Assembly (NCBI GenBank): GCA_026396065.1
Contig: JAPLXO010000003.1
Coordinates: forward strand, 1,304-65,303
Origin: Candidatus Nomurabacteria bacterium
Lineage (GTDB): Bacteria; Patescibacteriota; Minisyncoccia; Phycocordibacterales; UBA9973
DNA length: 64,000 nucleotides
Direction of reading: 5' to 3'
In this document: piece after piece, positions 1-64,000 of the stretch
Layout: each line of letters starts with the position of its first letter
How positions within the stretch are numbered: position 1 is the stretch's first letter
The notes under the pieces: generated by a model
Told to the model about the DNA's origin: nothing
Database searches by the model: none
What the model saw: the letters and a program-made list of their open reading frames with translations, nothing else
Program-made: the position numbers and the translations under genes

Positions 1-567
1 CATGAATAATTCCACCGCGGATGCAAAGTCAGCGAGCTGTTTTTTTACGTGTTCTGTATTCTCGGTATCCTCAATGTTCGCAAAGTGCGAATAAATACCA
101 TCAACTTTAATATTGGGCATCTTCGTAAGACGCGCAATGAATTGTGGAATTGAGGAAATTAAAAGACCTTGTCGCCCTAGATTCGCGTCAATCTTAATAT
201 GTATAGGAATTTTTATTTTCTTTTTTTGTCCGATAGCCTGCAGAAGTGCCAGGCGCTCAGTATCACAAATTGTAGGAATTCCTTTTAAGCTAACCAACTC
301 TTCGATGTCGCTTTTTTGAACATAACCAAATACAAGTGTTGGCTTTTTTGAAGCTCTTCTTAATAATCGTAATTCCTCAATATCATCTACCTGGAAATAG
401 TCTGTGTGTGGACTAAGAATTTTTACAACCTCATTCTGCCCGTGTCCGTATGCATTCGCCTTAACAACGCAGGCAATCTTTTTCTTTGGCGCCAGACTTT
501 TAAGCACTTTAAAATTATTTAAAAGTGCCGTTTTTGAGAGCTCAATATATGAGAGAGCTTTTTTCAT
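1..567 (-). CDS. alr: alanine racemase, N-terminal ~189 aa (C-terminus lies beyond window start)
   Basis: Minus-strand translation from ATG (complement of 565-567): MKKALSYIELSKTALLNNFKVLKSLAPKKKIACVVKANAYGHGQ... with PLP-attachment motif VVKANAYGHG. Absent from the ORF track because it runs off the window edge. Confidence 0.75.
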   Translation of the reverse strand, partial: MKKALSYIELSKTALLNNFKVLKSLAPKKKIACVVKANAYGHGQNEVVKILSPHTDYFQVDDIEELRLLRRASKKPTLVFGYVQKSDIEELVSLKGIPTICDTERLALLQAIGQKKKIKIPIHIKIDANLGRQGLLISSIPQFIARLTKMPNIKVDGIYSHFANIEDTENTEHVKKQLADFASAVELFM

Positions 568-762
568 TTATTTAGTATACTCGTGTAATTCATTAATAAT
601 AAAGCCCCGCAAATGCGGAGCTTTATCTATACTAACGATTTCGGAGTTTTGTTTCCTTGCCTGCCTTCTTGGCATGCTTTTTCCTGGCTAGTTTGCGTTT
701 CTTATTCATACGATACGAATAGGATAACACGACTCACCATAATGCGCAAGAATTAGGCTGGA

Positions 763-1323
763 TTACGCTATTGTCGCTATAAGTCTAAGCGCTACATTGA
801 TCTCTTCAATAAACTTGTTCATTGGCTCATCACCCGCTAGCCCAAGTTGCATCCAATGTATGATATCCAAAAACGAGTCGGCTCGATTTTTAGAAAAAGC
901 AGTCATATCTTCATTCGTAAACTCGGAAACTACTTTTTCGCGCTCCGTTGAAAAGGAACAAGCAATATCAACCAGCTGATCACGACCCCACGTACTCTTA
1001 AAGTATTCAGAATTCTTCTCATACTCATCCAGAAGTAGCTCACACGCCCTCTCTACTGACTCATATGCGTCTGACAGGGCTTCTCCGTCAATAACCAAAA
1101 ATGAACCCTCTTTGCACTGTATAATCCGAAGCCAGGTTGATTCACTTTTTATCAATCTTTTAAAAAGCTTCCAGCGATCTTCGGAAATAGCGCTTTTCAC
1201 GCTTTTTACAGCGATTATTTCTGAAATACGAATGCGTGTTTCCACTATCGCATCAATGGGATTCTTACGCTCCTTAAACTCTTCCACGAGTATGCGAATT
1301 ACGTCTGAAGATTTCATCGACAA
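763..1323 (-). CDS. hypothetical protein (186 aa)
   Basis: Long ORF with no recognisable motif. Lies in the module upstream of the R-M cassette. Confidence 0.5.
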   Translation of the reverse strand: MSMKSSDVIRILVEEFKERKNPIDAIVETRIRISEIIAVKSVKSAISEDRWKLFKRLIKSESTWLRIIQCKEGSFLVIDGEALSDAYESVERACELLLDEYEKNSEYFKSTWGRDQLVDIACSFSTEREKVVSEFTNEDMTAFSKNRADSFLDIIHWMQLGLAGDEPMNKFIEEINVALRLIATIA

Positions 1324-1400
1324 TCCTCCTTTTTATATGTTATGTGCTTTTTTTGTTATCGCATGAAGTTGAAAATAAAACAAGCATAAATCTAAATTTA

Positions 1401-1435
1401 TTTTTTATAAAAAGACCCCGAAATATCCGGGGTCT
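1401..1435 (-). terminator. rho-independent terminator for the 1444..2073 gene
   Basis: Hairpin AGACCCCG-aaatatc-CGGGGTCT followed on the minus strand by a T-run. Confidence 0.5.
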
Positions 1436-1443
1436 GAGTTGTA

Positions 1444-2073
1444 TTACCTATCCCTATTTGTAACTGAAAATGCGAGTTCCTCAGCGTCTATCACCTTTTC
1501 AACTGCGAGTGCCGCATTCAGATTCTGTCTTCTTCGCTCAACTATATCTCGAACCGCCTTCCCAAGCTCAAACCAGATTCCTTTCGGTTCGCACTTGGTC
1601 ATACTCATGATTGTTGCGAGATCAGTCTCTTCTATTAAAACAATTTCTGCCTTCTCATACTTACGGTGCCCAGAAACCTTTTGCCCAGAAAAATTAACTG
1701 AGATAAGAACCCACTGCCCCGAACGCGTAAGTCCCCATGAACGAACAACACCATCCAGACAGCAGAATCCTCGCGAAGGTTCGCGGAGGCCACTTCCAGG
1801 GAAGTACTCAATTGCAATACTCGGTTGTGGTTGGAAGATTCCCTGCGTCTTCAGCGAAAAATTTCCATCACTTACTATCTTCGGATTATCTGCATCAATT
1901 TCGTGAAAAAAATCAGCGTTGTGCAGACACTTCAGATGTCCGAGTTCTGGAAGTGTGGATGAATCCAAAAAAGACTTAAGTAGTCCAGCACGAGCTTCTA
2001 AAAGCTCAAACCACTCTTCAAACTCTATCTTATCCTTCCGGACAAATGTCCTTAATCCTTGTAGAGAGGGCAT
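1444..2073 (-). CDS. hypothetical protein (209 aa), GC-richer than genome background
   Basis: ORF with visibly higher GC (~45% by eye) than the ~30% housekeeping genes. No recognisable motif. Confidence 0.5.
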   Translation of the reverse strand: MPSLQGLRTFVRKDKIEFEEWFELLEARAGLLKSFLDSSTLPELGHLKCLHNADFFHEIDADNPKIVSDGNFSLKTQGIFQPQPSIAIEYFPGSGLREPSRGFCCLDGVVRSWGLTRSGQWVLISVNFSGQKVSGHRKYEKAEIVLIEETDLATIMSMTKCEPKGIWFELGKAVRDIVERRRQNLNAALAVEKVIDAEELAFSVTNRDR

Positions 2074-2186
2074 ACCCTCCTCCTTTCGTTGTTAGAGGCT
2101 CACCTCTTAACGCTATTATTCTTATTCAAAGTATTTGGCATGTCAACAAAAAACAACACCAATAAGGTGCTGTTTTTACTAATGCG

Positions 2187-2393
2187 GTGTTTGTTGGACA
2201 AAGTTCGAATGTTTTTCGAGCAAAATCCAAATGATTAAAAATACTAATGCGGACGAGGCAAGGCGAAACTATTTGTCTGGGGGAATGGATTCGCCTTGCC
2301 TCGGCTGTTTTCCCGCCCGCAGGAGGGGTCTGGGGAGGCATGCGGGCGGGATTTCGGCGGGATTCCTTTTTTCGGAAAAATTCGCACGGGCTT
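2187..2393. repeat. 207-bp inverted repeat copy A (left arm bracketing the C-R-M cassette)
   Basis: Reverse complement matches 4622-4828 at ~96%. Contains an 11-bp GC stem (TCCCGCCCGCA...TGCGGGCGGGA). Abuts the MTase stop codon. Confidence 0.85.
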
Positions 2394-3525
2394 AAATCTG
2401 ATTATCAATTTTGAAGTTCTCTAAAATTGCTTTTGCTACTGCATTTGATAAAAATGTTGGAACAGCATTTCCAATTTGTAAATTTCTATCACCCCTAGAA
2501 CCAAAAAATTGATAATCATCGGGGAAGCACTGAATTCTTGCACCCTCTCTTGTCGTTAGTGGTCTTGGTGCTTTTGGATGAATACAACGAGATGATGACG
2601 GGGTGCTAAGATTTCTCGTTATTGTTGTCGCTGGTCGTTTCCACCAAAGACGACAATATGTATTTTTAAAACCTGAGGTTGGGCGTAATTCCTCTGGCAA
2701 ATCTTCTGGCGTTCCACCATCTGGCAATAACTCCATTATTTTTACCAAATTTTCATTATTGTTTGGCGAATTATGATCCATTAGTTTTGTCGGTGCGTTT
2801 TTACGCATAAACTTTTGAAAATCATTTTGTGGTTTAGAAGAATACTCAAAACTTTCTTCGTTTGATTTGATAAAAGGCAAATCGCTTATTGCTTCCTCAA
2901 GTGTTAAATATGGTTTGAGTTTTTTGTTGAACAAATCTGGTTTTTCCTCTGGATTATAATGGGTTGGTTCTGGGTATTCAAAATCAGTTTTAAGTTTTGA
3001 GCCAATAATCACAACCCTCTCCCTTATTTGCGGTGCGCCATAATCGGCGGCATTCAAAAGTCTATATTGAACTTTATATCCTAAAGATTCAAAAAGTGAA
3101 ATAATCGTTTTTAATAATTCGCCACCTTGCATTGATAAAAGACCTTTAACATTTTCAAAAAGAAAAAGTTTTGGATTGAATTCTTTTAGAACACGATAGT
3201 ATTCTTGAAAAAGTTTGCCTCGTGGGTCATCAATCAATCTTTTTCCAACTGTTGAATACGCCTGACATGGTGGTCCTCCAACAATAATATCAATCTCATT
3301 AGGTTTTATATTTAAATCTTTTTCAATTTTTTCAGCGTTAAAATCCTTAATGTCCTCGGCATATACTTTTGCTGTTGGGTGGTTTAATGAATATGCTTTC
3401 GCCATATTTGGCAAAATTTCATTTGCTGCCACTATTTCAAAATTATCATCGTGGGCGAAACCATAGCTTAAACCACCCACGCCTGAAAATAAATCTATTA
3501 CTTTTAGTTTCTTATTTTTACTCAT
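2392..3525 (-). CDS. DNA (cytosine-5)-methyltransferase
   Basis: Motifs FSGVGGLSYGF (motif I), GGPPCQAYS (motif IV), ENV (motif VI) and QIGNAVP (motif X). Confidence 0.9.
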   Translation of the reverse strand: MSKNKKLKVIDLFSGVGGLSYGFAHDDNFEIVAANEILPNMAKAYSLNHPTAKVYAEDIKDFNAEKIEKDLNIKPNEIDIIVGGPPCQAYSTVGKRLIDDPRGKLFQEYYRVLKEFNPKLFLFENVKGLLSMQGGELLKTIISLFESLGYKVQYRLLNAADYGAPQIRERVVIIGSKLKTDFEYPEPTHYNPEEKPDLFNKKLKPYLTLEEAISDLPFIKSNEESFEYSSKPQNDFQKFMRKNAPTKLMDHNSPNNNENLVKIMELLPDGGTPEDLPEELRPTSGFKNTYCRLWWKRPATTITRNLSTPSSSRCIHPKAPRPLTTREGARIQCFPDDYQFFGSRGDRNLQIGNAVPTFLSNAVAKAILENFKIDNQI

Positions 3526-3533
3526 AAAATAAT

Positions 3534-4325
3534 CTAATCAAAATTAATTTCCTTATATTTCATCGGACTTTCTGTAATTTTCCAAATAAAATAATTTTGA
3601 TCAATGTTAAAAACTGTTTGACCTTCCATTTGTTGTCTTGTAATCCAATTTACGCTATCGTCTTCTATTTCATCTAATTTAATAAAGGCAACTTGACCAT
3701 TATATAAATCAAAATGAAGTGCCAAGGTATGATAACCCAAATCACGAAAAACTCTTTTCGCTTCTAAAACTTTGTGTTGTTTAATGTCATTGATTCCCGT
3801 AAAACCTGATTGCATTTCAATTCTAACTTTTTCTTTATCATTGAGTTTAATTTCTAAATCAGCTTTTGGTGTTCTCTTAAAAGTTTCAATATTTTTTAAG
3901 TCGTCGTCGCCAATCAAATCTATACTTGAAGTATCAACTTCAAAAACCAAGCCAAGTGCTTTCAAAAAATAATTTGATAAAACATAACCTCTCATCCAAG
4001 AGTAATAAACTTGCTCTGGTCGTCTGCCTTGATTATTTAAAACTGGCAAAATATTGTTCGCTTTCATAATTTCAAAAGTTCTTTCAATATGTTCTTTTTT
4101 GAAAGCAACAATATCGTCAAGTTTTATTTCTTTGGCGACGACATCATTTATTTTATCAATTATGTTATAAAGTCTTTTGTTTAATAACTCAATGTAATTC
4201 AAATCAACCGTCGGGGTAATGTCTTTTGCCCCAAAAAAGTTTTTGACATCTGCTTGGTTTGAAAAACCAAGTTTTTGTCTGTATTGACGAAAATATTCAG
4301 CTGTAATTGTAATTTGTCTAGGCAT
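3534..4325 (-). CDS. putative type II restriction endonuclease (partner of the adjacent m5C MTase)
   Basis: 263-aa ORF lying between the C gene and the MTase in the same orientation with 4-8 bp spacers. The call rests on operon context only. Confidence 0.5.
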   Translation of the reverse strand: MPRQITITAEYFRQYRQKLGFSNQADVKNFFGAKDITPTVDLNYIELLNKRLYNIIDKINDVVAKEIKLDDIVAFKKEHIERTFEIMKANNILPVLNNQGRRPEQVYYSWMRGYVLSNYFLKALGLVFEVDTSSIDLIGDDDLKNIETFKRTPKADLEIKLNDKEKVRIEMQSGFTGINDIKQHKVLEAKRVFRDLGYHTLALHFDLYNGQVAFIKLDEIEDDSVNWITRQQMEGQTVFNIDQNYFIWKITESPMKYKEINFD

Positions 4326-4329
4326 AATT

Positions 4330-4524
4330 TTATTTTATTAAATCCTCTATTGATACATTTAATGCTTTCGCAATTTTTTTAATTGTATCAATTGTTGGGT
4401 TTTGTTGCTTGCCAGCTTCAATGTTTATTATCGTATTATTGGAAACATCAGCAAGACGAGCCAGCTTTTCTTGCGATAAACCTAATTTTTCCCTTATTCG
4501 TTTAATTTTGCTTGACTCTAACAT
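4330..4524 (-). CDS. XRE-family HTH protein, probable R-M controller (C) protein
   Basis: 64 aa with a helix-turn-helix (LGLSQEKLARLADVSNNTIINIE). It is the first gene of the C-R-M operon. Confidence 0.6.
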   Translation of the reverse strand: MLESSKIKRIREKLGLSQEKLARLADVSNNTIINIEAGKQQNPTIDTIKKIAKALNVSIEDLIK

Positions 4525-4594
4525 ATTGAAATAGTAATATTATATTGTGGTATAATTATTATATGCTCCAACTAAACAACCACAATATAATATT
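4512..4594. promoter_or_regulatory. operator/promoter region upstream of the C gene
   Basis: 15-bp perfect inverted-repeat arms AATATTATATTGTGG (4536-4550) and CCACAATATAATATT (4580-4594). On the + strand: TTGACT-17-TAATAT (4512-4540) and an extended -10 TGGTATAAT (4549-4557). Confidence 0.3.
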
Positions 4595-4621
4595 ACCAAA
4601 ATATTTGTCTTTCGTAAAGGA

Positions 4622-4828
4622 AAGCCCGTGCGAATTTTTCCGAAAAAAGGAATCCCGCCGAAATCCCGCCCGCATTCCTCCCCAGACCCCTCCTGCGGGC
4701 GGGAAAACAGCCGAGGCAGGGCGAATCCAAAACCCCAGACAAATAGTTTCGCCTTGCCTCGTCCGCATTAGTATTTTTAATCATTTGGATTTTGCTCGAA
4801 AAACATTCGAACTTTGTCCAACAAACAC
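4622..4828. repeat. 207-bp inverted repeat copy B (right arm of the C-R-M cassette)
   Basis: Matches the reverse complement of 2187-2393. One nucleotide separates it from the 91-bp repeat. Confidence 0.85.
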
Positions 4829-4829
4829 G

Positions 4830-4920
4830 GCCAAAATTGAAAATCGGAATCGGAAGCCGAAATGGGGTCGGCACGAAGTGCCGACACAAATGTATTCCCC
4901 CCAAAAAATCCTGAATCTGA
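4830..4920. repeat. 91-bp inverted repeat, left arm flanking the serine recombinase gene
   Basis: Exact reverse complement of 6320-6410, verified base by base. The similarity continues imperfectly to ~4935. Confidence 0.9.
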
Positions 4921-4966
4921 AAGGGTTCGCCACGCTCCGCGTGGCTCCTCGTTTGCCAATACAATT

Positions 4967-6421
4967 ATGAATAATCAAACCAAAAAGTTTTTCATTTATA
5001 CTCGCAAGTCTACGGACGACAAAGACAGACAAGTTCGCAGTATTTCTGACCAATTATCGGAATTGAAAAGTTTAGCGTTGAAAGAACAAATTGATGTTGT
5101 TGATGTCTTTGTCGAAAAGCAGACCGCCAAAATACCAGGTCGCCCTGTGTTTAACGAAATGATGTTGAGAATGGAAGCGGGCGAAGCGTCTGGTATTTTG
5201 GCGTGGCATCCCGATAGACTTGCGAGAAATAGTGTTGATGGTGGGAAAATTATTTACCTCGTTGATACTGGCGTAATCGTGGAAATGAAATTCCCAACTT
5301 TTTGGTTTGATCCGACGCCGCAAGGCAAATTCATGCTCTCAATCGCTTTTTCGCAATCCAAGTATTATGTGGACAATTTGAGCGAGAATATCAAGCGAGG
5401 TCATCGCAACAAAGTGAAAGACGGGATATGGCCTCAAATGGCTCCGCTTGGATATGTAAACAAAAACAGAATGATTGTTCCCGATGAAAATATCGCACCA
5501 CTTATCAAGAAAACATTTGAGGCATATTCAACTGGGTCTTTCACTTTGCGACAACTCCGCGACAAATTTAATGAACTTGGATTGAAACGAAAAAGCGGAA
5601 AGGAACTTGCGGTGTCGAATTATCAAAAACTTTTGAAAAATCCGATATACACGGGCTTGATGTTGTATAACGGCGAAATCCACGAAGGTAAGCACGAGCC
5701 GATTATCATAAAGAAACTTTTTGATTCCGTTCAGGAAGTGATGATGAGAAAATCTAAACCTCACTCGAAAGGTCTAAAACCATTTTTGTATAGAGGATTT
5801 TTCCGTTGTGGAGAATGCGGTTGCTTCATTACTACCGAAACACAAAAGGGTCATAACTATTTGCGATGTACCAAACGGAAAAATCCTTGTTCACAAAAAT
5901 ATACGCGTGAGGAAATCATCACTTCCGAAATTCAAAAAGAAATCAAAAAAGTTTCTTTGCCAGACGATTGGGCTAAATGGATGTTGGCGGAAAACGAAAA
6001 AGACAAATTAGTGGAAGCCCAATCGTCTACGCTTTTTGCCGACAAAACAAAAGCCGATATTTCTCTTTTGGATTCTAAAATTGAGAAGCTGATGAACGCA
6101 TATTTAGAAAACGCACTTTCACTAGACGAGTATCGAGATATGAAAAACAAACTTGTGAATGAAAAACAGCTTCTCAAAGAGAAATTATCGGCTTTTGAGC
6201 AAAAAGCGAATAATCGGTTCGAACTTACCGAAAAGTTTTTGAAATACAATATAGAATTGGCAAACGAGGGAATAAATGAAGAGAAACTTCATTTATTCAA
6301 AAAAGTCGGTTCGAACTTTTCAGATTCAGGATTTTTTGGGGGGAATACATTTGTGTCGGCACTTCGTGCCGACCCCATTTCGGCTTCCGATTCCGATTTT
6401 CAATTTTGGCGGAGGCGGTGA
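4967..6421 (+). CDS. large serine recombinase (resolvase/invertase catalytic domain, recombinase domain, zinc ribbon and coiled coil)
   Basis: FFIYTRKSTDDKDRQVRSISDQ (catalytic Ser region). Cys cluster CGECGCF...C..RKNPC. Coiled-coil C-terminal region. The ORF track opens at 4862 inside the repeat; ATG at 4967 (MNNQTKK) is the more plausible start. The stop overlaps the tRNA 3' end. Confidence 0.85.
   Translation: MNNQTKKFFIYTRKSTDDKDRQVRSISDQLSELKSLALKEQIDVVDVFVEKQTAKIPGRPVFNEMMLRMEAGEASGILAWHPDRLARNSVDGGKIIYLVDTGVIVEMKFPTFWFDPTPQGKFMLSIAFSQSKYYVDNLSENIKRGHRNKVKDGIWPQMAPLGYVNKNRMIVPDENIAPLIKKTFEAYSTGSFTLRQLRDKFNELGLKRKSGKELAVSNYQKLLKNPIYTGLMLYNGEIHEGKHEPIIIKKLFDSVQEVMMRKSKPHSKGLKPFLYRGFFRCGECGCFITTETQKGHNYLRCTKRKNPCSQKYTREEIITSEIQKEIKKVSLPDDWAKWMLAENEKDKLVEAQSSTLFADKTKADISLLDSKIEKLMNAYLENALSLDEYRDMKNKLVNEKQLLKEKLSAFEQKANNRFELTEKFLKYNIELANEGINEEKLHLFKKVGSNFSDSGFFGGNTFVSALRADPISASDSDFQFWRRR
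6320..6410. repeat. 91-bp inverted repeat, right arm
   Basis: Reverse complement of 4830-4920. It encodes the last ~30 aa of the recombinase ORF and ends in TGGC, which is the complement of the tRNA discriminator and CCA. Confidence 0.9.
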
Positions 6422-6496
6422 GATTCGAACTCACGGACCCCGTAAAGAGTCTCTTGTTTTCAAGACAAGTGCCTTCAACCACTCAGCCACGCCTCC
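6407..6496 (-). tRNA. tRNA-Ser(TGA)
   Basis: Sequence GGAGGCGTGGCTGAGTGGTTGAAGGCACTTGTCTTGAAAACAAG...GTGAGTTCGAATCTCACCGCCTCCGCCA. Long variable arm, anticodon loop cTTGAAa, G73, encoded CCA. Confidence 0.85.
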
Positions 6497-6690
6497 TCCG
6501 CATTTCATGCGTCGTCGGCGTGGCTTCGTGTCCTCCGGACACTCCCTATATCTTCGTGATAAATCACATCAGATATTTCTGCTAAAGCAGAAACGGATTA
6601 AACATGAAGCAGTTCATGTTTAATAGCACACGCCTCCATACACTCAATTACATTACCAAAAAATGCATTTTTATGCTAGTCTTTTGGTGT

Positions 6691-7137
6691 ATGAGACTTC
6701 TTGGTATAGATTATGGAATGAAAAGAATAGGAGTGGCTATTTCTGACGAAGGAGGCACTTTGGCATTTCCAAAAGAAATTATTGCCAATGGACAAAAACT
6801 TAACCCACTAAAAAGAATAGGAGAAATAATAAAACAAGAGAAAATTTCTGAAATTGTCGTCGGTGAATCGGTGGATTTTTCTGGTAGTTTAAATATGCTA
6901 ATGGCGCATATTGAGCTTTTTATTGGAGAGCTTGAAAACGAATTTCATTTGCCAGTACACAAACAAAAAGAATTCTTGACATCCGTCGAAGCAAGGCGTT
7001 CCAAAGACGGCAAAAAAGATGCCAGCCCTTCTCAAGCTCGAAGTCGACTCAAAAGTACAAAAGCTGGCAGGGTAGATGCTTCAGCTGCAGCACTTATTTT
7101 ACAAAGATATTTAGACAAGATTAATCAAGCAAAATAA
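6691..7137 (+). CDS. ruvX: Holliday junction resolvase-like protein RuvX/YqgF
   Basis: MRLLGIDYGMKRIGVAISDE... RNase H-like N-terminus. The C-terminus has a DASAAALILQRYL signature. The ORF track opens at 6604; ATG at 6691 is the preferred start. Confidence 0.8.
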   Translation: MRLLGIDYGMKRIGVAISDEGGTLAFPKEIIANGQKLNPLKRIGEIIKQEKISEIVVGESVDFSGSLNMLMAHIELFIGELENEFHLPVHKQKEFLTSVEARRSKDGKKDASPSQARSRLKSTKAGRVDASAAALILQRYLDKINQAK

Positions 7138-7163
7138 TTTTTTAAAACAGGTATAATTTATTT

Positions 7164-8822
7164 ATGGAATCTGAAACAAGAAATTGTAAATATTGTAAAA
7201 CTCAATTTGAAATAACAGAGAGGGAAATGAGTATGTACGAGAAAATCAATCTAATGATTCCTGATATCTGCGTACCATGTCGCTGGAAACAACACATGGC
7301 TTTTTGGCCATTCGGAAAATTCCGAACTGGTGTGAGTGATTTGTCTGGAGAAAGATTGATTACTGTTTTGCCGGCCAATGCACGCTACCCAATTTATACT
7401 TCCAAAGAATGGTGGAGTGACGCTTGGGATGCGATGACCCACGGACAAGATTATGATTCAAGCCGTTCATTTTTTGATCAATTAAAAGAATTACAAGAAA
7501 AAGTTCCTCGTCCACATCAACAAGGTGCACAAAGTTTAAATTGCGATTGGTGTGATGATGCTTGGGAATCTAAAAATTGTTACTTGAGTCGTTCTACATT
7601 AAGAGCTGAAAATCTTTTCTATGGATATCGTTCTATAGATTGTAAAGACTCGATAGATGTTTCTCATGTTTTTACACTTGACCAGTGTTACGACTGCACT
7701 TATTGCTTCACTTCATATAATTTATTTTTTTCAAAAAATTGTCGAGACTGTCTTGATAGCGCTTTTTTATTTGATTGTCGAAATTCAAACCACTGTTTTA
7801 TGTGTTGGAATCTTCGAGGAAAATCATACTGCATAGAAAATGTTCAATATACAAAAGAAGCTTATGAAGAAAAAATGAAAGAAATAAATTTTGGTTCTAA
7901 TATTGAACTTCAAAAATACAAAGATAGATATGAAGAAATTTTAAGAAAAAATGTAGTGCATCGAGAAAATTTTAATATAAAAACTTATGATTCTCTGGGA
8001 ACATATATGACGAATTGCAAAAATTGTGTAAATGTATTTTCTTGGGAAGATTCTGAAAATTGTACCAATTGTTTGCGTGGTTTGAAGTCAAAAGATTCTA
8101 TTGATATGGTTGGTTGTTGGAATATGGAATTATCCGGTAATGATAGTTGTTGTACAAACGCTTATGATTTAAAATATTCTATTTGGTGTGATGGTGCTAG
8201 ATATTCTGAATATTGTGATCAATGCGTTGAAATAGAAAATTGTTTTGGTTGTGTCAGTCTTCGTAAGAAAAAATATTGTATTTTAAATAAACAATATAGT
8301 AAAGAAGAATACGAAGTTTTGAAAGAAAAAATTATTTCAGATATGAAAGAGCGAGGTGAATACGGACAATTTCCTCCGTATTCAATGGGTCTTTGCCCAT
8401 ATAATTTTTCTACTTCAGCAATTTATTCTCCAGACGTTACAAAAGAATACGTAGAGGCGTTGAGAGGATATTGGGAAGATAATAAAGATGAAAAAATAGA
8501 AGGATTAACTACAGAACAAATTCCAGATTCAATTACAGAAGTGGATGAATCATTTTCAAAGCAAGCACTCATTTGTCCTATTACTGGTTGGAGGTACAAC
8601 ATTGCCGAAGGGGAGCTCGCATTCTTGAAAAGAAAAAATATTTCAATCCCTCGTGTACATTTTGATGTGCGAACTAAAAATCGTTTATCTATTCTCAGTC
8701 AAACAAAAAGTGAAGCATATACTTGCACTTATTGTTCAAAAAATATTATTGCTTATTATCCAAAAGATTGGGGTTATGAATATATTGCTTGTGAGCACTG
8801 TTATTTAAAAGAGATTGCTTAG
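7164..8822 (+). CDS. cysteine-rich repeat protein of unknown function (552 aa)
   Basis: Dozens of Cys arranged in recurring NCxxC / CxxC...YC..N.QYSKEEYE units. No family recognised. Confidence 0.6.
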   Translation: MESETRNCKYCKTQFEITEREMSMYEKINLMIPDICVPCRWKQHMAFWPFGKFRTGVSDLSGERLITVLPANARYPIYTSKEWWSDAWDAMTHGQDYDSSRSFFDQLKELQEKVPRPHQQGAQSLNCDWCDDAWESKNCYLSRSTLRAENLFYGYRSIDCKDSIDVSHVFTLDQCYDCTYCFTSYNLFFSKNCRDCLDSAFLFDCRNSNHCFMCWNLRGKSYCIENVQYTKEAYEEKMKEINFGSNIELQKYKDRYEEILRKNVVHRENFNIKTYDSLGTYMTNCKNCVNVFSWEDSENCTNCLRGLKSKDSIDMVGCWNMELSGNDSCCTNAYDLKYSIWCDGARYSEYCDQCVEIENCFGCVSLRKKKYCILNKQYSKEEYEVLKEKIISDMKERGEYGQFPPYSMGLCPYNFSTSAIYSPDVTKEYVEALRGYWEDNKDEKIEGLTTEQIPDSITEVDESFSKQALICPITGWRYNIAEGELAFLKRKNISIPRVHFDVRTKNRLSILSQTKSEAYTCTYCSKNIIAYYPKDWGYEYIACEHCYLKEIA

Positions 8823-8834
8823 TTATGATATAAT

Positions 8835-9209
8835 GTGCAAATGATATCTTTTGAAGATTTTAAAAAAGTTGATATGGCAGTAGGGCAGATTTTGTCTGCT
8901 GAAAAAGTGCCCGAGACGGACAAGCTTTTAAAGTTGTCTGTAGATTTTGGTTCTGTTTTTACAGAAAATGCAGAAGGATTGAAAGAAGAAAAAAAAGATA
9001 TTCGTCAAATTGTTTCCGGCATCTCACTTTATTTTCCTGACCATTCTGTATTAGTCGGCAAGAAATGTATGTTTGTCACAAATCTCGAACCACGCATGAT
9101 AAAAGGCCTCGAAAGTCAGGGGATGATACTCGCCGTTTCTACAGAAGATGGAAAGTTTTCTCTACTTGAACCTAATAATGATATTCCTATTGGAACAAGA
9201 GCTAAATAA
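8835..9209 (+). CDS. tRNA-binding domain protein (CsaA/Trbp111/MetG C-terminal-domain-like)
   Basis: ISFEDFKKVDMAVGQILSAEKVPETDKLLKLSVDFG... typical EMAP/Myf fold signature. Confidence 0.7.
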   Translation: MQMISFEDFKKVDMAVGQILSAEKVPETDKLLKLSVDFGSVFTENAEGLKEEKKDIRQIVSGISLYFPDHSVLVGKKCMFVTNLEPRMIKGLESQGMILAVSTEDGKFSLLEPNNDIPIGTRAK

Positions 9210-9215
9210 ATAGAG

Positions 9216-9809
9216 ATGGAATTTCTTCAAATTACACCACTTATAACCACCTTCGGATTGATCGGAATTTTTACGATAGTATTCGCGGAGTCCGGCTTAT
9301 TTTTCGGTTTTCTTTTGCCGGGGGATTCATTACTAGTCACTGCTGGAATTTTTGCCTCGGCAGGACATTTCAATATAGTAGTATTATTACTTGGTACGTT
9401 TATTTTTGCAGTCCTCGGAGATAGTGTAGGCTATTGGACAGGAAAGAAATTTGGACAGAAAATATTTTCACGACCAAATTCATTTTTCTTTAATAAAAAG
9501 AATCTGGATAAAACAAAAGAGTTTTATGAAAAATACGGAAAGAAAACGGTCACATTGGCTCGTTTTGTACCGATGATACGTACGTTTGCACCGATTATGG
9601 CAGGTACAGCGAATATGCCGTATAAAGATTTTTTATTTTATAATATTTTAGGTGGATTTTTATGGACTGGCAGTATGATCATGATAGGTTACTTTTTAGG
9701 TAATAGTATTGAAAATATCGATGGGTATATTTTTCCAATTACAATATTCATAATAGGTCTTTCTGTTGTTCCGGTAGTTATTGGACTAATTCGAAAGAAA
9801 AAACAATAA
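9216..9809 (+). CDS. DedA family membrane protein
   Basis: GDSLLVTAGIFA...LARFVPMIRTFAPIMAGTANMPYKDF motif. Confidence 0.8.
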   Translation: MEFLQITPLITTFGLIGIFTIVFAESGLFFGFLLPGDSLLVTAGIFASAGHFNIVVLLLGTFIFAVLGDSVGYWTGKKFGQKIFSRPNSFFFNKKNLDKTKEFYEKYGKKTVTLARFVPMIRTFAPIMAGTANMPYKDFLFYNILGGFLWTGSMIMIGYFLGNSIENIDGYIFPITIFIIGLSVVPVVIGLIRKKKQ

Positions 9810-9861
9810 TTTGTTGATATTGCATTTTTAAAAAATATCATTTCGGGGTACAATATATATA

Positions 9862-10944
9862 ATGCTTCGCGCTAAATATAATAAATTTTTCCCAATACCA
9901 CATTTTTTATCTCAACCATCTTTTGGTTTAGATATTTCTGATCAATCTATTAAGTTTGTAGAATTTTTAGAAACTCATAAAGGTCTTCGTATTGGTCGCT
10001 TTGGTGAGCGTCCTATTCCAGTAGGTGTGATTGAGTCAGGAAAAATTATAGAATCAAAGCATTTAAAAGAAATTTTATTATTACTTAAAAAAGAATATGG
10101 AATAAAATCTGTGCGCGTGTCTTTACCAGAAGAACAAGTTTATCTTTTTAAATTAAAAATTATTAAAGAATCCACTGTTGATATTCGTCAAACAATCGAA
10201 TTCTCTTTAGAGGAGCACGTTCCTATACCTCCTACTGATTTAGTATTTGATTACGAAATTTTTAAAGAAGATGAAAAAAACATTGAAGTAGAGGTTACTA
10301 CTGCACCAAAACAAATTATTGAAAGCTACCTTTCTATTTTTAGAGATTGCGGACTAAATGTTTCTTCTTTTGAGCTTGAAGCGCAAGCTCTAGCCAGAGC
10401 AGTCATTTTAGATAAAGATTTAGATACTTACATGATAGTTGATTTAGGAAAACAGCGTACTGGTATATCTGTCGTTAGTAATAATATTGTTATTTTTACT
10501 TCCACTGTTGATGCGGGTGGGGTAATGCTTACAAATCTTATTGAAAAAAATTTTAAGATTAGTTTTTTAGATGCAGAAAATATGAAAGTAAAATATGGCC
10601 TTAGTCGAAGTTCAGGGAACCAAGAAGTTTTCTCTGTTCTTTTGAACGGTGTATCTATTATTCGTGATGAAATTAGTAAACATTTTTTATATTGGCATAC
10701 TCATAAAGATGAAGATGGAGAAGTAAGGCCAAAAATAAAAAAAATAATTCTGTGCGGTGGTGATTCAAATTTGATTGGTTTTGCGGAGTATCTCTCTATT
10801 AGTATGAAACAAAATGTAGAGATTGCTAATGTCTGGCGAAATGTTATTTCGCCAGATGAGTATATTCCAGAGATGTCTTTTCAGGATTCCTTGAGTTATG
10901 CTACAGCAATAGGATTAGCATTAAGAGATTTATATTATGATTAA
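9862..10944 (+). CDS. pilM: type IV pilus assembly ATPase-like protein PilM
   Basis: N-terminal FGLDISDQSIKFVEF (actin-like fold), ~360 aa, followed by pilN/pilO-like genes. Confidence 0.75.
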   Translation: MLRAKYNKFFPIPHFLSQPSFGLDISDQSIKFVEFLETHKGLRIGRFGERPIPVGVIESGKIIESKHLKEILLLLKKEYGIKSVRVSLPEEQVYLFKLKIIKESTVDIRQTIEFSLEEHVPIPPTDLVFDYEIFKEDEKNIEVEVTTAPKQIIESYLSIFRDCGLNVSSFELEAQALARAVILDKDLDTYMIVDLGKQRTGISVVSNNIVIFTSTVDAGGVMLTNLIEKNFKISFLDAENMKVKYGLSRSSGNQEVFSVLLNGVSIIRDEISKHFLYWHTHKDEDGEVRPKIKKIILCGGDSNLIGFAEYLSISMKQNVEIANVWRNVISPDEYIPEMSFQDSLSYATAIGLALRDLYYD

Positions 10945-11479
10945 TTTATTACCATTAGAAGAAAAAGATAAAATTTCTACAGAGTATATTTTTCGCATTG
11001 TCTCTTTTTATTTTTATGTATTTGGAACGTGTTTTTTTGTTGCTAGTATTACTTTACTTCCAGCTTACTTTTTTTCGTCTGTTAGAGAGAATTTAGCAAT
11101 TGAAAAATTACAAAATTTAAAAGATTTGCCAGTTACAGAATTAGATCATGAGACAAATAATGCTATACAAGATGTTAATTCAAAAGTCTCCATAATTGAA
11201 AATGCTGAAAAAAATAAATTTCTAGTTTTAGAAAATATGATAAATGAAATCATTTTTAAAAAAATGACAGATATAAAAATAATGCAATTTGATTACAAAA
11301 AAGATAAAGATGGTTTAAAAACATTAAATTTACATGGTTTGGCCCCAAATCGCGAACGTTTGCTTTTGTTTAGACAAACACTTGAATCAGATAAAATGTT
11401 TTCACATATAGATCTTCCAATTTCAAACTTTGTTAAAGGTGCGAATATAGATTTTAGTTTAAATTTAACATTTTTGTAA
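10937..11479 (+). CDS. pilN: PilN-like pilus assembly protein
   Basis: Starts MINLLP, then a single TM helix. Overlaps the pilM stop by 8 nt. Confidence 0.55.
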   Translation: MINLLPLEEKDKISTEYIFRIVSFYFYVFGTCFFVASITLLPAYFFSSVRENLAIEKLQNLKDLPVTELDHETNNAIQDVNSKVSIIENAEKNKFLVLENMINEIIFKKMTDIKIMQFDYKKDKDGLKTLNLHGLAPNRERLLLFRQTLESDKMFSHIDLPISNFVKGANIDFSLNLTFL

Positions 11480-11480
11480 T

Positions 11481-12026
11481 ATGAAAAAATTAAACAAATT
11501 TTTAATAAAAATATTTATAGCACTTTTGTTTATTATACTTTCAATAGTTGGTTTTTTTTATATTTTTAATAGCATTAAATCCAAGAATGATAATACTACT
11601 AATTTATTAACACAGGCACAAGATGAATCTGATCGTCGTAATAATATTGAAAAATTAAACGTTCAAATAAAAGCAATAGCCCCACAAAGAAAAATGCTTG
11701 AAACGCATTTTGCTAAGAGTTCAGATGTTGTTACTTTTTTAGATAATTTACAAAATTTAGGCAAGCTTGCTAAGGCCCCAGTTGAAATTTTTTCCGTAGA
11801 TTTAGATAAAGATAACTCTCTTTTGAAAGTACAAATGAGTGCAAAAGGAAGCTTTATAGCCATTCACAACCTTTTTTATCTTTTACAAAATTCTCAATAT
11901 GAACTTGATTTTTCAGCTGTAAATCTACAAACAACTACAGGGTCATCTGATTCAACAAAAAATGTCAGTAATATTCAACAATGGCAAGCCAATTTTTCTT
12001 TAACATTACTTAGTTTTAATTTTTAA
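11481..12026 (+). CDS. PilO-like pilus assembly protein
   Basis: N-terminal TM helix followed by a coiled coil. Position after pilM and pilN. Confidence 0.4.
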   Translation: MKKLNKFLIKIFIALLFIILSIVGFFYIFNSIKSKNDNTTNLLTQAQDESDRRNNIEKLNVQIKAIAPQRKMLETHFAKSSDVVTFLDNLQNLGKLAKAPVEIFSVDLDKDNSLLKVQMSAKGSFIAIHNLFYLLQNSQYELDFSAVNLQTTTGSSDSTKNVSNIQQWQANFSLTLLSFNF

Positions 12027-12030
12027 AAAT

Positions 12031-12348
12031 ATGGATTTAAAATTTTTTACAATAAAAAAGAAAATTAATTTGATTAAAAAGAAAAAAATATTTAATCCAC
12101 TAATACATTGGAATATTTCTCTTTACGTATTTTTCATTTCTATTGCAATTTCTTCTGTTTTTGGTTTTTATCTTTTTTTACAAGTGAATAAAGCATTAGA
12201 TTTGGTTTCTGTAAATAAAGAAAATCCCACAATTCATAAAGTTAACGTAAAAGGTATTCAAAAAGTATTAGATCTTTTTTCTAATAATGAAAAAAGATCA
12301 ACAGATATTTTAGCTAATCCATCTAACATAACTGACCCATCTATATAG
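12031..12348 (+). CDS. small membrane protein, hypothetical
   Basis: 105 aa with one TM helix. Last gene of the pil cluster. Confidence 0.4.
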   Translation: MDLKFFTIKKKINLIKKKKIFNPLIHWNISLYVFFISIAISSVFGFYLFLQVNKALDLVSVNKENPTIHKVNVKGIQKVLDLFSNNEKRSTDILANPSNITDPSI

Positions 12349-12397
12349 ATTAAAGAAAGAATTAGCCATTATTTTAATGGCCACGAGTATTTTTTTG

Positions 12398-12469
12398 TGC
12401 CTTTGGTAGGAATCGAACCTACATCAAAGCCTTAGAAGAGCTCTGTTCTATCCATTGAACTACAAAGGC
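12398..12469 (-). tRNA. tRNA-Arg(TCT)
   Basis: GCCTTTGTAGTTCAATGGATAGAACAGAGCTCTTCTAAGGCTTTGATGTAGGTTCGATTCCTACCAAAGGCA. Anticodon loop cTTCTAa. Cloverleaf folds. Confidence 0.75.
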
Positions 12470-12473
12470 AGTG

Positions 12474-12546
12474 TGCGAGGTACAGGACTCGAACCTGTGA
12501 CCTTCCCGGTGTAAACGGGTTGCTCTACCAACTGAGCTAACCTCGC
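12474..12546 (-). tRNA. tRNA-Val(TAC)
   Basis: GCGAGGTTAGCTCAGTTGGTAGAGCAACCCGTTTACACCGGGAAGGTCACAGGTTCGAGTCCTGTACCTCGCA. Anticodon loop tTTACAc. Confidence 0.8.
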
Positions 12547-12734
12547 AATGTGTATTAAGTTTTAATATAACCTTTATTTTGCTAATTGGTTCCATACCTA
12601 CCAAAACAGCTAACCTCGCAAAATTCAAAAAAACAATTTTTTTTGAAGGTTTCTAAAGTATACGCTAAAATGTGAATTTTTCAAGTCCTGATATAAGTTT
12701 TTACTTTTTAATGTTTTTGTGGTAGAGTATTTTT

Positions 12735-14285
12735 ATGGAACCAAACTTAAGTGCGATAAAAACAAAAGTTTTTTCTTCAAAGGAAGAGCGTGCCGCTGAT
12801 CAGTTTAAACAGAAATACATAGCTACAGGAAAGTTTAATTTGGAATCATTTGACGATGAAGTAGCTTTGAATAAGATCTTAAAAGATGCTAAAACCCGAA
12901 TTGGTTATACTGGCGATTCTTTTGATGTCGTAATTTCTGAATTAAAAAAAATATATAATGAAGACCTTTTAAAACTTGCAGAAGAGAAAAAAAATAAATC
13001 ATTGTTAGACGAAGAAAATTTAAAACAACAAGAAAAAGCGCTTGAAGAGGAAACAGCAAGAATTCGTGCTGAAGATAAAAGAAAAATAGAAGAAGAAAAA
13101 GCAGAACTAAGAGCACAACTTGCTGAAATTTATAAAGTTAACACGGCTCGTGATTTAGAAATTAAACAAAAAAATTCCACACCAGTTGTGCCAGTTGATC
13201 CAGTTAAGCCACTTTTGGCGTGGCAGATTCTTTTACAGAAAAAAATAAAAAAACCTAAAGTGGAAAAAGCACCAGAACCTGAACCAGTTAGAGAGCACTT
13301 TAAAACTTCAATTCCTCTTTATCACGAAGTTCTTGATGAAAATATTACTAATATTGCAAAATTCAATGTTGATCATGAAGAAAAAGAAGACCAAATAAAA
13401 TTTATTTTAAAAAATAAAGAAGCTATTAAGGTGCTTTTTGAAAAGTCAGAAAAAATATTAAAAGCTGATATAAATCCAGAGGAGTATATAAAAGGTGGTA
13501 TTTTTTCTGAAAATGAGGTGAGAATTCACAATGCAGATGTAAAAGAAATGGAGGAGTTGTACAGTAAAAAGAATTCTCAAGAAGAAAAGGAGATGAAAAA
13601 AATTGCAACAATTTTTGAAGCAATGATAATTAATGTTGTAAATCTTTCCAAGTGTTTAGGAGAAAATGTTATAGCTAGATCAGCTTTTCCTGTAGATGAT
13701 ATATTCGCGCCAAAGATAGATGCCTATGTAGCATTACAAAAACTCTTTTTAGGATTTGACATGACTATGAGTAATATAGAGGGAGCTCACTTTATTGAAA
13801 AGATTGAAAAAAATTTACGCGCGATAAAAAATGGAAATCCAAATAGAATGAAGTATGCTAAAGATGCTGATGGTAATTTAAGTACAAATGAATTTATTCC
13901 AAAAGTAATTATTTCTGGAGAAATTTCCTTAGTAAAAGAGGTAATGTATGATTTTAATACTTTAAGCGAGGATGAATTTAGTGAAAAAATAAAAGATCAT
14001 AAAATGTCTCGTGAGATTGTCTTGCAAGTAATAGCACAATGTAGAATTTTTGGGAATTTTGCACGAGAGAATGATCAAAATGAAACAGCTCAACATTATG
14101 AAAATTTTGTAGATGCTATTTATAAAATTGCTGAAAAATCTCCAGTTTTGAAAAAAATTATTGGCAATGCTGGTTTTGATCATGTTTCTGAAAGAATACA
14201 GCAGATAGTTGATGAATTTAAACTTAAGGAAATAAAAAAACAACAAGCACTTGAAGAATTTCGTGCTTCACAAAAAGTAGCATAA
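12735..14285 (+). CDS. hypothetical protein with Lys/Glu-rich coiled-coil N-terminus (516 aa)
   Basis: Long ORF with no recognisable catalytic motif. Confidence 0.6.
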   Translation: MEPNLSAIKTKVFSSKEERAADQFKQKYIATGKFNLESFDDEVALNKILKDAKTRIGYTGDSFDVVISELKKIYNEDLLKLAEEKKNKSLLDEENLKQQEKALEEETARIRAEDKRKIEEEKAELRAQLAEIYKVNTARDLEIKQKNSTPVVPVDPVKPLLAWQILLQKKIKKPKVEKAPEPEPVREHFKTSIPLYHEVLDENITNIAKFNVDHEEKEDQIKFILKNKEAIKVLFEKSEKILKADINPEEYIKGGIFSENEVRIHNADVKEMEELYSKKNSQEEKEMKKIATIFEAMIINVVNLSKCLGENVIARSAFPVDDIFAPKIDAYVALQKLFLGFDMTMSNIEGAHFIEKIEKNLRAIKNGNPNRMKYAKDADGNLSTNEFIPKVIISGEISLVKEVMYDFNTLSEDEFSEKIKDHKMSREIVLQVIAQCRIFGNFARENDQNETAQHYENFVDAIYKIAEKSPVLKKIIGNAGFDHVSERIQQIVDEFKLKEIKKQQALEEFRASQKVA

Positions 14286-15016
14286 TGAAAATTTTATATA
14301 AAGACAAAGACATTTTAGTCATAAATAAACCAGCGGGGATTTCAGTGCACGGTGACGGTAGAAACGAAGTGGAAACTTTGGCAGATTTAATATTGGCAGA
14401 ATATCCAGAGATGAAAGACGTCGGTGAACCGATGGAAATAGATATCGGTGGTGGTGAAAAGAAAATAATTTATCGCCCTGGAATAGTACACAGACTCGAC
14501 AAAGATACGAGTGGAGTTTTAATCTTGGCTCGTAATCAAAAAGCATATGAATATTTAAAAGAGCAATTTCAAAATAGGGAAGTGAAGAAAACTTACAATA
14601 CTCTCGTATATGGGAATATGAAAAATGATTTTGGAATCATTGATGCTGGTATCGGTCGCAGCCCCAGTGATCCTAGAAAGAGGATTGCTTCACGAGGCAA
14701 GACTGGCAAGATTCGTGATGCAGTGACTGAATATAAAGTTCTAAAAAGAATCACCGTAGATTTGGTACAATATTCTTGGCTCGAAGTTCATCCAAAGACA
14801 GGACGGACACATCAAATTCGTGTGCATATGAAATTCCTAAATCATCCTGTCGTAGCGGACCAATTATATGCTCCCAAAAATGCTACTACACCTTTCGGTA
14901 TTTCCCGCCTCGCACTCCACGCTTCGTCTGTAGAGTTCAAAAATCTAGCAGGAGAGAGTATTACCGTTTCGGCTCCATTACCTCCAGATTTAGCTAAAAT
15001 ACTAGAAGTTAAATAA
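14285..15016 (+). CDS. RluA-family pseudouridine synthase
   Basis: HRLDKDTSGVLILARN catalytic Asp motif; THQIRVHM. Confidence 0.85.
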   Translation: MKILYKDKDILVINKPAGISVHGDGRNEVETLADLILAEYPEMKDVGEPMEIDIGGGEKKIIYRPGIVHRLDKDTSGVLILARNQKAYEYLKEQFQNREVKKTYNTLVYGNMKNDFGIIDAGIGRSPSDPRKRIASRGKTGKIRDAVTEYKVLKRITVDLVQYSWLEVHPKTGRTHQIRVHMKFLNHPVVADQLYAPKNATTPFGISRLALHASSVEFKNLAGESITVSAPLPPDLAKILEVK

Positions 15017-15057
15017 AAATTGCAAAATCTAATGCTTTGTGTTAGATTATATGAACT

Positions 15058-15483
15058 ATGGCAGTAATAAAAATAAAACTTAGTCCAGTGGACATGGAAG
15101 CACGAAAGAAGCTTGATTTTAAAGCTGGGGATACTGTTCGTGTGTGGTCAAAGATTCCAGATGAAAAAGCTACAAAAAAAGGTGATGCACAAAAATTCCG
15201 CTCTCAGGCTTTTGAAGGAATTGTATTAGCTCGTAAACATGGCACAGAAATAGGAGGTACTTTTACAGTTCGTAAGGTGGCTTCAGGTGTAGGAGTAGAA
15301 AGAATTTTCCCAATATTTTCTCCAATGATTGATAAAGTAGAAATCATAAAGAAAGCAAAAGCAGGACGCAGTAAACTCTACTATGTACGTACAAAAGCTG
15401 TGAAAGATGTTCGCAAGAAACTTCGTTCAGTCGCTATGGTTGCCCCCGAGGAAATGGAACCAGAAGTAGAAGAAGTTAAATAA
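15058..15483 (+). CDS. rplS: 50S ribosomal protein L19
   Basis: GDTVRVWSKIPDEK...FEGIVLARKHGTEIGGTFTVRKVASGVGVERIFPIFSP, classic bL19. Confidence 0.9.
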   Translation: MAVIKIKLSPVDMEARKKLDFKAGDTVRVWSKIPDEKATKKGDAQKFRSQAFEGIVLARKHGTEIGGTFTVRKVASGVGVERIFPIFSPMIDKVEIIKKAKAGRSKLYYVRTKAVKDVRKKLRSVAMVAPEEMEPEVEEVK

Positions 15484-15496
15484 TTTTAATTTAAAA

Positions 15497-15527
15497 AAGA
15501 AGCCCCAGTAATGGGGTTTTCTTTTTA
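15497..15527 (+). terminator. rho-independent terminator after rplS
   Basis: AAGAAGCCCCAGTAATGGGGTTTTCTTTTT. Confidence 0.6.
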
Positions 15528-15555
15528 TCTAAATATGCTATTATCGGCTATGTAA

Positions 15556-15637
15556 GCGCGAGTGGCGGAACTGGTATACGCGTACGATTGAGGTTCGTAT
15601 GGAGCAATCCTTGGAGGTTCAAGTCCTCTCTCGCGCA
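15556..15637 (+). tRNA. tRNA-Leu(GAG)
   Basis: GCGCGAG...TACGATTGAGGTTCGTA (anticodon loop tTGAGgt). Long variable arm. T-arm GGAGGTTCAAGTCCTCT. Acceptor CTCGCGC-A. Confidence 0.75.
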
Positions 15638-15644
15638 CAATGAT

Positions 15645-16190
15645 ATGATTTTTTCCTATATATTAATTTTTTTACTTTTACTTTTTATTATTTTTTTACT
15701 TACTTCTTTTTTGACACCACTTTTTTCAAAAGTGCCTTTTGTACCAGTGAGGGGAAAAATTGTAAATGAAATAATTTCAATTTTAGATTTAAAAGAAGAT
15801 AGCGTTCTTTATGATCTTGGTTGTGGAGATGGGCGTGTGCTTTTTGCTGGTACAAAATATATTAAAAGTGTAAAAGCAGTCGGAATAGAACATGCGCCTT
15901 TTCCATATATTTGCGCAAAACTTAGAAAGTTTTTTTCAAAATCTAAAAATGTTTCTATTATTTATGGTGATTTTTTTAAGCTAAATATCACTCCAGCAAG
16001 TCACATTTTTTTGTATCTTTTTCCCAGTATTTTAGATGATCTTTTGCCAAAATTTGAAAAAGAGTTAAAACACGGTACAAAAGTTTTTTCTTGTGATTTT
16101 GAATTTTCAAAAAGAAAACCAAATAAGGTTATAGATATTAAATCAAAAAATTGGCAAACTAATCGTAAAATATACGTTTATTATTTTTAA
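15645..16190 (+). CDS. class I SAM-dependent methyltransferase with N-terminal TM helix
   Basis: VLYDLGCGDGRVLFAG (motif I), IIYGDFFKL. The ORF track starts at 15588 inside tRNA-Leu; ATG at 15645 is preferred. Confidence 0.7.
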   Translation: MIFSYILIFLLLLFIIFLLTSFLTPLFSKVPFVPVRGKIVNEIISILDLKEDSVLYDLGCGDGRVLFAGTKYIKSVKAVGIEHAPFPYICAKLRKFFSKSKNVSIIYGDFFKLNITPASHIFLYLFPSILDDLLPKFEKELKHGTKVFSCDFEFSKRKPNKVIDIKSKNWQTNRKIYVYYF

Positions 16191-16258
16191 CGTCTTTTAC
16201 TTTAAAATAAAAATCTGTTATAACTATATAGCTAGACCTAAATAAGGAATAGTAATAT

Positions 16259-16333
16259 GGTGCCTATAGTGTAATGGTTAGCACTAGAGCTTGTGGAGCT
16301 CTCAGTCAGGGTTCGAATCCCTGTAGGCACCCA
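16259..16333 (+). tRNA. tRNA-His(GTG)
   Basis: Extra 5' G(-1). Anticodon loop tTGTGga. Encoded CCA. Confidence 0.85.
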
Positions 16334-16346
16334 ATAATATAATTAA

Positions 16347-17393
16347 ATGAAAAACATAATAATTAGCATCTTGTTCATATTTTGTTTTTTAATAAGTGGT
16401 ACGGCCTTCTCAGCCGAGAGTGTAAAAGATACGAGTGTCCTATATACTGGAAAAATTTATCATATTTTTTTTCATAGTTTAGTAATTTATCCAAATCTTG
16501 CTTTTTTTTCAAAAAAAGATGATAACCAAACTTATAAAGATTATATGATTACACGTGATGAATTTGAAAAAATATTACCAGAATTATATAAAAATAATTT
16601 TGTATTAATAGAGATAAATTCACTTTATAAAGTAAATTCAGATAATTCTATTGAAAAACAAAATTTATATTTACCTGTTGGGAAAAAACCATTAATTATT
16701 TCTCTGGATGACTTAAATTACTATAGAACTAAAAAAGATCGAGGAATGGCTAATAAATTGGTTTTAGATCAAAATGGAAATGTCGCGACAGAAATAGTAA
16801 CACCTGATGGAAAAATTGAAATTACTCGTGATGGAGATATTGTTCCATTATTAGATGATTTTGTGATAGCACACCCTGATTTTTCTATAGATGGAGCGAA
16901 GGGTATAATAGCTCTTACGGGATTTGATGGTGTTCTTGGATATAGAACAAGTAAAATTTATGCAAAAAATTATAGTACAGAAATTTTGGGTGCACAAAAA
17001 GTAATTGAAAAATTAAAATCAACAGGATGGAGTTTTGCTAGCCATAGTTATTCTCATCGTGCTTCTTTTGTTGCTGGCACTATTTCACTTGAAGAATTAA
17101 AAAAAGATACTGAGCTTTGGAGAGACAGAGTAGCTTCATTGGTCGGGAATACAAATATTTTTATTGGTCCATTTGGTCAAGTTTTTCGTAATAAAAATGA
17201 TCCTCGAAGGATATATTTAATGTCGCAAGGTTTTAAGGTCTTTTGCGGTGTTGGTATGGACTTATATATTAATTACTCTTCAAATTATCTAGATATGAAT
17301 AGGGCAGATATAGACGGATACAGGCTGACGCACGCATCATTTTATTTAAAAGATTATTTTGATCCAAAACTCATTGTTGATTATTTAAGGTAG
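16347..17393 (+). CDS. secreted polysaccharide deacetylase (NodB-homology)-like protein
   Basis: Signal peptide. Motifs SLDD, HSYSHR (HSxxH[PR]) and IGPFG resemble NodB motifs 1-3. Confidence 0.5.
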   Translation: MKNIIISILFIFCFLISGTAFSAESVKDTSVLYTGKIYHIFFHSLVIYPNLAFFSKKDDNQTYKDYMITRDEFEKILPELYKNNFVLIEINSLYKVNSDNSIEKQNLYLPVGKKPLIISLDDLNYYRTKKDRGMANKLVLDQNGNVATEIVTPDGKIEITRDGDIVPLLDDFVIAHPDFSIDGAKGIIALTGFDGVLGYRTSKIYAKNYSTEILGAQKVIEKLKSTGWSFASHSYSHRASFVAGTISLEELKKDTELWRDRVASLVGNTNIFIGPFGQVFRNKNDPRRIYLMSQGFKVFCGVGMDLYINYSSNYLDMNRADIDGYRLTHASFYLKDYFDPKLIVDYLR

Positions 17394-17432
17394 ATAAAAC
17401 CAAACTAGTTTTTTATTTTTAAATAAAGAAAA

Positions 17433-18725
17433 ATGTGTCATAATTATAATGTGATGATAAAAGTAAAAGACAAATTTCTTCATTTTTGGAAAACACTTGG
17501 TCCAGGTCTCACTACTGGTGCTGCTGATGATGATCCATCTGGTATTGCTACATATTCTCAGACAGGAGCAAAATACGGTTTTATGTTTGCTTGGTTGGCT
17601 CCTTTTACTATTCCACTAATGTCTGTAGTTCAGGAAATGTGTGCACGTATTGGTATTGTGACAAAGCAAGGCCTCGCTGCAAATATAAAGAAACATTATT
17701 CAAAAAAGGTTTTGTTTTTCTGTACAGCACTTTTGCTTTTTGCTAATACCTTTAACATCGGGGCAGACCTCGGCGCAATGTCTCAAGGTATGCAATTGAT
17801 TTTTCCTAATTGGAATTTTGCTGTACTTGTAATTGTCTTTGCAGTTTTATCTTTGGTTTTTCAGGTTTTTATTCCTTACAAAACTTATTCAAAATATTTA
17901 AAATATTTGTCGTTTGTTCTTTTGGCATATATATTTTCTGCATTGATGGTAGATATGGATTGGAAAGCGGTTTGGTATCATACATTTATCCCATCTATGT
18001 CTTTCACAAAAGATAGCTTCATTATTCTTTCTGCTATTTTAGGAACTACTATTTCTCCATATTTGTTTTTCTGGCAAACTTCTCAAGAAGTAGAAGAAGA
18101 GATAATGACGGGGAAGATAGATAAAGTAGAAAAAGAAGAGGAAATTAGAGAAGATATAAAAGAAATGCGCACTGATGTTTGGAGTGGAATGTTTTTTTCA
18201 AACATTGTGATGTTTTTTATAATCATCGCTTGTGCTTCGACTTTATATAAAAGTGGAATTACAAATATCAGCACAGCTGCTGATGCCGCGAAAGCCCTAG
18301 AGCCTTTTGCTGGGCATTTTTCTTCTCTTCTTTTTGCTATTGGAATTATCGGTATTGGATTTTTAGCTATCCCTGTTCTCGCTGGTGCGAATTCATATGC
18401 AGTATCTGAATGTTTTGATTGGAAAGAAGGGCTTTACCGAAAATGGAACGAAGCTTATGCCTTTTACGGAGTGATAGTACTCGGTGTCATCGTTGGTATC
18501 GTACTGAACTTTATCGGCCTCGATCCTATCAAAGCACTTATCTATTCTGCAGTCTTGAACAGTCTCGTCGCTCCTGTGATTTTGTATTTTATTGTGAAGC
18601 TTAGTTCAAATGAAAGTGTGATGGGCAATTTCAAAAGTCGCCCTGTCGCCAAAATCATCGGCTGGACAGCTACTATCATCATGACTCTCGCCGGCATCGC
18701 AACAATCATTTCTCTTTGGATGTAA
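17433..18725 (+). CDS. mntH: NRAMP-family divalent metal (Mn2+/Fe2+) transporter
   Basis: LGPGLTTGAADDDPSGIATYSQTGAKYGF consensus and multiple TM helices. Confidence 0.85.
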   Translation: MCHNYNVMIKVKDKFLHFWKTLGPGLTTGAADDDPSGIATYSQTGAKYGFMFAWLAPFTIPLMSVVQEMCARIGIVTKQGLAANIKKHYSKKVLFFCTALLLFANTFNIGADLGAMSQGMQLIFPNWNFAVLVIVFAVLSLVFQVFIPYKTYSKYLKYLSFVLLAYIFSALMVDMDWKAVWYHTFIPSMSFTKDSFIILSAILGTTISPYLFFWQTSQEVEEEIMTGKIDKVEKEEEIREDIKEMRTDVWSGMFFSNIVMFFIIIACASTLYKSGITNISTAADAAKALEPFAGHFSSLLFAIGIIGIGFLAIPVLAGANSYAVSECFDWKEGLYRKWNEAYAFYGVIVLGVIVGIVLNFIGLDPIKALIYSAVLNSLVAPVILYFIVKLSSNESVMGNFKSRPVAKIIGWTATIIMTLAGIATIISLWM

Positions 18726-19772
18726 TTGGTGTATATTGTTCATATGCAGATTTCTAAAGACTATGAGTTAAAAGAATTGAATACTTTTGGAATATCCGCG
18801 AAAGCGAAGTTTTTTACTGTGCTAGAAAATGAGGCTGATATTATAGAGCTTCTTTCAAATTCTGAATTTAAGAATAACCAAAAACTATTTTTGGGTGGGG
18901 GAAGCAATATACTTTTTACGAAAGATTTTGACGGTATTGTAATTTTAAATAAATTAAAAGGAATAGAAATCTTAGAAGAAGATGAAGATATTGTTTTTCT
19001 GAAATCTATGGGAGGGGTTATCTGGCATGACTTGGTAACATTCACAGTCGATAGAAATTATTGGGGAATAGAGAATCTGTCTTTAGTTCCGGGCACAGTT
19101 GGTGCTACACCGATACAAAATATTGGCGCATATGGCGTGGAAATAAAAGATACACTCGACAGTGTCGAAGCATATGAGATTGAAACTGGTAAAAAGAAAA
19201 TCTTTTCAAGAGATGAATGCAGGCTCGGCTATCGCGATAGTGTTTTTAAAAATGAATTGAAAGGAAAATATTTTGTTTCGGCTATTTTTTTAAAATTACA
19301 CAAAGATGCACAACCTAACATTTCTTATAGAGTTTTGAAAGATTATATAGAAGAAAATAAAATTGAAATAAAAAATTCTAAAGATGTGGCAGATGCTGTG
19401 GCAAATATTCGCCGAAGTAAATTGCCCGATCCAAAAGAACTAGGGAATGCAGGAAGCTTTTTTAAAAATACTTTTGTTAATGTTGAACAAAAAGAAAAAC
19501 TTTTAGCTATATACCCTGAGATGCCGAATTTTTCAGAACAAAATGAAAAAGGCGAAAATGTTATAAAAATCCCTAGTGCATGGCTGATAGAACAGTGTGG
19601 TTTCAAGGGTTTACGAGAGGGTAATGTCGGCAGTCATACAAATCAGGCACTAGTAATAGTGAATTATGGTGGAGCTACAGGTGCGGAAGTGAAAGACTTT
19701 GTTTATAAAATAATCCAAGCTGTTAAAGACAAGTTCGGGATTGCTTTAGAGTCAGAGGTAAATATGATATAA
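18726..19772 (+). CDS. murB: UDP-N-acetylenolpyruvoylglucosamine reductase MurB
   Basis: FGISAKA...LFLGGGSNILF FAD-binding region and a MurB C-terminal domain. Confidence 0.85.
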   Translation: MVYIVHMQISKDYELKELNTFGISAKAKFFTVLENEADIIELLSNSEFKNNQKLFLGGGSNILFTKDFDGIVILNKLKGIEILEEDEDIVFLKSMGGVIWHDLVTFTVDRNYWGIENLSLVPGTVGATPIQNIGAYGVEIKDTLDSVEAYEIETGKKKIFSRDECRLGYRDSVFKNELKGKYFVSAIFLKLHKDAQPNISYRVLKDYIEENKIEIKNSKDVADAVANIRRSKLPDPKELGNAGSFFKNTFVNVEQKEKLLAIYPEMPNFSEQNEKGENVIKIPSAWLIEQCGFKGLREGNVGSHTNQALVIVNYGGATGAEVKDFVYKIIQAVKDKFGIALESEVNMI

Positions 19773-19808
19773 TAGGTTTATTAAAAGTTAATTAAATTAT
19801 TTAAGTTT

Positions 19809-20234
19809 ATGAAAAATAATACAAGTTTAGTAGCATCAGTAGTTATCGTTTTAGTCGTTATTGGTTTGTTTGTTTATTTATCTATGAATAAAAAATCAGA
19901 CGATATTCAAGGAGTAAATACAAATCAAACAGATAATGCGATTTCAAAAATTGGAGACAGTATCACTGTCGCTTATGTAGGAGCACTTGCAGACGGAACA
20001 GTTTTTGATTCAAATATAGATCCAAAATTTAAACACGTACAACCATTTACTTTTACATTAGGAGCTGGCCAAGTTATCCCTGGTTGGGATAAGGGTCTTG
20101 TCGGTATGAAAGTAGGAGAAAGAAAACATTTAGTAATTTCTCCTGAAGATGCTTATGGTGCAAATGGTTACCCTCCTGTTATCCCACCAAATTCTACTTT
20201 GACTTTTGATGTACAAATAACAGCGATAAATTAA
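19809..20234 (+). CDS. FKBP-type peptidyl-prolyl cis-trans isomerase with N-terminal TM anchor
   Basis: VAYVGALADGTVFDSN...GAGQVIPGWDKGLVGMKVGERKHLVISPEDAYG. Confidence 0.85.
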   Translation: MKNNTSLVASVVIVLVVIGLFVYLSMNKKSDDIQGVNTNQTDNAISKIGDSITVAYVGALADGTVFDSNIDPKFKHVQPFTFTLGAGQVIPGWDKGLVGMKVGERKHLVISPEDAYGANGYPPVIPPNSTLTFDVQITAIN

Positions 20235-21044
20235 ATGGATACACTTTTCACAAACAAAAATTTTATAAAAGTAAGCACAATATTTATTTGTTTACTTTGT
20301 TTGTTGGCTATTGTTTCTATTTTTGGGAGTATTAGTGGACGTAATCGTAATAATTTAGAAAGTAAAAATACAATTACATTTGAAGGTAAAGGGGAAGTCT
20401 CAGCTGTACCTGATATTGCTACTATTAATTTTACAATCCGTGAAAACCAACCAATCTTAAAAGATGCGCAAGACAAGGTTACTAAAAAAGAAGGTGTTCT
20501 TTTGGCTTTTCTTGATCTAAAAAAAGTTGCAAAAGTAGATATTAAGACAGAGAATTATAGTTCTTATCCAAAATATGACTACAATACTCCTTGCTATCAG
20601 GGATCTGGTGTTTCTACTAAAATGGGAATGCCTTGTAGAAGTGAACCAAAGTTAATTGGTTATGAGGTATCAGAATATGTTTCAGTAAAGATTCATGATA
20701 TTTCTCAGTCTGGGGATATAGTAAAAGGAATTGGAGCTTTGGGAGTTTCAGAAATGAATGGTCCAAATTTTTCAATTAACAACGAAGATCAATTAAAAGA
20801 AACTGCACGTAAAATCGCTATTGATGATGCAAAAGCAAAGGCACAAAAGCTTGCTGGTGATTTAGGGGTACACCTAGTTGGGATTGTAAGTTTTTCTGAA
20901 AATGGCAATTATCCTATGCCAATGATGTATGCAAAAGGATTGGCGACTGATGCATCTTTGTCTGTATCATCTCCATCCCCAGAGCTTCCAGCTGGTCAAA
21001 ACAAAATAACCTCAAATGTCTCAATAACTTACGAAATAAGATAG
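20235..21044 (+). CDS. SIMPL/DUF541 (BP26-like) periplasmic protein
   Basis: YEVSEYVSVKIHDI...KLAGDLGVHLVGIVSFSE pattern and an N-terminal signal anchor. Confidence 0.65.
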   Translation: MDTLFTNKNFIKVSTIFICLLCLLAIVSIFGSISGRNRNNLESKNTITFEGKGEVSAVPDIATINFTIRENQPILKDAQDKVTKKEGVLLAFLDLKKVAKVDIKTENYSSYPKYDYNTPCYQGSGVSTKMGMPCRSEPKLIGYEVSEYVSVKIHDISQSGDIVKGIGALGVSEMNGPNFSINNEDQLKETARKIAIDDAKAKAQKLAGDLGVHLVGIVSFSENGNYPMPMMYAKGLATDASLSVSSPSPELPAGQNKITSNVSITYEIR

Positions 21045-21082
21045 AGATTGACTATTTTAGATAAAAAGAGTATATTTAAAAG

Positions 21083-21104
21083 AGCCCTTCGCGGGGCTTT
21101 TTTA
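21083..21104 (+). terminator. rho-independent terminator
   Basis: AGCCCttcgcgGGGCTTTTTT. Confidence 0.5.
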
Positions 21105-21139
21105 AGAGGATTTTTAAAAAAATAATCATATAAATCAAT

Positions 21140-21325
21140 ATGTCAAAAGTTACTGAATATTTAAAAGAAACAAAAGTAGAATTAAAACACGTTAATTGGC
21201 CTACAAGAATGCAGACTATTTATTATACTGTTATAGTAGCAGTTCTTTCTGTTGGACTCGCATACTTTTTAGGTATTTTTGATTCTATTTTCTCTAAAGG
21301 TTTAGAAAAATTAATTTCATTTTAA
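21140..21325 (+). CDS. secE: preprotein translocase subunit SecE
   Basis: 61 aa with a single TM helix, located immediately upstream of nusG and rplK. Confidence 0.8.
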   Translation: MSKVTEYLKETKVELKHVNWPTRMQTIYYTVIVAVLSVGLAYFLGIFDSIFSKGLEKLISF

Positions 21326-21329
21326 TATT

Positions 21330-21875
21330 ATGGCTAAACAAGAAACACAAGGAGAAAGAAATTGGTATGCAATTCACACTTATGCTGGATATGAAAATGC
21401 AGTTTTGCGTAATCTAAAACAGCGTATTGAATCTCTTGGAATGCAAGAAAAAATTTTTAATGTTATCGTTCCAATTGAGAAAAAGGTAAAAATCAAAGGT
21501 GGAAAGCGTGTCGAAGTAGAAGAAAAGATTTACCCAGGATATGTACTTGTAGACATGGTTGTTACCGACGATTCTTGGTATGTAGTTCGTAATACACCAC
21601 GTGTTACAGGATTCGTAGGAGCAGGAGTAAATCCAGTTCCTTTAAGAAAAGACGAAGTGGATTATTTATTTAAGAAAATGGATGCAGATACTATCAAGCA
21701 TAACATTGATCTTGCAATAGATGAGACAGTTATGATTGTAGATGGACCATTTAAAGAACTAGAAGGTAAAGTAAATGCAATTGATCAAGAAAGAGGAAAG
21801 GTAAAAGTCTTAGTTTCAATGTTCGGTCGTGAAACTCCAGTCGAATTAGACTTCTTGCAAGTTAAGAAAATATAA
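21330..21875 (+). CDS. nusG: transcription termination/antitermination factor NusG
   Basis: NWYAIHTYAGYENAV (NGN domain) and a C-terminal KOW motif (KVKVLVSMFGRETPVELDF). Confidence 0.9.
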   Translation: MAKQETQGERNWYAIHTYAGYENAVLRNLKQRIESLGMQEKIFNVIVPIEKKVKIKGGKRVEVEEKIYPGYVLVDMVVTDDSWYVVRNTPRVTGFVGAGVNPVPLRKDEVDYLFKKMDADTIKHNIDLAIDETVMIVDGPFKELEGKVNAIDQERGKVKVLVSMFGRETPVELDFLQVKKI

Positions 21876-21891
21876 GTTAATCTACAAATAT

Positions 21892-22317
21892 ATGGCAAAG
21901 AAAATAACAAAGAAAATTAAATTACAAATTATGGGTGGAAGAGCTACTCCAGCTCCTCCTCTTGGTCCTGCTCTTGGACAGGCTGGTATAAACATTGGTG
22001 ACTTCGTTACGAAATTCAACGCTGCAACAGCAAAAATGATGGGGGAGAAAGTAGGTTGTATTGTCACTGTTTACGAAGATCGTACTTATGATTTCGTTAT
22101 CAAGACTCCTCCAGCTACTGACCTTATCCTTAAGGCTGCAGGCGTAGAAAAAGGTTCAGGAAAGCCAAATTCATCAAAAGTAGGAAAGATCACTCGCGCT
22201 CAAGCTCTTGAAATCGGAAAGAAAAAAGCAGTTGACCTTAATGCTAAAGATGATGAAGGACTTATAGCTATTATATCTGGATCTGCACGCAGTGCCGGTA
22301 TTGAAGTTAAAGGTTAA
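21892..22317 (+). CDS. rplK: 50S ribosomal protein L11
   Basis: KLQIMGGRATPAPPLGPALGQAGINIGDFV. Confidence 0.95.
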   Translation: MAKKITKKIKLQIMGGRATPAPPLGPALGQAGINIGDFVTKFNAATAKMMGEKVGCIVTVYEDRTYDFVIKTPPATDLILKAAGVEKGSGKPNSSKVGKITRAQALEIGKKKAVDLNAKDDEGLIAIISGSARSAGIEVKG

Positions 22318-22337
22318 TAAAAAATTTAAAACTTTTA

Positions 22338-22372
22338 AAAGCACCCCGACAATGTCGGGGTGCTTTACTTTT
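22338..22372 (+). terminator. rho-independent terminator after rplK
   Basis: AAAGCACCCCGACaatGTCGGGGTGCTTT followed by a T-run. Confidence 0.65.
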
Positions 22373-22458
22373 ATACCGTTAAATGATAATTTGAAAGCTA
22401 ACAGTAAATTTAGTTCTGTTGAAAATAATAAATAGTATCCACCTAAATTTCTAGAACA

Positions 22459-23046
22459 ATGAAAAAACCTATTTTCGCCATAGATTTTGGCACAGTATTT
22501 GGAGTTGACCAAAGATTAATCAACAGAGTTAAAACAGTAGTTTCAGGTCTCGACCCAGATTACAAAAAACTCAAACGAGAACAACATTACCATTATGATT
22601 TTGCATTAAACTATCCGCAAAATTTTCGTGAGCAGATTAACATCATAAAAGAAAGTCCAGATTTTTTTTGGAATTTAGAACCAATTTTGGGTGTTAAAGA
22701 AGCAATTGATTTACTAATTAAATTAAACTTTAATGTATTAATTGTTTCATTACCTATTCTCGGGCAAAATAGTGAAGGAGTAGAACATGAGAAAGCATCT
22801 CTAATGTTTAAGCACTTTATGTGTGAGAAAATGCAGATTTCTTTTGTTTCAGTGCTTGATAAAACTGCGTTAGAATGTGACTATCTAATTGATAGCAATC
22901 CTGACATTGAGGGAAGTTGTAAACCAAAATTTAATTATTTGGTTTACGATGAAGGTTATAATTATAACCTTCATATTCCGAGTGAACGAAAAATTAACTG
23001 GCAGGTTTTCGAACCTAGGTTAAAAGCGATATTAAAACATCGCTAA
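22459..23046 (+). CDS. hypothetical protein (195 aa)
   Basis: ORF with no HAD motif despite an IDFGTV segment. Sits next to nucleotide-metabolism genes. Confidence 0.5.
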   Translation: MKKPIFAIDFGTVFGVDQRLINRVKTVVSGLDPDYKKLKREQHYHYDFALNYPQNFREQINIIKESPDFFWNLEPILGVKEAIDLLIKLNFNVLIVSLPILGQNSEGVEHEKASLMFKHFMCEKMQISFVSVLDKTALECDYLIDSNPDIEGSCKPKFNYLVYDEGYNYNLHIPSERKINWQVFEPRLKAILKHR

Positions 23047-23127
23047 TCAAGACAAAAAAAATATTACATAAAATCGGCCGCTGTTTATCAGCTGTCGATT
23101 TTTTGATTTTTAGGATATACTAATGTT

Positions 23128-23619
23128 ATGAAACAGGTAAAACATGAAAGGCCTAGTTGGGATCAGTATTTTATTACACAAGCCAATTTATTGGGTTCTA
23201 GGGGTACTTGTGATAGAAGTCGTTCCGGTTGCGTCATTACTAAAGATAAAAGAATAATTTCTACTGGTTATATTGGTTCTCCACCTTCACTTCCTCATTG
23301 TGATGATGTAGGCCATGAGATGAATACAGTAATAAATGAAGATGGTACAAAATCAATGCACTGTGTACGTACTACTCATGCTGAACAAAATGCGATAGTG
23401 CAAGCGGCACGTTTTGGTCTAGCTACTGATGGGGCCACTTTGTATTGCAAAATGACTCCTTGTTATACTTGTGCAAAATTAGTAATTACTGCTGGAATAA
23501 AACGTGTAGTTTCAGAAAAAGATTATCATGCTTCAAAACGTTCTAAAGAAATTTTTAAGAAAGCTAAAATAAAGTTGGAAATTTTAAATAAAGAAGTCGA
23601 AAAATATAAGCATCAATAA
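23128..23619 (+). CDS. dCMP/cytidine deaminase-family zinc enzyme (ComEB/dCMP deaminase-like)
   Basis: HAEQNAI ... PCYTCAKLV zinc-binding signature. Confidence 0.85.
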   Translation: MKQVKHERPSWDQYFITQANLLGSRGTCDRSRSGCVITKDKRIISTGYIGSPPSLPHCDDVGHEMNTVINEDGTKSMHCVRTTHAEQNAIVQAARFGLATDGATLYCKMTPCYTCAKLVITAGIKRVVSEKDYHASKRSKEIFKKAKIKLEILNKEVEKYKHQ

Positions 23620-23626
23620 AACATTT

Positions 23627-23956
23627 ATGGTTGATCTAAAAGAATTACAAAAAGAAGTAATGCAAAATAAAATTGAAAAAGGTTTCAATACTACTGATGT
23701 AGCTTTGGAATTTTGTCGAGCCCATGAGGAACTCTCAGAAGCTTTTTCAAAATTTAATAAAAACCAAGATGGAGTAGCAGAAGAGTTTGCAGATGTGGCT
23801 GTATTTTTACTCGGTATGTGTGAAATACTCGGTTATGATTTAGAAAAAGAATTGGTCAGAAAAATTGAAATAAATAAAAATCGTAAGTATATAAAAGGTA
23901 AATCTCCTGATGGTAAAGACATCTTTATTCGTGTCAAAAGTGATATAGATCCGTAA
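23627..23956 (+). CDS. MazG-like nucleotide pyrophosphohydrolase domain protein
   Basis: EELSEAFSKF...EEFADVAVFLLGMCEILGYDL, an EExxE/A...E.ADV pattern. Confidence 0.55.
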   Translation: MVDLKELQKEVMQNKIEKGFNTTDVALEFCRAHEELSEAFSKFNKNQDGVAEEFADVAVFLLGMCEILGYDLEKELVRKIEINKNRKYIKGKSPDGKDIFIRVKSDIDP

Positions 23957-23995
23957 GCAATTTAAAACTTTATTTTAAATTGCTTTGATAATTCA

Positions 23996-24532
23996 TTAGT
24001 TTTTTTGTCGGTTTTTGTAGACGAGCAGGTCATAACCGTCACTGGTGTAATCTTCTTTTTTTATATCCCAAGATTCAAGTAGGGCATACAAATCATTTTG
24101 AATTTTTATGGCATCTTTTTCATCTCCAAATTTTTCTAGCTCAATATATGAACCAATTTCAGCAACTTCATCAATACATATTTCTATATCACCCATACTC
24201 GCTGTAATTCGTGTTTTTTCTATGGTAATGAATTGGTAATAACCGAGAGTTTCTATTAGTAGAGTCATTTCTGATATATCTTTTTCTTGAATTTCCACTT
24301 CGTGTTCAATGCAATCAGTCTGGTTTGTTCTTGGTTGTTTGAGTGTGAAAATAACTCTTGTTATTCCATTTTTTTTCTCTTCACGAATACGCATATAATT
24401 TCTACCGAGTAAATGCTGAGTGAGTTCTTTTATATCATTTGGAAAAAACACCAAATCTTTTTGATATTTTTCTCCATGTATTTCAAGTCCATTAGCTTTT
24501 AGTTTTTCTAATACTCCAGCCTTGTCCCTCAA
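23996..24532 (-). CDS. CYTH-domain protein (CyaB/thiamine-triphosphatase-like)
   Basis: Alternating acidic beta strands (HEVEIQEKD; YIELEKFGD), ~178 aa. Confidence 0.4.
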   Translation of the reverse strand: MRDKAGVLEKLKANGLEIHGEKYQKDLVFFPNDIKELTQHLLGRNYMRIREEKKNGITRVIFTLKQPRTNQTDCIEHEVEIQEKDISEMTLLIETLGYYQFITIEKTRITASMGDIEICIDEVAEIGSYIELEKFGDEKDAIKIQNDLYALLESWDIKKEDYTSDGYDLLVYKNRQKN

Positions 24533-24576
24533 TCTTGCTTTTACTTCAATTTAATTCATATTTTTAAAACTAATTA

Positions 24577-25146
24577 TTAAAATCTTTCGTATTCTACGAA
24601 TGAATAATCGTATGGATTTTTTTCATCTGCTTTGTGCGTCTCGCGTGTAGTTTCTCCGAAAACTATTGGGATAATTTCTGGGAAAAATACATCAGCATCT
24701 TTGTCTTCTGCTTCTATATGAGTGATATAAAGCTTGTCAGCAAAAGCCATTCCTTGTTTATATATTTCTGCTCCACCGATTATAAAGATTTCTGATTCTG
24801 CAGAATCATGTCGCGCAGTGTCCGTTGAAGCGCGACTCGAATTTTTAAATAAACTAAAAGCTTCTTCAAAAGAATATGCTATTTCTACGCCTTCAGCTTT
24901 GAAACTTTTGTCACGAGTGAGAACTACATTTCTTCTATTTGGTAGAGGTTTACCAATTGATTCAAAAGTTTTTTGACCCATGATAACTGCATGTCCAGAA
25001 GTTTTTTCTTTGAAATGAGCCATATCTGCAGGCATATTCCAAAGAAGTTTATTCTTCTTTCCAAGTTCATTATTTTTACCAATTCCCGCAATCATTGAAA
25101 TTTTCATTATATATTTATACTGCAATCGGGGCTTTGATTCCTTCAT
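24577..25146 (-). CDS. folA: dihydrofolate reductase
   Basis: [50 protein letters not shown]. The true start may be the internal Met at ~25107, which would avoid overlap with the thyA stop. Confidence 0.85.
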
Positions 25147-26110
25147 GTGGATTATAATCTATTAATTCAAAATCTTCGATTGTGAAATCCTCGATATTTT
25201 TCTTAGCAGGATTTATTTTCATTTTTGGTAATGCACGGATGTCGCCACGGCGGGAAAGTTGAAGATTTGCTTGTTCCATATGATTTGAATACAAATGAAC
25301 ATCGCCACCAGTCCAGACGAATTCACCGGCTTGTAGTCCGCAGATTTGCGCGAGCATCATCGTGAAGACAGAGTATGATGCGATGTTGAAAGGCAGGCCG
25401 AGGAATGTGTCACAGCTTCTTTGATAAAGTTGGCAAGAAAGTTTACCATCGGCTACATAAAATTGGAAAAAACAATGACATGGAGGAAGCCCAGCTTTTG
25501 CCATCTCGTCGATGTCGGCGACGTTCCACGCTGAAACAATTATTCGGCGAGAGTCTGGAGTATCTTTTATCATCTCAATCGCTTTTTGTAGTTGATCGAT
25601 ATGCATGCCATTTGGTGCAGGCCAACTGCGCCATTGATATCCGTAAATTGGGCCGAGATTGCCATAATCTTTTGCAAAATTTTCGTCCGTTTTTATTTTT
25701 TCAATAAATTCTTTTATCCCCGAATTCCATTCTTCGCTTCCTGTCGCAGGTACTGCTATATTATTACGAACTAAATACGCTTTGTATGGCCATTCGTCCC
25801 AGATGTGCACGTTGTTGTCTGCTAAATATTTCAAATTTGTATCTCCGCGCATGAACCAAAGTAATTCGTGAATGATTGATTTGATTGGAACTTTTTTTGT
25901 CGTAAGGAGAGGGAAGCCATCAGCTAAATTGAAACGCATTTGATAGCCGAAGATACTTTTTGTACCAGTTCCTGTGCGGTCAGTCTTTGCAACACCTTCT
26001 TTAATGATGTATTCGAGGAGATCGAGGTATTGTTCATCGACGTGTTTACTTTGCATATTCTTAGTATAACTTCTTTTGTGAATTTTAACAATTTTCCACA
26101 TATACGCCAT
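25115..26110 (-). CDS. thyA: thymidylate synthase
   Basis: [16 protein letters not shown]...[11 protein letters not shown]...[21 protein letters not shown]. Confidence 0.9.
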
Positions 26111-26116
26111 GGCGTA
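26101..26116. promoter_or_regulatory. 16-bp perfect palindrome ATACGCCATGGCGTAT overlapping the thyA start codon
   Basis: Perfect dyad, verified by reverse complement. Lies in the divergent region between thyA and the ORF at 26144. Confidence 0.5.
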
Positions 26117-26143
26117 TATAAAAAATAGTATTATAATATAAAT

Positions 26144-26524
26144 ATGCTAGATAAAAAGAAATTTTACTATAAAGGGATAAAAACAAATGCTCTAGGTTTA
26201 CCTTCTTTTAGTGATTCAAAGAAAATAGAAGAACTGCCTAAAAAGCAAACTAGAAAAAGAGATTTTTATGCTATGTCTTTTCAATCTTCATTTCAAAAAA
26301 GTGCACCAAAGAATTTAATTGTTATGTATGACATTCCACATCTTCAGAAAAAGGAACGTGATTGGTTTCGTCGGCATTTAATAAGATTCGGATATATAAT
26401 GATTCAAAAAAGTGTCTGGGTCGGACCTTCGCCACTGCCGAAAGATTTCTTGAAATATCTTAAAGAAATAAAAATAGGGGACAAGTTCAAAACCTTTAAA
26501 CTCGCTAAATCATACGTAAAATAA
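26144..26524 (+). CDS. small protein with a Cas2/VapD-like signature
   Basis: LIVMYDIP....[19 protein letters not shown] resembles Cas2 (LVLITYDV...RR..V...L..YG.RVQNSVFEC) and VapD (YAIAFDL...GFEWTQGSVYV). Alternative start at Met ~26273 would give ~83 aa. No cas1 or CRISPR array nearby. Confidence 0.3.
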
Positions 26525-26526
26525 AT

Positions 26527-26542
26527 ATACGCCATAGCGTAT
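26527..26542. promoter_or_regulatory. second copy of the palindrome (ATACGCCATAGCGTAT, one central mismatch)
   Basis: Lies immediately after the stop codon of the 26144 ORF and 426 bp from the first copy. Confidence 0.5.
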
Positions 26543-26585
26543 ATTTATTAATTGTTAGATTTATTTTTTATGGTATAATTAATTT

Positions 26586-27131
26586 ATGGAAAATTTTAAT
26601 CCAGCAAAAAAGAATGACCCCAAAAAGGAACCTATGTCAAGAAAAGTATCTAATTTTGTTAAAGCCACACTATTATCTAAATTACTAAATAATAGTAAAA
26701 TAGATGAAACTTTAGCAAATAATCTATACGCCAATCGTATATTAGAAGAAGAACGAATTGCACCCAATAAATCTTTTTCAGGACTTACTCCTTCTTTACC
26801 CGAAGGAACCAATATAATTGACGTTTGGGGTTCTCATTTTGCAAATATTGGGGATAAAATGTATTACATTAGAGAATTTAAAAAGGGTTTTGATCTTATA
26901 GACAATACTAAAGATTTTATACCGGAGAAGTGGCTTTCTCGTCGTGAGAACAAAAGAAGAGCTGATCTTCAAAAAAAATATGGTCTTTCTGCTACCACCG
27001 AAGCAATTCCTCAAAATGAATTTTATCGTTACGATGAATCTATCGGTGATTTAGATGATTGGATTATTCATAATGATAAGGGGCAAATAAAAAAAATACC
27101 AGATCAGGTGAAGATGAAACATGGTGGCTAA
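26586..27131 (+). CDS. hypothetical protein (181 aa)
   Basis: ORF. Possibly the N-terminal part of a frameshifted gene together with 27152..27457. Confidence 0.4.
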   Translation: MENFNPAKKNDPKKEPMSRKVSNFVKATLLSKLLNNSKIDETLANNLYANRILEEERIAPNKSFSGLTPSLPEGTNIIDVWGSHFANIGDKMYYIREFKKGFDLIDNTKDFIPEKWLSRRENKRRADLQKKYGLSATTEAIPQNEFYRYDESIGDLDDWIIHNDKGQIKKIPDQVKMKHGG

Positions 27132-27151
27132 AAGGAGAACCTTACAAGGGG

Positions 27152-27457
27152 ATGGTAAAGCGTTCCTTGCTTGATCAACCAGAAGGTAGGCATTTATTTG
27201 CAAAACAATCCGCGTTAGAAGCTTCAATAGGCAGACCACTAGACCAACACAGGGAATTAATAGGAGACATAATAAAAAAAGGAGACATAAAAGATGGTGG
27301 GATAACCTTAACTCCTACATCAGAAGCAGATTTACCAAAGATAGAAGGGTTAAAATCATTTACCTATAATCCTATAACAAAATCTATGGAAAGAGGGATT
27401 TTTCATAATCCTAATAAAATAAAAGATGAAAAAGATAGAAATGCAAATCTGGGGTAA
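27152..27457 (+). CDS. hypothetical protein (101 aa)
   Basis: ORF in a different frame from 26586..27131. Both frames are open across an A8 tract at 27089-27096. Confidence 0.35.
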   Translation: MVKRSLLDQPEGRHLFAKQSALEASIGRPLDQHRELIGDIIKKGDIKDGGITLTPTSEADLPKIEGLKSFTYNPITKSMERGIFHNPNKIKDEKDRNANLG

Positions 27458-27593
27458 AAAATTTGACAATCAATTAGCTATATGCTATTCTGTATTTATC
27501 AATCTCACCTAATTATTTTAACGAGACTGACCTTTGTGGAAATCAATTATGACTTTTGTGTCGTGGAATTGGTTACCATGACAAAAAAGAAAT

Positions 27594-28985
27594 ATGATGA
27601 ACAAACGCAGTTTCGCGCGTCCGGCTTCGGCCCGACCGCATAGTTCTTCTTCTCGTCCGGCTCACGCTCCTAGTAGTAGACCACATAGTGCTCCTCACCA
27701 CGCAAGTGGTAGTGTAGCTCACCGCCCATCAGCTAAACCAGCTTTTGGTTCTCGACCTCATGTTGGTGCGTCAGGTGGTAGAACATTTAGTCGACCAAGC
27801 TTTAAAGGCCGAAGTAATTTCGGTGCGAAAAGAAGCGGTGGATTTGGAGGAGGTGGAGGAGGCAAGAAAAGATTTGGCGGTGAACGTATCGACGTTTCTC
27901 GCTTTATCAAAAAAGCAGTCAAAGTAGAAGAGAAGCCATATGTTTCAAAACACACTTTTGCTGATTTTCCTTTTGATCCAATAATTCAAAAAAATATCGC
28001 TAAGAAAGAATATATTCACCCTCGTCCAATTCAAGACCAAGCTATTCCTTCTGTCCTTGCAGGTAAAGACGTCTTTGGTATGGCAAATACAGGACAAGGA
28101 AAGACTGCAGCATTCTTACTTCCACTTATAAATAAAGTAATGAAAAATAGAGAAGAGAAAGTACTCGTACTTGCTCCTACTCGTGAGCTCGCAATGCAAA
28201 TCGAAGAAGACCTGCGCTCTATGGCGACAGGATCAAAACTTTTCGGTGTGTGTGTAGTCGGTGGTATGCCGATTGATAAACAAATTCGCGAAATAAAACA
28301 CGGAGTGTCATTCGTAATCGGTACGCCGGGACGCGTGATGGACCTCATTAAAAGAAAAGTCCTCGACCTCGCTCCATACAAATCCGTCGTCCTCGACGAA
28401 GCTGACCGTATGCTCGACATGGGATTTCGTGATGACATGGTTTCCATTTTAGGAAAAATGGATAAAAATCGTCAGACACTTTTCTTCTCTGCGACACTTT
28501 CTCCAGAAATTAAAAAATTAACTTCAGACTTTTTGAAAGATCCAGTCTTCATCTCTGTCACGACAGGGGAGACTTCAAAAAATATTGATCAAGATGTAGT
28601 GCGCTATAATTCCAAAGAAAATCGTTTTGATAAACTTGTAGAAGTTTTAAAGAATGATGGTTCTGATAAAGTGCTCATCTTCCGCGAAATGAAACATGCG
28701 TGTGATACTATCACAAAAGAGCTTTCCGACGCTGGTTTCAAAGTCGGCTGTATTCACGGCGACAAACGTAGTCGCGATCGCATCCGCACGCTCGACCTTT
28801 TCAAGCAAGATAAAATAAATATCCTCGTTGCGACCGATGTCGCAGCCCGTGGACTTGATATTCCAGATGTGACTCACGTTATCAACTATGATATTCCACA
28901 AACCTACGACACCTACGTCCACCGTATCGGTCGAACCGGCCGTGCTGATAAAAAAGGAAATGCACTTACTTTTGTGCCACAATAA
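27594..28985 (+). CDS. DEAD-box ATP-dependent RNA helicase with N-terminal Arg/Ser/Gly-rich low-complexity extension
   Basis: Q-motif FADFPF...IQ, GKTAAF (motif I), PTRELAMQ, DEAD (VLDEADRMLDMGF), SAT and HRIGRTGRA. Confidence 0.9.
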   Translation: MMNKRSFARPASARPHSSSSRPAHAPSSRPHSAPHHASGSVAHRPSAKPAFGSRPHVGASGGRTFSRPSFKGRSNFGAKRSGGFGGGGGGKKRFGGERIDVSRFIKKAVKVEEKPYVSKHTFADFPFDPIIQKNIAKKEYIHPRPIQDQAIPSVLAGKDVFGMANTGQGKTAAFLLPLINKVMKNREEKVLVLAPTRELAMQIEEDLRSMATGSKLFGVCVVGGMPIDKQIREIKHGVSFVIGTPGRVMDLIKRKVLDLAPYKSVVLDEADRMLDMGFRDDMVSILGKMDKNRQTLFFSATLSPEIKKLTSDFLKDPVFISVTTGETSKNIDQDVVRYNSKENRFDKLVEVLKNDGSDKVLIFREMKHACDTITKELSDAGFKVGCIHGDKRSRDRIRTLDLFKQDKINILVATDVAARGLDIPDVTHVINYDIPQTYDTYVHRIGRTGRADKKGNALTFVPQ

Positions 28986-28997
28986 AAATTTAAAAAT

Positions 28998-29032
28998 AAG
29001 CAAAAAGCGGACTATAGTCCGCTTTTTGCTTA
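28998..29032 (+). terminator. rho-independent terminator
   Basis: AAGCAAAAAGCGGACtataGTCCGCTTTTTGCTT. Confidence 0.65.
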
Positions 29033-29115
29033 TTTAGTTTTTGTGTTAAAATGGGGCTATGATTTAGTGAACTCCAAAACCTTATTATTACTTACTTAAT
29101 TTAACTATTTTTACT

Positions 29116-30288
29116 ATGAAAGATACACAAATAAAAAAACTAATACAATTAGAGGGGAAGAGACAAAAGAGCGTCATAAACCTAATTGCTTCGGAGAATT
29201 ATGTTTCCAAAGATGTTTTGGAAGCTCTCGGTTCAGTACTTACAAATAAATACGCAGAAGGGTACCCAGGCCGTCGATATTACGGCGGAAATGAAATTAT
29301 CGATAAAGTTGAAAGTTTGGCAATTGCTCGAGCTTTAAAACTTTTCAAATTAAAAACTGACGCATGGCATGTGAATGTTCAGCTCCTTTCAGGAAGTCCA
29401 GCGAATTTTGCATTATATTCTGCTTTAATTCCACTTGGTGGAAAAATAATGGGAATGAAATTATCTTCTGGGGGGCACCTTACTCATGGTTATCCACTTT
29501 CGATGACAGGAAAACTTTGGAAATCTGTTCAATACGAAGTCGATCCGAAAATGGAAGTGATAGATTATTCTGCTGTTGAAAAATTGGCACTGCAAGAAAA
29601 ACCAGATATTATTGTTTGTGGTTATACTGCTTATCCACGAACTGTGGACTTCAAAAAATTCCGAGTGATTGCTGATAAATGCGGAGCACTGCTTCACGTA
29701 GACATGTCGCATTTCGCAGGGCTCGTCGCAGGGGGAGTATACCCATCTCCATTTCTATATGCCGACAGTGTGATGACGACAACTCACAAATCTCTACGTG
29801 GTCCGAGACAAGCGATTCTCTTTGTAAAAAAAGACGAGAGAGGATTCGACAAGAAACTCGACAAGATGGTTATTCCTGGACTCTTTGGTGGACCGCATGA
29901 AAATAATATTGCTGGAGTTGCGATTGCACTCAAAGAAGCCGACACTCCAGCCTTTAAAAAATATGCAAAACAAGTTGTAAAAAACGCACAAACACTTTCA
30001 AAAGAATTACAAAAACTTGGTTGGAAAATTATTTCTGGCGGTACCGATTCACATTTGATATTAATGGAAACTTTTCTATCAGGGGGAATTTCTGGCGCTG
30101 AAGCTAGTAAAAAACTCGAGAAAGCTGGGATTATTGTAAACATGAATACTGTCCCAGGGGACACACGAGGTGTGATGGATCCATCTGGTATTCGACTAGG
30201 CACTTGCGCAGAGACAACAATAGGGAAAAAAGAAAAAGATATGATTAAGATTGCACAAAAGATGAACAAGGTCTTAAGAAGGAAATAA
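29116..30288 (+). CDS. glyA: serine hydroxymethyltransferase
   Basis: LIASENYVSKDVLEALGS...YPGRRYYGG; PLP-Lys region TTTHKSLRGPR. Confidence 0.9.
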   Translation: MKDTQIKKLIQLEGKRQKSVINLIASENYVSKDVLEALGSVLTNKYAEGYPGRRYYGGNEIIDKVESLAIARALKLFKLKTDAWHVNVQLLSGSPANFALYSALIPLGGKIMGMKLSSGGHLTHGYPLSMTGKLWKSVQYEVDPKMEVIDYSAVEKLALQEKPDIIVCGYTAYPRTVDFKKFRVIADKCGALLHVDMSHFAGLVAGGVYPSPFLYADSVMTTTHKSLRGPRQAILFVKKDERGFDKKLDKMVIPGLFGGPHENNIAGVAIALKEADTPAFKKYAKQVVKNAQTLSKELQKLGWKIISGGTDSHLILMETFLSGGISGAEASKKLEKAGIIVNMNTVPGDTRGVMDPSGIRLGTCAETTIGKKEKDMIKIAQKMNKVLRRK

Positions 30289-30292
30289 AAAA

Positions 30293-30946
30293 ATGTCAGA
30301 AATAATAAATACATATAGTTTAGATAATCCTTACAATATGATTCCGATGGATCGTGGTGAGTTTTATCGTGAGCAAGTCGAAATATTTAAAAAAGAAGGT
30401 AAGGCTACTAAAGCAGTTGAAATAGTAAATATTTTGATTTTTAATTCTCATGGAGAATTGATAATTCAAAAACGTTCTTTTAACAAAGCTCATAATGCTG
30501 GGCTTTTAGATAAATCTGTCGGTGGTCATATTAAAAATGGAGATACACCAGATTATACTGTTATGGTTGAGACAATACAGGAACTTCAAACCCCTTCAAT
30601 TGTTTTGAAAGATCAAGAAGATTTTAATAAAACCTATTTATTATTAAAGGATTATCTAGAAACTATTGCTATTATTTCTCATTTGCATACAGGTCTTATT
30701 AGTCCGATTAAAATAGTGAATAACGAAAAGATTCCAATTGCAAATAAGGTTCATATTTATATGGGTGTTTATGATGGTCGCATAAGACCGGTTGATAGAG
30801 AAGCAAAAGGTATACTCTTTTATTCTCTAGCTGAGCTTGAGTCGGAAATGCAAAAAACACCAGAAGTTTTCACTGATGATTTGCATTTAATTATGAAACA
30901 ATTTAAAGATGAAATTAAAAATTTCGTAGAATATATTACTAAATAA
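30293..30946 (+). CDS. Nudix-like hydrolase with a degenerate Nudix box
   Basis: GGHIKNGDTPDYTVMVETIQELQ approximates Gx5Ex7REUxEExGU. Resembles the IPP-isomerase/Nudix fold. Confidence 0.3.
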   Translation: MSEIINTYSLDNPYNMIPMDRGEFYREQVEIFKKEGKATKAVEIVNILIFNSHGELIIQKRSFNKAHNAGLLDKSVGGHIKNGDTPDYTVMVETIQELQTPSIVLKDQEDFNKTYLLLKDYLETIAIISHLHTGLISPIKIVNNEKIPIANKVHIYMGVYDGRIRPVDREAKGILFYSLAELESEMQKTPEVFTDDLHLIMKQFKDEIKNFVEYITK

Positions 30947-30947
30947 A

Positions 30948-31427
30948 ATGTCTGAAATAAAATTTACTCCAAAAGGAATTAAAGAAAGAGGTGGAAAAGA
31001 AATTAAAAAAGAAGATTGTTCTTTCGTTATTTCTGAAACTAAAAGTTTATTGGGTGATAAAGACAAAGCAACCTCTATCGAACTCTTTGATAAAAAATTA
31101 CAGGTTGGAAGTGTCTTAATTGAAGAGTTGAATGATAAGGAGTTGGGAAAACAATATGTACAATTAAGGTTTGTTGGCATTGGTCCTGACTATCAAGGTG
31201 GTAATGCTTCATTGATACTTTATGAAAAGTCTATAGAGTATGCTGAATCTTTAAATAAAAAATTACTTTTTGATAGTAGTCTCACTGTTCCTGCCTATAA
31301 AAGTTTTAAAAAACTAGAAGAGCTTGGATATAAAGTAATTGAAAATCCAGAAGCACAATTTAATGGAAATTTTTATAGAGCTCCAAAAAGCTGGGTATTA
31401 AGAGTCGAAAGGGTTAATAAAAAATAA
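30948..31427 (+). CDS. hypothetical protein, possible GNAT-like acetyltransferase
   Basis: VGIGPDYQGGNASLILYEKSIEYAE resembles GNAT motif A. Weak. Confidence 0.3.
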   Translation: MSEIKFTPKGIKERGGKEIKKEDCSFVISETKSLLGDKDKATSIELFDKKLQVGSVLIEELNDKELGKQYVQLRFVGIGPDYQGGNASLILYEKSIEYAESLNKKLLFDSSLTVPAYKSFKKLEELGYKVIENPEAQFNGNFYRAPKSWVLRVERVNKK

Positions 31428-31431
31428 TTTT

Positions 31432-32022
31432 ATGGAAAATGAAAAAATTGCGATTGATATAGTTTTGCTTTTGCCACCTGAAATTGTGGAGAAGTGTATT
31501 TTTGTAAATTCACAATTAGATAATTCTGGTTACGTTTCTTTTACTAATGGATACAATCCACATATTACTTTGGGAATGGGTTGTATTTTTAAAAAAGATT
31601 TGGATATTGTGAAAAACAAAATACAAAAACTTTCAGAAAAAATTAAACCATTAAATTTAACGACTTCAGGTTATTCTGGCGAAAGGACTTTTGGTTTTGC
31701 GATAGAAAAAAATTCTGAATTGATGACGATGCACGACGAAGCAATTTCTTTGTTAAAAGAAATTGCTTCGTATGGAGATGCCACTTATGAAATGTTTAAT
31801 GAAAGTGAAAAAGTGAAAGATGATCCAGGGCTTGTGAAATGGGTTAGTAATTTCGTCATAGAACATTCAGGTGAACTTTATGATCCACATATTAGTTTAG
31901 GTAAAGGAGATAAGCCAAAGACAGATTTTCCTATTAGTTTTACAGTAAATAAAATCGGATTATTTCATATAGGCCAGCGGGGAAGTTGTAAAGAAAAATT
32001 AGCAGAGTTTATGTTAGAATAA
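31432..32022 (+). CDS. 2H phosphoesterase family protein (LigT/ThpR-like)
   Basis: Two H-x-[TS]-x motifs: PHITLGM and PHISLGK. Confidence 0.5.
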   Translation: MENEKIAIDIVLLLPPEIVEKCIFVNSQLDNSGYVSFTNGYNPHITLGMGCIFKKDLDIVKNKIQKLSEKIKPLNLTTSGYSGERTFGFAIEKNSELMTMHDEAISLLKEIASYGDATYEMFNESEKVKDDPGLVKWVSNFVIEHSGELYDPHISLGKGDKPKTDFPISFTVNKIGLFHIGQRGSCKEKLAEFMLE

Positions 32023-32026
32023 AATT

Positions 32027-32725
32027 ATGGAACTAAAAGATAAAATAGTAGTAATAACAGGGGGAAGTGAAGGGTTGGGCAAGACTCTTGCACAGTATTT
32101 TCATAACGAAGGATCAAAAGTAATAATTTCTTCTAAGAATAAAGAAGAACTTGAAAAATCTGCAAATGAAATAGGGATAGATTATTTTGTTGCAGATGTG
32201 ACAAAAGAAGATGAAATGGAAAAGCTTGTTGAGTTTGCTTTGCAGAAATATAACACTTTAGATGTTTGGGTAAATAATGCTGGAGTTTTGTATTCATTCT
32301 TATCTGAAGATAAATATATAGATGTAGCGAAAGCAAAAGAAATGTTTGATGTAAATTTTTTCGGGACAATATTTGGCTCAAGACAAGCTTTAAAAAAAAT
32401 GAAATCTGTAAATAGTGGCGCAATAATAAACATTATTTCCACCGCTGCTCTGGATGCTACAAAAGCTAAGAATTTAAAGATATATTTTGCTAGTAAATGG
32501 GCTGTGCGTGCTTATACGGAAGCATTAAATGAAGAATATAAAAATTCTGGAATTTCCATTTTTGCTGTTTATCCTGGTGGTATAAAAACTAAACTATGGA
32601 GAAATTACAAGCATGAGAAATTTGATGAGTTTATGGCACTAGAGTATGTGGCTGATATCATAATAAATAATTTAAAATCTGATAACCCAGAACATAGTTT
32701 AATTATTAAAAGACCAACAGCATAA
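32027..32725 (+). CDS. short-chain dehydrogenase/reductase (SDR)
   Basis: VVITGGSEGLGKT (TGxxxGxG), NNAG, YFASKWA (YxxxK). Confidence 0.85.
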   Translation: MELKDKIVVITGGSEGLGKTLAQYFHNEGSKVIISSKNKEELEKSANEIGIDYFVADVTKEDEMEKLVEFALQKYNTLDVWVNNAGVLYSFLSEDKYIDVAKAKEMFDVNFFGTIFGSRQALKKMKSVNSGAIINIISTAALDATKAKNLKIYFASKWAVRAYTEALNEEYKNSGISIFAVYPGGIKTKLWRNYKHEKFDEFMALEYVADIIINNLKSDNPEHSLIIKRPTA

Positions 32726-32764
32726 TACTAGCCACTTTAGTTAACTAAAGTAGAAAATGAAAAA

Positions 32765-33634
32765 ATGAAAATTCCAACTAAAAAATTAAAAAATGGATTT
32801 GAAATACCTGTATATGGGCTAGGTACTTGGCAAATGGGTGGACGAGAAAATCACAATCTTGAAAATGATGACAACAAAGATATTCAAGGGATTAAAGATG
32901 CTATTAATAATGGTATAACTCACATAGATACAGCAGAAAAATACGCAGAAGGGTATACCGAAATTTTAGTTGGTAAAGCAATTAAAGAATTTGATCGCTC
33001 TAAATTATTTTTAGTGTCAAAAGTTAGAAAAGAAAATTTAAAATATGATGATGTTATTAATGCTTGCAAGAAAAGTTTAGAAAGACTGCAAACTGATTAT
33101 TTAGATCTTTATCTAATTCATTTTTATAATCCTGAAGTCCCTTTTGAAGATACAATGAGAGCCATGGATTTCTTAAAAGAAAGTGGATTGATAAAAAATA
33201 TTGGGGTTTGTAATTTTACTAAAGAGCGTTTAGCTGAGGCACAAAGTTATACAAAGAATAAAATTGTTTGCAACCAAGTGCATTACAACTTAATTTTTCG
33301 AGAACCAGAAAGAAAATGTTTATTAGAATATTGTCAGAATAATGACGTATTTTTGAATGCTTGGCGTCCAATTCAGTATGGTGATTTGTTGGAAAATATT
33401 CCTCCAATTCTTTCTGAAATGTGTGATAAATATAAAAAAACTCCAGCACAAATTGCCTTTAACTGGCTTATTTCTCAACCTTATGTGATTCTGATATCAA
33501 AGACAAATAATCATGAACATCTTGAAGAAAATCTAGGAGCATTGGGTTGGGAAATGGAAAAAGAAGATATAGAACGTTTGAGAAATGAGTTTCCAAATCA
33601 AAAAGATATTTCTAATGCAGTTCCGTTAGGATAA
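32765..33634 (+). CDS. aldo/keto reductase
   Basis: GLGTWQMGG...ITHIDTAEKYAEG...YLDLYLIHF. Confidence 0.85.
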   Translation: MKIPTKKLKNGFEIPVYGLGTWQMGGRENHNLENDDNKDIQGIKDAINNGITHIDTAEKYAEGYTEILVGKAIKEFDRSKLFLVSKVRKENLKYDDVINACKKSLERLQTDYLDLYLIHFYNPEVPFEDTMRAMDFLKESGLIKNIGVCNFTKERLAEAQSYTKNKIVCNQVHYNLIFREPERKCLLEYCQNNDVFLNAWRPIQYGDLLENIPPILSEMCDKYKKTPAQIAFNWLISQPYVILISKTNNHEHLEENLGALGWEMEKEDIERLRNEFPNQKDISNAVPLG

Positions 33635-33679
33635 ATTTATGGGAAATAAGTTTATTTTTCTCGTGCTATAATACTCCTT

Positions 33680-34690
33680 ATGATTACAGGTACAATTATT
33701 TTAGTGGCTATATTCCTTGCTTTTTCAGGGATATTTTCAGGTTTGGCCATTGCTTATATGAGTCTCGATTTGGGGTTTCTCAATCGTTTAGTAAAACAGG
33801 GTAATGCAGATGCAAAGACAGTATTAGAACTGAGATCTTCCGGAATGAGACTTTTAACCACTCTTATTTTAGGTACTACACTTGCAAATGCTTTCGCTAC
33901 AATTTTAATTGGGGATCATTTTTCTGGATTTGTAGCTAGTATTATTTCTGCAATTTTAATTTTTCTTTTGGCAGATGTTTTACCACAGGCTTTTGCTTCG
34001 AGGCGTGCACTTCGTTTTGGAGCAATATGTGCTCCTTTAATAAGAGCAACACTTTTTATTTTTTATCCTATTACTCAACCAGTCTCTTTTATTTTAAGAA
34101 AAGTTTTAGGTGAAGAACAAATAGCAAAACTTTCAAAAATGGATTTGCTTTCAATGATTGATGATAGCCAAACTACTACCAATGTAGCAGGTGTAGATAA
34201 TGATGAACGTAGAATTATGCGTGGTTCACTTTTGTTTTCTGATAAAAAAGTAGATAGTGTTTTGACACCAAATACAGTAGTGAAAACTATTCCACACACT
34301 GATACTTTGACTCAAGAGAAAATTTTAGAATTAAAGGAATCTGGATACTCTCGTATTCCGGTATCAGCCGATGACCCAAATCATTTTGTAGGTATTCTTT
34401 ATTTAAAAGATTTGATTGGGCTCGTCGCACCTATCTCAGTTAGAGAGGTGATGGATAATACAGTTCATTTTGTTCACACAAATGATCCTCTCGACCGTGT
34501 GCTTACAGAATTCATTGATACAAAGATGCATTTATTTGTCGTGCTAGATGACTTTGGTGGTTTCGAAGGTATTATTACAATTGAAGATATTGTCGAAGAA
34601 ATTATTGGTCAGGAAATTATGGATGAAGATGATGATATTTCAGATTTACGCCAATTTGCAAAATCCCGCCAAAAAAGAAAAATTGGTTAA
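33680..34690 (+). CDS. CNNM/CorC-family protein (DUF21 membrane domain plus CBS pair)
   Basis: N-terminal TM DUF21, CBS domains, and a C-terminal acidic tail. Confidence 0.8.
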   Translation: MITGTIILVAIFLAFSGIFSGLAIAYMSLDLGFLNRLVKQGNADAKTVLELRSSGMRLLTTLILGTTLANAFATILIGDHFSGFVASIISAILIFLLADVLPQAFASRRALRFGAICAPLIRATLFIFYPITQPVSFILRKVLGEEQIAKLSKMDLLSMIDDSQTTTNVAGVDNDERRIMRGSLLFSDKKVDSVLTPNTVVKTIPHTDTLTQEKILELKESGYSRIPVSADDPNHFVGILYLKDLIGLVAPISVREVMDNTVHFVHTNDPLDRVLTEFIDTKMHLFVVLDDFGGFEGIITIEDIVEEIIGQEIMDEDDDISDLRQFAKSRQKRKIG

Positions 34691-34701
34691 AAAATATAAT
34701 T

Positions 34702-35391
34702 ATGAAAAAAGGAAAATTCATAGTAATAGATGGTACAGATGGTAGTGGAAAAGCTACACAGGTAGACTTACTCAAAAAACAATTAACGAAAGATGGTTTT
34801 AAGGTTAAAACCGTTGATTTTCCTGTATATTATAAAAACTTTTTTGGTGCTTTTGTGGGGCATTGTCTTAAAGAGCAATATTACAATTTTATAAAAATTC
34901 ATCCTAAAATCGCATCTGTTTTATATGCAGCTGATAGATGGGAATCATCGGAAGAAATGCGTAAATGGTTGAAATCTGGCTATATAGTAATAGCAAATAG
35001 ATATGTATCTGCAAATCAGATCCATCAAGGTGGAAAAATAACAAATGCAAAAAAGAGGAAAGAGTTTTTAATTTGGCTTGATGAAATGGAATATAAAGTT
35101 TTTGGAATTCCGCGACCAGACCTAGTCATTTATTTGGAAGTCCCAATTAAAATTACTCAAAAATTAATGTCTGGTCGTGGTGGAGATAATACACGTCAAT
35201 ATTTAAATAGAAAAACAGATGTTCATGAGAATGATCCAATTTTTCTAGAAAACTCTAGAAAGAGCGCGTTGAAATTAGTTAAAGAGTTAAATAATTTTGT
35301 AAAAATATCTTGCTCAAAAGAAAATAAAATGTTTACACGTGAAGATATACATAAAAATGTTTACATAGAAGTTAAAAAGATTTTAAAATAA
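34702..35391 (+). CDS. thymidylate kinase-like (deoxy)nucleoside/nucleotide kinase
   Basis: P-loop FIVIDGTDGSGKATQ resembles Tmk FITFEGIDGAGKTTQ. Confidence 0.6.
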   Translation: MKKGKFIVIDGTDGSGKATQVDLLKKQLTKDGFKVKTVDFPVYYKNFFGAFVGHCLKEQYYNFIKIHPKIASVLYAADRWESSEEMRKWLKSGYIVIANRYVSANQIHQGGKITNAKKRKEFLIWLDEMEYKVFGIPRPDLVIYLEVPIKITQKLMSGRGGDNTRQYLNRKTDVHENDPIFLENSRKSALKLVKELNNFVKISCSKENKMFTREDIHKNVYIEVKKILK

Positions 35392-35392
35392 T

Positions 35393-35803
35393 ATGAAAAT
35401 ATATTTTGCTGGATCAATACGCGGGGGAAGAGATGATAAAGATATTTATGCTGAAATTATTTCTTTACTTAAAAAATACGGGGAAGTATTAAGTGAACAT
35501 ATTGGTGACAAAGAACTTTCTAGTTTTGGTCAGACACATATGACTGACTCTGAAATTTATCAGAAAGATATTGGTTGGATTAATGAATCAGATATCATTA
35601 TTGCTGAAGTTACAAACCCATCTACTGGTGTTGGTTACGAATTAGGATATGCTGAATTCTTTTGCAAGAAAATAATCGCATTATATAGACCGATTGAAGG
35701 TAAAAGAATTTCTGCTATGATAAAAGGTAATAGCTATATGACTTGTGTCGAATATAAAGAAGTTCCAGAATTAGTAGAAGTTTTTGATAAATATTTAAAA
35801 TAA
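35393..35803 (+). CDS. 2'-deoxynucleoside 5'-phosphate N-hydrolase (DNPH1/Rcl)-like nucleoside 2-deoxyribosyltransferase family protein
   Basis: MKIYFAGSIRGGRDDKDIYAEIISLLKKYGEVLSEHI closely parallels Rcl YFCGSIRGGREDRTLYERIVSRLRRFGTVLTEHV. Also TNPSTGVGYELGYA. Confidence 0.75.
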   Translation: MKIYFAGSIRGGRDDKDIYAEIISLLKKYGEVLSEHIGDKELSSFGQTHMTDSEIYQKDIGWINESDIIIAEVTNPSTGVGYELGYAEFFCKKIIALYRPIEGKRISAMIKGNSYMTCVEYKEVPELVEVFDKYLK

Positions 35804-36225
35804 TGCAACTAAAAATTAAAAAATTAAAAGAAGATGCAAAATTGCCGAGTTATGCTCATCCGGGGGATGTGGGGCTGGATTTGTATTCAATGGAAAATAT
35901 TGTAATAAAACCAGGCGAAGATATTTTTATCTGGCATGGTTTTGCTCTCGAATTCCCAGAGGGATATTGCGCCTTAGTTATGGATAAAGGAAGTATTTCA
36001 AAAGCCGGTCTTAAAACTATGGGTGGGGTTTTTGATGCAGGGTATAGAGGTGAATATAATACACACCTAGTCAATTTATCAGATAAAGAGTATATTATTG
36101 ATGTTGGTGATAAGGTTGCACAGCTTGTTATTGTTCCCGCTATTATCGCTGATATTGAAGAGGTGAGTGAGCTTTCAGACTCTTCACGTGGGGAAGGAAG
36201 ATTTGGTTCGACTGGAAAGAAATAA
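35803..36225 (+). CDS. dut: dUTP diphosphatase
   Basis: PGDVGLDLYS, GYRGEY and a C-terminal SSRGEGRFGSTG motif. Confidence 0.9.
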   Translation: MQLKIKKLKEDAKLPSYAHPGDVGLDLYSMENIVIKPGEDIFIWHGFALEFPEGYCALVMDKGSISKAGLKTMGGVFDAGYRGEYNTHLVNLSDKEYIIDVGDKVAQLVIVPAIIADIEEVSELSDSSRGEGRFGSTGKK

Positions 36226-36264
36226 ACACCTCACCCCAACCCTCTCCTTATTAAGGAGAGTGGG
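36226..36264. repeat. GC-rich palindromic mini-element, intergenic copy
   Basis: ACACCTCACCCCAACCCTCTCCTTAttAAGGAGAGtGGG. Its first 25 nt are identical to the copy at 42444. Confidence 0.8.
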
Positions 36265-36276
36265 AATTAAATTCAA

Positions 36277-37980
36277 ATGAAACAAATAATAGAAAACTTA
36301 ATACGACAAGCTTTAAAAAATCTGGACATAGGCGAGGTGAATTTTATTGTGGAACATCCAGAAGATTTTAAGAATGGAGATTATTCCACAAATGTGGCTA
36401 TGGTGTGCGCAAAGCAATTAAAAATGAATCCGAAAGCACTAGCAGAAAAAATTTCTGCAGAAATTTTTTCTGCTAAAGAGTCACAAATTTCAAAAATAGA
36501 AGTCGCAGGGGCAGGGTTTATAAATTTCTATTTATCACGAGAGTTTTTCAGTAATTCAGTAAAAGAAGTTTTAGAAAAAGGAGCAGATTATGGAAAAAAT
36601 AATTCTCTAACTGGTAAAAAGGTAATGGTGGAATATACTCAGCCAAACCCTTTCAAGCCATTTCATATTGGGCATCTTATGAGTAATTCTATCGGTGAAT
36701 CAATTTCTAGAATTGTTGAATTTTCTGGTGCGAAAACAGTGCGAGCGAATTATCAAGGTGACGTTGGTCCACACGTAGCAAAAGCTATATATGGTATGTA
36801 TAAAGCCGGCCCTCCAGCGAATGAATCTACAGCATCTGTGTCTGTCTTGGCTCAATATATTGGACAATGTTATTCACAGGGTAGTAATTTTTATGATACT
36901 GATGAACAGGCCAAAAAAGAAATAGATGAAATAAATAAAAAAGTTTACAACAGAAGTGATGAAAAAATAAATCAAATATATGATTGGGGTAGGAAAGTAA
37001 CATTGGAAGCTTTTGAAGAACTTTACAAAATTCTCGGTACAAAATTCGATTACTACTTTTTTGAAAGTGAAATGGCTCCAATAGGAGAAAAGATTGTCCG
37101 TGCAAATATTCCGAAAGTTTTTGAAGAGTCTGACGGCGCAATAGTTTTTCATGCAGAAAAATATAATCCAAAGCTCCACACTAGAGTATTCCTCACTTCT
37201 CATGGTATTCCACTTTATGAGACAAAAGAAATAGGCCTCACTACTACAAAATTTGAAAAGGAAAATCCTGATATCTCTATCGTCACCACAGCCATAGAAC
37301 AAGGCGAATATATGAAAGTAGTCCAGCAAGCTATTGCATTAATGCATCCAGAACTAGAATCTAGAATGAAACATATTACTCATGGTATGATGCGCCTAGC
37401 ATCAGGTAAGATGTCTTCTCGAAAAGGAAATGTCGTCACAGGGGAGTCACTGCTTCGTGATTCTATGGATGTAGTTTTAGAGAAAATAAAAGATCGAGAA
37501 TTTACAGATGAAGAAAAGAAAAAAGTTTCCGAAAGTGTCGGTGTGGCTGCACTGAAATATTCAATCCTTCGTTCATCTCTCGGCTCTGATATTATTTATG
37601 ATTTTGAAAAGTCTATTTCATTCGAAGGGGATTCTGGTCCTTATTTGCAATACTCTGCAATGCGTGCAAAATCTATTCTTGCGAAAGCATTGAATCATAC
37701 TTCGTTTAACGAAATTCCAGAACAAGTTTCAGATTTAGAAAAAATACTTTATCGTTTTCCTGAAGTCGTAGCTCATTCATATGCAGAGCTCGAGCCACAT
37801 CATATAGCTACATATCTCACATCTTTGGCTTCTAGTTTTAATTCTTTTTATACGAATACTCAGATATTAAATACAGAAGATAAATATTCTCATTATTATG
37901 TCGCCCTCACGAAAGCCTTTCTCTCCACAATGCAAAACGGCCTTTGGCTTTTAGGAATTACTTTGCCAGAGAGAATGTGA
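36277..37980 (+). CDS. argS: arginyl-tRNA synthetase
   Basis: Arg-tRNA synthetase N-domain (HPEDFKNGDYSTNVAM), HIGH-class motif PFHIGHLMS, KMSSRKG, and a DALR-like C-terminus. Confidence 0.9.
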   Translation: MKQIIENLIRQALKNLDIGEVNFIVEHPEDFKNGDYSTNVAMVCAKQLKMNPKALAEKISAEIFSAKESQISKIEVAGAGFINFYLSREFFSNSVKEVLEKGADYGKNNSLTGKKVMVEYTQPNPFKPFHIGHLMSNSIGESISRIVEFSGAKTVRANYQGDVGPHVAKAIYGMYKAGPPANESTASVSVLAQYIGQCYSQGSNFYDTDEQAKKEIDEINKKVYNRSDEKINQIYDWGRKVTLEAFEELYKILGTKFDYYFFESEMAPIGEKIVRANIPKVFEESDGAIVFHAEKYNPKLHTRVFLTSHGIPLYETKEIGLTTTKFEKENPDISIVTTAIEQGEYMKVVQQAIALMHPELESRMKHITHGMMRLASGKMSSRKGNVVTGESLLRDSMDVVLEKIKDREFTDEEKKKVSESVGVAALKYSILRSSLGSDIIYDFEKSISFEGDSGPYLQYSAMRAKSILAKALNHTSFNEIPEQVSDLEKILYRFPEVVAHSYAELEPHHIATYLTSLASSFNSFYTNTQILNTEDKYSHYYVALTKAFLSTMQNGLWLLGITLPERM

Positions 37981-38030
37981 TTCAGCAGAATCACTCTTGG
38001 AGTAAATTTTATAAAATTTGCAAAAAAATA

Positions 38031-38057
38031 ACCCGCTTCACAATTAAGGAAGCGGGT
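38031..38057. terminator. bidirectional terminator hairpin between argS and the 38061 gene
   Basis: ACCCGCTTCacaattaaGGAAGCGGGT followed by a T-run. Confidence 0.5.
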
Positions 38058-38060
38058 ATT

Positions 38061-38627
38061 TTAATCAGGTTCTAGTCCTGATTCATTGATTTCTTTTGTT
38101 AGTTTCGTTACTTCATTATTAGTAACTTTTTTTCTTTTCTTTAAAATTTTTATCCAACCGAATCCTTCTTTTTTTGAATGAATCTCGGTGGTGCGTCCTC
38201 CACCTCTAAAATAAATTTTACCATGTCGTCCACAACCTTCGCATATTAAAAAATATGCTTGTTTTACGGTCTCGCTAGACTCGAGATATTCAGAGTCTGT
38301 TACCATTTCAGTAAGAAAATCATTCAAATCAGTAAAAAGTTCACTTTTCATTTGAATAATTTTTTTTCTTCTAATTTTAAATGGCATTTTACCTAATATT
38401 ATTTTTTCCGCTTCTTGAATTTCAAGTCCTAAAGCAGATGCATTCATTGTAGAAATTTGGTTGAAACTACGAAGCTTGCTAATTAGGTTTAAAACTTCAA
38501 TTTTTGTTTTGTATGTTTTACTTTTGCTTCCGTTATCGAAAACAAGTTGTGCTTTAGCTCCACCATTGAGCCAAAGTAGCTTGATATGTGTGTCTAAAAT
38601 CATTGTGTGATTATTTGTTAATTTCAA
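38061..38627 (-). CDS. hypothetical protein (188 aa)
   Basis: ORF with no recognisable motif. Confidence 0.5.
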   Translation of the reverse strand: MKLTNNHTMILDTHIKLLWLNGGAKAQLVFDNGSKSKTYKTKIEVLNLISKLRSFNQISTMNASALGLEIQEAEKIILGKMPFKIRRKKIIQMKSELFTDLNDFLTEMVTDSEYLESSETVKQAYFLICEGCGRHGKIYFRGGGRTTEIHSKKEGFGWIKILKKRKKVTNNEVTKLTKEINESGLEPD

Positions 38628-38873
38628 GGTACAGATCGATCGTTCGCTTTCCCTTGGTGGATATACTAGCTTACATAGATTTTATGTCAAATATCTTCTT
38701 TACAATCTAATATTAAAGTGATAGTCTTCGAATAAGATTTCTTTGTAAAATATAAGGTAAGTGAGGGGAGTATTTTGCAAATCTATATAGGTTTTCAAGA
38801 CACTCTTCTCATTAAATTTATTAATGAAAAGAGCGACAATTAACTAGTAATTAATAATTAATACCTTTAAAAG

Positions 38874-39458
38874 ATGAATTTAACACAATTTTTAAATGCA
38901 ATTAAGAGACAAAAACCTCTTATTTGCATCCAGGGTGATATTTTTCTTACCCCTGCGGACCACATTGTATTTGCTGTGAATTACCCATCGAAAGATGGAA
39001 AATGGAATAACACCGGTGGCTTTGCCGGAGATGTTGTAGCCAGAGGATGGACAAATCTTCCTGAAATTAAGTTTGAAAAAGGTCAAACAATTTCAAAAAA
39101 GATTTTTGGAAAAACTTATCATGCAATTGCCGTGCACTCAAACGAAGAATATGGTTGGGACGAAGCTCCAGATCTTATTCAACTTTGTTTAGACAAATTA
39201 CCGGTAAATAGTACTAGCGTAATGGCTATTGTACTAATCGGTGGAGGAAAAGCTGGTGAAAAGTATGTAGCCAGTATTAAAAATGTGGAAGGCATCAGCC
39301 GGACGTATAAAACAGTGGTACTTTATGTTAAAGAAGTGGAGCATTACAAATATTTACTTGCAGCTGGATACGTTTCTGCCGTTGTAGATGTTCCCAGAAC
39401 TTTTAAGTTAAGAGACGACTACTTTCTTACGGAAGAAAGGACGGCTACTTCTGCTTAA
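38874..39458 (+). CDS. macro-domain (ADP-ribose binding/processing) protein
   Basis: ICIQGDIFLTPADHIVFAVN....NNTGGFAGDV matches the macro-domain GDIT...DAIVNAAN...GGGGV pattern. Confidence 0.5.
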   Translation: MNLTQFLNAIKRQKPLICIQGDIFLTPADHIVFAVNYPSKDGKWNNTGGFAGDVVARGWTNLPEIKFEKGQTISKKIFGKTYHAIAVHSNEEYGWDEAPDLIQLCLDKLPVNSTSVMAIVLIGGGKAGEKYVASIKNVEGISRTYKTVVLYVKEVEHYKYLLAAGYVSAVVDVPRTFKLRDDYFLTEERTATSA

Positions 39459-39482
39459 AAATGATTTTATTTTTTATATTGT

Positions 39483-39515
39483 AAAAATCCTTTTGGTGTA
39501 TATCAAAAGGATTTT
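39483..39515 (+). terminator. terminator hairpin after the macro-domain gene
   Basis: AAAATCCTTTTggtgtatatcAAAAGGATTTT. Confidence 0.5.
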
Positions 39516-39554
39516 TAATTTGTAATTTTTTGTGATTTTGTGTATAGTATAAAT

Positions 39555-39708
39555 ACAAGCGTTGAAGGGAAATCACCCCTGAGCTTTGGGAAGAAACCTG
39601 TAAAAAGGCGTAGAACCCATTAAATGAGAAGTAAGCAAGGTGGTACCACGAGAAACTCGTCCTTGTATAGCAATTTAATTATTGTTGTACGCGGACGAGT
39701 TTTTTTAA
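39555..39708 (+). ncRNA. T-box riboswitch leader of ileS (Ile AUC specifier candidate)
   Basis: Conserved T-box sequence AAGGTGGTACCACGAG. Terminator ACTCGTCC...GGACGAGTTTTTTT directly precedes the ileS ATG. An AUC-A is present in the stem I region (gaaATCAccc). Confidence 0.6.
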
Positions 39709-39726
39709 TTTTAATTTAATAAATAT

Positions 39727-42700
39727 ATGGAAGAAAAAAAAGATACAACTAAATCAGAAATAGCACTTCGCGAAGAAGCGGTTTTGGCTTTTTGGCGAGA
39801 AAATAAAACATTTGAAAAATCTTTAGAAAAAGAATCTCCAAAAGGAAATTATGTTTTTTATGATGGTCCACCATTTGCGACAGGGCAGATGCACTACGGG
39901 CATATTTTAGGTTCGACTGCGAAAGATGTCATCGGTCGCTATCAAACTATGCGCGGATACCATGTTCCACGAAAATGGGGCTGGGATTGTCATGGTTTGC
40001 CTATTGAAAACATTGTAGAAAAAGAACTCGGAATAGCAGGACATAAAGAAATTGAAAAATATGGAATAGAAAAGTTTATTGAGTATGCACGAAGTAAAGT
40101 TTTGCAATATGAAGATGATTGGGAATCTGGTGTAGAGCGTATCGGTCGCTGGGTGGATTTTCGTGGTGGCTACAAGACGATGGATAATAATTTTATCGAA
40201 TCAGTGTGGTGGGCGCTTTCAGAATTTTATAAAAAAGGTTTAGTTTATGAAGGTGTGCGCGTACTGGCGTATTGCGCCCGCTGTGAGACACCAATAGCGA
40301 ATTCCGAAATCGCGATGGATAACAGTTATAAAGATATTTCTGATCTTTCAGTATATGTGAAATTTGAATTAGTAGACGAACCAAATACATATTTACTCGC
40401 GTGGACTACTACACCTTGGACTTTGCCAGGGAATACTGCTATCGCGATAAATAAAGATATTGATTATGTAAAAGTAAGACTTACAGAGGATGCTCAAATC
40501 CAAAAAGCTGGAACAGGTACTTATAATGTTTATACTCCTGAATTTTTAATTTTAGCTAAAGTTCTTGTTGAGAAAGTTTTAAAGGATAAAATATTTGAAG
40601 TTGTTGAAGAATATAAAGGTGAAAAATTAGTCGGAAAATCATACAAACCAATTTTTAAATATTATGAAAATGTTGAAATGCCAAATAAAGAAAATATTTG
40701 GAAAGTTTGGCATGCAGATTTCGTAACGACAGAAAAGGGAACAGGTATCGCACACCAAGCCCCAGCTTTCGGAGAAGAAGACTTCGTCTTGGCAAAAGAA
40801 AATAACGTACCATTTATTATTCACGTGAATAATACTGGCAAATTCGTAGATCAAGTTTCTGATATGGCAGGGCTAGCAGTAAAACCAAAAGACACAGCTG
40901 AAGACAAAGACGCGCACATGCGCACAGACATAGAAGTCATCAGAAAACTCCAAGAAAACGGAGCATTTTTTGCGAAAGAAAAAATACTGCACTCATACCC
41001 GCACTGTATGCGTTGTGATACTCCTATTATTTATTATGCTTTGCCATCTTGGTTTATCAATATCACGAAAGTAAAATCAGATATTGCAAAAAGTGCCGAA
41101 GAAATGAATTGGATTCCAGCGCACCTAAAAGATGGAAGATTTAAAAATATTTTAGAATCTGCCCCTGATTGGAATATCTCTCGCAATCGTTATTGGGCTT
41201 CGCCTCTTCCTGTTTGGAAATGCACGAAGTGTAAAGAAATGAAATTTATTTCTTCACTTGAAGATTTGAAAAAGCATACAAAAAAATCTGGAAATAAATA
41301 TTTTGTAATGCGTCATGGTGAGACAGAGGCAAATAAAAAAGGAATAATCTGTTCTATGCCTTCTGGTAAGTGGCATTTGGATGAAGATGGAATAAGGCAA
41401 GTCGAAAATGCAGGTGAGAATATGAAAGATAAGAAAATCGACTTGATATTTGTATCTGATTTTACTCGTACACAAGAAACAGCTGAAATAATGAGGTTAA
41501 AACTCGGCTTGGAAAAAGAGAGTGTAATAGTAGAGAAAAGGCTTCGTGAAATAGGCGCGTATTCTTTTGATGGAAAAGTTTGGGATGAATATCACGCATT
41601 TCATACAAAGACAGTAGAGAATTTCAACAAGCGCGTGAATGATGATGAATCGTACGAAGATGTGAAAGTTCGTATGACAGCATTCCTATATGAAATAGAA
41701 GAAAAATATAAAGGTAAAAATATTTTATTTGTCACTCACGGTGGGCCAGCTTGGCTTTTGACGGCAGGATCTATGGGTAATGATGTAAAAGAAACCTTGG
41801 CAATGATTTTAGATGTTAAGGATTATCATTATTTCCAAAATGCGGAAATAAAAGAATTGGATTTTACTCCTATCTCACACAATGCAAAATTTGAACTTGA
41901 TTTTCATCGACCATATATCGACAATATAAATCTCATTTGTGAGTGTGGTGAAGAAATGAAAAGAATCCCAGAAGTGCTGGATTGCTGGTTTGAATCTGGT
42001 TCTATGCCTTTCGCTCAAGATCATTTTCCTTTTGACCCCGAAGGAAAGATTACTTCCTACGGGGCAGGAAATTCAGACTGGGAAAAGAACAACTTTCCTG
42101 CAGGATTCGTGGCTGAATATATCGCTCAGACTAGAACATGGTTCAACTACACTCTCACAGTTTCTTCTGTTTTATTTGGTCATGCACCTTTTAAAAATGT
42201 CGTGACGACTGGAACTGTGCGCGCAGAAGATGGAGAAAAAATGTCTAAATCGAAAAATAATTTCCCTAATCCAAAGACTTTATTTGATAAGTATGGTGTG
42301 GATGCACTTCGTATGTATTTGATGTCTGGTCCACTAATGAAAGGGGAAGATGCGAATTTCGTAGAAAAACTCGTACAAGAAATATCTAGTAAAATAGTCG
42401 GCCGACTTGAAAACGTTGTTGCCTTTTATGAATTGTATAAAGACACCTCACCCCAACCCTCTCCTTATAAAGGAGAGGGAGCTAAAAACGTGCTTGATGT
42501 ATGGATTCTTTCTCGACTTGCACAAGTGATGGAAGAAGTGACTCTTGGTATGGAAGCTTATGATATGGCTTCGGCTACAAAACCTTTTGATTTATTTATC
42601 GATGACCTTTCTACTTGGTATCTCCGTCGTTCCCGTGACAGAATGAAAGAAGAGGCAAGCAACCCCGAAGGAAAGAGTACTTCCTACGGGGCAAGAACGA

Positions 42701-43347
42701 CTTTGTATTTTGTACTCAAAAATTTGGCAAAAGTCATAGCTCCGTTTGCGCCATTCGTGTCAGAAAACATTTGGATGAAATTGCGACTTGAGAATGAAGT
42801 TGAAAGTGTACATTTAGTAAACTGGCCCGACCTCACCCTGCCCTCTCCTGGAGAGGAGAGGGTTCTAGAAGAGATGCAGAAAACGAGAAACATTGTTTCT
42901 GTGGGATTAAAAGAGAGGCAAAAATTAGGAATTCCTGTGCGTCAGGTTTTGGGTGGTGTGAAAGTTAGTATTGAAAAATTAGATAATGAATATTTAGATT
43001 TAATAAAAGAAGAGTTGAACGTCAAAGAAGTGACACTAGAAACTAGCAACTCGAACCTAGAAACTAGTGTCGTACTCGACACGGTCATTACTCCCGAACT
43101 AAAAGAAGAAGGGAACTACCGTGAACTCGTTCGCGCGATTCAAGACATGCGTAAAAAAGCAGGGCTCACTCCTTCAGATATAATTTCTCTTTCTATAGAA
43201 ACTGACGAGATAGGAAAATCTTTAATTCAAAAATTCGAAGCTGATTTCAAGAAAACTATTTTGGTGAAAGAAATAAAGTTTGAGAGTAATACTGGGGAAG
43301 AAGTAAAAGTGGATACTTTAATCTTTAAAGTTAGTATTGAAAAATAA
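39727..43347 (+). CDS. ileS: isoleucyl-tRNA synthetase carrying an embedded histidine-phosphatase domain and several in-frame palindromic mini-insertions
   Basis: HIGH (PFATGQMHYGHIL), editing domain, KMSKS (GEKMSKSKNN), zinc-knuckle halves CTKC ... CECG. 1206 aa, versus roughly 920-1050 aa for typical IleS. Confidence 0.95.
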   Translation: MEEKKDTTKSEIALREEAVLAFWRENKTFEKSLEKESPKGNYVFYDGPPFATGQMHYGHILGSTAKDVIGRYQTMRGYHVPRKWGWDCHGLPIENIVEKELGIAGHKEIEKYGIEKFIEYARSKVLQYEDDWESGVERIGRWVDFRGGYKTMDNNFIESVWWALSEFYKKGLVYEGVRVLAYCARCETPIANSEIAMDNSYKDISDLSVYVKFELVDEPNTYLLAWTTTPWTLPGNTAIAINKDIDYVKVRLTEDAQIQKAGTGTYNVYTPEFLILAKVLVEKVLKDKIFEVVEEYKGEKLVGKSYKPIFKYYENVEMPNKENIWKVWHADFVTTEKGTGIAHQAPAFGEEDFVLAKENNVPFIIHVNNTGKFVDQVSDMAGLAVKPKDTAEDKDAHMRTDIEVIRKLQENGAFFAKEKILHSYPHCMRCDTPIIYYALPSWFINITKVKSDIAKSAEEMNWIPAHLKDGRFKNILESAPDWNISRNRYWASPLPVWKCTKCKEMKFISSLEDLKKHTKKSGNKYFVMRHGETEANKKGIICSMPSGKWHLDEDGIRQVENAGENMKDKKIDLIFVSDFTRTQETAEIMRLKLGLEKESVIVEKRLREIGAYSFDGKVWDEYHAFHTKTVENFNKRVNDDESYEDVKVRMTAFLYEIEEKYKGKNILFVTHGGPAWLLTAGSMGNDVKETLAMILDVKDYHYFQNAEIKELDFTPISHNAKFELDFHRPYIDNINLICECGEEMKRIPEVLDCWFESGSMPFAQDHFPFDPEGKITSYGAGNSDWEKNNFPAGFVAEYIAQTRTWFNYTLTVSSVLFGHAPFKNVVTTGTVRAEDGEKMSKSKNNFPNPKTLFDKYGVDALRMYLMSGPLMKGEDANFVEKLVQEISSKIVGRLENVVAFYELYKDTSPQPSPYKGEGAKNVLDVWILSRLAQVMEEVTLGMEAYDMASATKPFDLFIDDLSTWYLRRSRDRMKEEASNPEGKSTSYGARTTLYFVLKNLAKVIAPFAPFVSENIWMKLRLENEVESVHLVNWPDLTLPSPGEERVLEEMQKTRNIVSVGLKERQKLGIPVRQVLGGVKVSIEKLDNEYLDLIKEELNVKEVTLETSNSNLETSVVLDTVITPELKEEGNYRELVRAIQDMRKKAGLTPSDIISLSIETDEIGKSLIQKFEADFKKTILVKEIKFESNTGEEVKVDTLIFKVSIEK
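41240..41900 (+). other. in-frame histidine phosphatase (PGAM-like) domain inserted between the two zinc-knuckle halves of IleS
   Basis: YFVMRHGETEANKKG (RHG catalytic His motif) ... ILFVTHGGPAWLL (second conserved His motif). ~220 aa between PVWKCTKCKE and ICECGEEM. Confidence 0.7.
42036..42064. repeat. 29-bp palindromic insert CCCCGAAGGAAAGATTACTTCCTACGGGG, in-frame in ileS
   Basis: Encodes PEGKITSYG. A second copy at 42663-42691 differs by one nt. Confidence 0.8.
42444..42479. repeat. GC-rich palindromic mini-element, in-frame in ileS
   Basis: CACCTCACCCCAACCCTCTCCTTataAAGGAGAGGG with a 10-bp perfect stem. Encodes TSPQPSPYKGEG. Confidence 0.85.
42663..42691. repeat. second copy of the 29-bp palindromic insert, in-frame in ileS
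   Basis: CCCCGAAGGAAAGAGTACTTCCTACGGGG. Encodes PEGKSTSYG. Confidence 0.8.
42831..42862. repeat. variant GC-rich palindromic mini-element, in-frame in ileS
   Basis: CCTCACCCTGCCCTCTCCTggagAGGAGAGGG. Encodes LTLPSPGEER. Confidence 0.7.
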
Positions 43348-43366
43348 GGGTATTTACTCATTTTGC

Positions 43367-43395
43367 TTGACTTTTTCGTGCATTGGTGCTATACT
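43367..43395 (+). promoter_or_regulatory. near-consensus sigma70-type promoter upstream of the DGR target gene
   Basis: TTGACT - 17 bp - TATACT. Confidence 0.5.
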
Positions 43396-43530
43396 TTCAG
43401 TTGGTAAAGTTCGTTGAAAAATGCTTGTTTTTGGGCTTGTTGCTCGGTTTTAGGAATCTTTATTTTATTTGGATTCTTGAAACTGGGCAATAATGCTTGG
43501 GCTAAAAAAACAATCTAAAACAAAAACAAA

Positions 43531-44112
43531 ATGAAAAAATTTAAACTTGTATTGGTAATTGTTGCAATAGTTGCTTCAATTATCGCGAATGTTGTGTATG
43601 TACCTGAAGTTCGCATCCTTTGCTTTATTTTCGAATACTTCGCACTCGGTTTTTTACTTCTGCAAATTATCGCAGAGGAAAGTGGAATTGAAGTTATGAA
43701 ATTACCTGATTCTGAAACAGGCGAAACGATTTCAAAAGACTTCTTGAACTCGGGTTATTACTACGAGGGCATAGATGGCTTTTGGAAAAGTTTAGCAAAA
43801 CTTCTTCCCATTTTTCCTAAGGAAATTCTTCTTCAACAAATCAACGAAGGAGTAAAAACTGAAGAACAAATGATGGATGGCAGGAATTGGTTGTCGAGAA
43901 AGGAAGCTATGAGTTTCGGAGCACAAAATGTTAAAAGCGGTGAGTACAAAGACGGAAAGGTACGTATTTACTTCTTTAAAGACGAAGAAAACAAAGGTCA
44001 GCGCTCTGAGCTCTGCGTTTGTTTGGATGGTGACAGTCCGGACGTGGACGTGGGCAAGTTCAATCCAGAGAACCGGTGGCGCAATGGCCGCATCTCGTAT
44101 TCTCGCAAATAG
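43531..44112 (+). CDS. DGR target protein: small membrane-anchored protein with a C-terminal variable region
   Basis: N-terminal TM helices. The last ~37 codons (43996-44107) form the VR paired with the TR at 44458-44569. Confidence 0.7.
   Translation: MKKFKLVLVIVAIVASIIANVVYVPEVRILCFIFEYFALGFLLLQIIAEESGIEVMKLPDSETGETISKDFLNSGYYYEGIDGFWKSLAKLLPIFPKEILLQQINEGVKTEEQMMDGRNWLSRKEAMSFGAQNVKSGEYKDGKVRIYFFKDEENKGQRSELCVCLDGDSPDVDVGKFNPENRWRNGRISYSRK
43996..44107 (+). repeat. DGR variable repeat (VR)
   Basis: 112-bp alignment with the TR. About 20 mismatches, every one at a position where the TR has A (the VR has G or C). Confidence 0.85.
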
Positions 44113-44132
44113 ATATTTGCGAAACTTATCTT

Positions 44133-44175
44133 AAAGGGCTCTTTGATTCTTTTGAATCTGGGGCCCTTTAATTTT
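44133..44175 (+). terminator. GC hairpin plus T-run just downstream of the VR (terminator and/or homing-associated hairpin)
   Basis: AAAGGGC-23 nt-GCCCTTT followed by a T run. Confidence 0.45.
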
Positions 44176-44457
44176 TTTTTATTTTTTAAAATGTTAGAAT
44201 ATATACAGAACAGTGCGGTAATTTTCGGCAGTGTCCAATATTCTAATTAGAATACAAGCTTCTTGAAATACATTGTTTCGATTTTAATACGGTCAGAATT
44301 GTGTCGGCGAATTTTTATTTTCTTACACAAGAGCACGATATTATTTTCCATTAAAAAAATATTTATTGGTGATACTACTAGTGAGCTTCGATGCTCCAAA
44401 TAATATTCAAAAGTTTATGATTTAAACTTTGGTGGCACAGATGGTCGTATCACAGAA

Positions 44458-44569
44458 GGTCAGCGCTCTAAACTCTACGTTTATTTGAATGGTGACAATC
44501 CGAACGTGAACGTGAACAAGTTCAATCCAGAGAACAAGTGGAACAATGGCAACATCTCGTATTCTCGAA
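44458..44569 (+). repeat. DGR template repeat (TR), non-coding
   Basis: Rich in AAC/AAT codons when read in the VR frame (GQRSKLYVYLNGDNPNVNVNKFNPENKWNNGNISYSRN). No ORF covers it. Confidence 0.85.
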
Positions 44570-44640
44570 ACAAAAATTTTCTCCCCGTTTATCATTTTGG
44601 TAAATGAGGAGTTTTTAATTTACGTACATTTCTGCTATCG

Positions 44641-44985
44641 CTAGGATTTACGTAATTTTGTTTCGATTCCTTTTTTCCAACCTCCTAAAATTTTACCGAC
44701 TTCGTGAAGTTTACTTGAAAGTTCTAAATATTCTTTTTCTTTGATCAATTTGTTTTCAAAAGCAATTTGAAGTAGGTATTTTATAATGTCGTTCTTACTG
44801 ATAGCTTCGACTATCACAATGCTTTTGTTTTCCATCCCAGCATAGTATGCTTTGTAGATGAGTTCAAGTAAATCTAAAAAATGGTTTTCAATTCTGGCAC
44901 CAGTTGTATATCTGCCGATACGAGGCATATGAGGGACGATATTACTACACCAAATAGCGAAGCTCTCTTTTGTTCGCAAGATCAC
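44641..44985 (-). CDS. avd: DGR accessory variability determinant (Avd), four-helix-bundle protein
   Basis: 114 aa. C-terminal EVGKILGGW matches Bordetella phage Avd EVGRILGSW. Resembles the 23S-rRNA-IVS protein family. Confidence 0.75.
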   Translation of the reverse strand: MILRTKESFAIWCSNIVPHMPRIGRYTTGARIENHFLDLLELIYKAYYAGMENKSIVIVEAISKNDIIKYLLQIAFENKLIKEKEYLELSSKLHEVGKILGGWKKGIETKLRKS

Positions 44986-45010
44986 ACTGGCTTTCTCGAT
45001 GGAAAAAGTA

Positions 45011-45033
45011 GTGTGTGTGTGTGTGTGTGTGTG
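45011..45033. repeat. (GT)11.5 dinucleotide microsatellite at the start of the RT ORF
   Basis: GTGTGTGTGTGTGTGTGTGTGTG. Encodes VCVCVC at the RT N-terminus. Lies 26-48 nt upstream of the avd start on the other strand. Confidence 0.9.
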
Positions 45034-46046
45034 GATTCAGCCATGCCTTCAATAATATCATATTGGTAGAAAATTTGTTTGTATCGTGGCGAGAATTTTT
45101 GCGAGGTAAAAGCAAACGAAAAGATGTGATTTTGTTTGGAATGAATTTGATGGATAATATTTTTTCTCTCCACAACGACCTTAAAAATAAAAAATATAAA
45201 CACAGTAATTACGAAGCATTTAAAATAAACGACCCGAAACCGAGAGACATACACAAAGCCAGTGTGCGAGACAGACTTTTACACCATTCTATCTATCGTA
45301 CGCTGTATCCGTACTTTGATAAGAAATTCATTTACGATTCATATTCTTGCCGATTAGGAAAGGGAACACATAAAGCAATATATAGATTTGAAAGTTTTGT
45401 AAATAAAGTAAGCAAGAATAATACAAAAACCTGCTGGGTTTTGAAATGCGACATCAGAAAGTTTTTTGCAAATATTGACCATGAAATATTGAAAAACATT
45501 TTGGCGAAATACATACAAGACAAAGATACATTAAATTTGTTAAGGAATATAATAGATAGCTTTCAAAGTGACACAAACTCTGCCTATGCAGAAAGTGTGT
45601 CACTTTCTGCTATTGGTTTACCGTTAGGTAATTTAACTTCACAGCTTCTAGTAAATATTTATATGAATGAATTTGATCAGTACGTGAAGCATAAGCTCAA
45701 AGTGAAATATTATATTAGATATGCGGATGATTTTGTAGTATTGAGTGAAGATAAAAAGTATTTGGAAGAAATACTGGAAGAAGTCGCAAATTTTCTGAAA
45801 GAAAATTTGCGACTAAAGTTACATCCAAACAAAGTTTTTAGTAAAACAATATTTTCTGGTGTAGACTTTCTCGGCTGGGTGCATTTTCCAAGACATCGAG
45901 TGTTGCGAAATGCTACTAAAAAAAGAATGCTTAGAAATTTAAAGAAAAATAGTAGTGAAAATGTAAAAGCTTCATATTTAGGAATGTTGAGTCATGGGAA
46001 TGGTTTTAAATTAAAGAATCATATTTACGCCATGGCTGAGATATAA
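45015..46046 (+). CDS. DGR reverse transcriptase
   Basis: IGLPLGNLTSQ (DGR-specific IGxxxSQ motif 4), YADD (YIRYADDFVV). N-terminus ILVENLFVSWREFLRGKSKRKD aligns to Bordetella bRT. Apparent GTG start inside the GT tract. Confidence 0.9.
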   Translation: MCVCVCGFSHAFNNIILVENLFVSWREFLRGKSKRKDVILFGMNLMDNIFSLHNDLKNKKYKHSNYEAFKINDPKPRDIHKASVRDRLLHHSIYRTLYPYFDKKFIYDSYSCRLGKGTHKAIYRFESFVNKVSKNNTKTCWVLKCDIRKFFANIDHEILKNILAKYIQDKDTLNLLRNIIDSFQSDTNSAYAESVSLSAIGLPLGNLTSQLLVNIYMNEFDQYVKHKLKVKYYIRYADDFVVLSEDKKYLEEILEEVANFLKENLRLKLHPNKVFSKTIFSGVDFLGWVHFPRHRVLRNATKKRMLRNLKKNSSENVKASYLGMLSHGNGFKLKNHIYAMAEI

Positions 46047-46056
46047 AATAAATATT

Positions 46057-48321
46057 TTATTCAAAATGCAATTGTAAATGCTTCTTTGTGAGCATGTCTT
46101 TTAATTTTGGGAAATTACGGAGGTCTGGGTCAGTGGTTATTAGGTTTGTCGCTTCGAGGCGTGCGGCTTCTACCATTTTTATATTTTTAATCGCTTCCAT
46201 ACCGAGGTCGGTGATGCCCCATTGCTTTGAGCCTGCGAGTTCTCCTGCACCACGGAGCGATAGGTCGAGTTCAGAAAGCTCGAAACCATTTTTAGCCGTT
46301 TTTAATGCTTTCAATCGATGCATAGTTTTTTCTGATTTGGCTTCGGCAAAAACATAACAAAAGGCTTGATGATTACTACGTATCACGCGTCCGCGGAGCT
46401 GGTGAAGTTGTGCGAGTCCAAATCTCTCTGCACCTTCGATAATTATTATTGTAGCATTAGGCACATTCACACCGACTTCGATTACAGAAGTCGCGACGAG
46501 AATATCAATAGCCCCTAAAGTGAAACGTTCCATAACTTTCTCCTTTTTTTCTTTTGTCATCTTACTGTGGAGCACATCTATTTCACAGTCTTGGAAAACT
46601 TCTTTTTTAAGTCTTTTGGCTTCAGCGACTGCGGATTTCATGGTGAGGGCGAGTTCTTTTTCAGGATCTGGTTCGTCGATACGAGGGCAGATGACATAGA
46701 GCTGTCTACCTTTCGCCATTTCTTCTTTTATTTTTTTATAAGTATCTTCTCTTTTGTCTGGGGTAATTATTTCTGTAATAACTGGTTTTCTACCAGCTGG
46801 CATCTCATCGAGTAAACTCAAATCAAGGTCACCATAAATAGTGAGTGCGAGTGTGCGGGGGATCGGTGTCGCTGTCATTGAAAGTAGGTGTGGAGCGAAG
46901 CCATCCTTTCTAACTAAATTTCTTCTCTGTGCCGTACCGAAACGGTGTTGCTCGTCGATGATAGTAAGTGCGAGATTTTTAAATTTCACCGATTTTGAAA
47001 TGAGTGCGTGAGTGCCGATAAGTATTGGAATTTCACCATTAGCAGTCCATTTCAAAAGTTGAGCTCTGGAAATATTTGTCCATCCGTCAGGGCTGACTTT
47101 GGATGGAAATTTGCGACAGGTCTTGCCTGTAAGTAGTGCTACATTTATTGGTAAGTGTTTAAAATATTTTATAAATGATTCAAAATGCTGAGTCGCTAAA
47201 ATTTCTGTCGGTGCCATATAGGCGACTTGTAAATTACCGAATCCATCTTTCCCCTCCTGCCTGAGGAGGGGTGTTTTGGAATCAAAACGGGGTGGTGGGA
47301 GAGGAGGTCTTTGAGTAACTGTGGCATATGTTACCGTCGCAGCGACTGCTGTTTTACCAGAGCCGACGTCACCTTCGAGCAGGCGAGACATTGGGTGATC
47401 AGCTTTTATATCTGTCAGAATTGTGTTGATAGCATCGACTTGGCCTTGAGTGGCTTCAAAAGGAAAACGTTCCAAAAATTCTTGTACTTTTGTTTCATCT
47501 GGATTAACACGAAATGATTTATTATTTTTATATTCTCTTCGGTCTTGTTGTCTTTGTAATTGGATGAAAAAAACTTCTTCAAAAGCAAAACGCTTTCTAG
47601 CTGAAAGGGAATCATGTTCATTTTGCGGTGTGTGAATCCAAATGAGTGATGTTTTTAAACTAGGTAAATGATATTTATCTAAAATGTCTTTTGGTATGTA
47701 ATCAAAAAAACCATCTAGCACACTACTGTTAAATATTTTTTGTATTGTATGGTAAATCCATTTAGAAGTTATGCCTCTAGTTTCTCTGTATACAGGATAT
47801 GAAAGTCCTGTATTATTTTCTCCCCCTTTATAAGGGGGAGTGCCCAAAGGGCGAGGGGGTGAATTTTTAAATAAACTCTCATGTTTATCTATCGGTAGAT
47901 TTCCAATTTTTTCAAATTCTGGATTGGTAAGATATAAACCACTTTTACTTTCCGTCACTTTTCCTGTTAGCTTTATATTTTCACCTTCGTGAATCATTTT
48001 GGCTAGATATGCTTGGTGAAACCAAATGATTTTTATTCTCCCTGAAAGATCCTCAATATAAGCTTCACCCATTGGTATATGTGAACGAAAACCTTTTTTT
48101 GTTTTTAAATTTGTAACTTTTCCATAAACCGTCGCTGTCTCACCAGCTATCAATTCATCGATTTGTTTTATTTGAGAAATATCTGAGTAACGAACAGGAA
48201 AGTAGAATAGCAAATCGGCAACAGAAAAAAGCCCGAGCTTATGAAGGGCTTTTTTCTGGTTGATATCGAGGCGGGAAATATCCTCTAACTTATCACCTAT
48301 ATTCATAGTTTTAGTTACCAA
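46057..48321 (-). CDS. recG: ATP-dependent DNA helicase RecG, with two in-frame palindromic insertions
   Basis: Wedge/OB N-terminus. GDVGSGKT (motif I), DEQHRFG (motif II), C-terminal helicase motifs. 754 aa. Confidence 0.9.
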   Translation of the reverse strand: MVTKTMNIGDKLEDISRLDINQKKALHKLGLFSVADLLFYFPVRYSDISQIKQIDELIAGETATVYGKVTNLKTKKGFRSHIPMGEAYIEDLSGRIKIIWFHQAYLAKMIHEGENIKLTGKVTESKSGLYLTNPEFEKIGNLPIDKHESLFKNSPPRPLGTPPYKGGENNTGLSYPVYRETRGITSKWIYHTIQKIFNSSVLDGFFDYIPKDILDKYHLPSLKTSLIWIHTPQNEHDSLSARKRFAFEEVFFIQLQRQQDRREYKNNKSFRVNPDETKVQEFLERFPFEATQGQVDAINTILTDIKADHPMSRLLEGDVGSGKTAVAATVTYATVTQRPPLPPPRFDSKTPLLRQEGKDGFGNLQVAYMAPTEILATQHFESFIKYFKHLPINVALLTGKTCRKFPSKVSPDGWTNISRAQLLKWTANGEIPILIGTHALISKSVKFKNLALTIIDEQHRFGTAQRRNLVRKDGFAPHLLSMTATPIPRTLALTIYGDLDLSLLDEMPAGRKPVITEIITPDKREDTYKKIKEEMAKGRQLYVICPRIDEPDPEKELALTMKSAVAEAKRLKKEVFQDCEIDVLHSKMTKEKKEKVMERFTLGAIDILVATSVIEVGVNVPNATIIIIEGAERFGLAQLHQLRGRVIRSNHQAFCYVFAEAKSEKTMHRLKALKTAKNGFELSELDLSLRGAGELAGSKQWGITDLGMEAIKNIKMVEAARLEATNLITTDPDLRNFPKLKDMLTKKHLQLHFE
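47222..47308. repeat. GC-rich palindromic insert in recG, between helicase motifs I and Ia
   Basis: CCCCTCCtgcctgaGGAGGGG ... GGGTGGTGGGAGAGGAGG. Encodes RPPLPPPRFDSKTPLLRQEGKDGFGNL where other RecG run directly into QVA(Y)MAPTEILA. Confidence 0.75.
47810..47851. repeat. GC-rich palindromic mini-element in recG
   Basis: CTCCCCCTTtatAAGGGGGAG + GCCCaaaGGGC. Encodes GTPPYKGGENN. Confidence 0.8.
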
Positions 48322-48685
48322 TTAATTCTTTTATTTTCTTTGTCAGTTCATCAAGTGTGAAATTTGATTTTACCATGAATTCACTGATACCTAGCTTTTG
48401 TGCACGTGAAATATCTTTTTCTTCTGAAAGATTTGAGAATACTATTACTGGAATAGTAAGCATTGCTTTATTTTCACGGATTTTTTCTAAAATCATAAAA
48501 CCATCAACTTGAGGAAGAAGTAGATCTAATAATATTAAATCTATCTTTTCTCCGCTATCTGTAATCTTAAATACCTCATCGCTATTTATAGCCACAAGTA
48601 CCTCATACCCTTCTTTTTTAAGTTTGGTTGCTTCTAGACCTTGTAGGAATAGATCATCTTCAACAATCAGTATTTTTTTAGACAT
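48311..48685 (-). CDS. response regulator receiver-domain protein (CheY-like, stand-alone)
   Basis: KILIVEDD...DLILLDLLLP phospho-acceptor Asp region. Confidence 0.8.
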   Translation of the reverse strand: MSKKILIVEDDLFLQGLEATKLKKEGYEVLVAINSDEVFKITDSGEKIDLILLDLLLPQVDGFMILEKIRENKAMLTIPVIVFSNLSEEKDISRAQKLGISEFMVKSNFTLDELTKKIKELIGN

Positions 48686-48720
48686 ATGGATATTATACTA
48701 CAAGCAGAAAGCCTTGCAAG

Positions 48721-49476
48721 TTATTTTTTAGCTATAGGTACTGTAAAGAAAAAGGTCGTACCATGGCCTGCTTCACTTTCAAACCAGACTTTTCCACCCT
48801 GAGCCTCAGATATTTTCTTTGTTGTATATAATCCAATTCCAGACCCCATAGCTTCTTTTTTTTGTGCATCATCAGTGCGATAGAATTTTTCAAATATTTT
48901 TTTCTTACTATCTTCAGATATACCAATACCAGAGTCTTTTACAGATACTTCTACTAATCCATCGTCGTTTACTTTTATTGAAATAAATATTTTACCATGG
49001 TAATGACTATATTTAATTGCATTCTCTATCAAATTTTGTAATATTACTCGAGTTTTTTCCTTATCTATTTTTACATGAGGTATTGTATTATTCGGTTTTA
49101 AGAAAATTATTTCAATACCACGCCCCATTGATTCTCCAGAAAAATCAAAAATTGTACTTTCAATAATTTCTATCAAATTAGCATTTTCAAAAATATATTT
49201 TTTTTCTACTACATCTTCTGACTTGTTAATAAGTAAAATTTCACTTACAAGACTTATCGCTCTTTCATTTCCATCTGATGCTTTTCTAAGCAATGTTTCT
49301 TGTTCTAACGTAAGTCTTCCTAAGTCTCCATCTAGAAACATCCTTATTATCCATTTTAGTGCAGCCAACGATGTGCGTATTTGGTGCGCACCAATAGACA
49401 CAATTTCTGATTTTACAGAATTCAATTTTACTAGACGTTCATTTTCACTTTTTAATTTTTCTATTTCTTCAGGCAT
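48721..49476 (-). CDS. sensor histidine kinase, cytoplasmic (HisKA plus HATPase_c)
   Basis: H-box GAHQIRTSLAAL, N-box LIENAIKYS, G-boxes DSGIGI and GSGIGL. Confidence 0.8.
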   Translation of the reverse strand: MPEEIEKLKSENERLVKLNSVKSEIVSIGAHQIRTSLAALKWIIRMFLDGDLGRLTLEQETLLRKASDGNERAISLVSEILLINKSEDVVEKKYIFENANLIEIIESTIFDFSGESMGRGIEIIFLKPNNTIPHVKIDKEKTRVILQNLIENAIKYSHYHGKIFISIKVNDDGLVEVSVKDSGIGISEDSKKKIFEKFYRTDDAQKKEAMGSGIGLYTTKKISEAQGGKVWFESEAGHGTTFFFTVPIAKK

Positions 49477-49540
49477 AAGAGTATTTTAGCATAAGATTTT
49501 ATTATTAGATATTCTTTGATGGAAGTATTATAATGTAAAT

Positions 49541-50515
49541 ATGAATAAAAAAGTCTTTATAACAAGGAATATTCCAGACCTCGGGATTACTATGTTAAAA
49601 AATAAGGGTTATGAGGTAGATATTTATCCAAAGAATAAAATAATGTCTCAAAAAGAGCTTATTTCTATATTAAAAAAGAAAGATTATGATGCTGTTTTGT
49701 GTCTTTTGACTGATAAAATAGATGCAAAAGTCTATAATGCCTCACCATCGGTAAAAATATATTCAAACTATGCTACGGGTTTTGATAATTTAGATTTAGC
49801 TGAAGCTAAAAAAAGAGGAATTTTGATTGCGAATTCTCCAGCCGATTTGTCTTCAGAAGCTGTCGCCGAGCATGCACTCGTAATGATGTTAGCTCTTGCA
49901 GCGCGAATAGTAGAAGCTGATGATTTTGTTCGTCGTGGAAAGTATAAAGGTTGGGATCCGATGCATTTTATCGGTACAGATATTTTAGGAAAAACTCTCG
50001 GGCTCGTCGGTGCTGGTAGAATAGGGGAACGAGTAGCCTTTTATGCAAAAGGCTTAGGAATGAAAATAATTTATACAGATGTCACAAAAAATCCTAGAAT
50101 AGAAGAATCAGTCGGCGCAGAATATTTTGCTACTATGGAAGAACTTTTACCAAAAGCAGATATTGTGACTTTACATGTGCCACTTTTAGAATCGACAAAA
50201 CATTTAATGAATGAAAAACATTTTAAAATGATGAAGCAGACTGCTTTTTTAGTAAATACTTCTCGTGGCCCTGTCGTAGATGAAAAAGCACTCGTGAAAG
50301 CTTTGAAAGAAAAAGTGATTGCAGGTGCAGGACTGGATGTTTTTGAATTTGAACCAAAATTGGTTTCTGGTTTATCAAAACTTCAAAATGTAATTCTCAC
50401 ACCACATATCGGATCTGCAAGTATCGAAGCTCGAAATCAAATGGCCGAGGTTGCCGTAAATAATATAATAGATTTTTTTGAAGGAAAAGTTCCTGCAAAT
50501 ATCGTAAATAAATAA
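49541..50515 (+). CDS. D-isomer-specific 2-hydroxyacid dehydrogenase (glycerate/hydroxypyruvate/phosphoglycerate dehydrogenase family)
   Basis: [16 protein letters not shown]-binding motif and catalytic domain signatures. Confidence 0.85.
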
Positions 50516-50525
50516 AATAAAAAAT

Positions 50526-51953
50526 ATGATTGGAAAATTAATTATCGCAAGACATGAAGAATCGGAATGGAATAAGCTAGGTAAATGGACTGGTTCTATG
50601 AATATTGGTTTGACAGAAAAAGGTTTTGATAATTCTCGAAAAATGGGGGAACTTATTCGTGGTATTCCAATGGATCAAGCCTTTGCTTCGACACAAATTC
50701 GCTCTCTTGAAACACTGCTTTGTATGGAGGACGATATTTGTATTGATTTACCGATTACTCGTTCTTCAGCTTTAAATGAAAGGGATTATGGGGATTATAC
50801 TGGAAAAAATAAATGGGAAATGAAAGACCTGTTGGGCGAAGAAGAATTTGATAAACTTCGTCGCAATTGGGATTATCCTGTGCCAAACGGTGAGACATTA
50901 AAAGTTGTTTATGAAAGGGTGGTGCCATATTATTTAAATACTATTTTACCAATTTTAAAAGAAGGGAAGACTGTACTTCTCGTCGCTCATGGAAATTCAC
51001 TTCGAGCTTTGATGAAATATTTAGAAAATATTTCTGATGAAAATATTTCTCATTTAGAGATGCTTTTCGATACTGTTGTTATTTATGAAATAAATGAAGA
51101 GGGAAGAATGATTAATAAAGAAGAGAGACATATGCCAGTTGTAAAAGATGATACAAAAAAAGTCGCACAGATTGTGGCGACGATTGGGATTAATTCTGGA
51201 AACAGAGAAACACTTTTGGAATTGATAAATCACAATATGAATGTGGCACGACTAAATTTTTCTTGGTCCGATCTCGCCTGGCATGAAGAACATATTAAAA
51301 TGATTCGTGATATGGCGAAAGAGGCTGGAAAAAATATTTTAATTATTCAAGATTTACCAGGGCCGAGAATTCAAGAAGAACACGGGCATACATATGACAA
51401 GACAATGACTTTTGATATGACTGAGCAAGACAAAAACTTTGTGAAGTTTGGTGTAGAGCAGGGAGTAGACTATATAGCTCTTTCATTTGTCGGTAGTAAA
51501 AAAGAAATAGAAGAATGTAGAGAACTTGTAAAAAGTCTTAATGGCACACAAAAAATAATTGCGAAAGTAGAAAGAAAAGTCGCCCTCGATAACCTTGAAG
51601 AAATTATTTCTTCGGCTGATGCTGTAATGGTGGCGAGGGGAGACCTTGGCAATGAATTCCCATTAGAAGAAATTCCTTTCATTCAAGAAAAGATAATTAA
51701 AGCTTGTAATAAAGCTGGCAAACCTGTGATCACTGCGACACAAATGATGCTCTCGATGGTAAACAGTCCGACACCGACAAGAGCAGAAGTGACCGATGTG
51801 GATACTGCAATACTACAGGGAAGTGATGCAGTAATGCTCTCTGAAGAAACAGCCACAGGTAAATACCCAGTCGAAGCGGTGACTATGATGGAGAAAATAA
51901 TTCTCGAAGCTGAGAGTCATATGACCGGTGATAAAAAATTAAATCTTTTATAA
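50526..51953 (+). CDS. fusion protein: 2,3-BPG-dependent phosphoglycerate mutase (N) plus pyruvate kinase A-domain lacking B and C domains (C)
   Basis: N-terminal [17 protein letters not shown] ... [11 protein letters not shown] (dPGM). C-terminal [10 protein letters not shown]...[76 protein letters not shown] (PK). Confidence 0.8.
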
Positions 51954-51958
51954 AATTT

Positions 51959-53209
51959 ATGCAAAAAATAAAAAAAGTTACGGGGAGGGAAATAATAGAT
52001 TCACGAGGAAATCCGACTGTCGAAGTGGAGTGTGAACTTGAGAGTGGGACAGTGGCTGTGGCTGGTGTGCCGTCGGGGGCGAGTACTGGAATACACGAAG
52101 CCTTGGAATTGCGAGATAGAGATATGGCCAGATACAATGGCCTCGGAGTTTTGAATGCGGTAAATAATGTAAATACTATAATTAATGAAAATATTTCTGG
52201 GAAAGAATTTAATCAGAGATCTTTAGATGAAACTTTGATTACACTCGACGGCACAAAAAATAAATCCAAACTCGGAGCGAATGCAATACTCGGAGTGTCG
52301 CTCGCTTTTGCTCGCGCAGTCTCTCTCGAGAAAAAAATAAATTTATATGAATATTTAGGGTCTTTAGTCGGCAATACACAATACACTTTACCTGAGCCAA
52401 TGTTCAATGTGATCAATGGTGGTAAGCACGCAGATAGTGGACTCGATATTCAAGAATTTATGATTATCCCCGTCGGCATAAAAACTTTCAAAGAAAAAGT
52501 GCGAGTCGTTTCAGAAGTTATTTCAGCCTTGAAAAGAGTTTTAGTAGAAAAAGGTTTCGGCGTTGGTGTGGGGGATGAGGGTGGCTTTGCACCAAAACTC
52601 GCTTCCAATGAAGAAGCTTTTGATATTTTAATACAAGCAATACAAAATGCTGGCTATACTACAGAGCAAATAAAGATCGGTATCGATGCGGCAGCATCAA
52701 GCTTCTTTATAGATGGAATGTATAAATTAAAAATAGCAGGGGAGGAGAAAAGTTTGAATACCGAGGAAATGATAGCTTGGTATGAAAAGCTCGTATCTAC
52801 ATACCCGATAATTTCTATCGAAGACGGACTCAATGAAGAGGATTGGGCTGGATTCGTATCATTAAATAAAAAACTCGGAGACAATATAAAAATAATAGGG
52901 GATGACCTACTCGTGACGAATGTAGAAAAAATACAAAAAGCTATAACAGAGAATGCAGTGAATTCTGTTTTGATAAAATTGAATCAAATCGGAACTTTGT
53001 CTGAGACTATTGATGCGATACAAATGACTAAAAAACAAAATTGGAATGCAATCGTATCTCATCGCTCAGGGGAGACGAATGATACATTTATCGCTGATCT
53101 CGCTGTGGGCTTTTCATGTGGCTACATAAAATCCGGATCACTTACTCGCGAAGAAAGAGTTTGTAAATATAATCGTTTGATGGAGATAGAAGAAGATATT
53201 TCTAAATAA
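51959..53209 (+). CDS. eno: enolase
   Basis: ITGREIIDSRGNPTVEVE, SGASTGIHEALELRD, and a C-terminal IKLNQIGTLSET...SHRSGETND. Confidence 0.95.
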   Translation: MQKIKKVTGREIIDSRGNPTVEVECELESGTVAVAGVPSGASTGIHEALELRDRDMARYNGLGVLNAVNNVNTIINENISGKEFNQRSLDETLITLDGTKNKSKLGANAILGVSLAFARAVSLEKKINLYEYLGSLVGNTQYTLPEPMFNVINGGKHADSGLDIQEFMIIPVGIKTFKEKVRVVSEVISALKRVLVEKGFGVGVGDEGGFAPKLASNEEAFDILIQAIQNAGYTTEQIKIGIDAAASSFFIDGMYKLKIAGEEKSLNTEEMIAWYEKLVSTYPIISIEDGLNEEDWAGFVSLNKKLGDNIKIIGDDLLVTNVEKIQKAITENAVNSVLIKLNQIGTLSETIDAIQMTKKQNWNAIVSHRSGETNDTFIADLAVGFSCGYIKSGSLTREERVCKYNRLMEIEEDISK

Positions 53210-53257
53210 AAAAAGCTAGCAATGTGTTTAGTTGTTGGATTTGCGTATTGCAAATCC

Positions 53258-53286
53258 TTGACCTATCAATGAGTTTATGATATTAT
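53258..53286 (+). promoter_or_regulatory. sigma70-like promoter upstream of the 53365 gene
   Basis: TTGACC - 17 bp - TATTAT. Confidence 0.4.
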
Positions 53287-53364
53287 AAAGTTAGGTTAGT
53301 TGAGGTCTAAAGCCTCGTTAAACAAGCCAAAAAAGTAAAAGTTTAACCTTTAAAAACTAAAAAA

Positions 53365-53745
53365 ATGAATCTAGGAGAATTAGCCAACAGGCTTACAACA
53401 GACGCGAAAGTTTTTCGCAACAAAAAATTAATTACTGAAGTCCTTCCTAAGGTAAACGGACAGGAAATCACCGAAGAAAATGTTAAAAAATTTATTAATG
53501 AATTTTTAACACAAGTAAAATTACCAGCAGATGTGAGAGATGTCATTGACCTTAAACTGGGTGATTATTCGAAGCGTGCTTTAAACAGTATCAGAAGAAA
53601 TAATCACATGAATGACTACGAAAGTGGAAACACTTTTAATCAAATTAGTGCTGAAGCTATTCTCGTTGATTTTATCAACTATGCTTGTATGCCACTTGAC
53701 CTTGGATTCTACACAAAGGATTTGCTTGAGAAAGTTCCTGCTTAA
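53365..53745 (+). CDS. hypothetical protein (126 aa)
   Basis: ORF followed by the terminator at 53774-53805. Confidence 0.5.
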   Translation: MNLGELANRLTTDAKVFRNKKLITEVLPKVNGQEITEENVKKFINEFLTQVKLPADVRDVIDLKLGDYSKRALNSIRRNNHMNDYESGNTFNQISAEAILVDFINYACMPLDLGFYTKDLLEKVPA

Positions 53746-53773
53746 ATTTTGCCACAATGAAATCATTTTTAAA

Positions 53774-53805
53774 AGCCCCTCTGCTATGCACGGGCTTTTT
53801 ATTTT
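53774..53805 (+). terminator. rho-independent terminator
   Basis: AGCCCctctgctatgcacGGGCTTTTTATTTT. Confidence 0.5.
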
Positions 53806-53865
53806 TACTTTAAATTTAGAATGTGTTCACAAAAAAAAATGTTAAATACAGTTAAAAAAACTTTG

Positions 53866-53951
53866 CGGAAGCGGTGAGATTCGAACTCACGGTCCTTTAA
53901 AGGGACGGCGGTTTAGTAAACCGCTGCCTTAAACCACTCGGCCACGCTTCC
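53866..53951 (-). tRNA. type-II tRNA (Ser-like; long variable arm, G73) whose anticodon reads ACT
   Basis: GGAAGCGTGGCCGAGTGGTTTAAGGCAGCGGTTTACTAAACCGCCGTCCCTTTAAAGGACCGTGAGTTCGAATCTCACCGCTTCCG. Perfect 5-bp anticodon stem GCGGT/ACCGC with loop TTACTAA. Confidence 0.6.
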
Positions 53952-54013
53952 AGTATGAAGCTGTAATAAAACGACTTTAATGTTATACTAGCACAACATA
54001 ATAGATATATAAA

Positions 54014-54102
54014 GGAGCCGTGTCAGAGTGGTCTAACGTACCTCTTTGCTAAAGAGGCAGGGGCTTCAAAACCCCTCGACGGTTCGAATCCGTCCGGCTC
54101 CG
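54014..54102 (+). tRNA. tRNA-Ser(GCT)
   Basis: Anticodon stem-loop CCTCT-TTGCTAA-AGAGG, long variable arm, discriminator G. Confidence 0.8.
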
Positions 54103-54168
54103 CAAAGGTTGAAAATTTATTAATAAAAGTTTGTAATAATTAAAAGTCTAGAACGGCTTAGGTAATAT

Positions 54169-54534
54169 ATGAAAAAAATAACAAAAAAAACAGAAACAAA
54201 AGGAATGTCATTAGGTAAGAAAGTTGCAATAGGTGCTGGAGTAGCAGCTATTGGGGCGATAGGAGCCTATGCTTTTATGGGTCCAAATGGAAAAAAGAAT
54301 CAAAAGAAAGCGAAAGTTTTAGTAAATAAAATAGTAAAGACAGAAAAGAAAATCCAAAAAGATTGGAAAGACTTAAAAGCAAAAGCAGGACCATCTCTAA
54401 AAGAATTCAAAGCAACTATAAAAAAGATTACTGGTAAAGCAAAGACTATCGCAACTACAGAAGCCAAAAAGGATATTAAGTTAGTAAAAAAAATAGCAAA
54501 AAAAGTTTCAAAAGAAGTAAAGAGAAGAATTTAA
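54169..54534 (+). CDS. Lys-rich small membrane-anchored protein, hypothetical
   Basis: 121 aa with a Gly/Ala-rich TM segment and a highly basic remainder. Confidence 0.5.
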   Translation: MKKITKKTETKGMSLGKKVAIGAGVAAIGAIGAYAFMGPNGKKNQKKAKVLVNKIVKTEKKIQKDWKDLKAKAGPSLKEFKATIKKITGKAKTIATTEAKKDIKLVKKIAKKVSKEVKRRI

Positions 54535-54560
54535 GCGTGATTTTGTAGTATAATTTAAAA

Positions 54561-55577
54561 ATGCAAAAGAAAAAAATTTTAGTTACAGGCGGATGCGGAT
54601 ATATCGGAAGTCATACAATAGTAGATTTACTAGAAAATGATTTTGAAGTTATTTCTATTGATAATTTATCTAATGGCTCGTTAAAAATGCTTGATGGTAT
54701 AGAGAAAATAACGGGTATAAAAGTAAAAAATTACAAAATAGATTTATGTAATTTAGAGGATACAAGAAAAGTGTTTAAAGAAAATTCAGACATTGTCGGC
54801 ATTATGCATTTTGCTGCTTTTAAATCTGTACCAGAGTCTGTAAAATATCCACTCAAATATTATATTAATAATATTAATTCTTTGGCCAATGTTTTAATTT
54901 GCGCACAAGAGTTTAACGTTAATCATTTTATTTTTTCTTCATCTTGTTCAGTGTACGGAAATACTACAGAGCTACCAATAATAGAAGAGACAGCCTTTGG
55001 TGTGACAGAGTCACCCTACGCATATACAAAACAAGTAGGAGAAATTATGTGTCGTGATCTTTGTAAATCAAATGAAAATTTTAGTACCACAATTTTAAGA
55101 TATTTTAATCCTGTTGGAGCCCATGACTCAGTATTGATTGGAGAATTACAAGAAAATCCTGAAAATCTTGTGCCTGTAATTACTCGTAGTGGTATTGGAA
55201 AAATAAAAGAAATGAAAGTTTATGGGAATGATTATCCTACACGTGACGGGTCGTGTATTCGTGATTATATTCACGTGATGGATATTGCCAGTGCCCATAC
55301 AAAAGCATTACTACATTCTTTTTCTCGAGAAGATGCTAATCGTTATGAAGTTTTTAATCTTGGTAGTGGTGCTGGAACAACAGTACTCGAAATGATACAA
55401 GCATTTGAAAAAGTTTCTGGTAAAAAATTAAATTATACTATCGTGCCTCGTCGCACTGGGGACGTCGTAGCTGTGTATGCTGATAATGATAAGGCTCGTC
55501 GAGTTTTAGGTTGGGAAATAAAATATAATTTAGAAAAAATGATGGATACTGCTTGGCGTTGGGAGCAGACTATGTAA
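54561..55577 (+). CDS. galE: UDP-glucose 4-epimerase
   Basis: KILVTGGCGYIGSHT (Rossmann fold), YAYTK (YxxxK). Confidence 0.9.
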   Translation: MQKKKILVTGGCGYIGSHTIVDLLENDFEVISIDNLSNGSLKMLDGIEKITGIKVKNYKIDLCNLEDTRKVFKENSDIVGIMHFAAFKSVPESVKYPLKYYINNINSLANVLICAQEFNVNHFIFSSSCSVYGNTTELPIIEETAFGVTESPYAYTKQVGEIMCRDLCKSNENFSTTILRYFNPVGAHDSVLIGELQENPENLVPVITRSGIGKIKEMKVYGNDYPTRDGSCIRDYIHVMDIASAHTKALLHSFSREDANRYEVFNLGSGAGTTVLEMIQAFEKVSGKKLNYTIVPRRTGDVVAVYADNDKARRVLGWEIKYNLEKMMDTAWRWEQTM

Positions 55578-55604
55578 AAAATTATTTTCTGATATACTCT
55601 TGAT

Positions 55605-56117
55605 ATGAAAGGTATGACTTTTTTAGATAAAATAAAACAAAAATTTTGGCGTTGGATCTACAGCTTTTTTCCAAGCTTACAAAAGTGGCTTTTGAAGACT
55701 CATCTTATTTGGCATGAAAAGGGAAGGCAAAAATATCATATTGGTTGGTTGGCACACGGAAGAACTTTAGAAGAGTTAAAAAAACATTTACATCAGAAAT
55801 GGGGTTTTGGTAATCATTTCGTGGCATGGACAGATGATGGGCAGGTATTGAGTTGGAGAAAACTTTTAGATTTTCAAGATCAATATCATTTACGTGTTTT
55901 CTCTGATGGAGAAATTCGTGGACATTATGAGCTCACACCAGAAGCACACCCTATTGCACACTTTGAAGAAAAAGGAGAGACACATTGTCAAAAAGAATTT
56001 GTAAAATTTTTAGGTGATTTTGTAACAGATAAAAAACCAAAAAATATGCATTTAACCATGGATCCAAATGCTTGGAATCCAGATTCAGAAATTACTATTG
56101 ATCAAGTTAAAAACTAA
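55605..56117 (+). CDS. hypothetical protein (170 aa)
   Basis: ORF with no recognisable motif. Confidence 0.5.
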   Translation: MKGMTFLDKIKQKFWRWIYSFFPSLQKWLLKTHLIWHEKGRQKYHIGWLAHGRTLEELKKHLHQKWGFGNHFVAWTDDGQVLSWRKLLDFQDQYHLRVFSDGEIRGHYELTPEAHPIAHFEEKGETHCQKEFVKFLGDFVTDKKPKNMHLTMDPNAWNPDSEITIDQVKN

Positions 56118-57310
56118 ATTGGATCGGGGATATGAGAGTCCGGAATAAATAAATCCCAGACTTTTCCTGCCACATTGTTTGGTTTGCCAAAGAGAGGGTA
56201 GTGATGCAAATCAATAAAAGGTAAACTATTGCATTCAATAATTCCGCAGTGTTGTTCTTCTTTCCAAGATTTTGTAATGTCTTCAATAATAAAATCTACT
56301 CCTACGAGTGGATCTTTTAAATAAGTACCGATTTTTTCTAGCATTTCTTTATTATCTGGGTGAGTAATATCTGTAACTTCTGTCGTAGTTCCTCCGCAAC
56401 CACGGCTTGTCTTTTGAGAGAAAGTAACCACTCTTCCTTTTTCTGGTATGTCTGACATTTTTATGTTTTCTCTAGCTAGTTCTACTTCTGTCTCGTGGTC
56501 TATTGTAATTTTATGGAAAATCGGTCCATTACGTTCTGGTCTTTCATTTTCTTTATCCATTAGCTCTTTGAGTGTATGAATTCCATCTCCTATTACTTCT
56601 GGTTGATCACGTCTTACCACACCTACTAGTTTACCAGCTACAAGTGTTCCTCTAAAAAGGAAACCATTCAACTCTTCTTCAACTATAACTAATGGAGATA
56701 ATTTTTGAGCTTTTTTAAAACCAGCGATAAGTAATTCAGGAGTAGTGATATGTATCATTGTGTGGCGTGAACGTGAACCAAGGTTTGGTTTTGTAATAAC
56801 TGGTTTTGTGATTCTATTAAAAATCCTCATTGCTTGCCATCTATTCCAAGCAGTTCCACCATTTGCAACAGGAATACCTTCTGATTGAAATCTTATTTTC
56901 ATTATCCCTTTATTATCCATCCATGTAATAGCATCAGAATTTCCTATCGCTGGTCTTGGTAGTCCGTCGAATGTTAGAGTTTTACCTTTATATTCTACAA
57001 GAAAAATATCATGTATTGGTCCCAAATGAAATTCTCTCATTTTTATACCTCGTCTTATTCCTTCTTCCCAAAAACATTTTGTACGCCAAGTATCTATTTT
57101 GTCTGGTGCATCAGTAAAGTGCGCTAATTTTAATGCCACCATTGTTCTAATAAAAGGAAGTGAGATTCTTTTTGAAAGTGCTTCAGCAGTATTTTTAAAA
57201 ATTAATTCCATAAAATCAAAGAATGGTTTGTCGATCATTCCTAATATTACAGAAATATATGCCACGATATGGCTTTCTTGGGCTGGTTCACAATCTTTAC
57301 AATATTTCAT
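56114..57310 (-). CDS. ATP-grasp domain protein (cyanophycin-synthetase/RimK/Ddl-like ligase fold)
   Basis: TKPNLGSRSRHTMIHITT...VVEEELNGFLFRGTLVAGKLVGVV...VIGDG...GCGGTTTEVTD is an ATP-grasp-like pattern. Confidence 0.5.
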   Translation of the reverse strand: MKYCKDCEPAQESHIVAYISVILGMIDKPFFDFMELIFKNTAEALSKRISLPFIRTMVALKLAHFTDAPDKIDTWRTKCFWEEGIRRGIKMREFHLGPIHDIFLVEYKGKTLTFDGLPRPAIGNSDAITWMDNKGIMKIRFQSEGIPVANGGTAWNRWQAMRIFNRITKPVITKPNLGSRSRHTMIHITTPELLIAGFKKAQKLSPLVIVEEELNGFLFRGTLVAGKLVGVVRRDQPEVIGDGIHTLKELMDKENERPERNGPIFHKITIDHETEVELARENIKMSDIPEKGRVVTFSQKTSRGCGGTTTEVTDITHPDNKEMLEKIGTYLKDPLVGVDFIIEDITKSWKEEQHCGIIECNSLPFIDLHHYPLFGKPNNVAGKVWDLFIPDSHIPDPI

Positions 57311-57348
57311 AATTGCTATTATAACACAAAAAAAGAGCTGGTTGTATT

Positions 57349-58029
57349 TTAATGCGCTATTGCGAAAGCAATTATTTTTTTGGCGCCTTTTTGTTTTAAT
57401 ACTTTTTTAGCTTCATTAAATGTCGCGCCTGTAGTAGTTACATCGTCTATTAATATTATATTTCTATTTTTTATTTTCTCACTATTTTTTATTTCAAAAG
57501 AATTACAAAGATTTTTTAATCTAATATTTCTGTCACGAATTTTTGCCTGATGTTCTGTCTCTTTTGTTTTTATTAAAACATTTGTTACTAAAGTTAAATT
57601 TTTTTCTGTATCAAGGTCTACTAATTTTTTGCAAATTAATTCTGCTTGATTGAAACCGCGCTCGTGCATTCGCTTTTTTGAAAGGGGAATGGGAATTAGT
57701 ATTGGCTCGCGGAAATTTTCGAATATTGTTAGATCTGCAAGTTCTTCGGCTATCTTGCCATGTAAAGCTTCCGCGAAAATTTCCGCGAGCCTTCTTTTGC
57801 CTTTATACTTTAAAAGCCAAATAGCTTTTTTTGTTGGAATATGTCGATAGTCGTATAAAGGAAAAATCCAATTTGTAGTTTCTCTCTCAGCTGTAGGAGA
57901 TTTTATTATGCAATCCAAACACAAATCCACCCCCTTTTTACTACAGGAAATGCAATTCACAGGGAAAATGAAATTTAAGATGGTGTTTAAAAGTTTCATT
58001 TGTGATATAATACATAGGTATTTTATCAC
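57349..58029 (-). CDS. comFC: ComF family protein (ComFC; zinc finger plus phosphoribosyltransferase fold)
   Basis: N-terminal CxxC...CxxC. C-terminal IILIDDVTTTGATFNEA PRTase motif. Confidence 0.8.
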   Translation of the reverse strand: MIKYLCIISQMKLLNTILNFIFPVNCISCSKKGVDLCLDCIIKSPTAERETTNWIFPLYDYRHIPTKKAIWLLKYKGKRRLAEIFAEALHGKIAEELADLTIFENFREPILIPIPLSKKRMHERGFNQAELICKKLVDLDTEKNLTLVTNVLIKTKETEHQAKIRDRNIRLKNLCNSFEIKNSEKIKNRNIILIDDVTTTGATFNEAKKVLKQKGAKKIIAFAIAH

Positions 58030-58066
58030 AGGTTAAGATGTTTCAATATAAATTTATCAACAATTA

Positions 58067-59197
58067 ATGGCGAATCCTTTGCAAAAAATAATAGACATAG
58101 GCAAGAGTATTTTCTCAAATAGTTCTTCTGGAAGTGCTGTAGGCATAGATATAGGCACTTCGGCTATTAAAATAGTCGAAATAAAGAAGAAAGGAGGAAA
58201 AGCAGTTTTGGAAACTTACGGTTCAGTTTCGCTCGGTTCTTATGCTAGCGTAGAAAATGGACGAGTTACAAATTTGCCAGCTGAAAAGATTGCTCTTGCA
58301 TTAAAAGAAGTTTTAAAGGAGTCTGATGTATCTACTAAGTCTTCGGCTCTTTCTATTTCTTCACAATCAAGCCTAATTTTCACTATTGAAATTCCTCCAA
58401 ATATAAAAGAAAGTTCTTTGTCTACTATTATTCCAACAGAAGCTCGTAAATATATTCCTGTTCCTATTACTGAAGTTTCACTTGATTGGTTCATTCTTCC
58501 TAAAAAAGAACCTTCTTTTGAAGAAGAGAATAATCCCGATCTTCCAATAGCTGAAGCACAAAAAACTGAAGTTTTAGTAGTTGCCATTGAAAATGATGCA
58601 ATTGCAAAATATCAATCTGTCGTAACTACTTGTTCTCTCGATGCAGCATTTTTTGAACTGGAAGTTTTTTCTTCAATTAGGGCAAATTTTGATCACGAGC
58701 TTTCACCAGTACTTTTACTGGATTTTGGTGCAAGTAAAGTAAAACTTTCAATTGTAGAATTTGGTGCAGTAAAAAGTTTTCATATTATAAATCGTGGTGG
58801 TGCAGATATTACAGAATCAATTTCAAAATCTTTATCTATAGATTTTCCAAAAGCAGAAGAGATGAAGAGGGAATTTGGACTTTTAGGTAATTCAACTGAA
58901 AAAAATCTTACAGAAATAATAAAAACACACATTGACTATGTATTTTCAGAAACAAATAGTGTATTATTAGGATACGAGAAAAAATATAATAAAACTATTA
59001 GTAAAGTAATATTGACTGGTGGGGGATCTTTATTAAAAGGTTTCAAAGAAATGTCTGTTGGTAATTTTCCTGTTCAAGTAGAGGTTGGTACACCTTTTTC
59101 AAAAGTAAGTGCGCCTGTTTTTTTAGAAAAAGTATTATTGGCGACTGGTCCTGAGTTTGCTGTCGCTCTAGGTCTTGCTTTGAGGAAACTACAATGA
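58067..59197 (+). CDS. pilM: type IV pilus assembly protein PilM (second copy)
   Basis: AVGIDIGTSAIKIVEIKKKGG N-terminus. 376 aa. Confidence 0.75.
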   Translation: MANPLQKIIDIGKSIFSNSSSGSAVGIDIGTSAIKIVEIKKKGGKAVLETYGSVSLGSYASVENGRVTNLPAEKIALALKEVLKESDVSTKSSALSISSQSSLIFTIEIPPNIKESSLSTIIPTEARKYIPVPITEVSLDWFILPKKEPSFEEENNPDLPIAEAQKTEVLVVAIENDAIAKYQSVVTTCSLDAAFFELEVFSSIRANFDHELSPVLLLDFGASKVKLSIVEFGAVKSFHIINRGGADITESISKSLSIDFPKAEEMKREFGLLGNSTEKNLTEIIKTHIDYVFSETNSVLLGYEKKYNKTISKVILTGGGSLLKGFKEMSVGNFPVQVEVGTPFSKVSAPVFLEKVLLATGPEFAVALGLALRKLQ

Positions 59198-59237
59198 GAT
59201 AATATATAGGGTAGTCTCGTAAAAATTTTATATTAAT

Positions 59238-59843
59238 ATGGATCAAAATTTTCAAACATCATTCATACCAAAGAAGCCTTTAGCAGAGGATGTTGTTGTG
59301 CGTTCTGGTTCAGTTAATATTTTTTTAATATTATCTATTTTTGCCTTTTTTGCTGTAATTTTAGGATCTGGTGGACTTTATTTTTATAAAGGAGTTCTAG
59401 CTAAACAAGTTGATACAATGTCTACAAATCTTAATTTGGCCAAGGGTAGATTTGAGCCTACTGAGATTACTAGATTACAAACATTAGACAAAAGATTAAA
59501 CGCAGCAGAAGAGCTTCTTTCAAACCACGTCGCTATTTCTCAAATTTTTACTATTTTACAGCAATATACATTAAAGACTATTCGTTATACAAAATTTTCT
59601 TCATCAATTGCAGATCCTGCTGGTTTAAAAGTCAACGTAAAAATGAGTGGTCAGGCTATTGGTTATAGGTCAGTAGCTCTTCAAGCCGACATGTTTAGTA
59701 AAAATAAAAATATTATTGATCCATCTTTTACCAATCTTTCATTAGACAATAAAGGGAATGTTTTGTTTGATCTTGATTTTTCTGTTGATCCAACTTTTGT
59801 AAATTATAAACAAGTTATTATGAATAATTCAACCTCACAATAA
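59238..59843 (+). CDS. PilN-like protein (second cluster)
   Basis: Single TM helix followed by a coiled coil. Lies after pilM. Confidence 0.4.
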   Translation: MDQNFQTSFIPKKPLAEDVVVRSGSVNIFLILSIFAFFAVILGSGGLYFYKGVLAKQVDTMSTNLNLAKGRFEPTEITRLQTLDKRLNAAEELLSNHVAISQIFTILQQYTLKTIRYTKFSSSIADPAGLKVNVKMSGQAIGYRSVALQADMFSKNKNIIDPSFTNLSLDNKGNVLFDLDFSVDPTFVNYKQVIMNNSTSQ

Positions 59844-59846
59844 TAT

Positions 59847-60437
59847 ATGAGATTCTTTTTCCCTATAATTTTAATAGGAATTTCAATCGGTTGTTTTTTC
59901 ATGTTTTTAAATCCATTTTATACTGAGATAAAAAATTCAAAGACAACAATAGCATCTTATGATGAAGCATTAAATAATTCAAAAGCATTAGAAGCACAGC
60001 GCGATATTCTTGCTACTAAATATAATTCTATTGATACTGAAAATCTAAGAAAATTAGCAGTTCTTCTTCCTGATGGAGTAGATAACATTCGTCTTATTTT
60101 AGAAATTGAAAATATTGCTTCTCCATATGGAATGGTATTAAAAGATGTAAAATACAGTACAGTAGCTCCAGAGACAGCTGTTACAGGTCAAGGTAAGTCT
60201 TTAAAATCAGCAGCTTTAGTACGAAAAGATTACGGAAATTGGGATCTTGAGTTTTCAACTGAAGGAACTTATCAGAATTTTTTAAATCTTTTAAAAGATC
60301 TTGAACACAATCTTCGTATTGTAGATATATCATCTATAAACTTTTCCTCTGATACTGGCGGAGTATCTCTTTCTACTGCTTCTTCCAATACTTATAAATT
60401 TAGTTTTAAAATTAAAACTTATTGGTTAAAAAATTAA
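59847..60437 (+). CDS. PilO-like protein (second cluster)
   Basis: TM helix followed by a coiled coil (EAQRDILATKYNSIDTEN). Confidence 0.4.
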   Translation: MRFFFPIILIGISIGCFFMFLNPFYTEIKNSKTTIASYDEALNNSKALEAQRDILATKYNSIDTENLRKLAVLLPDGVDNIRLILEIENIASPYGMVLKDVKYSTVAPETAVTGQGKSLKSAALVRKDYGNWDLEFSTEGTYQNFLNLLKDLEHNLRIVDISSINFSSDTGGVSLSTASSNTYKFSFKIKTYWLKN

Positions 60438-60937
60438 TTATGTCACCAAAAATAAAAAATATAATAATATTCTTGGTTATCGGTATCGTAGTCGTCGGTG
60501 CTTATTTTGTTTTCTTTAATAAAAAAACACCAACTAATAAACCTGCTCTTACTACATCTACCGGAGCACAAGCTAAAATACCTACAACAACAGCTAAAGA
60601 TGCCACTAAACCAGTAGGTCAAGAATTTTTATCTATTTTATTAAATGTTAAAAATATCAAATTAAATGATGCTATTTTTTCTGAAAATGCTTTTACTGCA
60701 TTAAAAGATTCTAGTATTACTTTAGTTTCAGAAGGAAATGAAGGACGAGCTAATCCTTTTGCACCTATTGGTTCTGATGCTTTAGTCACTCCACCACCAG
60801 TAGTTCCACCGATAACATCAGGTGCAGTTGATACAACTCTTACACCTACAGGAACAAATAATAATCTTTCACCTAACTTAAATGCTTCTACTCCACCACC
60901 TGGTATTACAGCAGGTGGTGATGGAGTAACGCAATAA
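60422..60937 (+). CDS. PilP-like / Thr-Pro-rich membrane-anchored protein
   Basis: TM helix plus a low-complexity T/P-rich C-terminus. Lies between pilO and pilB. Confidence 0.3.
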   Translation: MVKKLIMSPKIKNIIIFLVIGIVVVGAYFVFFNKKTPTNKPALTTSTGAQAKIPTTTAKDATKPVGQEFLSILLNVKNIKLNDAIFSENAFTALKDSSITLVSEGNEGRANPFAPIGSDALVTPPPVVPPITSGAVDTTLTPTGTNNNLSPNLNASTPPPGITAGGDGVTQ

Positions 60938-60944
60938 TAAAATT

Positions 60945-62693
60945 ATGAGTTTTTTAGAAGAACTTGCTAAAAAAGGAGTTATAGAAGAAAGCCAAATAGG
61001 AGAGATTAAAAATCGAGCTGATGAAAAGTATGAAGGCAGTATCGATGACGCACTCTCTGAATTTGGAGTTTCAGATGAAATTGCTTTAAAAACAAAAGGA
61101 GAGTATTTTGCTATGCCAACAAAAAATGTCGTAGTTAAATCACTTTCTTTTGAGGCATTAAAATATATACCAGAAGATTCTGCTAGGCATTACAATTTTG
61201 CTCCTATTAGTTTGAAAGATGGGGTTTTGGAAGTCGGTGTTACAGATCCTGAAAATATTGCTGCAATGGATGCATTACAATTTATTTCTGATAAATTAAA
61301 CACACCCTTTAAGATTTTTTTAATTTCAAAAAATAATTATAAAGAAATTATGGAAAATTATAAAGGTATTACGGGTTCAATGTCAGATGAATTGGAAAAA
61401 TTTGATTCAGAAGAATTAAAAAATACAAAAGAAATCACAGAAGCAGCGCTCAGCAGTGATTTAAAAGATATAAAACCAGGTGAGGAAGCCAAGATTGTTG
61501 AGTCAGCTCCAGTTATAAAAATTGTTGCAGTTATTTTAAGAAATGCTATTGAGGGTGGAGCTTCCGATATACATATAGAATTTAATGGAGAAAAAGTGAA
61601 AGTTCGATATCGTGTCGATGGTATTTTACATACAACAATTGTATTACCTTCAAACATTTATAGTGGAGTCGTGGCTCGTATAAAAATTCTTGCTAAATTA
61701 CGATTAGATGAAAAAAGAAAACCACAAGATGGATCTTTCTCTGCAAATTTTGATGGTAGAAAAATAGATTTTCGTGTTTCTACAATGCCATCGTATTATG
61801 GAGAGAAGGTTGTGATGCGTATTTTAGATTCTGAACAGGGTGTAAAACCTCTTGATACTTTAGGCCTATCAAAAAGAAATATTGCATTAGTTCGCGAAGC
61901 AATTACTAAACCTTATGGTCTTATTTTAATAACAGGGCCAACAGGATCTGGAAAATCTACTACACTTTATTCTATGATAAATGAATTGGATAAAGAAAAA
62001 AGTAATATCGTTTCACTTGAAGATCCTATTGAATACCATATTTCAGGTATTAACCAATCTCAAATGATGCCAGAAATTGGTTATACTTTTGCCTCTGGAC
62101 TTCGTTCTATATTGCGTCAGGACCCTGATATTATTTTGGTTGGAGAAATTCGTGATAAAGAGACAGCACAGCTTGCTATTCAAGCAGCATTGACTGGTCA
62201 TTTAGTGCTTTCAACTTTACACACAAATAATGCAATAGGCGCAGTACCTAGACTTGTAGATATGGGTGTAGATCCTTATTTAATTGCTCCAACTTTAATT
62301 TTATCAGTTGCTCAACGTTTATCACGACTAACTTTTCCTTCTTCAAGAAAATTAGTACCTATGGATCCTAGCGTTAAAGCTCAATTTGAAAAGACTATTT
62401 CTGATTTACCAGAAGAATTTAAAAATGAAATTGTTCTTGGTAATGAAATGTATGAAACTATTCCTTCAGCAGAATGTCCTACAGGTACAAAAGGACGTAT
62501 AGCAGTATACGAAATGTTTAAAATAGATAAAGATATGCAAGATGTTATATTAAAAAATCCTGTTGGTTCAGAAATTTACAAAACAGCACGTAAAGGCGGG
62601 ATGCTTATGATGCAAGAAGATGCTATGCTTAAAGCGGTAGCTGGTACAATACCATTTTCCGAAGTGTATAACTTTAATAGTGATATTAATTAA
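60945..62693 (+). CDS. pilB: type IV pilus assembly ATPase PilB (GspE family)
   Basis: N-terminal T2SSE_N region. Walker A GPTGSGKSTTLYS. Asp and His boxes. Confidence 0.9.
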   Translation: MSFLEELAKKGVIEESQIGEIKNRADEKYEGSIDDALSEFGVSDEIALKTKGEYFAMPTKNVVVKSLSFEALKYIPEDSARHYNFAPISLKDGVLEVGVTDPENIAAMDALQFISDKLNTPFKIFLISKNNYKEIMENYKGITGSMSDELEKFDSEELKNTKEITEAALSSDLKDIKPGEEAKIVESAPVIKIVAVILRNAIEGGASDIHIEFNGEKVKVRYRVDGILHTTIVLPSNIYSGVVARIKILAKLRLDEKRKPQDGSFSANFDGRKIDFRVSTMPSYYGEKVVMRILDSEQGVKPLDTLGLSKRNIALVREAITKPYGLILITGPTGSGKSTTLYSMINELDKEKSNIVSLEDPIEYHISGINQSQMMPEIGYTFASGLRSILRQDPDIILVGEIRDKETAQLAIQAALTGHLVLSTLHTNNAIGAVPRLVDMGVDPYLIAPTLILSVAQRLSRLTFPSSRKLVPMDPSVKAQFEKTISDLPEEFKNEIVLGNEMYETIPSAECPTGTKGRIAVYEMFKIDKDMQDVILKNPVGSEIYKTARKGGMLMMQEDAMLKAVAGTIPFSEVYNFNSDIN

Positions 62694-62723
62694 AATATAT
62701 TATAATTAACTTAGTATAATCAT

Positions 62724-63110
62724 ATGAATCCAGATAAAAGAAAAATTTTAATAGTCGATGATGATACATTTCTTATAGATATGTATGCACTTAAATTTAG
62801 TCAGGGAGATTTCGAGGTTTACACAGCTCCTAGTGCGAAAGAAGCATTGGAAAAAATACAAGGTGGTCTTGTGCCAGATATGATACTTCTTGATATTATG
62901 ATGCCAGAGATGGATGGTTTTGAGATGTTAGAAAAAATGAATACAGATAAATTGGCGACTTCTTCTATTAAGGTGATTCTTTCAAATAAAGGACAACAAG
63001 CTGATATTGATCGAGGGCATGAATTGGGGGCTACAGACTATATAATCAAAGCCACTAGTACACCAGCTGAAGTAGTAGACAAAGTAGTAGCAATTTTAGC
63101 TAAGAAATAA
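62724..63110 (+). CDS. response regulator receiver-domain protein (PilH/CheY-like)
   Basis: KILIVDDD...DMILLDIMMPEMDGFEM. Confidence 0.8.
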   Translation: MNPDKRKILIVDDDTFLIDMYALKFSQGDFEVYTAPSAKEALEKIQGGLVPDMILLDIMMPEMDGFEMLEKMNTDKLATSSIKVILSNKGQQADIDRGHELGATDYIIKATSTPAEVVDKVVAILAKK

Positions 63111-63153
63111 TTGATTTAGTAAAATCATGCCTTGGGCATAAAATAATATATAT

Positions 63154-64000
63154 ATGGATTATCAAAAAACACTTGAAGATTTAATATCAGAAGTAATAAG
63201 AGAAGGTGGCTCTGATTTACACTTGGGTGCTGGTCATGTGCCAGCTATCCGTGTGGCTGGAGAGTTAATTTTTCTTGTAAAATATCCAGAACTTTCAAAA
63301 GAAGACATGACGGGAATCTTACCTTTGCTTTTAGATAAGGCTAAACTAGATAAATTTAATTTAAATCAAGAAATCGATTTCGCTTATGACTTTAAAGGAC
63401 AAGCACGTCTTCGTGGAAATGCTTTTTTCCAAAAAGGACTTATTGGTATTGCACTTAGATTAATTCCAAAAGTTAAACCACTTGTAGAATTAAACCTTCC
63501 ACCAATTATTGCTGAACTTGCCAGAAAGAAACAAGGATTTTTTCTTTGTGTTGGTCCTGTAGGTCAAGGAAAATCTTCTACTTTGGCAGCAATGATTGAT
63601 CTTATAAATAGTGAAGAGGCCAGCCATATTGTTACTATTGAAGATCCAATTGAGCACATGTACACTCCTAAAAAATCAATTATTAATCAACGTGAAGTAG
63701 GAATAGATACACAAGATTTTCATATTGCGCTCAAAGGTGTTTTTCGTGAAGATGTGAATGTAATCATGATAGGGGAAATGCGTAACCAAGAGACTATAAG
63801 CGCTGCAGTAACAGCCGCTGAGACAGGCCACTTGGTTCTCTCAACACTTCACACAAACAATGCTTCACAGACAATCGACCGTATTATTGATAGTTTTCCT
63901 GGTAATCAACAGGATCAAATTCGTACACAGCTCGCTTCTAGTTTAATTGGTATTTTTTCTCAACGTTTAGTACCTAAAATTACAGGGGGATTAGTGCCAG
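63154..64000 (+). CDS. pilT: twitching motility ATPase PilT (partial; continues beyond window end)
   Basis: GSDLHL, Walker A GPVGQGKSSTLAAMI, IVTIEDPIE, GEMRNQET, LVLSTLHTNNA. Confidence 0.9.
   Translation, partial: MDYQKTLEDLISEVIREGGSDLHLGAGHVPAIRVAGELIFLVKYPELSKEDMTGILPLLLDKAKLDKFNLNQEIDFAYDFKGQARLRGNAFFQKGLIGIALRLIPKVKPLVELNLPPIIAELARKKQGFFLCVGPVGQGKSSTLAAMIDLINSEEASHIVTIEDPIEHMYTPKKSIINQREVGIDTQDFHIALKGVFREDVNVIMIGEMRNQETISAAVTAAETGHLVLSTLHTNNASQTIDRIIDSFPGNQQDQIRTQLASSLIGIFSQRLVPKITGGLVP

Follow-up and report, generated by a model that had tools for sequence, protein, structure and literature searches.

A restriction–modification cassette flanked by inverted repeats belongs to a two-module serine recombinase element adjoining tRNA-Ser

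We analyzed a window of 64,000 nucleotides from a Candidatus Nomurabacteria bacterium, and found that the long inverted repeats enclosing a restriction–modification (R-M) system are very probably the cassette arms of a large serine recombinase (LSR) element integrated at tRNA-Ser. The mobile unit spans positions 2184–6410 (4.2 kb) and consists of two modules, [A-cargo-A'][B-LSR-B'], adjoining the tRNA; the R-M system is its ordinary cargo. We assign a probability of about 0.6 to the explanation as a whole, which combines this identity of the arms with the roles that we propose, tentatively, for the duplicated arms and for the internal junction J2. No description of the two-module inverted-repeat design was found in the searchable literature.

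Two abutting pairs of inverted repeats

The original prediction placed ~96% identical inverted repeats at 2187–2393 and 4622–4828. These repeats are real, and their limits were refined to 2184–2393 and 4622–4831 (pair A; 210 nt, 97% complementary, 2228 nt apart). As predicted, the gene positions place the controller (C), restriction endonuclease candidate (R) and m5C methyltransferase (M) genes between them. A second pair, B (4830–4922 and 6318–6410; 93 nt, perfect match), had been overlooked, as had the tRNA-Ser target. Pair B begins where the A repeat stops and encloses the LSR gene, and its far arm reaches exactly to the tRNA-Ser(TGA) 3΄ end. The proposed mobile R-M unit thus does belong to a mobile element, which extends over 2184–6410 rather than 2187–4828. 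The features are as follows.

2184..2393, plus strand: A arm (outer to inner) of the cargo cassette; left junction with the host flank, attR-like
2311..2351, no strand: GC-rich hairpin in the A arm, stem 11 bp, loop 19 nt; mirror at 4664–4704
2348..2366, plus strand: terminator-like hairpin and T-run facing into the cassette; mirror at 4649–4667, minus strand
2392..3525, minus strand: C-5 cytosine DNA methyltransferase (PF00145 over its full length, E=8e-79)
3534..4325, minus strand: candidate restriction endonuclease, 263 aa (from position and names of homologues)
4330..4524, minus strand: HTH_3 controller (C) protein (HTH_3 match; PADLOC 'control protein' model, E=5e-13)
4534–4551 / 4579–4596, no strand: perfect 18-nt inverted repeat upstream of the C gene; C-box-like operator candidate
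4622..4831, plus strand: A' arm (inner to outer), inverted copy of A
4780..4880, no strand: internal junction J2, where A-out meets B-out; attP-like, complete, inverted relative to both end junctions
4830..4922, plus strand: B arm (outer to inner), upstream of the recombinase gene; contains a hairpin at 4867–4885
4967..6421, plus strand: large serine recombinase, 484 aa, with Resolvase, Recombinase and Zn-ribbon domains
6318..6410, plus strand: B' arm (inner to outer), perfect inverted copy of B; right junction with the tRNA, attL-like
6407..6496, minus strand: tRNA-Ser(TGA), the probable integration target, abutting the B' arm

The 11-bp GC stem of the A-arm hairpin (TCCCGCCCGCA...TGCGGGCGGGA) was found where the original prediction had described it, and the direct AATCCCGCC motifs are visible in the arm sequence. 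The number of GC-stem hairpin matches expected by chance was 0 (shuffles of the window), and the hairpin is invariant across the subtype-a arms of 12 elements. The region comprising A' and B is strongly folded (z = –4.4). The A arms are non-coding, and both contain the mirrored spurious ORFs that had been attributed to the repeats. An Rfam scan of positions 1–8000 (E up to 1) matched the tRNA and nothing in the arms.

The methyltransferase scores above the TIGR00675 cut-off. The 263-aa ORF had no match among Pfam, PADLOC or NCBIfam profiles and none in the plasmid collection; it has >1000 homologues, several of which are named 'restriction endonuclease' by NCBI and which are usually followed by a methyltransferase, and we regard it as a candidate restriction endonuclease. 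The m5C methyltransferase and the controller protein with a putative upstream C-box are features of a type II R-M system, as far as these can be read from sequence. The closest homologues of the endonuclease candidate lie in unrelated surroundings, a tyrosine-integrase island and a TrfA/ParA plasmid-like contig, and one sits in a copy of the element with the same orientation. An opposite-orientation copy of the R-M cargo was sought among these closest homologues and not found.

The recombinase matches PF00239 (residues 9–154, E=2e-18), with the serine nucleophile in the motif YTRKSTDD, and also PF07508 (E=2e-13) and PF13408 (E=4e-7), with cysteine pairs visible in its sequence. Judged by these domains, it is an integrase-type large serine enzyme and not an invertase of the Hin/Gin type. 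A PDB sequence search gave no match at 1e-5. Exact-protein queries with the recombinase and with one protein from the right flank found no record, so that the genome of the window is absent from the collection. No relatives were found among IMG/VR viral contigs, and the recombinase is therefore not a prophage integrase. Its C-terminal tail is encoded by the B' arm: the ORF crosses B' and the att core (…FWR), and the stop codon lies in the tRNA flank. The B' arm is open in the recombinase frame in all B' arms compared (71/71). At a hypothetical circle junction, the frame would end after ~19 codons.

Integration junctions at tRNA-Ser

Near-identical strains carry an uninterrupted site. Five contigs (L003, L004 and L006–L008) are 99.9–100% identical to window positions 1–2187; beyond that point they run on into tRNA-Ser(GCT), and the break lies at a shared CCGC. 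The strain comparison proposed with the original prediction thus distinguishes loci with and without the element. CCGC is common to the hybrid junctions and the empty site (the core of the left junction, GCGG, is at 2184–2187), and a distant subfamily has CCAC instead. At the right end, the CCA of tRNA-Ser(TGA) and the sequence downstream of it come from the element. No target-site duplication was found at the element junctions.

The position of a TTCGAA motif bears on the nature of these ends. The motif lies 16 nt before CCGC in A-out, compared with 11 nt in tRNA-Ser. This 5-nt offset is constant over the listed loci and is also observed in a subfamily whose recombinase is 42% identical and which targets another tRNA. 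In serine integrases, the motif bound by the zinc domain is shifted by 5 bp between attP and attB (PMC3783163). Because TTCGAA in A-out lies 5 nt further from CCGC than in the tRNA, A-out reads as a P-type half-site; the outer ~45 nt of the A arm are, by this sequence criterion, an attP-type half-site mimicking the tRNA 3΄ end. From the same known offset, the A'|B junction (J2) would be a complete inverted attP. Its core at 4828–4831 reads GGCC in the window, compared with CGCC in the family, owing to a C to G change at 4828. The half-sites and the B repeat together form integration junctions at the tRNA. As originally suggested, the adjacent serine recombinase is the partner of the R-M unit.

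According to the established serine-integrase model, the LSR would join the element, in circular form, to the tRNA. The attP would be A-out|B-out, the attB would consist of the tRNA-Ser T-arm and acceptor 3΄ strand together with a downstream half under loose constraint, and the crossover would fall inside the shared CCGC. A palindromic crossover dinucleotide (CG or GC), if confirmed, would leave orientation free. Both the circle and the crossover dinucleotide are inferred, as is the direction in which the reaction runs.

These junctions also bear on the proposal that the 210-bp units are dispersed, non-autonomous copies of a MITE-like or composite transposon that mobilises the R-M genes. The units are structured and rich in hairpins, and their length is typical of MITEs. 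However, they occur only twice in 64 kb; in 80 loci, with up to 10 kb of flank per side, A-type sequence was found only as a pair bounding cargo beside a recombinase module, and was never dispersed. Moreover, the outer ends of the units are LSR junctions at tRNA-Ser that lack target-site duplications, there are no transposase and no IS copies, and the arms have neither an ORF for a transposase nor any match of Rfam or IS type. This part of the original prediction is not sustained, and we consider a MITE origin extremely unlikely.

The element family and exchange of its cargo

We found 224 relatives in genome contigs across many Patescibacteria lineages. One recombinase family with 77–95% protein identity is present in many lineages (Paceibacteria, Saccharibacteria, Uhrbacteria, Shapirobacteria, Levyibacteria and others). 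The architecture was surveyed in 80 genomes with LSR homologues (77–94% amino-acid identity), using up to 10 kb of flanking sequence per side, and 59 copies were assessable. A B repeat of at least 50 nt was present in 57 of these 59 copies (median 120 nt, 100% identical), and one of at least 80 nt at ≥95% identity in 46. A convergent tRNA-Ser was located at the arm end in 46/59 copies, and the neighbouring tRNA-Ser may be any isoacceptor. An A pair abuts B in at least 20 loci, where it encloses 1.2–6.4 kb of unrelated cargo; A arms that are 80–93% identical over 170–205 nt flank unrelated cargo in other genomes. Arms are 97–100% alike inside one element, compared with ~90% between elements, and hybrid B arms were observed in ~6/59 loci. 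Tandem arrays occur in three loci (L090, L076 and L063).

The cargo is diverse and often defence-related, including R-M systems, ThsB, AriA-like, HerA and PDC-S06, and also Ddl, EamA and TspO. Cargo genes are directed away from the recombinase in ~25/33 modules. A small HTH protein that matches R-M controller proteins is encoded in at least 10 of ~33 cargo modules, in addition to the window's own. No directionality factor is evident: the R module consists of the recombinase alone with no conserved extra gene, and the cargo is variable.

The 3΄ end of the recombinase gene always points towards the tRNA, despite the B arms being perfect repeats. In a search for flipped recombinase modules, the tRNA was joined to the 5΄-side arm in three genome loci (L025, L054 and L057) and 13 metagenome contigs. 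Where the far side was readable (L025, L054 and L105), the module instead had a tRNA on both sides, and these candidates were rejected as flipped modules. Most of the remaining contigs break inside the recombinase module.

Two contigs support the R-M cassette independently. Logan contig L001 contains the R-M segment and extends 30 nt into the A arm at either end, and ENA contig L118 (4343 bp) contains the whole element with the same cargo and orientation and its own tRNA-Ser and flank. In the window, positions 1–2187 are 99.9% identical to 41%-GC contigs of one organism, and the sequence to the right of 6411 has 34% GC and is from another organism. Because the two flanks are from different organisms, a chimeric join inside the shared element is probable for this copy. 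The repeats break and can mis-join metagenome assemblies, and many contigs break at the arms; this raises the question of whether the repeats or the whole arrangement arose by mis-assembly. However, dozens of assemblies made independently show the same architecture, and two of them (OZ246398.1 and OY969413.1) are chromosomes in a single contig with the same two-module design; the arms in the window are 97% rather than 100% identical, and L001 and L118 independently confirm both arm–cargo junctions. An assembly artefact is thus hardly credible as the source of the design.

Comparison of other loci pointed to exchange of cargo through the arms. For example, L041 and L045 carry the same cargo in inverted orientation, with 1 difference in 2326 nt of the cargo interior. 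The outer 124 nt of their arms show ~18 differences each, and their R modules differ by 17%. The inversion breakpoints lie inside the arms, 125–200 nt from the ends and away from the LSR core. In another pair (L018 and L022), the cargo and arms are more alike than the recombinase. On these comparisons, cargo is apparently exchanged and inverted through the arms, with the limit that L041 and L045 are short-read assemblies whose arms of ~200 nt exceed the typical read length, so that their orientation may be an assembly choice.

The presence of one cargo in both orientations in two genomes, together with a cassette within inverted repeats adjoining a serine recombinase, might suggest a programmed invertible unit, in which inversion of the 2.2-kb segment that the 210-bp repeats enclose, carried out by a serine invertase, turns the R-M system on or off. 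Serine invertases (Hin, Gin, Cin and Pin/PinQ) are similar in having a recombinase gene next to a segment flanked by inverted repeats. However, they are enzymes of ~190 aa with a C-terminal HTH, a crossover in 26–34-bp repeats, an enhancer and an expression switch, none of which applies here; the enzyme in the window has 484 aa and the integrase-type Recombinase and Zn-ribbon domains. The arms split no promoter or coding sequence. The segment contains the complete operon, including its C-box and promoter region, the controller gene and the operator-like repeat, so that flipping alters no junction. Furthermore, the half-sites at the outer arm ends form integration junctions with the second repeat pair, two independent copies of this R-M cassette share one orientation, and the L041/L045 breakpoints are remote from the LSR core. 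We therefore regard a programmed switch as highly unlikely. Of the predicted invertible segment, what stands is that a cassette can be inverted by recombination through its arms.

The genomes of CPR/Patescibacteria are tiny, and few mobile elements have been recognised in them. That one recombinase family carries R-M and other defence cassettes to tRNA-Ser genes in many lineages suggests that this is a main path by which genes move within the group.

Proposed roles of the duplicated arms and comparison with known systems

In the two-module LSR element, module C is the cargo cassette (A, then methyltransferase, endonuclease candidate and controller, then A') and module R the recombinase module (B–LSR–B'). 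For its arms we propose the following roles. As each arm is present twice in inverted orientation, the integrated element would retain a full inverted attP (J2) between the modules. Given the duplicated arms, neighbouring sites would always be mutually inverted, so that recombination between them, by the LSR or RecA, could flip a module and could not delete it; deletion between sites of the same orientation would always take the recombinase and the cargo together. The long arms, with their hairpins and inward terminator-like structures, would serve as symmetric and portable cassette boundaries. Cargo in either orientation would be swapped between elements through them, with homologous recombination inside the arms as the most likely mechanism, and gene conversion would keep the two copies of an arm identical.

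Several observations stand against this proposal. Canonical serine integrases need a directionality factor to excise, and none is evident here. Tandem arrays would require pairings, for example of attP with attL or attR, that canonical enzymes do not accept. The model permits flipping of the R module, which was not seen, and the cargo genes show their own preferred direction. The sole case of opposite cargo orientation derives from short-read assemblies, and the window itself has an altered J2 core and flanks from different organisms. The benefit of inverted duplication is argued by logic; the duplication may be a frozen accident kept by gene conversion.

This last point leads to the alternative of an ordinary LSR island, in which the internal inverted duplication plays no part in the reaction of the recombinase. 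The arms would then do no more than provide RecA homology for cassette swapping in natural transformation and transcriptional insulation, or would be a gene-converted frozen accident. The exchange breakpoints inside the arms, the hybrid B arms, which resemble homologous recombination between elements, the terminator-like hairpins and the greater likeness of arms within than between elements are all consistent with such an island. On the other hand, the boundary of the duplication lies exactly on the att core, so that J2 is a precise and complete attP, and this precision is kept in the 42%-identical subfamily with its different tRNA target. In addition, the R modules located between two convergent tRNA-Ser genes (L025, L054 and L105) are the product expected from recombination of J2 with a second attB. 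We consider the ordinary island rather unlikely, although it is the alternative to which we give the most weight.

For the two-module element, a further and improbable extension is that the retained inverted attP, together with the stop-less ORF of the recombinase, makes up a directionality device complete in itself. Dimers of the recombinase at J2 would present free P-type coiled-coils, which could unlock the self-inhibited attL and attR of the same element and so replace a directionality factor. The C-terminus of the recombinase would vary with the integration state, since its last codons and stop codon span the att core. The placement of J2, the open frame of the B' arms, the tandem arrays and the R modules between two tRNA-Ser genes are compatible with such a device. 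If it exists, one protein would integrate, excise, stack arrays and reassort modules, which would explain the spread of the family in the CPR.

The two-module element resembles known LSR elements and phage modules (Bxb1, phiC31, A118/LI, and LSR-carrying tRNA islands such as some tycheposons) in the architecture of the enzyme, in a specific host site (here the tRNA 3΄ end), in being a small cargo-carrying island, and in the half-site motif displaced by 5 bp between attP and attB. Unlike in those elements, every attP arm is duplicated in inverted orientation, which leaves an intact inverted attP within the integrated element, long (93–270 nt) near-perfect inverted repeats enclose both the recombinase gene and, separately, the cargo, and the recombinase ORF crosses the att core without a stop codon of its own; the lack of an evident directionality factor and of IMG/VR relatives is a further difference. 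This unusual design, with abutting inverted-repeat modules and a recombinase ORF ending in host DNA, raises the question of how serine-integrase direction and cargo exchange are achieved without a helper protein. In practical terms, it offers compact LSRs with predicted attP/attB pairs and a universally conserved target.

In phages with integration-dependent immunity, attP lies within a gene, so that integration alters the C-terminus of the protein. The element is similar in that its att core lies within an ORF, the recombinase 3΄ end, whose tail depends on the integration state; the recombinase class differs, and the tail has no evident regulatory role. Integron arrays and engineered inverted-att exchange (e.g. 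MiMIC) also combine a recombinase gene with exchangeable cassettes and structured repeats; the cassettes are promoter-poor or self-contained, and inverted sites permit either orientation without deletion. Integrons, however, use a tyrosine recombinase and single-stranded attC hairpins, whereas the exchange breakpoints observed here lie within 200-nt arms and look homologous.

SCC elements (CcrAB/CcrC) are likewise LSR-driven chromosomal cassettes with variable cargo at the 3΄ end of a conserved gene, form tandem or composite arrays at one site, and have an enzyme that performs integration and excision without a separate factor. They differ in their target (rlmH, compared with tRNA-Ser here), in having two recombinase genes rather than one, and in their short direct or inverted boundary repeats, compared with long inverted arms around each module in elements of 4–8 kb. 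CcrB is among the best NCBIfam matches of the recombinase, though far under its cut-off.

An element of two repeat-flanked modules beside tRNA-Ser

The original prediction placed a controller, candidate restriction endonuclease and methyltransferase (C-R-M) cassette within 207-bp inverted repeats carrying a GC-rich hairpin, and this was borne out in the window: the A arms are 210 nt long, 97% complementary and 2228 nt apart, and both contain the 11-bp GC stem. The window holds two copies of a 41-nt hairpin, compared with 0 expected from shuffles, and mirrored ORFs were found in the A arms, in agreement with the prediction that the repeats give rise to spurious ORFs. A second pair of repeats, B, starts where the A pair stops, and its 93-nt arms are 100% complementary. 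The adjacent serine recombinase, proposed earlier as a partner, indeed belongs to the element as a large serine recombinase inside the B pair, which abuts the A pair on one side and a tRNA-Ser gene on the other; the B pair, its bracketing of the recombinase and the contact with tRNA-Ser were new to the present analysis. The layout is flank, A–cargo–A', B–recombinase–B', tRNA-Ser, with the following features.

2184-2393 / 4622-4831: A and A' arms
2392-3525, minus strand: C-5 cytosine methyltransferase, between the A arms
3534-4325, minus strand: 263-aa ORF, candidate endonuclease, between the A arms
4330-4524, minus strand: HTH_3 controller protein, 64 aa, between the A arms
4534-4551 / 4579-4596: perfect 18-nt inverted repeat, copies 27 nt apart, upstream of the controller gene
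4830-4922 / 6318-6410: B and B' arms
4967-6421: large serine recombinase (Resolvase, Recombinase and zinc-ribbon domains), inside the B pair
6407-6496, minus strand: tRNA-Ser(TGA), at whose 3' end the B' arm terminates

The 263-aa ORF had no profile match in Pfam, PADLOC or NCBIfam, but we retained it as a candidate endonuclease because several of its more than 1000 homologues, chiefly from Patescibacteria, carry the NCBI name restriction endonuclease, with the same methyltransferase usually coming next. The 18-nt inverted repeat is likely the C-box operator of the cassette. The window's R-M system is ordinary cargo, and its gene pair is also found in unrelated mobile contexts. Copies 91-94% identical to the pair, both lacking the controller gene and the arms, adjoin a tyrosine integrase in one contig (L112:4936-7931) and lie on a TrfA/ParA plasmid-like contig in another (L114:1-9933).

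A conserved family in Patescibacteria

Homologues of the recombinase number in the thousands; the best 120 share 83-95% identity with it and are spread over many Patescibacteria lineages. Scanning a single genome for each species yielded 224 relatives, and the best 80 loci (L010-L089) were analyzed; repeats and tRNA genes were counted in the 59 copies having both flanks. The B repeat reached at least 50 nt in 57 of these 59 copies, and at least 80 nt with at least 95% identity in 46 (median, 120 nt and 100% identity). A convergent tRNA-Ser gene began at the 3' arm end in 46/59, and the targets include all four common tRNA-Ser isoacceptors. In at least 20 loci, an A pair of 90-270 nt abutted B and enclosed 1.2-6.4 kb of cargo. 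The same two-module design was found in the single-contig chromosomes OZ246398.1 and OY969413.1, as well as in a subfamily with 42% recombinase identity that uses a different tRNA. Furthermore, L118, an ENA contig of 4343 bp, holds an independent copy, 87% identical to that of the window, in which the C-R-M cargo and its orientation are as in the window but the tRNA-Ser and flank are its own. Because the design recurs across the family, in single-contig chromosomes and in this independent copy, it is not a product of chance and not an artefact of assembly. Searches of the accessible literature found no account of such an architecture, and the element is a new architectural variant of the serine-integrase island, widespread in CPR bacteria. 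A phage-borne element was also considered and rejected, as no relatives of the recombinase were found in IMG/VR.

The cargo varied among loci, comprising Type II R-M systems with HpaII, DpnII, EcoRI, D12 and N4/N6 methyltransferases; ThsB-TIR, AriA-like ATPases, HerA and PDC-S06; and D-Ala-D-Ala ligase, EamA and TspO. The commonest single item was a small HTH controller-type gene beside the recombinase-proximal arm, and cargo genes were mostly directed away from the recombinase. The nearest relative of the recombinase (95% identity; L090:1-11400, JGI Ga0247844_1000646) is part of a two-element tandem array at tRNA-Ser(CGA), in the order EcoRI-type C-R-M cassette, recombinase, 4.8-kb Type I/IIG-like R-M cassette and second 1.5-kb repeat-flanked module.

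The recombinase frame was open from residue 448 through the 3' arm to the element end in all 71 B' arms of these loci (71/71; 6308-6421 in the window), and the two alternative frames contained 23 and 76 stops over 28 arm subtypes. The C-terminus, ...FWR, is coded by the att core itself. Within the element the ORF contains no stop codon; the stop lies inside the flanking tRNA in 57/59 loci, and the protein tail therefore varies with the location of the element. In all standard elements that could be read, the recombinase module had one orientation, fixed despite perfect flanking repeats.

Probable attachment sites and mobility

Read inwards to the break (slash), the tRNA-side junction is ...GGTTCGAATCC-N-CTCC-CCGC/CAAAATTG... 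and the internal A'/B junction (J2) is ...ATTCGAAC-N-ACACA-CCGC/CAAAATTG..., while the far-end junction of the cargo reads ...ACACA-CCGC followed by variable host sequence. The outer end of A resembles the tRNA 3' end, except that TTCGAA and CCGC are 16 nt apart in A compared with 11 nt in the tRNA; this 5-nt offset was constant over loci, including the 42%-identity subfamily. In serine integrases, the zinc-ribbon-domain motif is displaced 5 bp towards the centre in attB relative to attP (PMC3783163), and this shift matches the offset between the outer A end and tRNA-Ser. Because of this fit, we read the outer A and B ends as attP and tRNA-Ser as attB. The mechanism is well grounded as far as integration is concerned. 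The joined outer ends of A and B would constitute attP, the tRNA-Ser 3' end with its downstream sequence would constitute attB, and the two element ends would be attL and attR, with a crossover somewhere within CCGC, the finest placing that the sequence allows. The CCA of the tRNA and all sequence beyond it are supplied by the element. In three loci (L026 ~11500, L074 ~3577 and L024 ~820), the arm adjoins non-tRNA sequence (GGGTACTTAACTCGAGTAGC/CCGCC and similar), which may represent an alternative attachment site.

As for related strains, five contigs (L003, L004, L006, L007 and L008) were 99.9-100% identical to the window up to 2187 and then ran directly into a tRNA-Ser(GCT) gene, the homology breaking at CCGC, which is common to the tRNA 3' end and the outer A end. 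Another strain (L005) carries arm A at the same break point. The five contigs are among those, from several samples, that encode an unchanged copy of the 209-aa protein found at 1444-2073, to the left of the element. These comparisons show a strain-level presence/absence polymorphism of the element at the tRNA 3' end. The left flank (1-2187; about 40-41% GC) is from the same organism as L003-L009 (99.9% identical), with tRNA-Ser(GCT) as its empty site. The sequence right of 6411 has 34% GC and adjoins a different tRNA-Ser, and its SHMT gene (29130-30194) is only 63% identical to that of the first organism. Because GC content, tRNA-Ser and SHMT point to different organisms, the two flanks cannot form one empty site, and the contig probably passes from one organism to the other within the shared element, through a chimeric join. 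A divergent tRNA-Ser pair at 53865-53951 (minus) and 54014-54103 (plus) is syntenic with the other organism's empty site; both genes carry TTCGAA, 11 nt and CCGC, and are unoccupied candidate attachment sites. ARAGORN called an unusual ACT anticodon for the former, as it did for the tRNA-Ser targets of L025 and L089.

Cassette exchange and the internal site

The arm type of the window was 80-93% identical over 170-205 nt to the arms of eleven other elements with unrelated cargo, the hairpins being invariant among them, and each A arm has a terminator-like hairpin and T-run facing into the cassette. Two loci, L041 and L045, had cargo interiors with 1 difference in 2326 nt but in opposite orientation, about 18 differences in the outer 124 nt of each arm and recombinase modules that differed by 17%. 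Because the cargo is nearly identical and inverted while the outer arms and recombinase modules diverge, the cassette has recently been exchanged between different elements and ended flipped, although both are short-read assemblies, in which 200-nt arms can leave cargo orientation ambiguous. The breakpoints map within the arms, in the GC hairpin or right at it and away from the integrase core. The simplest reading is homologous recombination in the conserved arm part, which would likewise explain the hybrid B arms of about six loci. Arm identity was 97-100% within one element and lower between elements, suggesting that the two arm copies undergo gene conversion.

These results bear on the suggestion that the cassette is a mobile or invertible unit, possibly a MITE-like composite element. 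Mobility was upheld by the strain comparison and flipping by the L041/L045 pair. However, a phase switch was rejected: the arms split nothing, the enzyme is not an invertase and the orientation of readable recombinase modules is constant. A MITE or composite transposon was likewise rejected: the window has only 2 copies, A-type sequence in the 80 loci is confined to cassette boundaries, and neither a target-site duplication nor a transposase is present. The earlier observation is thus confirmed and extended, and its interpretation was partly right.

Both attP arms are duplicated in inverted orientation, so that a complete attP persists after integration at J2 (centre 4828-4831), inverted relative to attL and attR. 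In such an alternately oriented chain, recombination between neighbouring sites would only invert a module, and deletion between same-orientation sites would always take recombinase and cargo together. Tandem arrays (L090, L076 and L063) and the free combination of A-arm and B-arm subtypes among loci fit this grammar, which, like the mechanism proposed for the duplicated arms, is inferred. Canonical serine integrases need a helper protein for excision and reject mixed site pairings of this kind. Three further loci that fit (L025, L054 and L105) have a lone recombinase module between two convergent tRNA-Ser genes without a cargo cassette. Recombination of J2 with a second tRNA-Ser attB would produce this arrangement, which may be the trace of such an event, giving a chromosomal inversion or cassette exchange. 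At 4828 the window's J2 carries G in place of C (ACAC-G-GCC), unlike any other locus; the two end junctions, like some 60 loci elsewhere, read ACAC-C-GCC. The change is either an assembly error or a mutation, which may render the internal site inactive.

Two direct repeats in the window are unrelated to the element: a 35-nt repeat with hairpin potential (36226-36260 / 42443-42477; 97% identical) and a 115-nt repeat (43994-44108 / 44456-44570; 85% identical).

Follow-up and report, generated by a model that had tools for sequence, protein, structure and literature searches.

How should one classify a serine recombinase gene that is enclosed by long, perfect inverted repeats and runs into a tRNA-Ser gene? 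The question is raised by a locus in a 64-kb stretch of DNA from Candidatus Nomurabacteria (hereafter the window, meaning the whole stretch that was analysed). The original prediction offered two answers: an autonomous, IS-like element that uses tRNA-Ser as its target, or the recombinase and attachment-site module of a larger unit. The evidence assembled here favours the second, and places the locus in a widespread and apparently undescribed family of small mobile elements at tRNA-Ser 3' ends in Patescibacteria (CPR).

Anatomy of the insertion

As first proposed, the gene at 4967-6421 (plus strand) encodes a large serine recombinase (LSR). Its 484-aa product combines Resolvase (PF00239, E 2e-18), Recombinase (PF07508, E 2e-13) and zinc-ribbon (Zn_ribbon_recom, PF13408, E 4e-7) domains, the architecture of this protein class, and the motif YTRKST can be read near the N-terminus. 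The protein is distantly related to SPbeta SprA, A118 Int, TP901-1 Int, CcrB and XisF; relatives in plasmid and phage collections are at most 29% identical, and none was found in IMG/VR, which leaves no evidence for a phage-borne element. Exact-protein look-ups returned no record for the window LSR, in its 484-aa and 519-aa versions, or for its 552-aa neighbour. The best NCBIfam match, CcrB, scores 92 bits against a cut-off of 900 (CcrA, 57 against 700; CcrC, 36 against 900), so the LSR is no Ccr protein; with scores below the curated cut-offs and tRNA-Ser rather than rlmH as the target, an SCC (Ccr) element was rejected as an identity for the locus.

The perfect inverted repeat around this gene is real and, at 93 nt, 2 nt longer than first described: its arms, B (4830-4922, plus strand) and B' (6318-6410, minus strand), are 100% complementary, and the recombinase ORF alone lies between them, as claimed. 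Other inverted repeats in the first 12 kb reach at most 31 nt at 70-85%, except for a 210-nt pair at 97%, formed by A' (2184-2393) and A (4622-4831, plus strand). Rather than standing 1 nt away from this second repeat, B overlaps A by 2 nt, so that the two are halves of one contiguous unit of ~300 nt. Neither repeat has a further copy in the 64-kb window. A contains two GC-rich hairpins and the 'a' half-site ATTCGAACTTTGTCCAACAAACA, and loops within it read CCCCAGAC; a terminator-like hairpin faces inward in both A (4649-4667, minus strand) and A' (2348-2366, plus strand). B, which serves as the 5' leader of the LSR gene, includes a hairpin (TCGGCAC-GAAG-GTGCCGA) whose pairing is preserved through compensatory changes. 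An Rfam search of positions 1-13000 at E values up to 1 returned only tRNAs and left A and B unmatched; the GC-rich arms are thus unexplained by known RNA families.

The two arm pairs belong to a single insertion of 4.2 kb (2184-6410) that reads, from left to right, A', a cargo of HTH and restriction-modification (R-M) genes, A joined to B, the LSR gene, and B' joined to the tRNA gene. The second option of the original prediction is therefore the one that holds, the larger unit being one that includes the R-M cassette. First among the cargo genes, and divergent from the LSR gene, is that of a 64-aa XRE-type HTH protein (4330-4524, minus strand; Pfam HTH_3, E 5e-20). Between it and the gene for a C-5 cytosine DNA methyltransferase (2392-3525, minus strand; PF00145, E 8e-79) sits a 263-aa ORF (3534-4325, minus strand) that matches neither Pfam nor NCBIfam and is presumed, by position only, to encode the restriction endonuclease. 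These three and the LSR gene are the ORFs of the insertion; a Tn3-family transposon, with its DDE transposase and ~38-bp terminal inverted repeats, was rejected because a transposase gene is absent from 2184-6410. A look-up of the cargo methyltransferase recovered only 2.2-kb contigs broken at the A arms, and many contigs break at arms.

Read from the tRNA gene, the order becomes a tRNA-B junction, the LSR gene (antisense to the tRNA), B'·A', the HTH gene with the remaining cargo, and a junction of A with X, the host DNA beside the far end. In these terms the tRNA-B junction is attL, with B' of the window as its element half; the A-X junction is attR, with A' as the outer arm bounding the cargo; and A·B, between LSR and cargo, is an intact but inverted attP-like site of which A supplies the left half and B the right. 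Since the halves of A·B recur inverted at both ends, the pairs B/B' and A'/A together amount to a split attP, in which each half is set opposite the corresponding half of the intact internal copy.

Attachment sites at the tRNA-Ser 3' end

At the right end, B' abuts tRNA-Ser(TGA) (6407-6496, minus strand; ARAGORN), in agreement with the proposal that tRNA-Ser is the target. The TGGC that closes this arm (6407-6410) does complement the discriminator G and CCA, and the recombinase stop codon (TGA, 6419-6421) does fall inside the tRNA gene; analysis of the tail indicates that the ORF, lacking a stop codon of its own, runs on through B' and past the crossover site of the element. Junction alignment places the core of attL at 6409-6412 (minus strand; GCGG on the plus strand, CCGC in the tRNA reading direction), the last four bases of the tRNA gene (CC, the discriminator G and C74). 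The far boundary, thought to lie left of ~700, is actually the core of attR at 2184-2187 (minus strand; again GCGG on the plus strand and CCGC in the tRNA reading direction), exactly where a stretch of 99.86% identity to another locus (L094) ends. The direct repeat of the tRNA 3' end that was expected to mark this boundary does not exist, as the two ends have only the 4-nt core CCGC in common. Beyond it lies X (2150-2183, minus strand), with a minus-strand terminator-like hairpin and T run (ATTAGTAAAAACAGCACCTTATTGGTGTTGTTTTTT). The core of the internal attP-like site (4828-4831, plus strand) reads CGGC in place of CCGC, with a mismatch to A' at 4829.

A search for an empty tRNA-Ser site in related strains had been proposed, and two such sites were found that fix the element boundaries. 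One is in L005, which precisely lacks unit 2 of a tandem pair of units found in L001 and reads CATATTTGC followed directly by GGAGAGAAAGGG. The other is shared by L094, L095, L097 and L098, in which tRNA-Ser(GCT) ends in CCTCCGC and continues directly into ATTAGTAAAAACA, the X sequence, at the point where the window and L096 have A'. CCGC occurs in all aligned tRNA-B, A-B and A-X junctions except the internal site of the window (CGGC); a few CGGC/CCGC rows among the left-hand junctions were mis-anchored matches inside B and were discounted. It is also the sole sequence common to the tRNA-X, A-B, tRNA-B and A-X junctions, the pattern of hybrid sites that identifies a serine-integrase element.

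A second signature concerns the spacing of the half-sites. The motif TTCGAA stands 11 nt from the core in ~60 tRNA arms and 16 nt from it in ~45 A arms, a 5-bp outward shift that matches the rule described for the A118 integrase, whose attP half-site motif is displaced 5 bp outward relative to that of attB (PMC3783163). TTCGAA may be the motif bound by the zinc ribbon; the host-side half-site in X is not conserved. Two further sites of the same kind stand unoccupied in the window, at tRNA-Ser(ACT) (53865-53951, minus strand; CTTCCGC followed by AAAGTTTTTTT) and at tRNA-Ser(GCT) (54014-54103, plus strand; GCTCCGC followed by AAAGG).

The window copy shows signs of decay. In alignments to homologues, whose B arm measures 120 nt, its B' is shortened by a 54-nt in-frame deletion, and its LSR lacks 18 conserved residues in the interval from GSNF to SDSGFF; an AlphaFold model of a full-length homologue (mean pLDDT 50, below 50 at residues 430-502) is of too low confidence to place these residues in the fold. 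Given this deletion and the mutated internal core, the element is probably inactive. The flanks also disagree: the left, with a GC content of 40%, is 99.9% identical to an organism other than the source of the right (GC 34%). The contig is probably a chimera that merges the element copies of two organisms, joined through the element. A metagenome scan with a right-flank protein (7164-8822) gave relatives that are 75-80% identical and share no tRNA-side synteny, and decides the matter neither way. The joining of DNA from two organisms across the element, together with the contig breaks at arms, could suggest that the inverted repeat itself is an assembler or amplification-chimera artefact, yet the double inverted-repeat layout recurs with element-specific arm sequences in more than 50 assemblies that are independent and stem from different projects, including contigs of 0.8-0.9 Mb and two records titled 'chromosome: 1' (L009/L047, 743 kb; L080, 993 kb), which reduces the probability of such an artefact almost to nothing.

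A family of elements with arms evolving in concert

The same layout is found in dozens of other genomes, with every tRNA-Ser isoacceptor as neighbour and with varying cargo, and the family numbers at least 310 loci in species-representative genomes. A tRNA-Ser gene stands at the LSR 3' end in 62 of 78 distinct loci (GGA 19, GCT 17, TGA 13, CGA 12, ACT 1), and all 62 tRNAs found beside an LSR are tRNA-Ser; with this specificity, a length of ~500 aa and large-recombinase domains, an IS607-type serine transposon (small recombinase, N-terminal HTH, no terminal inverted repeats, low specificity) was rejected. There is also a further class of targets other than tRNA genes. Layout and core are kept even where the LSR is just 40-60% identical (L060, L074 and unit 2 of L001). 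At the other extreme, recombinases 83-98% identical occur across many named Patescibacteria lineages, which points to frequent recent transfer. A literature search of incomplete coverage found no published description of such tRNA-Ser LSR elements.

Of the 78 distinct loci, 50 have B arms that measure at least 100 nt, with 100% identity in 32, and 25 have A arms that measure at least 140 nt, with at least 99% identity in 21; on the 914-kb contig of L008, beside tRNA-Ser(GGA), A arms of 277 nt and B arms of 120 nt are both perfect. The arm pairs within an element are usually at least 99% identical, whereas between elements the median divergence is about 20% for B arms and about 39% for A arms. 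The arms of each pair evolve in concert. Near-perfect arms are therefore no sign of a recent event, as had been suggested for the window: they are found family-wide and persist despite 20-40% divergence between elements, and the window copy is itself decayed. The arms are perfect exactly as far as the core, and small hairpin loops within them are found in both orientations.

The cargo comprises R-M, metal-resistance and other accessory genes. In a survey of 25 elements, most cargo modules start, beside the A arm, with an HTH ORF of 51-70 aa, and closely related HTHs stand ahead of differing cargo genes. Across genomes the cargo module reassorts and occurs in both orientations: the A'-cargo-A modules of L031 and L035 are 98.5% identical and inverted relative to the LSR, their LSR modules just 85%. 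The LSR module likewise is found away from its usual partners, flanked by two tRNA-Ser genes in L010, L063 and L006 and by two A-type junctions in L035, L091 and L093.

Such separations and the reassortment of LSR and cargo modules are what one would expect if B-LSR-B' alone were an autonomous IS-like unit with terminal inverted repeats of 93-120 nt, and A'-cargo-A a separate passenger inserting beside it. Both presence/absence polymorphisms, however, involve the whole unit A'-cargo-A-B-LSR-B', and an insertion that lacks cargo and joins B' to X was seen in none of the 47 loci with a readable left flank. Serine recombinase sites in inverted orientation yield inversion and no excision, unless the crossover dinucleotide is palindromic, a property that also argues against inverted arms as the ends of a mobile unit. 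The IS-like reading, the first option of the original prediction, is on these grounds unlikely, and assembly in two steps, from one circle with the LSR and another with the cargo, was rejected for want of an LSR-only intermediate.

A further rival is a phase-variable segment, in which the LSR would invert B/B' and A'/A and thereby switch its own expression or that of the R-M genes. Each segment is indeed flanked by long perfect inverted repeats, genomes differ in the orientation of one cargo module, and both orientations are also seen among the small loops of arm hairpins. Against this, among the 64 loci whose only tRNA-type junction is at the LSR 3' end, every LSR is directed toward the tRNA. 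Whole-unit insertion polymorphisms are present, and a flip would leave the junction sequence unchanged, because the segment contains both the cargo genes and their promoter region in full. The protein, moreover, is of the large serine integrase type, unlike Hin/Gin-type invertases. An expression switch of this sort is improbable, and a Hin/Gin/Pin invertase switch was rejected on the large-recombinase domains and the constant orientation in 64/64 loci.

Mechanism and relation to known systems

The reading we prefer, to which we assign a probability of roughly 0.7, is that 2184-6410 is a modular integrative element, driven by its LSR and targeting the tRNA-Ser 3' end. As predicted from sequence, the LSR would catalyse attP x attB integration, with strand exchange within CCGC, a stretch made up of the last two bases of the acceptor stem, the discriminator G and C74. 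The free form would be a circle with two inverted attP copies. In the yeast 2-micron plasmid (Flp/FRT), two long inverted repeats with recombinase sites divide two unique segments, one of which encodes the recombinase; by analogy, the circle would share this two-segment layout. The comparison has limits: Flp belongs to the tyrosine recombinases and its plasmid is an autonomous replicon of a eukaryote, whereas the element has no replication gene and is observed integrated; no circular form was recovered. The circle would integrate via the attP copy downstream of the LSR gene, and the internal site would drive the secondary rearrangements seen, LSR modules with a tRNA-Ser gene on each side and chains in which modules alternate. 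Arm identity might be maintained by gene conversion or by some form of fold-back pairing. Two observations sit uneasily with this model: two usable attP copies in the circle lead one to expect both LSR orientations, in contrast to the single orientation in 64/64 loci, and an intact internal attP should be costly where tRNA-Ser sites are free, as in the window. No recombination directionality factor of a known family was recognised; the only conserved extra gene is that of the XRE-type HTH, of ~65-70 aa, and directionality factors are too diverse for a role as one to be dismissed.

Fold-back pairing could also carry a larger role. Competent cells import DNA in single-stranded form, and on such a strand A'/A and B/B' might pair, rebuilding a duplex attP, juxtaposing the ends for ligation and homogenising the arms through mismatch correction. 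The concerted arms, perfect exactly to the core, the intra-arm hairpins that keep their pairing via compensatory changes, and the failure to find a directionality factor gene would all fit. The idea is purely inferential, though, and ordinary gene conversion between inverted repeats is a simpler account of identical arms; by our own reasoning, if a folded strand underwent double-strand exchange, the chromosome would be left with hairpin-capped ends, which makes a prior conversion to duplex necessary, and direct LSR integration of a folded single strand was rejected on this chemistry. We regard a fold-back cycle as unlikely. If it were true, any chromosome fragment taken up by a cell could yield an excised and circularised element with no need for a directionality factor, and the element would be one adapted to spread among CPR bacteria through natural transformation.

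The preferred integrative element resembles several known systems and coincides with none of those compared. Like the Prochlorococcus tycheposons, it is modular, cargo-carrying and tRNA-targeted in streamlined genomes; according to the part of the preprint consulted, tycheposons use tyrosine recombinases in 910 of 937 cases and many carry replication genes, whereas the present element uses an LSR, and that part of the source makes no mention of an inverted attP architecture (bioRxiv 10.1101/2020.12.28.424599). With the A118, TP901-1, SPbeta SprA, phiC31 and Bxb1 systems it shares the Resolvase, Recombinase and zinc-ribbon architecture, hybrid attL and attR sites around the insert, few common bases at the crossover, and a recognition motif that is placed 5 bp farther out in the site of the element than in that of the host. 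It departs from them in its low identity (at most 29%), its lack of phage genes and of IMG/VR relatives, the intact inverted attP that it retains when integrated, the absence of a recognisable directionality factor, a recombinase ORF that spans its own crossover site without a stop codon of its own, and a target at the extreme 3' end of tRNA-Ser.

As in SCCmec (CcrAB/CcrC), a conserved gene receives variable cargo at its 3' end through a large serine recombinase, and tandem arrays form at the site (L001, L091). Unlike SCCmec, which uses rlmH, the element targets a tRNA gene, and it is far smaller (3-9 kb); we know of no SCC feature that corresponds to an internal inverted attP with two long arm pairs. 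Hin and Gin are small invertases that act on ~26-bp sites with an enhancer; the element has in common with their segments a serine recombinase gene and inverted repeats that bound a segment, and differs in its large recombinase, arms of 93-280 nt and fixed LSR orientation. To our knowledge, no other serine-integrase element has three sites, an intact inverted attP inside, concerted arm pairs and a recombinase ORF that ends past its own crossover.

The family is a source of chimeric contigs in CPR bins, as the window appears to show, and provides recombinase engineering with many natural attP/attB pairs that target a tRNA gene. Little is known about mobile elements in Patescibacteria, or about gene exchange in these bacteria with their reduced genomes; the anatomy described here may reveal a new mode of control or propagation for serine-integrase elements.

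Junctions and boundaries of an insertion at tRNA-Ser genes

The best-supported reading of the locus, drawn from sequence comparison, is a serine-integrase element that would insert by attP × attB exchange at a 4-nt core, CCGC, of tRNA-Ser genes. Two pairs of inverted repeats organize it in the window: A'/A (2184-2393 and 4622-4831), 210 nt long and 97% complementary, and B/B' (4830-4922 and 6318-6410), 93 nt long and 100% complementary; all other inverted repeats in the first 12 kb are at most 31 nt. B and B' enclose a single gene, a 484-aa ORF (4967-6421) whose Resolvase, Recombinase and zinc-ribbon domains identify it as a large serine recombinase (LSR), and which runs through B' into the gene for tRNA-Ser(TGA) (6407-6496, minus strand; ARAGORN and Rfam). 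The original prediction of a perfect repeat enclosing the recombinase gene only, of a right arm (B') ending in TGGC, the complement of the tRNA discriminator and CCA, and of a recombinase stop codon inside the tRNA gene is borne out by the sequence; the single nucleotide placed between A and B was an error, as the two arm pairs touch, A and B being contiguous with a 2-nt overlap. The segment between A' and A has three genes, all on the minus strand: those for a C5 DNA methyltransferase and for a 64-aa protein with an XRE-type HTH, and a 263-aa ORF that is unassigned.

Read on the minus strand, the tRNA|B junction is ...CTCACCGCCTCCGC-CAAAATTGAAAATCGG and the A|X junction, where X is host DNA at the far end of the element (2150-2183), is ...CCAACAAACACCGC-ATTAGTAAAAACAGCACC...; the internal A|B junction is ...CCAACAAACACGGC-CAAAATTGAAAATCGG. 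Such an arrangement would be expected if tRNA|B and A|X were the attL and attR of an insert; what is unusual is that the insert also contains, in inverted orientation and separating the LSR gene from the cargo, an intact attP-like A|B site. X consists of a terminator-like hairpin and a T run, and its sequence varies between loci. In an alignment of junctions across loci from other genomes (labeled L001-L101), CCGC, which corresponds to the final two bases of the acceptor stem, the discriminator G and C74, is present at every junction of all three types (tRNA|B, A|B, A|X) with a single exception: the internal A|B of the window has CGGC. The tRNA arm consists of GGTTCGAATCC and 8 nt before CCGC, and the A arm of (A/T)TTCGAAC-TT(C/T)GTCCAA(C/T)A(A/C)ACA before CCGC, with TTCGAA 11 and 16 nt from the core, respectively. 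For the A118 integrase, the zinc-ribbon motif of attB lies 5 bp nearer the centre than that of attP (PMC3783163); the same 5-bp shift fits A as the attP-type and the tRNA end as the attB-type arm, and TTCGAA would be the motif that is actually bound.

Empty sites define the extent of the mobile unit. L001 carries two units in tandem, of which the tRNA-proximal one is precisely absent from a sister sample, L005 (...CATATTTGC|GGAGAGAAAGGGATTCGAACCC). The exact protein of window ORF 1444-2073 is also encoded on contigs L094, L095, L097 and L098; L094 matches window 1-2187 with 99.86% identity, the match ending at the core, and at this position the four contigs have a tRNA-Ser(GCT) (...GGTTCGAATCCTTTCGCCTCC-GC-ATTAGTAAAAACA). 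L096, which belongs to an NCBI genome bin, has A' at the same point, like the window. What moves is therefore the block A'-cargo-A|B-LSR-B' in its entirety, 2184-6410 in the window. A rival account would have the LSR gene, alone between its B arms, move as an autonomous IS-like module; among the loci classed by junction, no LSR-only insertion was seen.

B is present in several sequence variants. At three loci (L028, ~11500-11700; L017, ~640-800; L079, ~3580-3800) it is joined at CCGC to a third partner, ...GTGTCTCATTTGTCTCATT..TTTTAGACCCCGACC..GGGTAC(T/C)TAAC..GC|CCGC, which corresponds to the LSR protein tails RATRVKYP and RDTWVKCL; it matched no tRNA, tmRNA or Rfam family and may be an uncharacterized conserved non-coding locus. 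Two tRNA-like targets without an ARAGORN call (L001, 4160-4285; L080, about 11504-11560), exemplified by GGAGAGA...GAGTTCGAATCTCCCTCTCTCCGC of about 125 nt, may be degenerate or atypical tRNA-Ser genes. The window itself holds two unoccupied sites (...CCGC|AAAG) called by ARAGORN: a tRNA-Ser with anticodon ACT (53865-53951, minus strand), divergent from a tRNA-Ser(GCT) (54014-54103, plus strand). A serine tRNA with A at position 34 is unusual; the same pair occurs in L045, L063, L068 and L085, and in L010 the element has the ACT gene as its target.

Distribution of the layout and maintenance of its arms

The 120 best protein relatives of the window LSR are 83-95% identical to it and, where organism names are given, belong to Patescibacteria (Shapirobacteria, Pacebacteria, Liptonbacteria and Minisyncoccia, for example). 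Their ORFs also cross a B'-like tail, and most then extend into tRNA-like sequence. A scan of species-representative genomes yielded 310 stretches encoding close LSR relatives, a few of them assigned to other phyla by record title only; 80 were retrieved. Over 78 distinct loci, a tRNA-Ser gene abuts the LSR 3' end in 62 (GGA 19, GCT 17, TGA 13, CGA 12, ACT 1), B arms of at least 100 nt are present in 50 (32 of them 100% and 39 at least 99% identical), and A arms of at least 140 nt in 25 (21 at least 99% identical). The layout, found across many loci, occurs on a 914-kb contig (L008) and on records titled 'chromosome: 1' (L047, 743 kb; L080, 993 kb), and both the double repeat and the core are kept with LSRs only 40-60% identical (L060, L074 and the second unit of L001), which rules out an assembly artefact as the origin of the repeat itself.

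Within an element the arms are usually at least 99% identical, whereas between elements the median identities are 80% for B and 61% for A. Arm identity is thus maintained over time and is no gauge of insertion age, and the recent event once read from the identical arms finds no support. Pairing in the B hairpin TCGGCAC-GAAG-GTGCCGA is kept by compensatory changes at three pairs (11-26 of 53 sequences), with mispaired positions only in L064, a sequence that does not align with the others; an A-arm hairpin has four compensated pairs, and every A arm has a terminator-like hairpin facing the cargo. A single-strand fold-back device is another rival reading, and an unlikely one.

Some elements have reverse-complemented hairpin loops on unchanged stems (TCC vs GGA or AGA), located at alignment columns 164-172 of B hairpin 2 and 73-93 of A hairpin 1, with the whole 21-nt loop of the latter reverse-complemented in L090; these look like local loop inversions at palindromes. 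The loops of both GC-rich A hairpins (window 4668-4708 and 4712-4762, and mirror positions in A') contain CCCCAGAC, to which the HTH protein, or some other factor, could bind.

A recombinase frame across the crossover site, and exchange of modules

Diversity at LSR codon positions 1/2/3 has a typical coding pattern over codons 1-450 (0.107/0.067/0.272), is flat over codons 451-468 (0.111/0.117/0.095), and is high and nearly flat in the tail, codons 469-498 (0.239/0.219/0.305). Despite this, the tail frame is open up to the core in 46/46 sequences, the two alternative frames having stops in 24/46 and 46/46. The LSR stop codon hence always comes from DNA beyond the crossover point: the tRNA gene in most cases, and A' in about 15 of 120 proteins (tail ...FWRCLLDKVRNYFEQNPND).

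The cargo is diverse, including type II restriction-modification systems, RadC, heavy-metal transport, membrane proteins and nitroreductase, among others. In a survey of 25 elements, the gene that opens most cargo modules, beside an A arm, encodes an XRE-type HTH protein of 51-70 aa and, in the usual cargo orientation, diverges from the LSR gene; since near-identical HTHs (83-95%) precede different cargo genes, the HTH gene is part of the element backbone. Counted per fetched locus, with repeat samplings of one element included, 46 loci have the usual A|B...B'|tRNA junctions, and in 18 more the right junction is tRNA-type and the contig ends short of the left one. Three distinct cases have tRNA-Ser genes on both sides of the LSR, and in L035 both of its junctions are A-type. 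Outside this count, both junctions are A-type in L093 and, around a more distant LSR, in L074, and in L091 modules alternate in a chain. An A'-cargo-A module, 98.5% identical and inverted relative to the LSR, is common to L031 and L035, their LSR modules being just 85% identical. Inverted modules also figure in a further rival, the invertible switch; the LSR is directed toward the tRNA in 64/64 loci (the 46 and the 18).

L101 (895-990) is degenerate: in place of the usual A and cargo left of B it has only a short piece, some 45-55 nt, of an inverted A end and 21 nt of unrelated sequence, and it may be a cargo-less or decayed derivative. L009 (18101-18414) has a perfect 157-nt tandem duplication adjoining a tRNA-Ile(TAT) gene.

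The window copy and a proposed mechanism

The window LSR lacks 18 residues (IIEARTVLFEPRGAWRTL) nearly invariant in the family, owing to an in-frame loss of 54 nt, which is also why B' measures 93 rather than 120 nt, and its A and A' identity of just 97% is among the four lowest values of the surveyed loci. The left flank (1-2183; GC 40%) is 99.86% identical to L094 (GC 41.5%). The right flank (6497-64000; GC 33.8%) has a tRNA-Ser(GCT) different from that of L094 and an SHMT gene (29122-30276) only 59.7% identical to its SHMT. These comparisons indicate that the two flanks derive from different organisms, with X coming from the tRNA-Ser(GCT) site of one and tRNA-Ser(TGA) from another; most simply, the contig is probably a chimera in which nearly identical copies of the element formed the join.

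The window recombinase is a deep-branching LSR: its phage and plasmid relatives are at most 29% identical, its best solved-structure matches are SPbeta SprA and the A118 integrase, and CcrB and XisF models match it far below their cut-offs. In the literature searched, neither an architecture of three sites and a double inverted repeat nor this CPR family of elements is described. The element works like a serine-integrase island and like SCC elements, which accrete at one site, and resembles tycheposons (bioRxiv 10.1101/2020.12.28.424599) at least in carrying cargo at tRNA genes. Exchange of attL with attR would excise a circle made of two unique segments and carrying attP twice, in inverted orientation; the observed integrated form would arise when the attP lying downstream of the LSR gene is the one used, and the secondary rearrangements would be due to the internal copy.

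Follow-up and report, generated by a model that had tools for sequence, protein, structure and literature searches.

Five short GC-rich hairpin repeats with triplex-motif (TM) architecture were found in the window, the whole 64-kb stretch of a Nomurabacteria genome (candidate phyla radiation, CPR; 34% GC) that was analysed, and four of the five lie in frame in coding sequence. We consider it probable (roughly 70%) that they are copies of a non-autonomous repeat, an AT-adapted form of the BoxC/PIT/TMECO family, that is copied into permissive loops, lost from them and translated there, with behaviour like that of Rickettsia palindromic elements (RPEs). The elements belong to the family by architecture, are conserved at the nucleotide level, occupy sites that are empty, filled or replaced in relatives, and fall in predicted coil loops.

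Architecture and location of the elements

The original prediction listed four copies of a plain palindrome, one at the dut stop, two in ileS and one in recG. All four are present where they were placed, their peptides were read correctly and in frame in IleS and RecG, and Pfam agrees with the gene identities dut, ileS and recG. The palindrome description missed the third block that defines the elements. Each element is built of three parts. A pyrimidine arm is joined by a short loop to a homopurine arm with which it pairs; past a linker, the G-rich strand carries a third G/T/A block that can bind the purine arm in antiparallel orientation, forming G*G-C, A*A-T and T*A-T triads under purine-motif rules. 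A search for homopurine hairpins accompanied by a triad-compatible third block returned exactly five elements in the window and none in each of 30 shuffles. The core pattern CCTCTCCTTNNNAAGGAGAG had four matches (two loci, both strands) compared with 0.05 expected, a number reached by 0 of 100 shuffles. All five elements have their G-rich strand antisense to the genes that host or flank them. Folding energies of the hairpins range from -15.9 to -22.5 kcal/mol, with z-scores of about -3 to -4 for copy 1 (the intergenic copy, for which folding had been proposed as a check), copy 2 and the recG copy, and only -1.0 for copy 3 (42831).

Copy 1 (36226-36276, + strand) is intergenic and runs from the dut stop to the argS start (dut, 35803-36225; argS, 36277-37980; both Pfam). 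It begins at the base directly after the dut stop codon and reads A-CCTCACCCC-AA-CCCTCTCCTTA-T-TAAGGAGAG(t)GGG, with an AT-rich tail of 12 nt after it. Copy 2 (42443-42481, + strand) is in frame in ileS and encodes DTSPQPSPYKGEG at IleS residues 906-918 (also given as TSPQPSPYKGEG). It consists of the third block CCTCACCC, the linker CAA and a perfect 10-bp hairpin, CCCTCTCCTT/AAGGAGAGGG, has the conserved flanks A...AG, and allows nine consecutive valid triads. The segments 36226-36260 and 42443-42477, 6 kb apart, are identical at 34 of 35 nt, and their first 25 nt (ACACCTCACCCCAACCCTCTCCTTA) are the same, as predicted. The perfect 9-10 bp hairpin attributed to both holds for copy 2 but not for the intergenic copy, whose right arm has a 1-nt bulge (GGAGAGtGGG). 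Copy 3 (42828-42862, + strand), in frame at IleS residues 1035-1046 with the peptide DLTLPSPGEERV, has the layout CCTCACCC-TG-CCCTCTCCT-GGAG-AGGAGAGGG, with a 2-nt linker and nine triads.

The two elements in recG are variants. At site 1 (47810-47862, - strand; RecG residues about 155-171), the variant, termed type R, encodes RPLGTPPYKGGENNT at RecG 157-171 (PPRPLGTPPYKGGE for about 155-171). Its sense strand carries CACCCCCTC, a linker with the mini-hairpin GCCCTTTGGGCA, and then CTCCCCCTT-ATA-AAGGGGGAG; the third block, GAGGGGGT, covaries with the stem, and eight triads are possible. The TM-like element at site 2 (47242-47300, - strand; RecG residues about 339-360) encodes PPLPPPRFDSKTPLLRQEGK. 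It has the hairpin CCCCTCCT/AGGAGGGG, a 17-nt linker with the mini-hairpin GTTTTG..CAAAAC, the third block GGGGTGGT on the G-rich strand, and eight triads. This element (47251-47296) is a fifth copy that the original prediction did not list.

Both host ORFs are intact. ileS (39727-43347, + strand; Pfam) encodes 1206 aa with four in-frame hairpin segments, and its product has a His_Phos_1 domain inserted at residues 526-695. recG (46057-48321, - strand; Pfam) encodes 754 aa with the two TM-type segments; the database protein P0121 (749 aa) is 100% identical.

The two other hairpin segments of ileS, likewise absent from the original list, form a second, non-triplex family, CCCCGAAGGAA-N7-TTCCTACGGGG, with a conserved A-A mismatch (two matches, 0.00 expected). 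Copy a (42036-42064, + strand) encodes DPEGKITSYGA, a net insertion of 11 aa, and copy b (42663-42691, + strand) encodes NPEGKSTSYGA, a net insertion of 9 aa. A third block was sought in copy a and none was found. Nearly the same DNA as copy b occurs at the same site in L249 and L250, IleS orthologs with no more than about 47-49% identity over the C-terminal region; in L249 the stems are identical and the loop is different.

In AlphaFold2 models all six coding hairpin segments fall in coil loops, in line with the surface-loop location that had been put forward for checking. Both recG inserts are predicted as coil with pLDDT below 50 (residues 136-181 for site 1 and 343-357 for site 2). The four ileS segments are all coil between helices (copy 2 at fragment residues 165-182, copy b at 240-249), with pLDDT below 50 only in the first (42036-42064) and dips to 67-86 in the other three.

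Empty, filled and replaced sites

Relatives differ from the window at the same sites. At the dut-argS junction of L248 all 51 nt are absent and the dut TAA overlaps the argS ATG (AAATAATGAAACAA); the two genes also overlap in the gene table of P0242, an 88% relative. Site 1 of recG is empty in L121 (85% DNA identity), and the RecG of L248 is only 721 aa long. In L122 (87%) the same site contains a remnant, TTCACCCCCT, together with a canonical copy; the 36-nt core of this copy (CCTCACCCCAACCCTCTCCTTATAAAGGAGAGGGAG) matches the window's ileS copy exactly. L247 also has a canonical copy there. P0126, P0127 and P0130 share the site 2 element; other orthologs show FDxAQGKP at this position or lack any insert. 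The prediction of a mobile or recombinogenic element fits the empty sites in close relatives; with no mobilising enzyme identified, we infer mobility from distribution only.

The original prediction also held that the copies add loops to their host proteins. This is true of recG, where the inserts add 13 and 17 aa relative to the nearest orthologs, but not of the TM copies in ileS, where loop length changes by only about +2 and -2 aa. These copies take the place of loop sequence and are not mere additions. The sequence of copy 2 is absent from the nearest IleS orthologs, and the loop that holds copy 3 has different inserts in other orthologs (P0010, P0017). Because the core of the window's IleS is only about 40% identical to the core in close relatives, the ileS TM copies have no true empty-site comparison.

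Family membership and distribution

The 19-mer CCTCACCCCAACCCTCTCC matches at least 120 genome loci across many phyla. Among the matches listed these are Proteobacteria, Bacteroidota, Planctomycetota, Chloroflexota, Cyanobacteria, Myxococcota and Acidobacteriota, with one Parcubacteria genome, and in 112 of the 125 listed, GGAGAGGG follows within 30 nt with no more than one mismatch. E. coli genomes have a median of 12 places each. Such a distribution is at odds with a new, lineage-specific family, and BoxC/PIT/TMECO had already been described in the 1990s (Bergler/Bachellier), in 2000 (Hoyne & Maher) and in 2015 (Holder et al., PMC4666352). Judged by architecture, the window elements are AT-adapted members or variants of this intrastrand triplex motif family rather than a new one.

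The published pattern is CCCTCNCCC-N3-6-GGGNGAGGG-N3-GGGNGAGGG (PMC4666352). The G-rich strand of copy 2 reads CCCTCTCCt-TTATA-aGGAGAGGG-TTG-GGGTGAGGt; one triplet differs, T-A*T in place of C-G*G, and remains valid as a triad. Like BoxC/PIT/TMECO, the elements have three blocks of nearly the same sequence (the CCCTCTCC hairpin, a 3-nt linker and GGGTGAGG), share the 19-mer, are 34-37 nt long, occur in multiple copies with no transposase nearby, and are associated with local indel differences among related genomes. As in that family, no target-site duplication was detected: direct-repeat matches in the flanks were no higher than in re-paired controls. Unlike BoxC/PIT/TMECO, they reside in a 34% GC CPR genome and carry the AT-adapted apical triplet, and the recG variants have long linkers (12 and 17 nt) with a mini-hairpin of their own and different stems, with covarying third blocks; these two fail the strict published pattern. 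The BoxC motif of E. coli K-12 is "always located intergenically" and Holder et al. reported TMECO in proteobacterial genomes, with no mobilising enzyme near the E. coli copies (PMC4666352); PIT elements were also known from Synechocystis and H. influenzae through earlier work.

Coding location, in contrast to E. coli, extends beyond the window. At least 120 metagenome contigs contain an exact 21-mer of the element, whose ends are sharp and conserved (A at -1 in 67 of 74 copies, G at +2 in 71 of 74), and at 19-20 of 94 AT-rich metagenome loci (about 20%) the 21-mer lies in a long ORF. The reading frame gives TSPQPSPxKGEG in twelve of these copies and PHPNPLLxKERE in five; a further three are antisense (GEGWGE). 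Pfam identified the hosts of seven as HsdR, two class I tRNA synthetases, UvrA, MgsA, UvrC and a PNPase-like protein with RNase PH, KH and S1 domains. Since copies are intergenic, in at least two sense reading frames and antisense, conservation is at the nucleotide level and not at the peptide level.

Comparison with other repeats

The likeness to RPEs that was originally drawn stands for behaviour: the elements are palindromic, occur both intergenically and in frame in unrelated housekeeping genes, insert where protein structure tolerates them, and are patchy among orthologs. RPEs are about 100-150 bp long, specific to Rickettsia and each encode a conserved peptide (Ogata et al. 2000; review PMC10969869). 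At 33-46 nt, with a pan-bacterial sequence, a third (triplex) block and several reading frames, the window elements are not RPEs, and that identity was rejected. With REP/REPIN sequences and hairpin-targeting insertion sequences they share a short GC-rich hairpin, a conserved single-stranded 5' flank, sharp ends, the lack of target-site duplication, genome-specific variant families and hairpin-by-hairpin replacement at one site. REP/REPIN elements depend on RAYT (Y1) transposases for mobilisation, and REPs are defined as extragenic; the window elements have no GTAG or CGTC tag, and no RAYT was present among the subset of window ORFs scanned. GC-rich palindromes also spread in other AT-rich genomes, including in-frame copies in protein genes; examples are the mobile GC clusters and double-hairpin elements of fungal mitochondria and the palindromic coding repeats of Methanocaldococcus jannaschii. 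Their sequences and hosts are unrelated to those in the window, and we know of no triplex-type third block described for them.

Alternative explanations

A cis function at the RNA or DNA level might be what mainly keeps the elements, the coding location then being purposeful (for example, to pause transcription or translation between protein domains, to stabilise the mRNA or to act as programmed recombination hot spots). This is compatible with spread by copying but unlikely as the principal cause. Coding copies mostly have the C-rich strand as sense (4 of 4 in the window, 17 of 20 in the metagenomes), although one of the three reading frames on the G-rich strand contains a TGA, which predicts part of this bias. 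Stems are conserved while loops vary. Holder et al. tie such motifs to local genomic instability (PMC4666352) and the window's ileS is a mosaic relative to close relatives, but its breakpoints do not coincide with the elements. In E. coli, PIT/TMECO had neither promoter or terminator activity nor an effect on polymerases in vivo (PMC4666352), and many orthologs work without the inserts.

It is distinctly improbable that template switching or quasi-palindrome formation, with slippage, created the hairpins de novo at fragile loops and that their similarity is convergent, one site never having been copied to another. Across orthologs the loops concerned are hypervariable in both length and sequence, and in L249 the same two loops of IleS bear another palindrome, AAGGACAGTCCTT. 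Convergence could not attain the identity between copies 1 and 2, the match of the L122 core to the window's ileS copy, or the sharp-ended 21-mer in so many metagenome contigs. Shared derived positions with no structural role are also partly seen, in the ATAAA loop that recurs in many of these contigs.

The segments might instead be ancestral or selected protein loops, a functional Pro/Gly-rich peptide from which the nucleotide similarity follows; we regard this as very doubtful. A similar peptide, PPRPxGTPPSQGE, is present at the type R position in 20 of 65 RecG orthologs, which by the original prediction's own test counts partly against it, and the recG copy is therefore not a private recent insertion. 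Several distant IleS orthologs have NPE..YGAR at the matching position. Simple ancestry is nevertheless inadequate: the distribution is patchy, and the closest relatives are empty or have a different element at the same site. Carriers do not cluster on the RecG tree, where type R requires at least 15 changes compared with 17.2 for shuffled labels, rough counts from a neighbour-joining tree of sequences about 70% identical. Third-codon identity is 67-79% inside the element and 44-50% in the rest of recG. The same DNA is intergenic at the dut-argS junction and is read in two sense frames and antisense in unrelated proteins, and the inserts are in predicted coil, with pLDDT below 50 in three of the six.

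A diversity-generating retroelement (DGR; VR, TR, bAvd and RT at 43994-46046) lies between ileS and recG, and its RT might write cDNA into GC-rich tract and hairpin targets, leaving the repeats as by-products. L121 and L248 have no DGR between ileS and recG, or anywhere in the ~22-kb loci, and lack the recG inserts, and L245, an insert carrier, has a DGR about 7 kb from recG. However, L122, L246 and L247 carry inserts with no RT found in the available DNA around recG, the family is abundant in E. coli and many other genomes, the sequence 3' of VR is not a triplex motif, and the elements have no adenine-specific mutation pattern, making this origin highly improbable. The genome was assembled from a metagenome, but errors of assembly or binning, chimeric joins at repeats among them, are a negligible concern, as every coding copy leaves its ORF intact and the same elements are at the same sites in independent NCBI, ENA and JGI assemblies.

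Proposed origin and significance

We therefore favour a non-autonomous repeat that, in this Nomurabacteria genome and related AT-rich lineages, would be written into tolerated places: gene junctions and, in frame, the permissive surface loops of large housekeeping proteins. On the C-rich sense strand, the third block and left arm are free of stop codons in all frames, so that coding copies would be translated as Pro/Ser-turn-Gly/Glu loops; the intact ORFs of 1206 and 754 aa suggest that they are. Copies would be gained, swapped for other copies and lost at a high rate, and a given loop would therefore differ between close relatives. Our best guess for the copying is a structure-dependent process without target-site duplication. 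It might take place at stalled forks, through templated repair or through gene conversion between copies, or a putative hairpin-recognising enzyme might act in trans; losses would come from hairpin-mediated slippage. Because triplex formation in double-stranded DNA or in vivo is not supported in E. coli (PMC4666352), the third block may be conserved for another reason. What appears to be new is the coding location; the repeat family itself has long been known but unexplained.

Distribution and architecture of the elements

The original prediction described a family of GC-rich palindromic elements at four places in the window: next to the stop codon of dut (35803-36225; argS follows at 36277-37980), twice in ileS (39727-43347, 1206 aa) and once in recG (46057-48321, minus strand), the genes being assigned here by Pfam. 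All four were present where it had placed them. Copy 1 occupies the dut-argS junction (36226-36276), copies 2 and 3 lie in ileS (42443-42481 and 42828-42862), and recG site 1 spans 47810-47862 on the minus strand; the in-frame reading of the encoded peptides was correct. Positions 36226-36260 and 42443-42477 are identical at 34 of 35 nt, the quoted 25-nt 5' part included, and this part, taken at first as mere flank, is instead a structural module (the third block). The core pattern matched four times in the window (two loci on both strands) compared to 0.05 expected by chance. The hairpins folded well below shuffled controls with the exception of the copy at 42831, whose z-score was only -1.0. 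A hairpin survey of the whole window yielded a second GC hairpin in recG (47251-47271), missing from the prediction, within what is called here recG site 2 (47242-47300, minus strand). The window is AT-rich (GC about 28-40% in 2-kb bins), and an Rfam scan of it at gathering thresholds returned seven tRNAs only, with no match at the elements.

Read on its G-rich strand, copy 2 is CCCTCTCCTT-TAT-AAGGAGAGGG-TTG-GGGTGAGGT, a homopurine/homopyrimidine hairpin and, after it, a G-rich block able to lie antiparallel on the purine arm, with nine consecutive valid purine-motif base triples (triads). An architecture finder written for this analysis (homopurine hairpin plus triad-compatible third block) was run on the window and on 30 shuffles. 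Exactly five elements were returned in the 64 kb and none in the 30 shuffles: intergenic copy 1 (36228-36260), ileS copies 2 (42445-42479) and 3 (42830-42862), recG site 2 (47251-47296) and recG site 1 (47820-47860). With a threshold of at least eight positions (G*G-C, A*A-T, T*A-T), all five had eight or nine consecutive triads when one hairpin mismatch or bulge was allowed, copy 1 scoring 7 if perfect stems only are counted. No more than three triads were found in any of the window's 15 remaining strong hairpins.

Relation to a known family

The triplex-motif element TMECO has the pattern 5'-CCCTCNCCC-N3-6-GGGNGAGGG-N3-GGGNGAGGG (Holder et al. 2015, PMC4666352) and is the BoxC element of the 1990s, which Hoyne and Maher came upon again in 2000 and called the PIT element (PMC4666352). 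There are 3610 copies in 262 proteobacterial genomes, and the 23 copies of E. coli K-12 are "always located intergenically"; single strands form a triplex in vitro, with none detectable in vivo, and the copies show no transposase link and are associated with local sequence instability (PMC4666352).

Copies 2 and 3 form the hairpin of this pattern (about 9 bp, arms CCCTCNCCC and GGGNGAGGG, 3-6 nt loop), with arms CCCTCTCCt and aGGAGAGGG in which one apical pair is changed in a compensatory manner, and with loops of 3-5 nt; the hairpin of copy 1 has a 1-nt bulge. In copies 1 and 2 a 3-nt TTG linker precedes GGGTGAGGt, fitting the GGGNGAGGG-block spacing, and the linker of copy 3 is 2 nt. The recG elements have linkers of 12 nt and 17 nt, each containing a mini-hairpin. 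Their stems CTCCCCCTT and CCCCTCCT (also written AAGGGGGAG and AGGAGGGG) fall outside the published sequence pattern, and their third blocks, GAGGGGGT and GGGGTGGT, covary with the differing stems. Linker and block spacing thus make three copies close TMECO matches and the other two variants; the finder's tally was three canonical and two variant copies in the window and zero or one in each of the related 9-22 kb loci. The canonical window copies match the published pattern save for one apical triplet, C-G*G to T-A*T, which is still a valid triad and fits the AT-rich genome. The window elements belong to the BoxC/PIT/triplex-motif family as an AT-adapted variant that tolerates coding positions. 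Whereas the family is intergenic in E. coli, a described property and not a definition, four of the five window copies are coding.

The family is broadly distributed. Scanning GTDB representative genomes with the 19-mer CCTCACCCCAACCCTCTCC gave at least 120 loci, the matches listed coming from Proteobacteria, Bacteroidota, Planctomycetota, Chloroflexota, Cyanobacteria/Melainabacteria, Myxococcota, Acidobacteriota and one Parcubacteria genome. In 112 of the 125 matches listed, GGAGAGGG (at most one mismatch) followed within 30 nt of the 19-mer. E. coli genomes had a median of 12 similar places per genome, and no annotated feature lay under the 20 E. coli matches listed.

The AT-adapted 21-mer occurred at no fewer than 120 metagenome loci, and 94 of the matches listed were below 50% GC. 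Of these AT-rich loci, 19-20 lay in long ORFs (no stop for 80-100 codons or more to either side). Among the matches listed, the coding copies were read in the TSPQPSPxKGEG frame (12), in the PHPNPLLxKERE frame (5) or antisense as GEGWGE (3). Seven hosts were recognized by Pfam: HsdR, two class I tRNA synthetases, UvrA, MgsA, UvrC and a PNPase-like protein with RNase PH, KH and S1 domains. No report of in-frame BoxC, PIT or TMECO copies was found in the literature searched, most subscription journals lying outside it; on element peptides, CPR palindromic insertions and TMECO follow-ups, the only relevant items in it were PMC4666352, a preprint on G-quadruplexes and a MITE review.

RecG sites and the dut-argS junction

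The window RecG is 100% identical to P0121, a database protein from a Candidatus Nomurabacteria metagenome-assembled genome. Site 1 is empty in the 85% relative L121, while in the 87% relative L122 the first 12 nt of the window element are followed by a canonical copy whose 36-nt core is identical to the window ileS copy. The window type was present at this site in L245 and L246, and a GC-rich canonical copy in L247. At site 2, three genomes with 85-87% identity each show a different state. The window type at site 1 (type R) was shared by 20 of 65 RecG orthologs. On a neighbour-joining tree of these 65, type R needs at least 15 changes, compared to 17.2 with shuffled labels. Third-codon identity was 67-79% inside the recG element (a small sample of 14-15 codons) and 44-50% in the rest of the gene. 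Both inserts (residues 136-181 and 343-357) are coil in the RecG AlphaFold2 model, with pLDDT below 50.

Copy 1 is a 51-nt insertion; in the related locus L248 the stop codon of dut and the start codon of argS overlap, and the gene table of an 88% relative (P0242) shows a dut/argS overlap.

A third loop cassette, FD(F/Y/S)AQGKP, was seen at RecG site 2 of P0122, P0138, P0150, P0155, P0159, P0165, P0174 and P0213 and at IleS site 1 of P0004, P0048 and P0051, and so in differing loops of differing Parcubacteria proteins. It is probably a further repeat family.

IleS sites

The window ileS is a mosaic with respect to L121 and L248: identity to them is about 68-83% in the phosphatase domain and about 75-89% at the C-terminal end, whereas the synthetase core is about 40% identical to two cores that are 80-90% identical to each other. 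Because of this, the empty-site comparison for IleS rests on 60 more distant orthologs. Against these, all four IleS hairpin segments lie in indel-variable loops. The nearest orthologs (about 49-62% identical in the C-terminal region) are without these sequences, and in the same loops more distant ones carry related elements: HLTPSPISLIRRGVGERF (P0046), HLTPWPLSLLRRGVEERF (P0010) or, in several cases, ANPEVEQVHYGAR. The IleS of the Parcubacteria locus L249 has the palindrome AAGGACAGTCCTT in both loops that carry triplex motifs in the window, indicating that the same loops carry genome-specific hairpins; the two palindromes (L249 3522-3561 and 3922-3958) have 13-bp arms, AAGGACAGTCCTT and AAGGACTGTCCTT. 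An AlphaFold2 model of the IleS C-terminal region has all four segments as coil connecting helices; pLDDT falls below 50 in the first alone, with dips to 67-86 in the other three.

A second in-frame hairpin pair is present in ileS at 42036-42064 and 42663-42691 (two matches compared to 0.00 expected). This family, CCCCGAAGGAA-N7-TTCCTACGGGG, has a conserved A-A mismatch and is without a triplex block. Orthologs that share only about 47% protein identity (L249 and L250) have almost the same DNA of this family at the same IleS site, and the 248 loci searched yielded no further copies (CCCCGAAG...ACGGGG).

Residues 526-695 of IleS are a whole His_Phos_1 (histidine-phosphatase) domain inserted in the synthetase, a fusion common to many Parcubacteria orthologs. 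Gene calls often divide the orthologs into two or three overlapping ORFs, as in L249 (856-4459; 95, 461 and 656 aa), and many database entries are fragments of 650-750 aa. The split ORFs may reflect frameshifts, low-coverage sequencing errors or truly split genes.

Element ends and alternative assignments

Across 74 metagenome copies the ends are sharp, A-CCTCACC... and ...GGAGAGGG-RG, with A at -1 in 67 of 74 and G at +2 in 71 of 74. These copies showed no flanking consensus beyond A at -1 and RG at +1/+2, and no target-site duplication, direct repeats in the flanks being no commoner than in re-paired controls.

The original prediction likened the elements to Rickettsia palindromic elements (RPEs). 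The likeness in behaviour was borne out: the window elements share with RPEs insertion in frame, in unrelated protein genes and at structurally permissive positions. In size and host they differ: RPEs are about 100-150 bp and belong to Rickettsia sequence families, whereas the window elements are 33-46 nt and their host is a Nomurabacteria genome. By size and host they are not RPEs, and they are not a novel family.

An origin of the elements from a diversity-generating retroelement (DGR) is very unlikely. L122, L246 and L247 have inserts, yet an RT is absent from the DNA examined around recG, and the L122 ORF beside recG is not an RT; E. coli and other genomes have many copies of the family; and the sequence downstream of the VR repeat of the window DGR is an ordinary hairpin.

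A MITE has terminal inverted repeats plus a target-site duplication; the 74 copies gave no duplication signal, and the dut-argS insertion has no clean duplication. REP and REPIN sequences have a GTAG or CGTC tetranucleotide at one palindrome end and a cognate RAYT (Y1 transposase); the ends described here bear no such tag, and no Y1 transposase was among the 19 window ORFs scanned against Pfam.

Other features of the window

A complete DGR lies between ileS and recG (43531-46046). It comprises VR (43994-44108, at the 3' end of the ORF 43531-44112), TR (44456-44570), bAvd (44641-44985, minus strand) and RT (45015-46046, plus strand). All TR/VR differences in the 115-nt repeat are at TR adenines, and neither L121 nor L248 has a DGR at the ileS-recG position. 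A (GT)n microsatellite of about 12 units (45008-45034), in the gap between the divergent bAvd and RT and at the listed GTG start of RT, could turn the DGR on and off by slipped-strand mispairing.

GC-rich 210-nt inverted repeats (97% complementary) flank a C5 cytosine methylase (2392-3525) and an unassigned ORF at 3534-4325; the whole (2184-4831) is possibly a restriction-modification cassette that can invert or move. At 4830-6496, perfect 93-nt inverted repeats flank a large serine recombinase (4862-6421) that abuts tRNA-Ser(TGA) (6407-6496), a possible integrative element or inversion switch. ARAGORN placed a tRNA-Ser with anticodon ACT at 53865-53951, beside tRNA-Ser(GCT) at 54014-54103; among bacteria, a serine tRNA with A34 is unusual.

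Discussion

About thirty years after they came to be known, BoxC/PIT/TMECO elements have, to our knowledge, no accepted function or mode of spread. Our results show that a nucleotide-conserved three-block repeat turns over by gain, replacement and loss, both at gene junctions and in permissive protein loops. As the ORFs are intact, the coding copies are presumably translated. Spread would be by copying, without target duplication, and loss may be due to slippage, the route put forward for E. coli by Holder et al.

A bolder reading, which we regard as unlikely, is that the BoxC/PIT/triplex motif is an active, pan-bacterial, structure-recognized mobile element that in CPR, like other genome-specific palindromes, homes to pre-existing hairpins. 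If so, IleS sites 2 and 4 and RecG sites 1 and 2 would be landing pads for swapped hairpin cassettes, a hitherto unrecognized source of protein-loop diversification, and the coding copies would be a natural covariation set in which the three-block fold, and not the hairpin alone, is recognized.

Because it occurs in frame in essential genes of ultra-small CPR bacteria, this architecture offers three new handles on function and spread of the BoxC/PIT/triplex-motif family. Selection on all three blocks is supported by the triad change from C-G*G to T-A*T and by variant stems whose third blocks match them. Sites that are empty, filled or replaced between genomes 85-90% identical provide dated events, with which population metagenomics could catch insertion and excision under way. 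The inserts also provide a permissiveness map of insert-tolerant loops in IleS, RecG and other housekeeping proteins. For annotation, Pro/Gly-rich inserts in metagenomic proteins such as "TSPQPSPYKGEG" or "GEGWGE" are repeat-derived.
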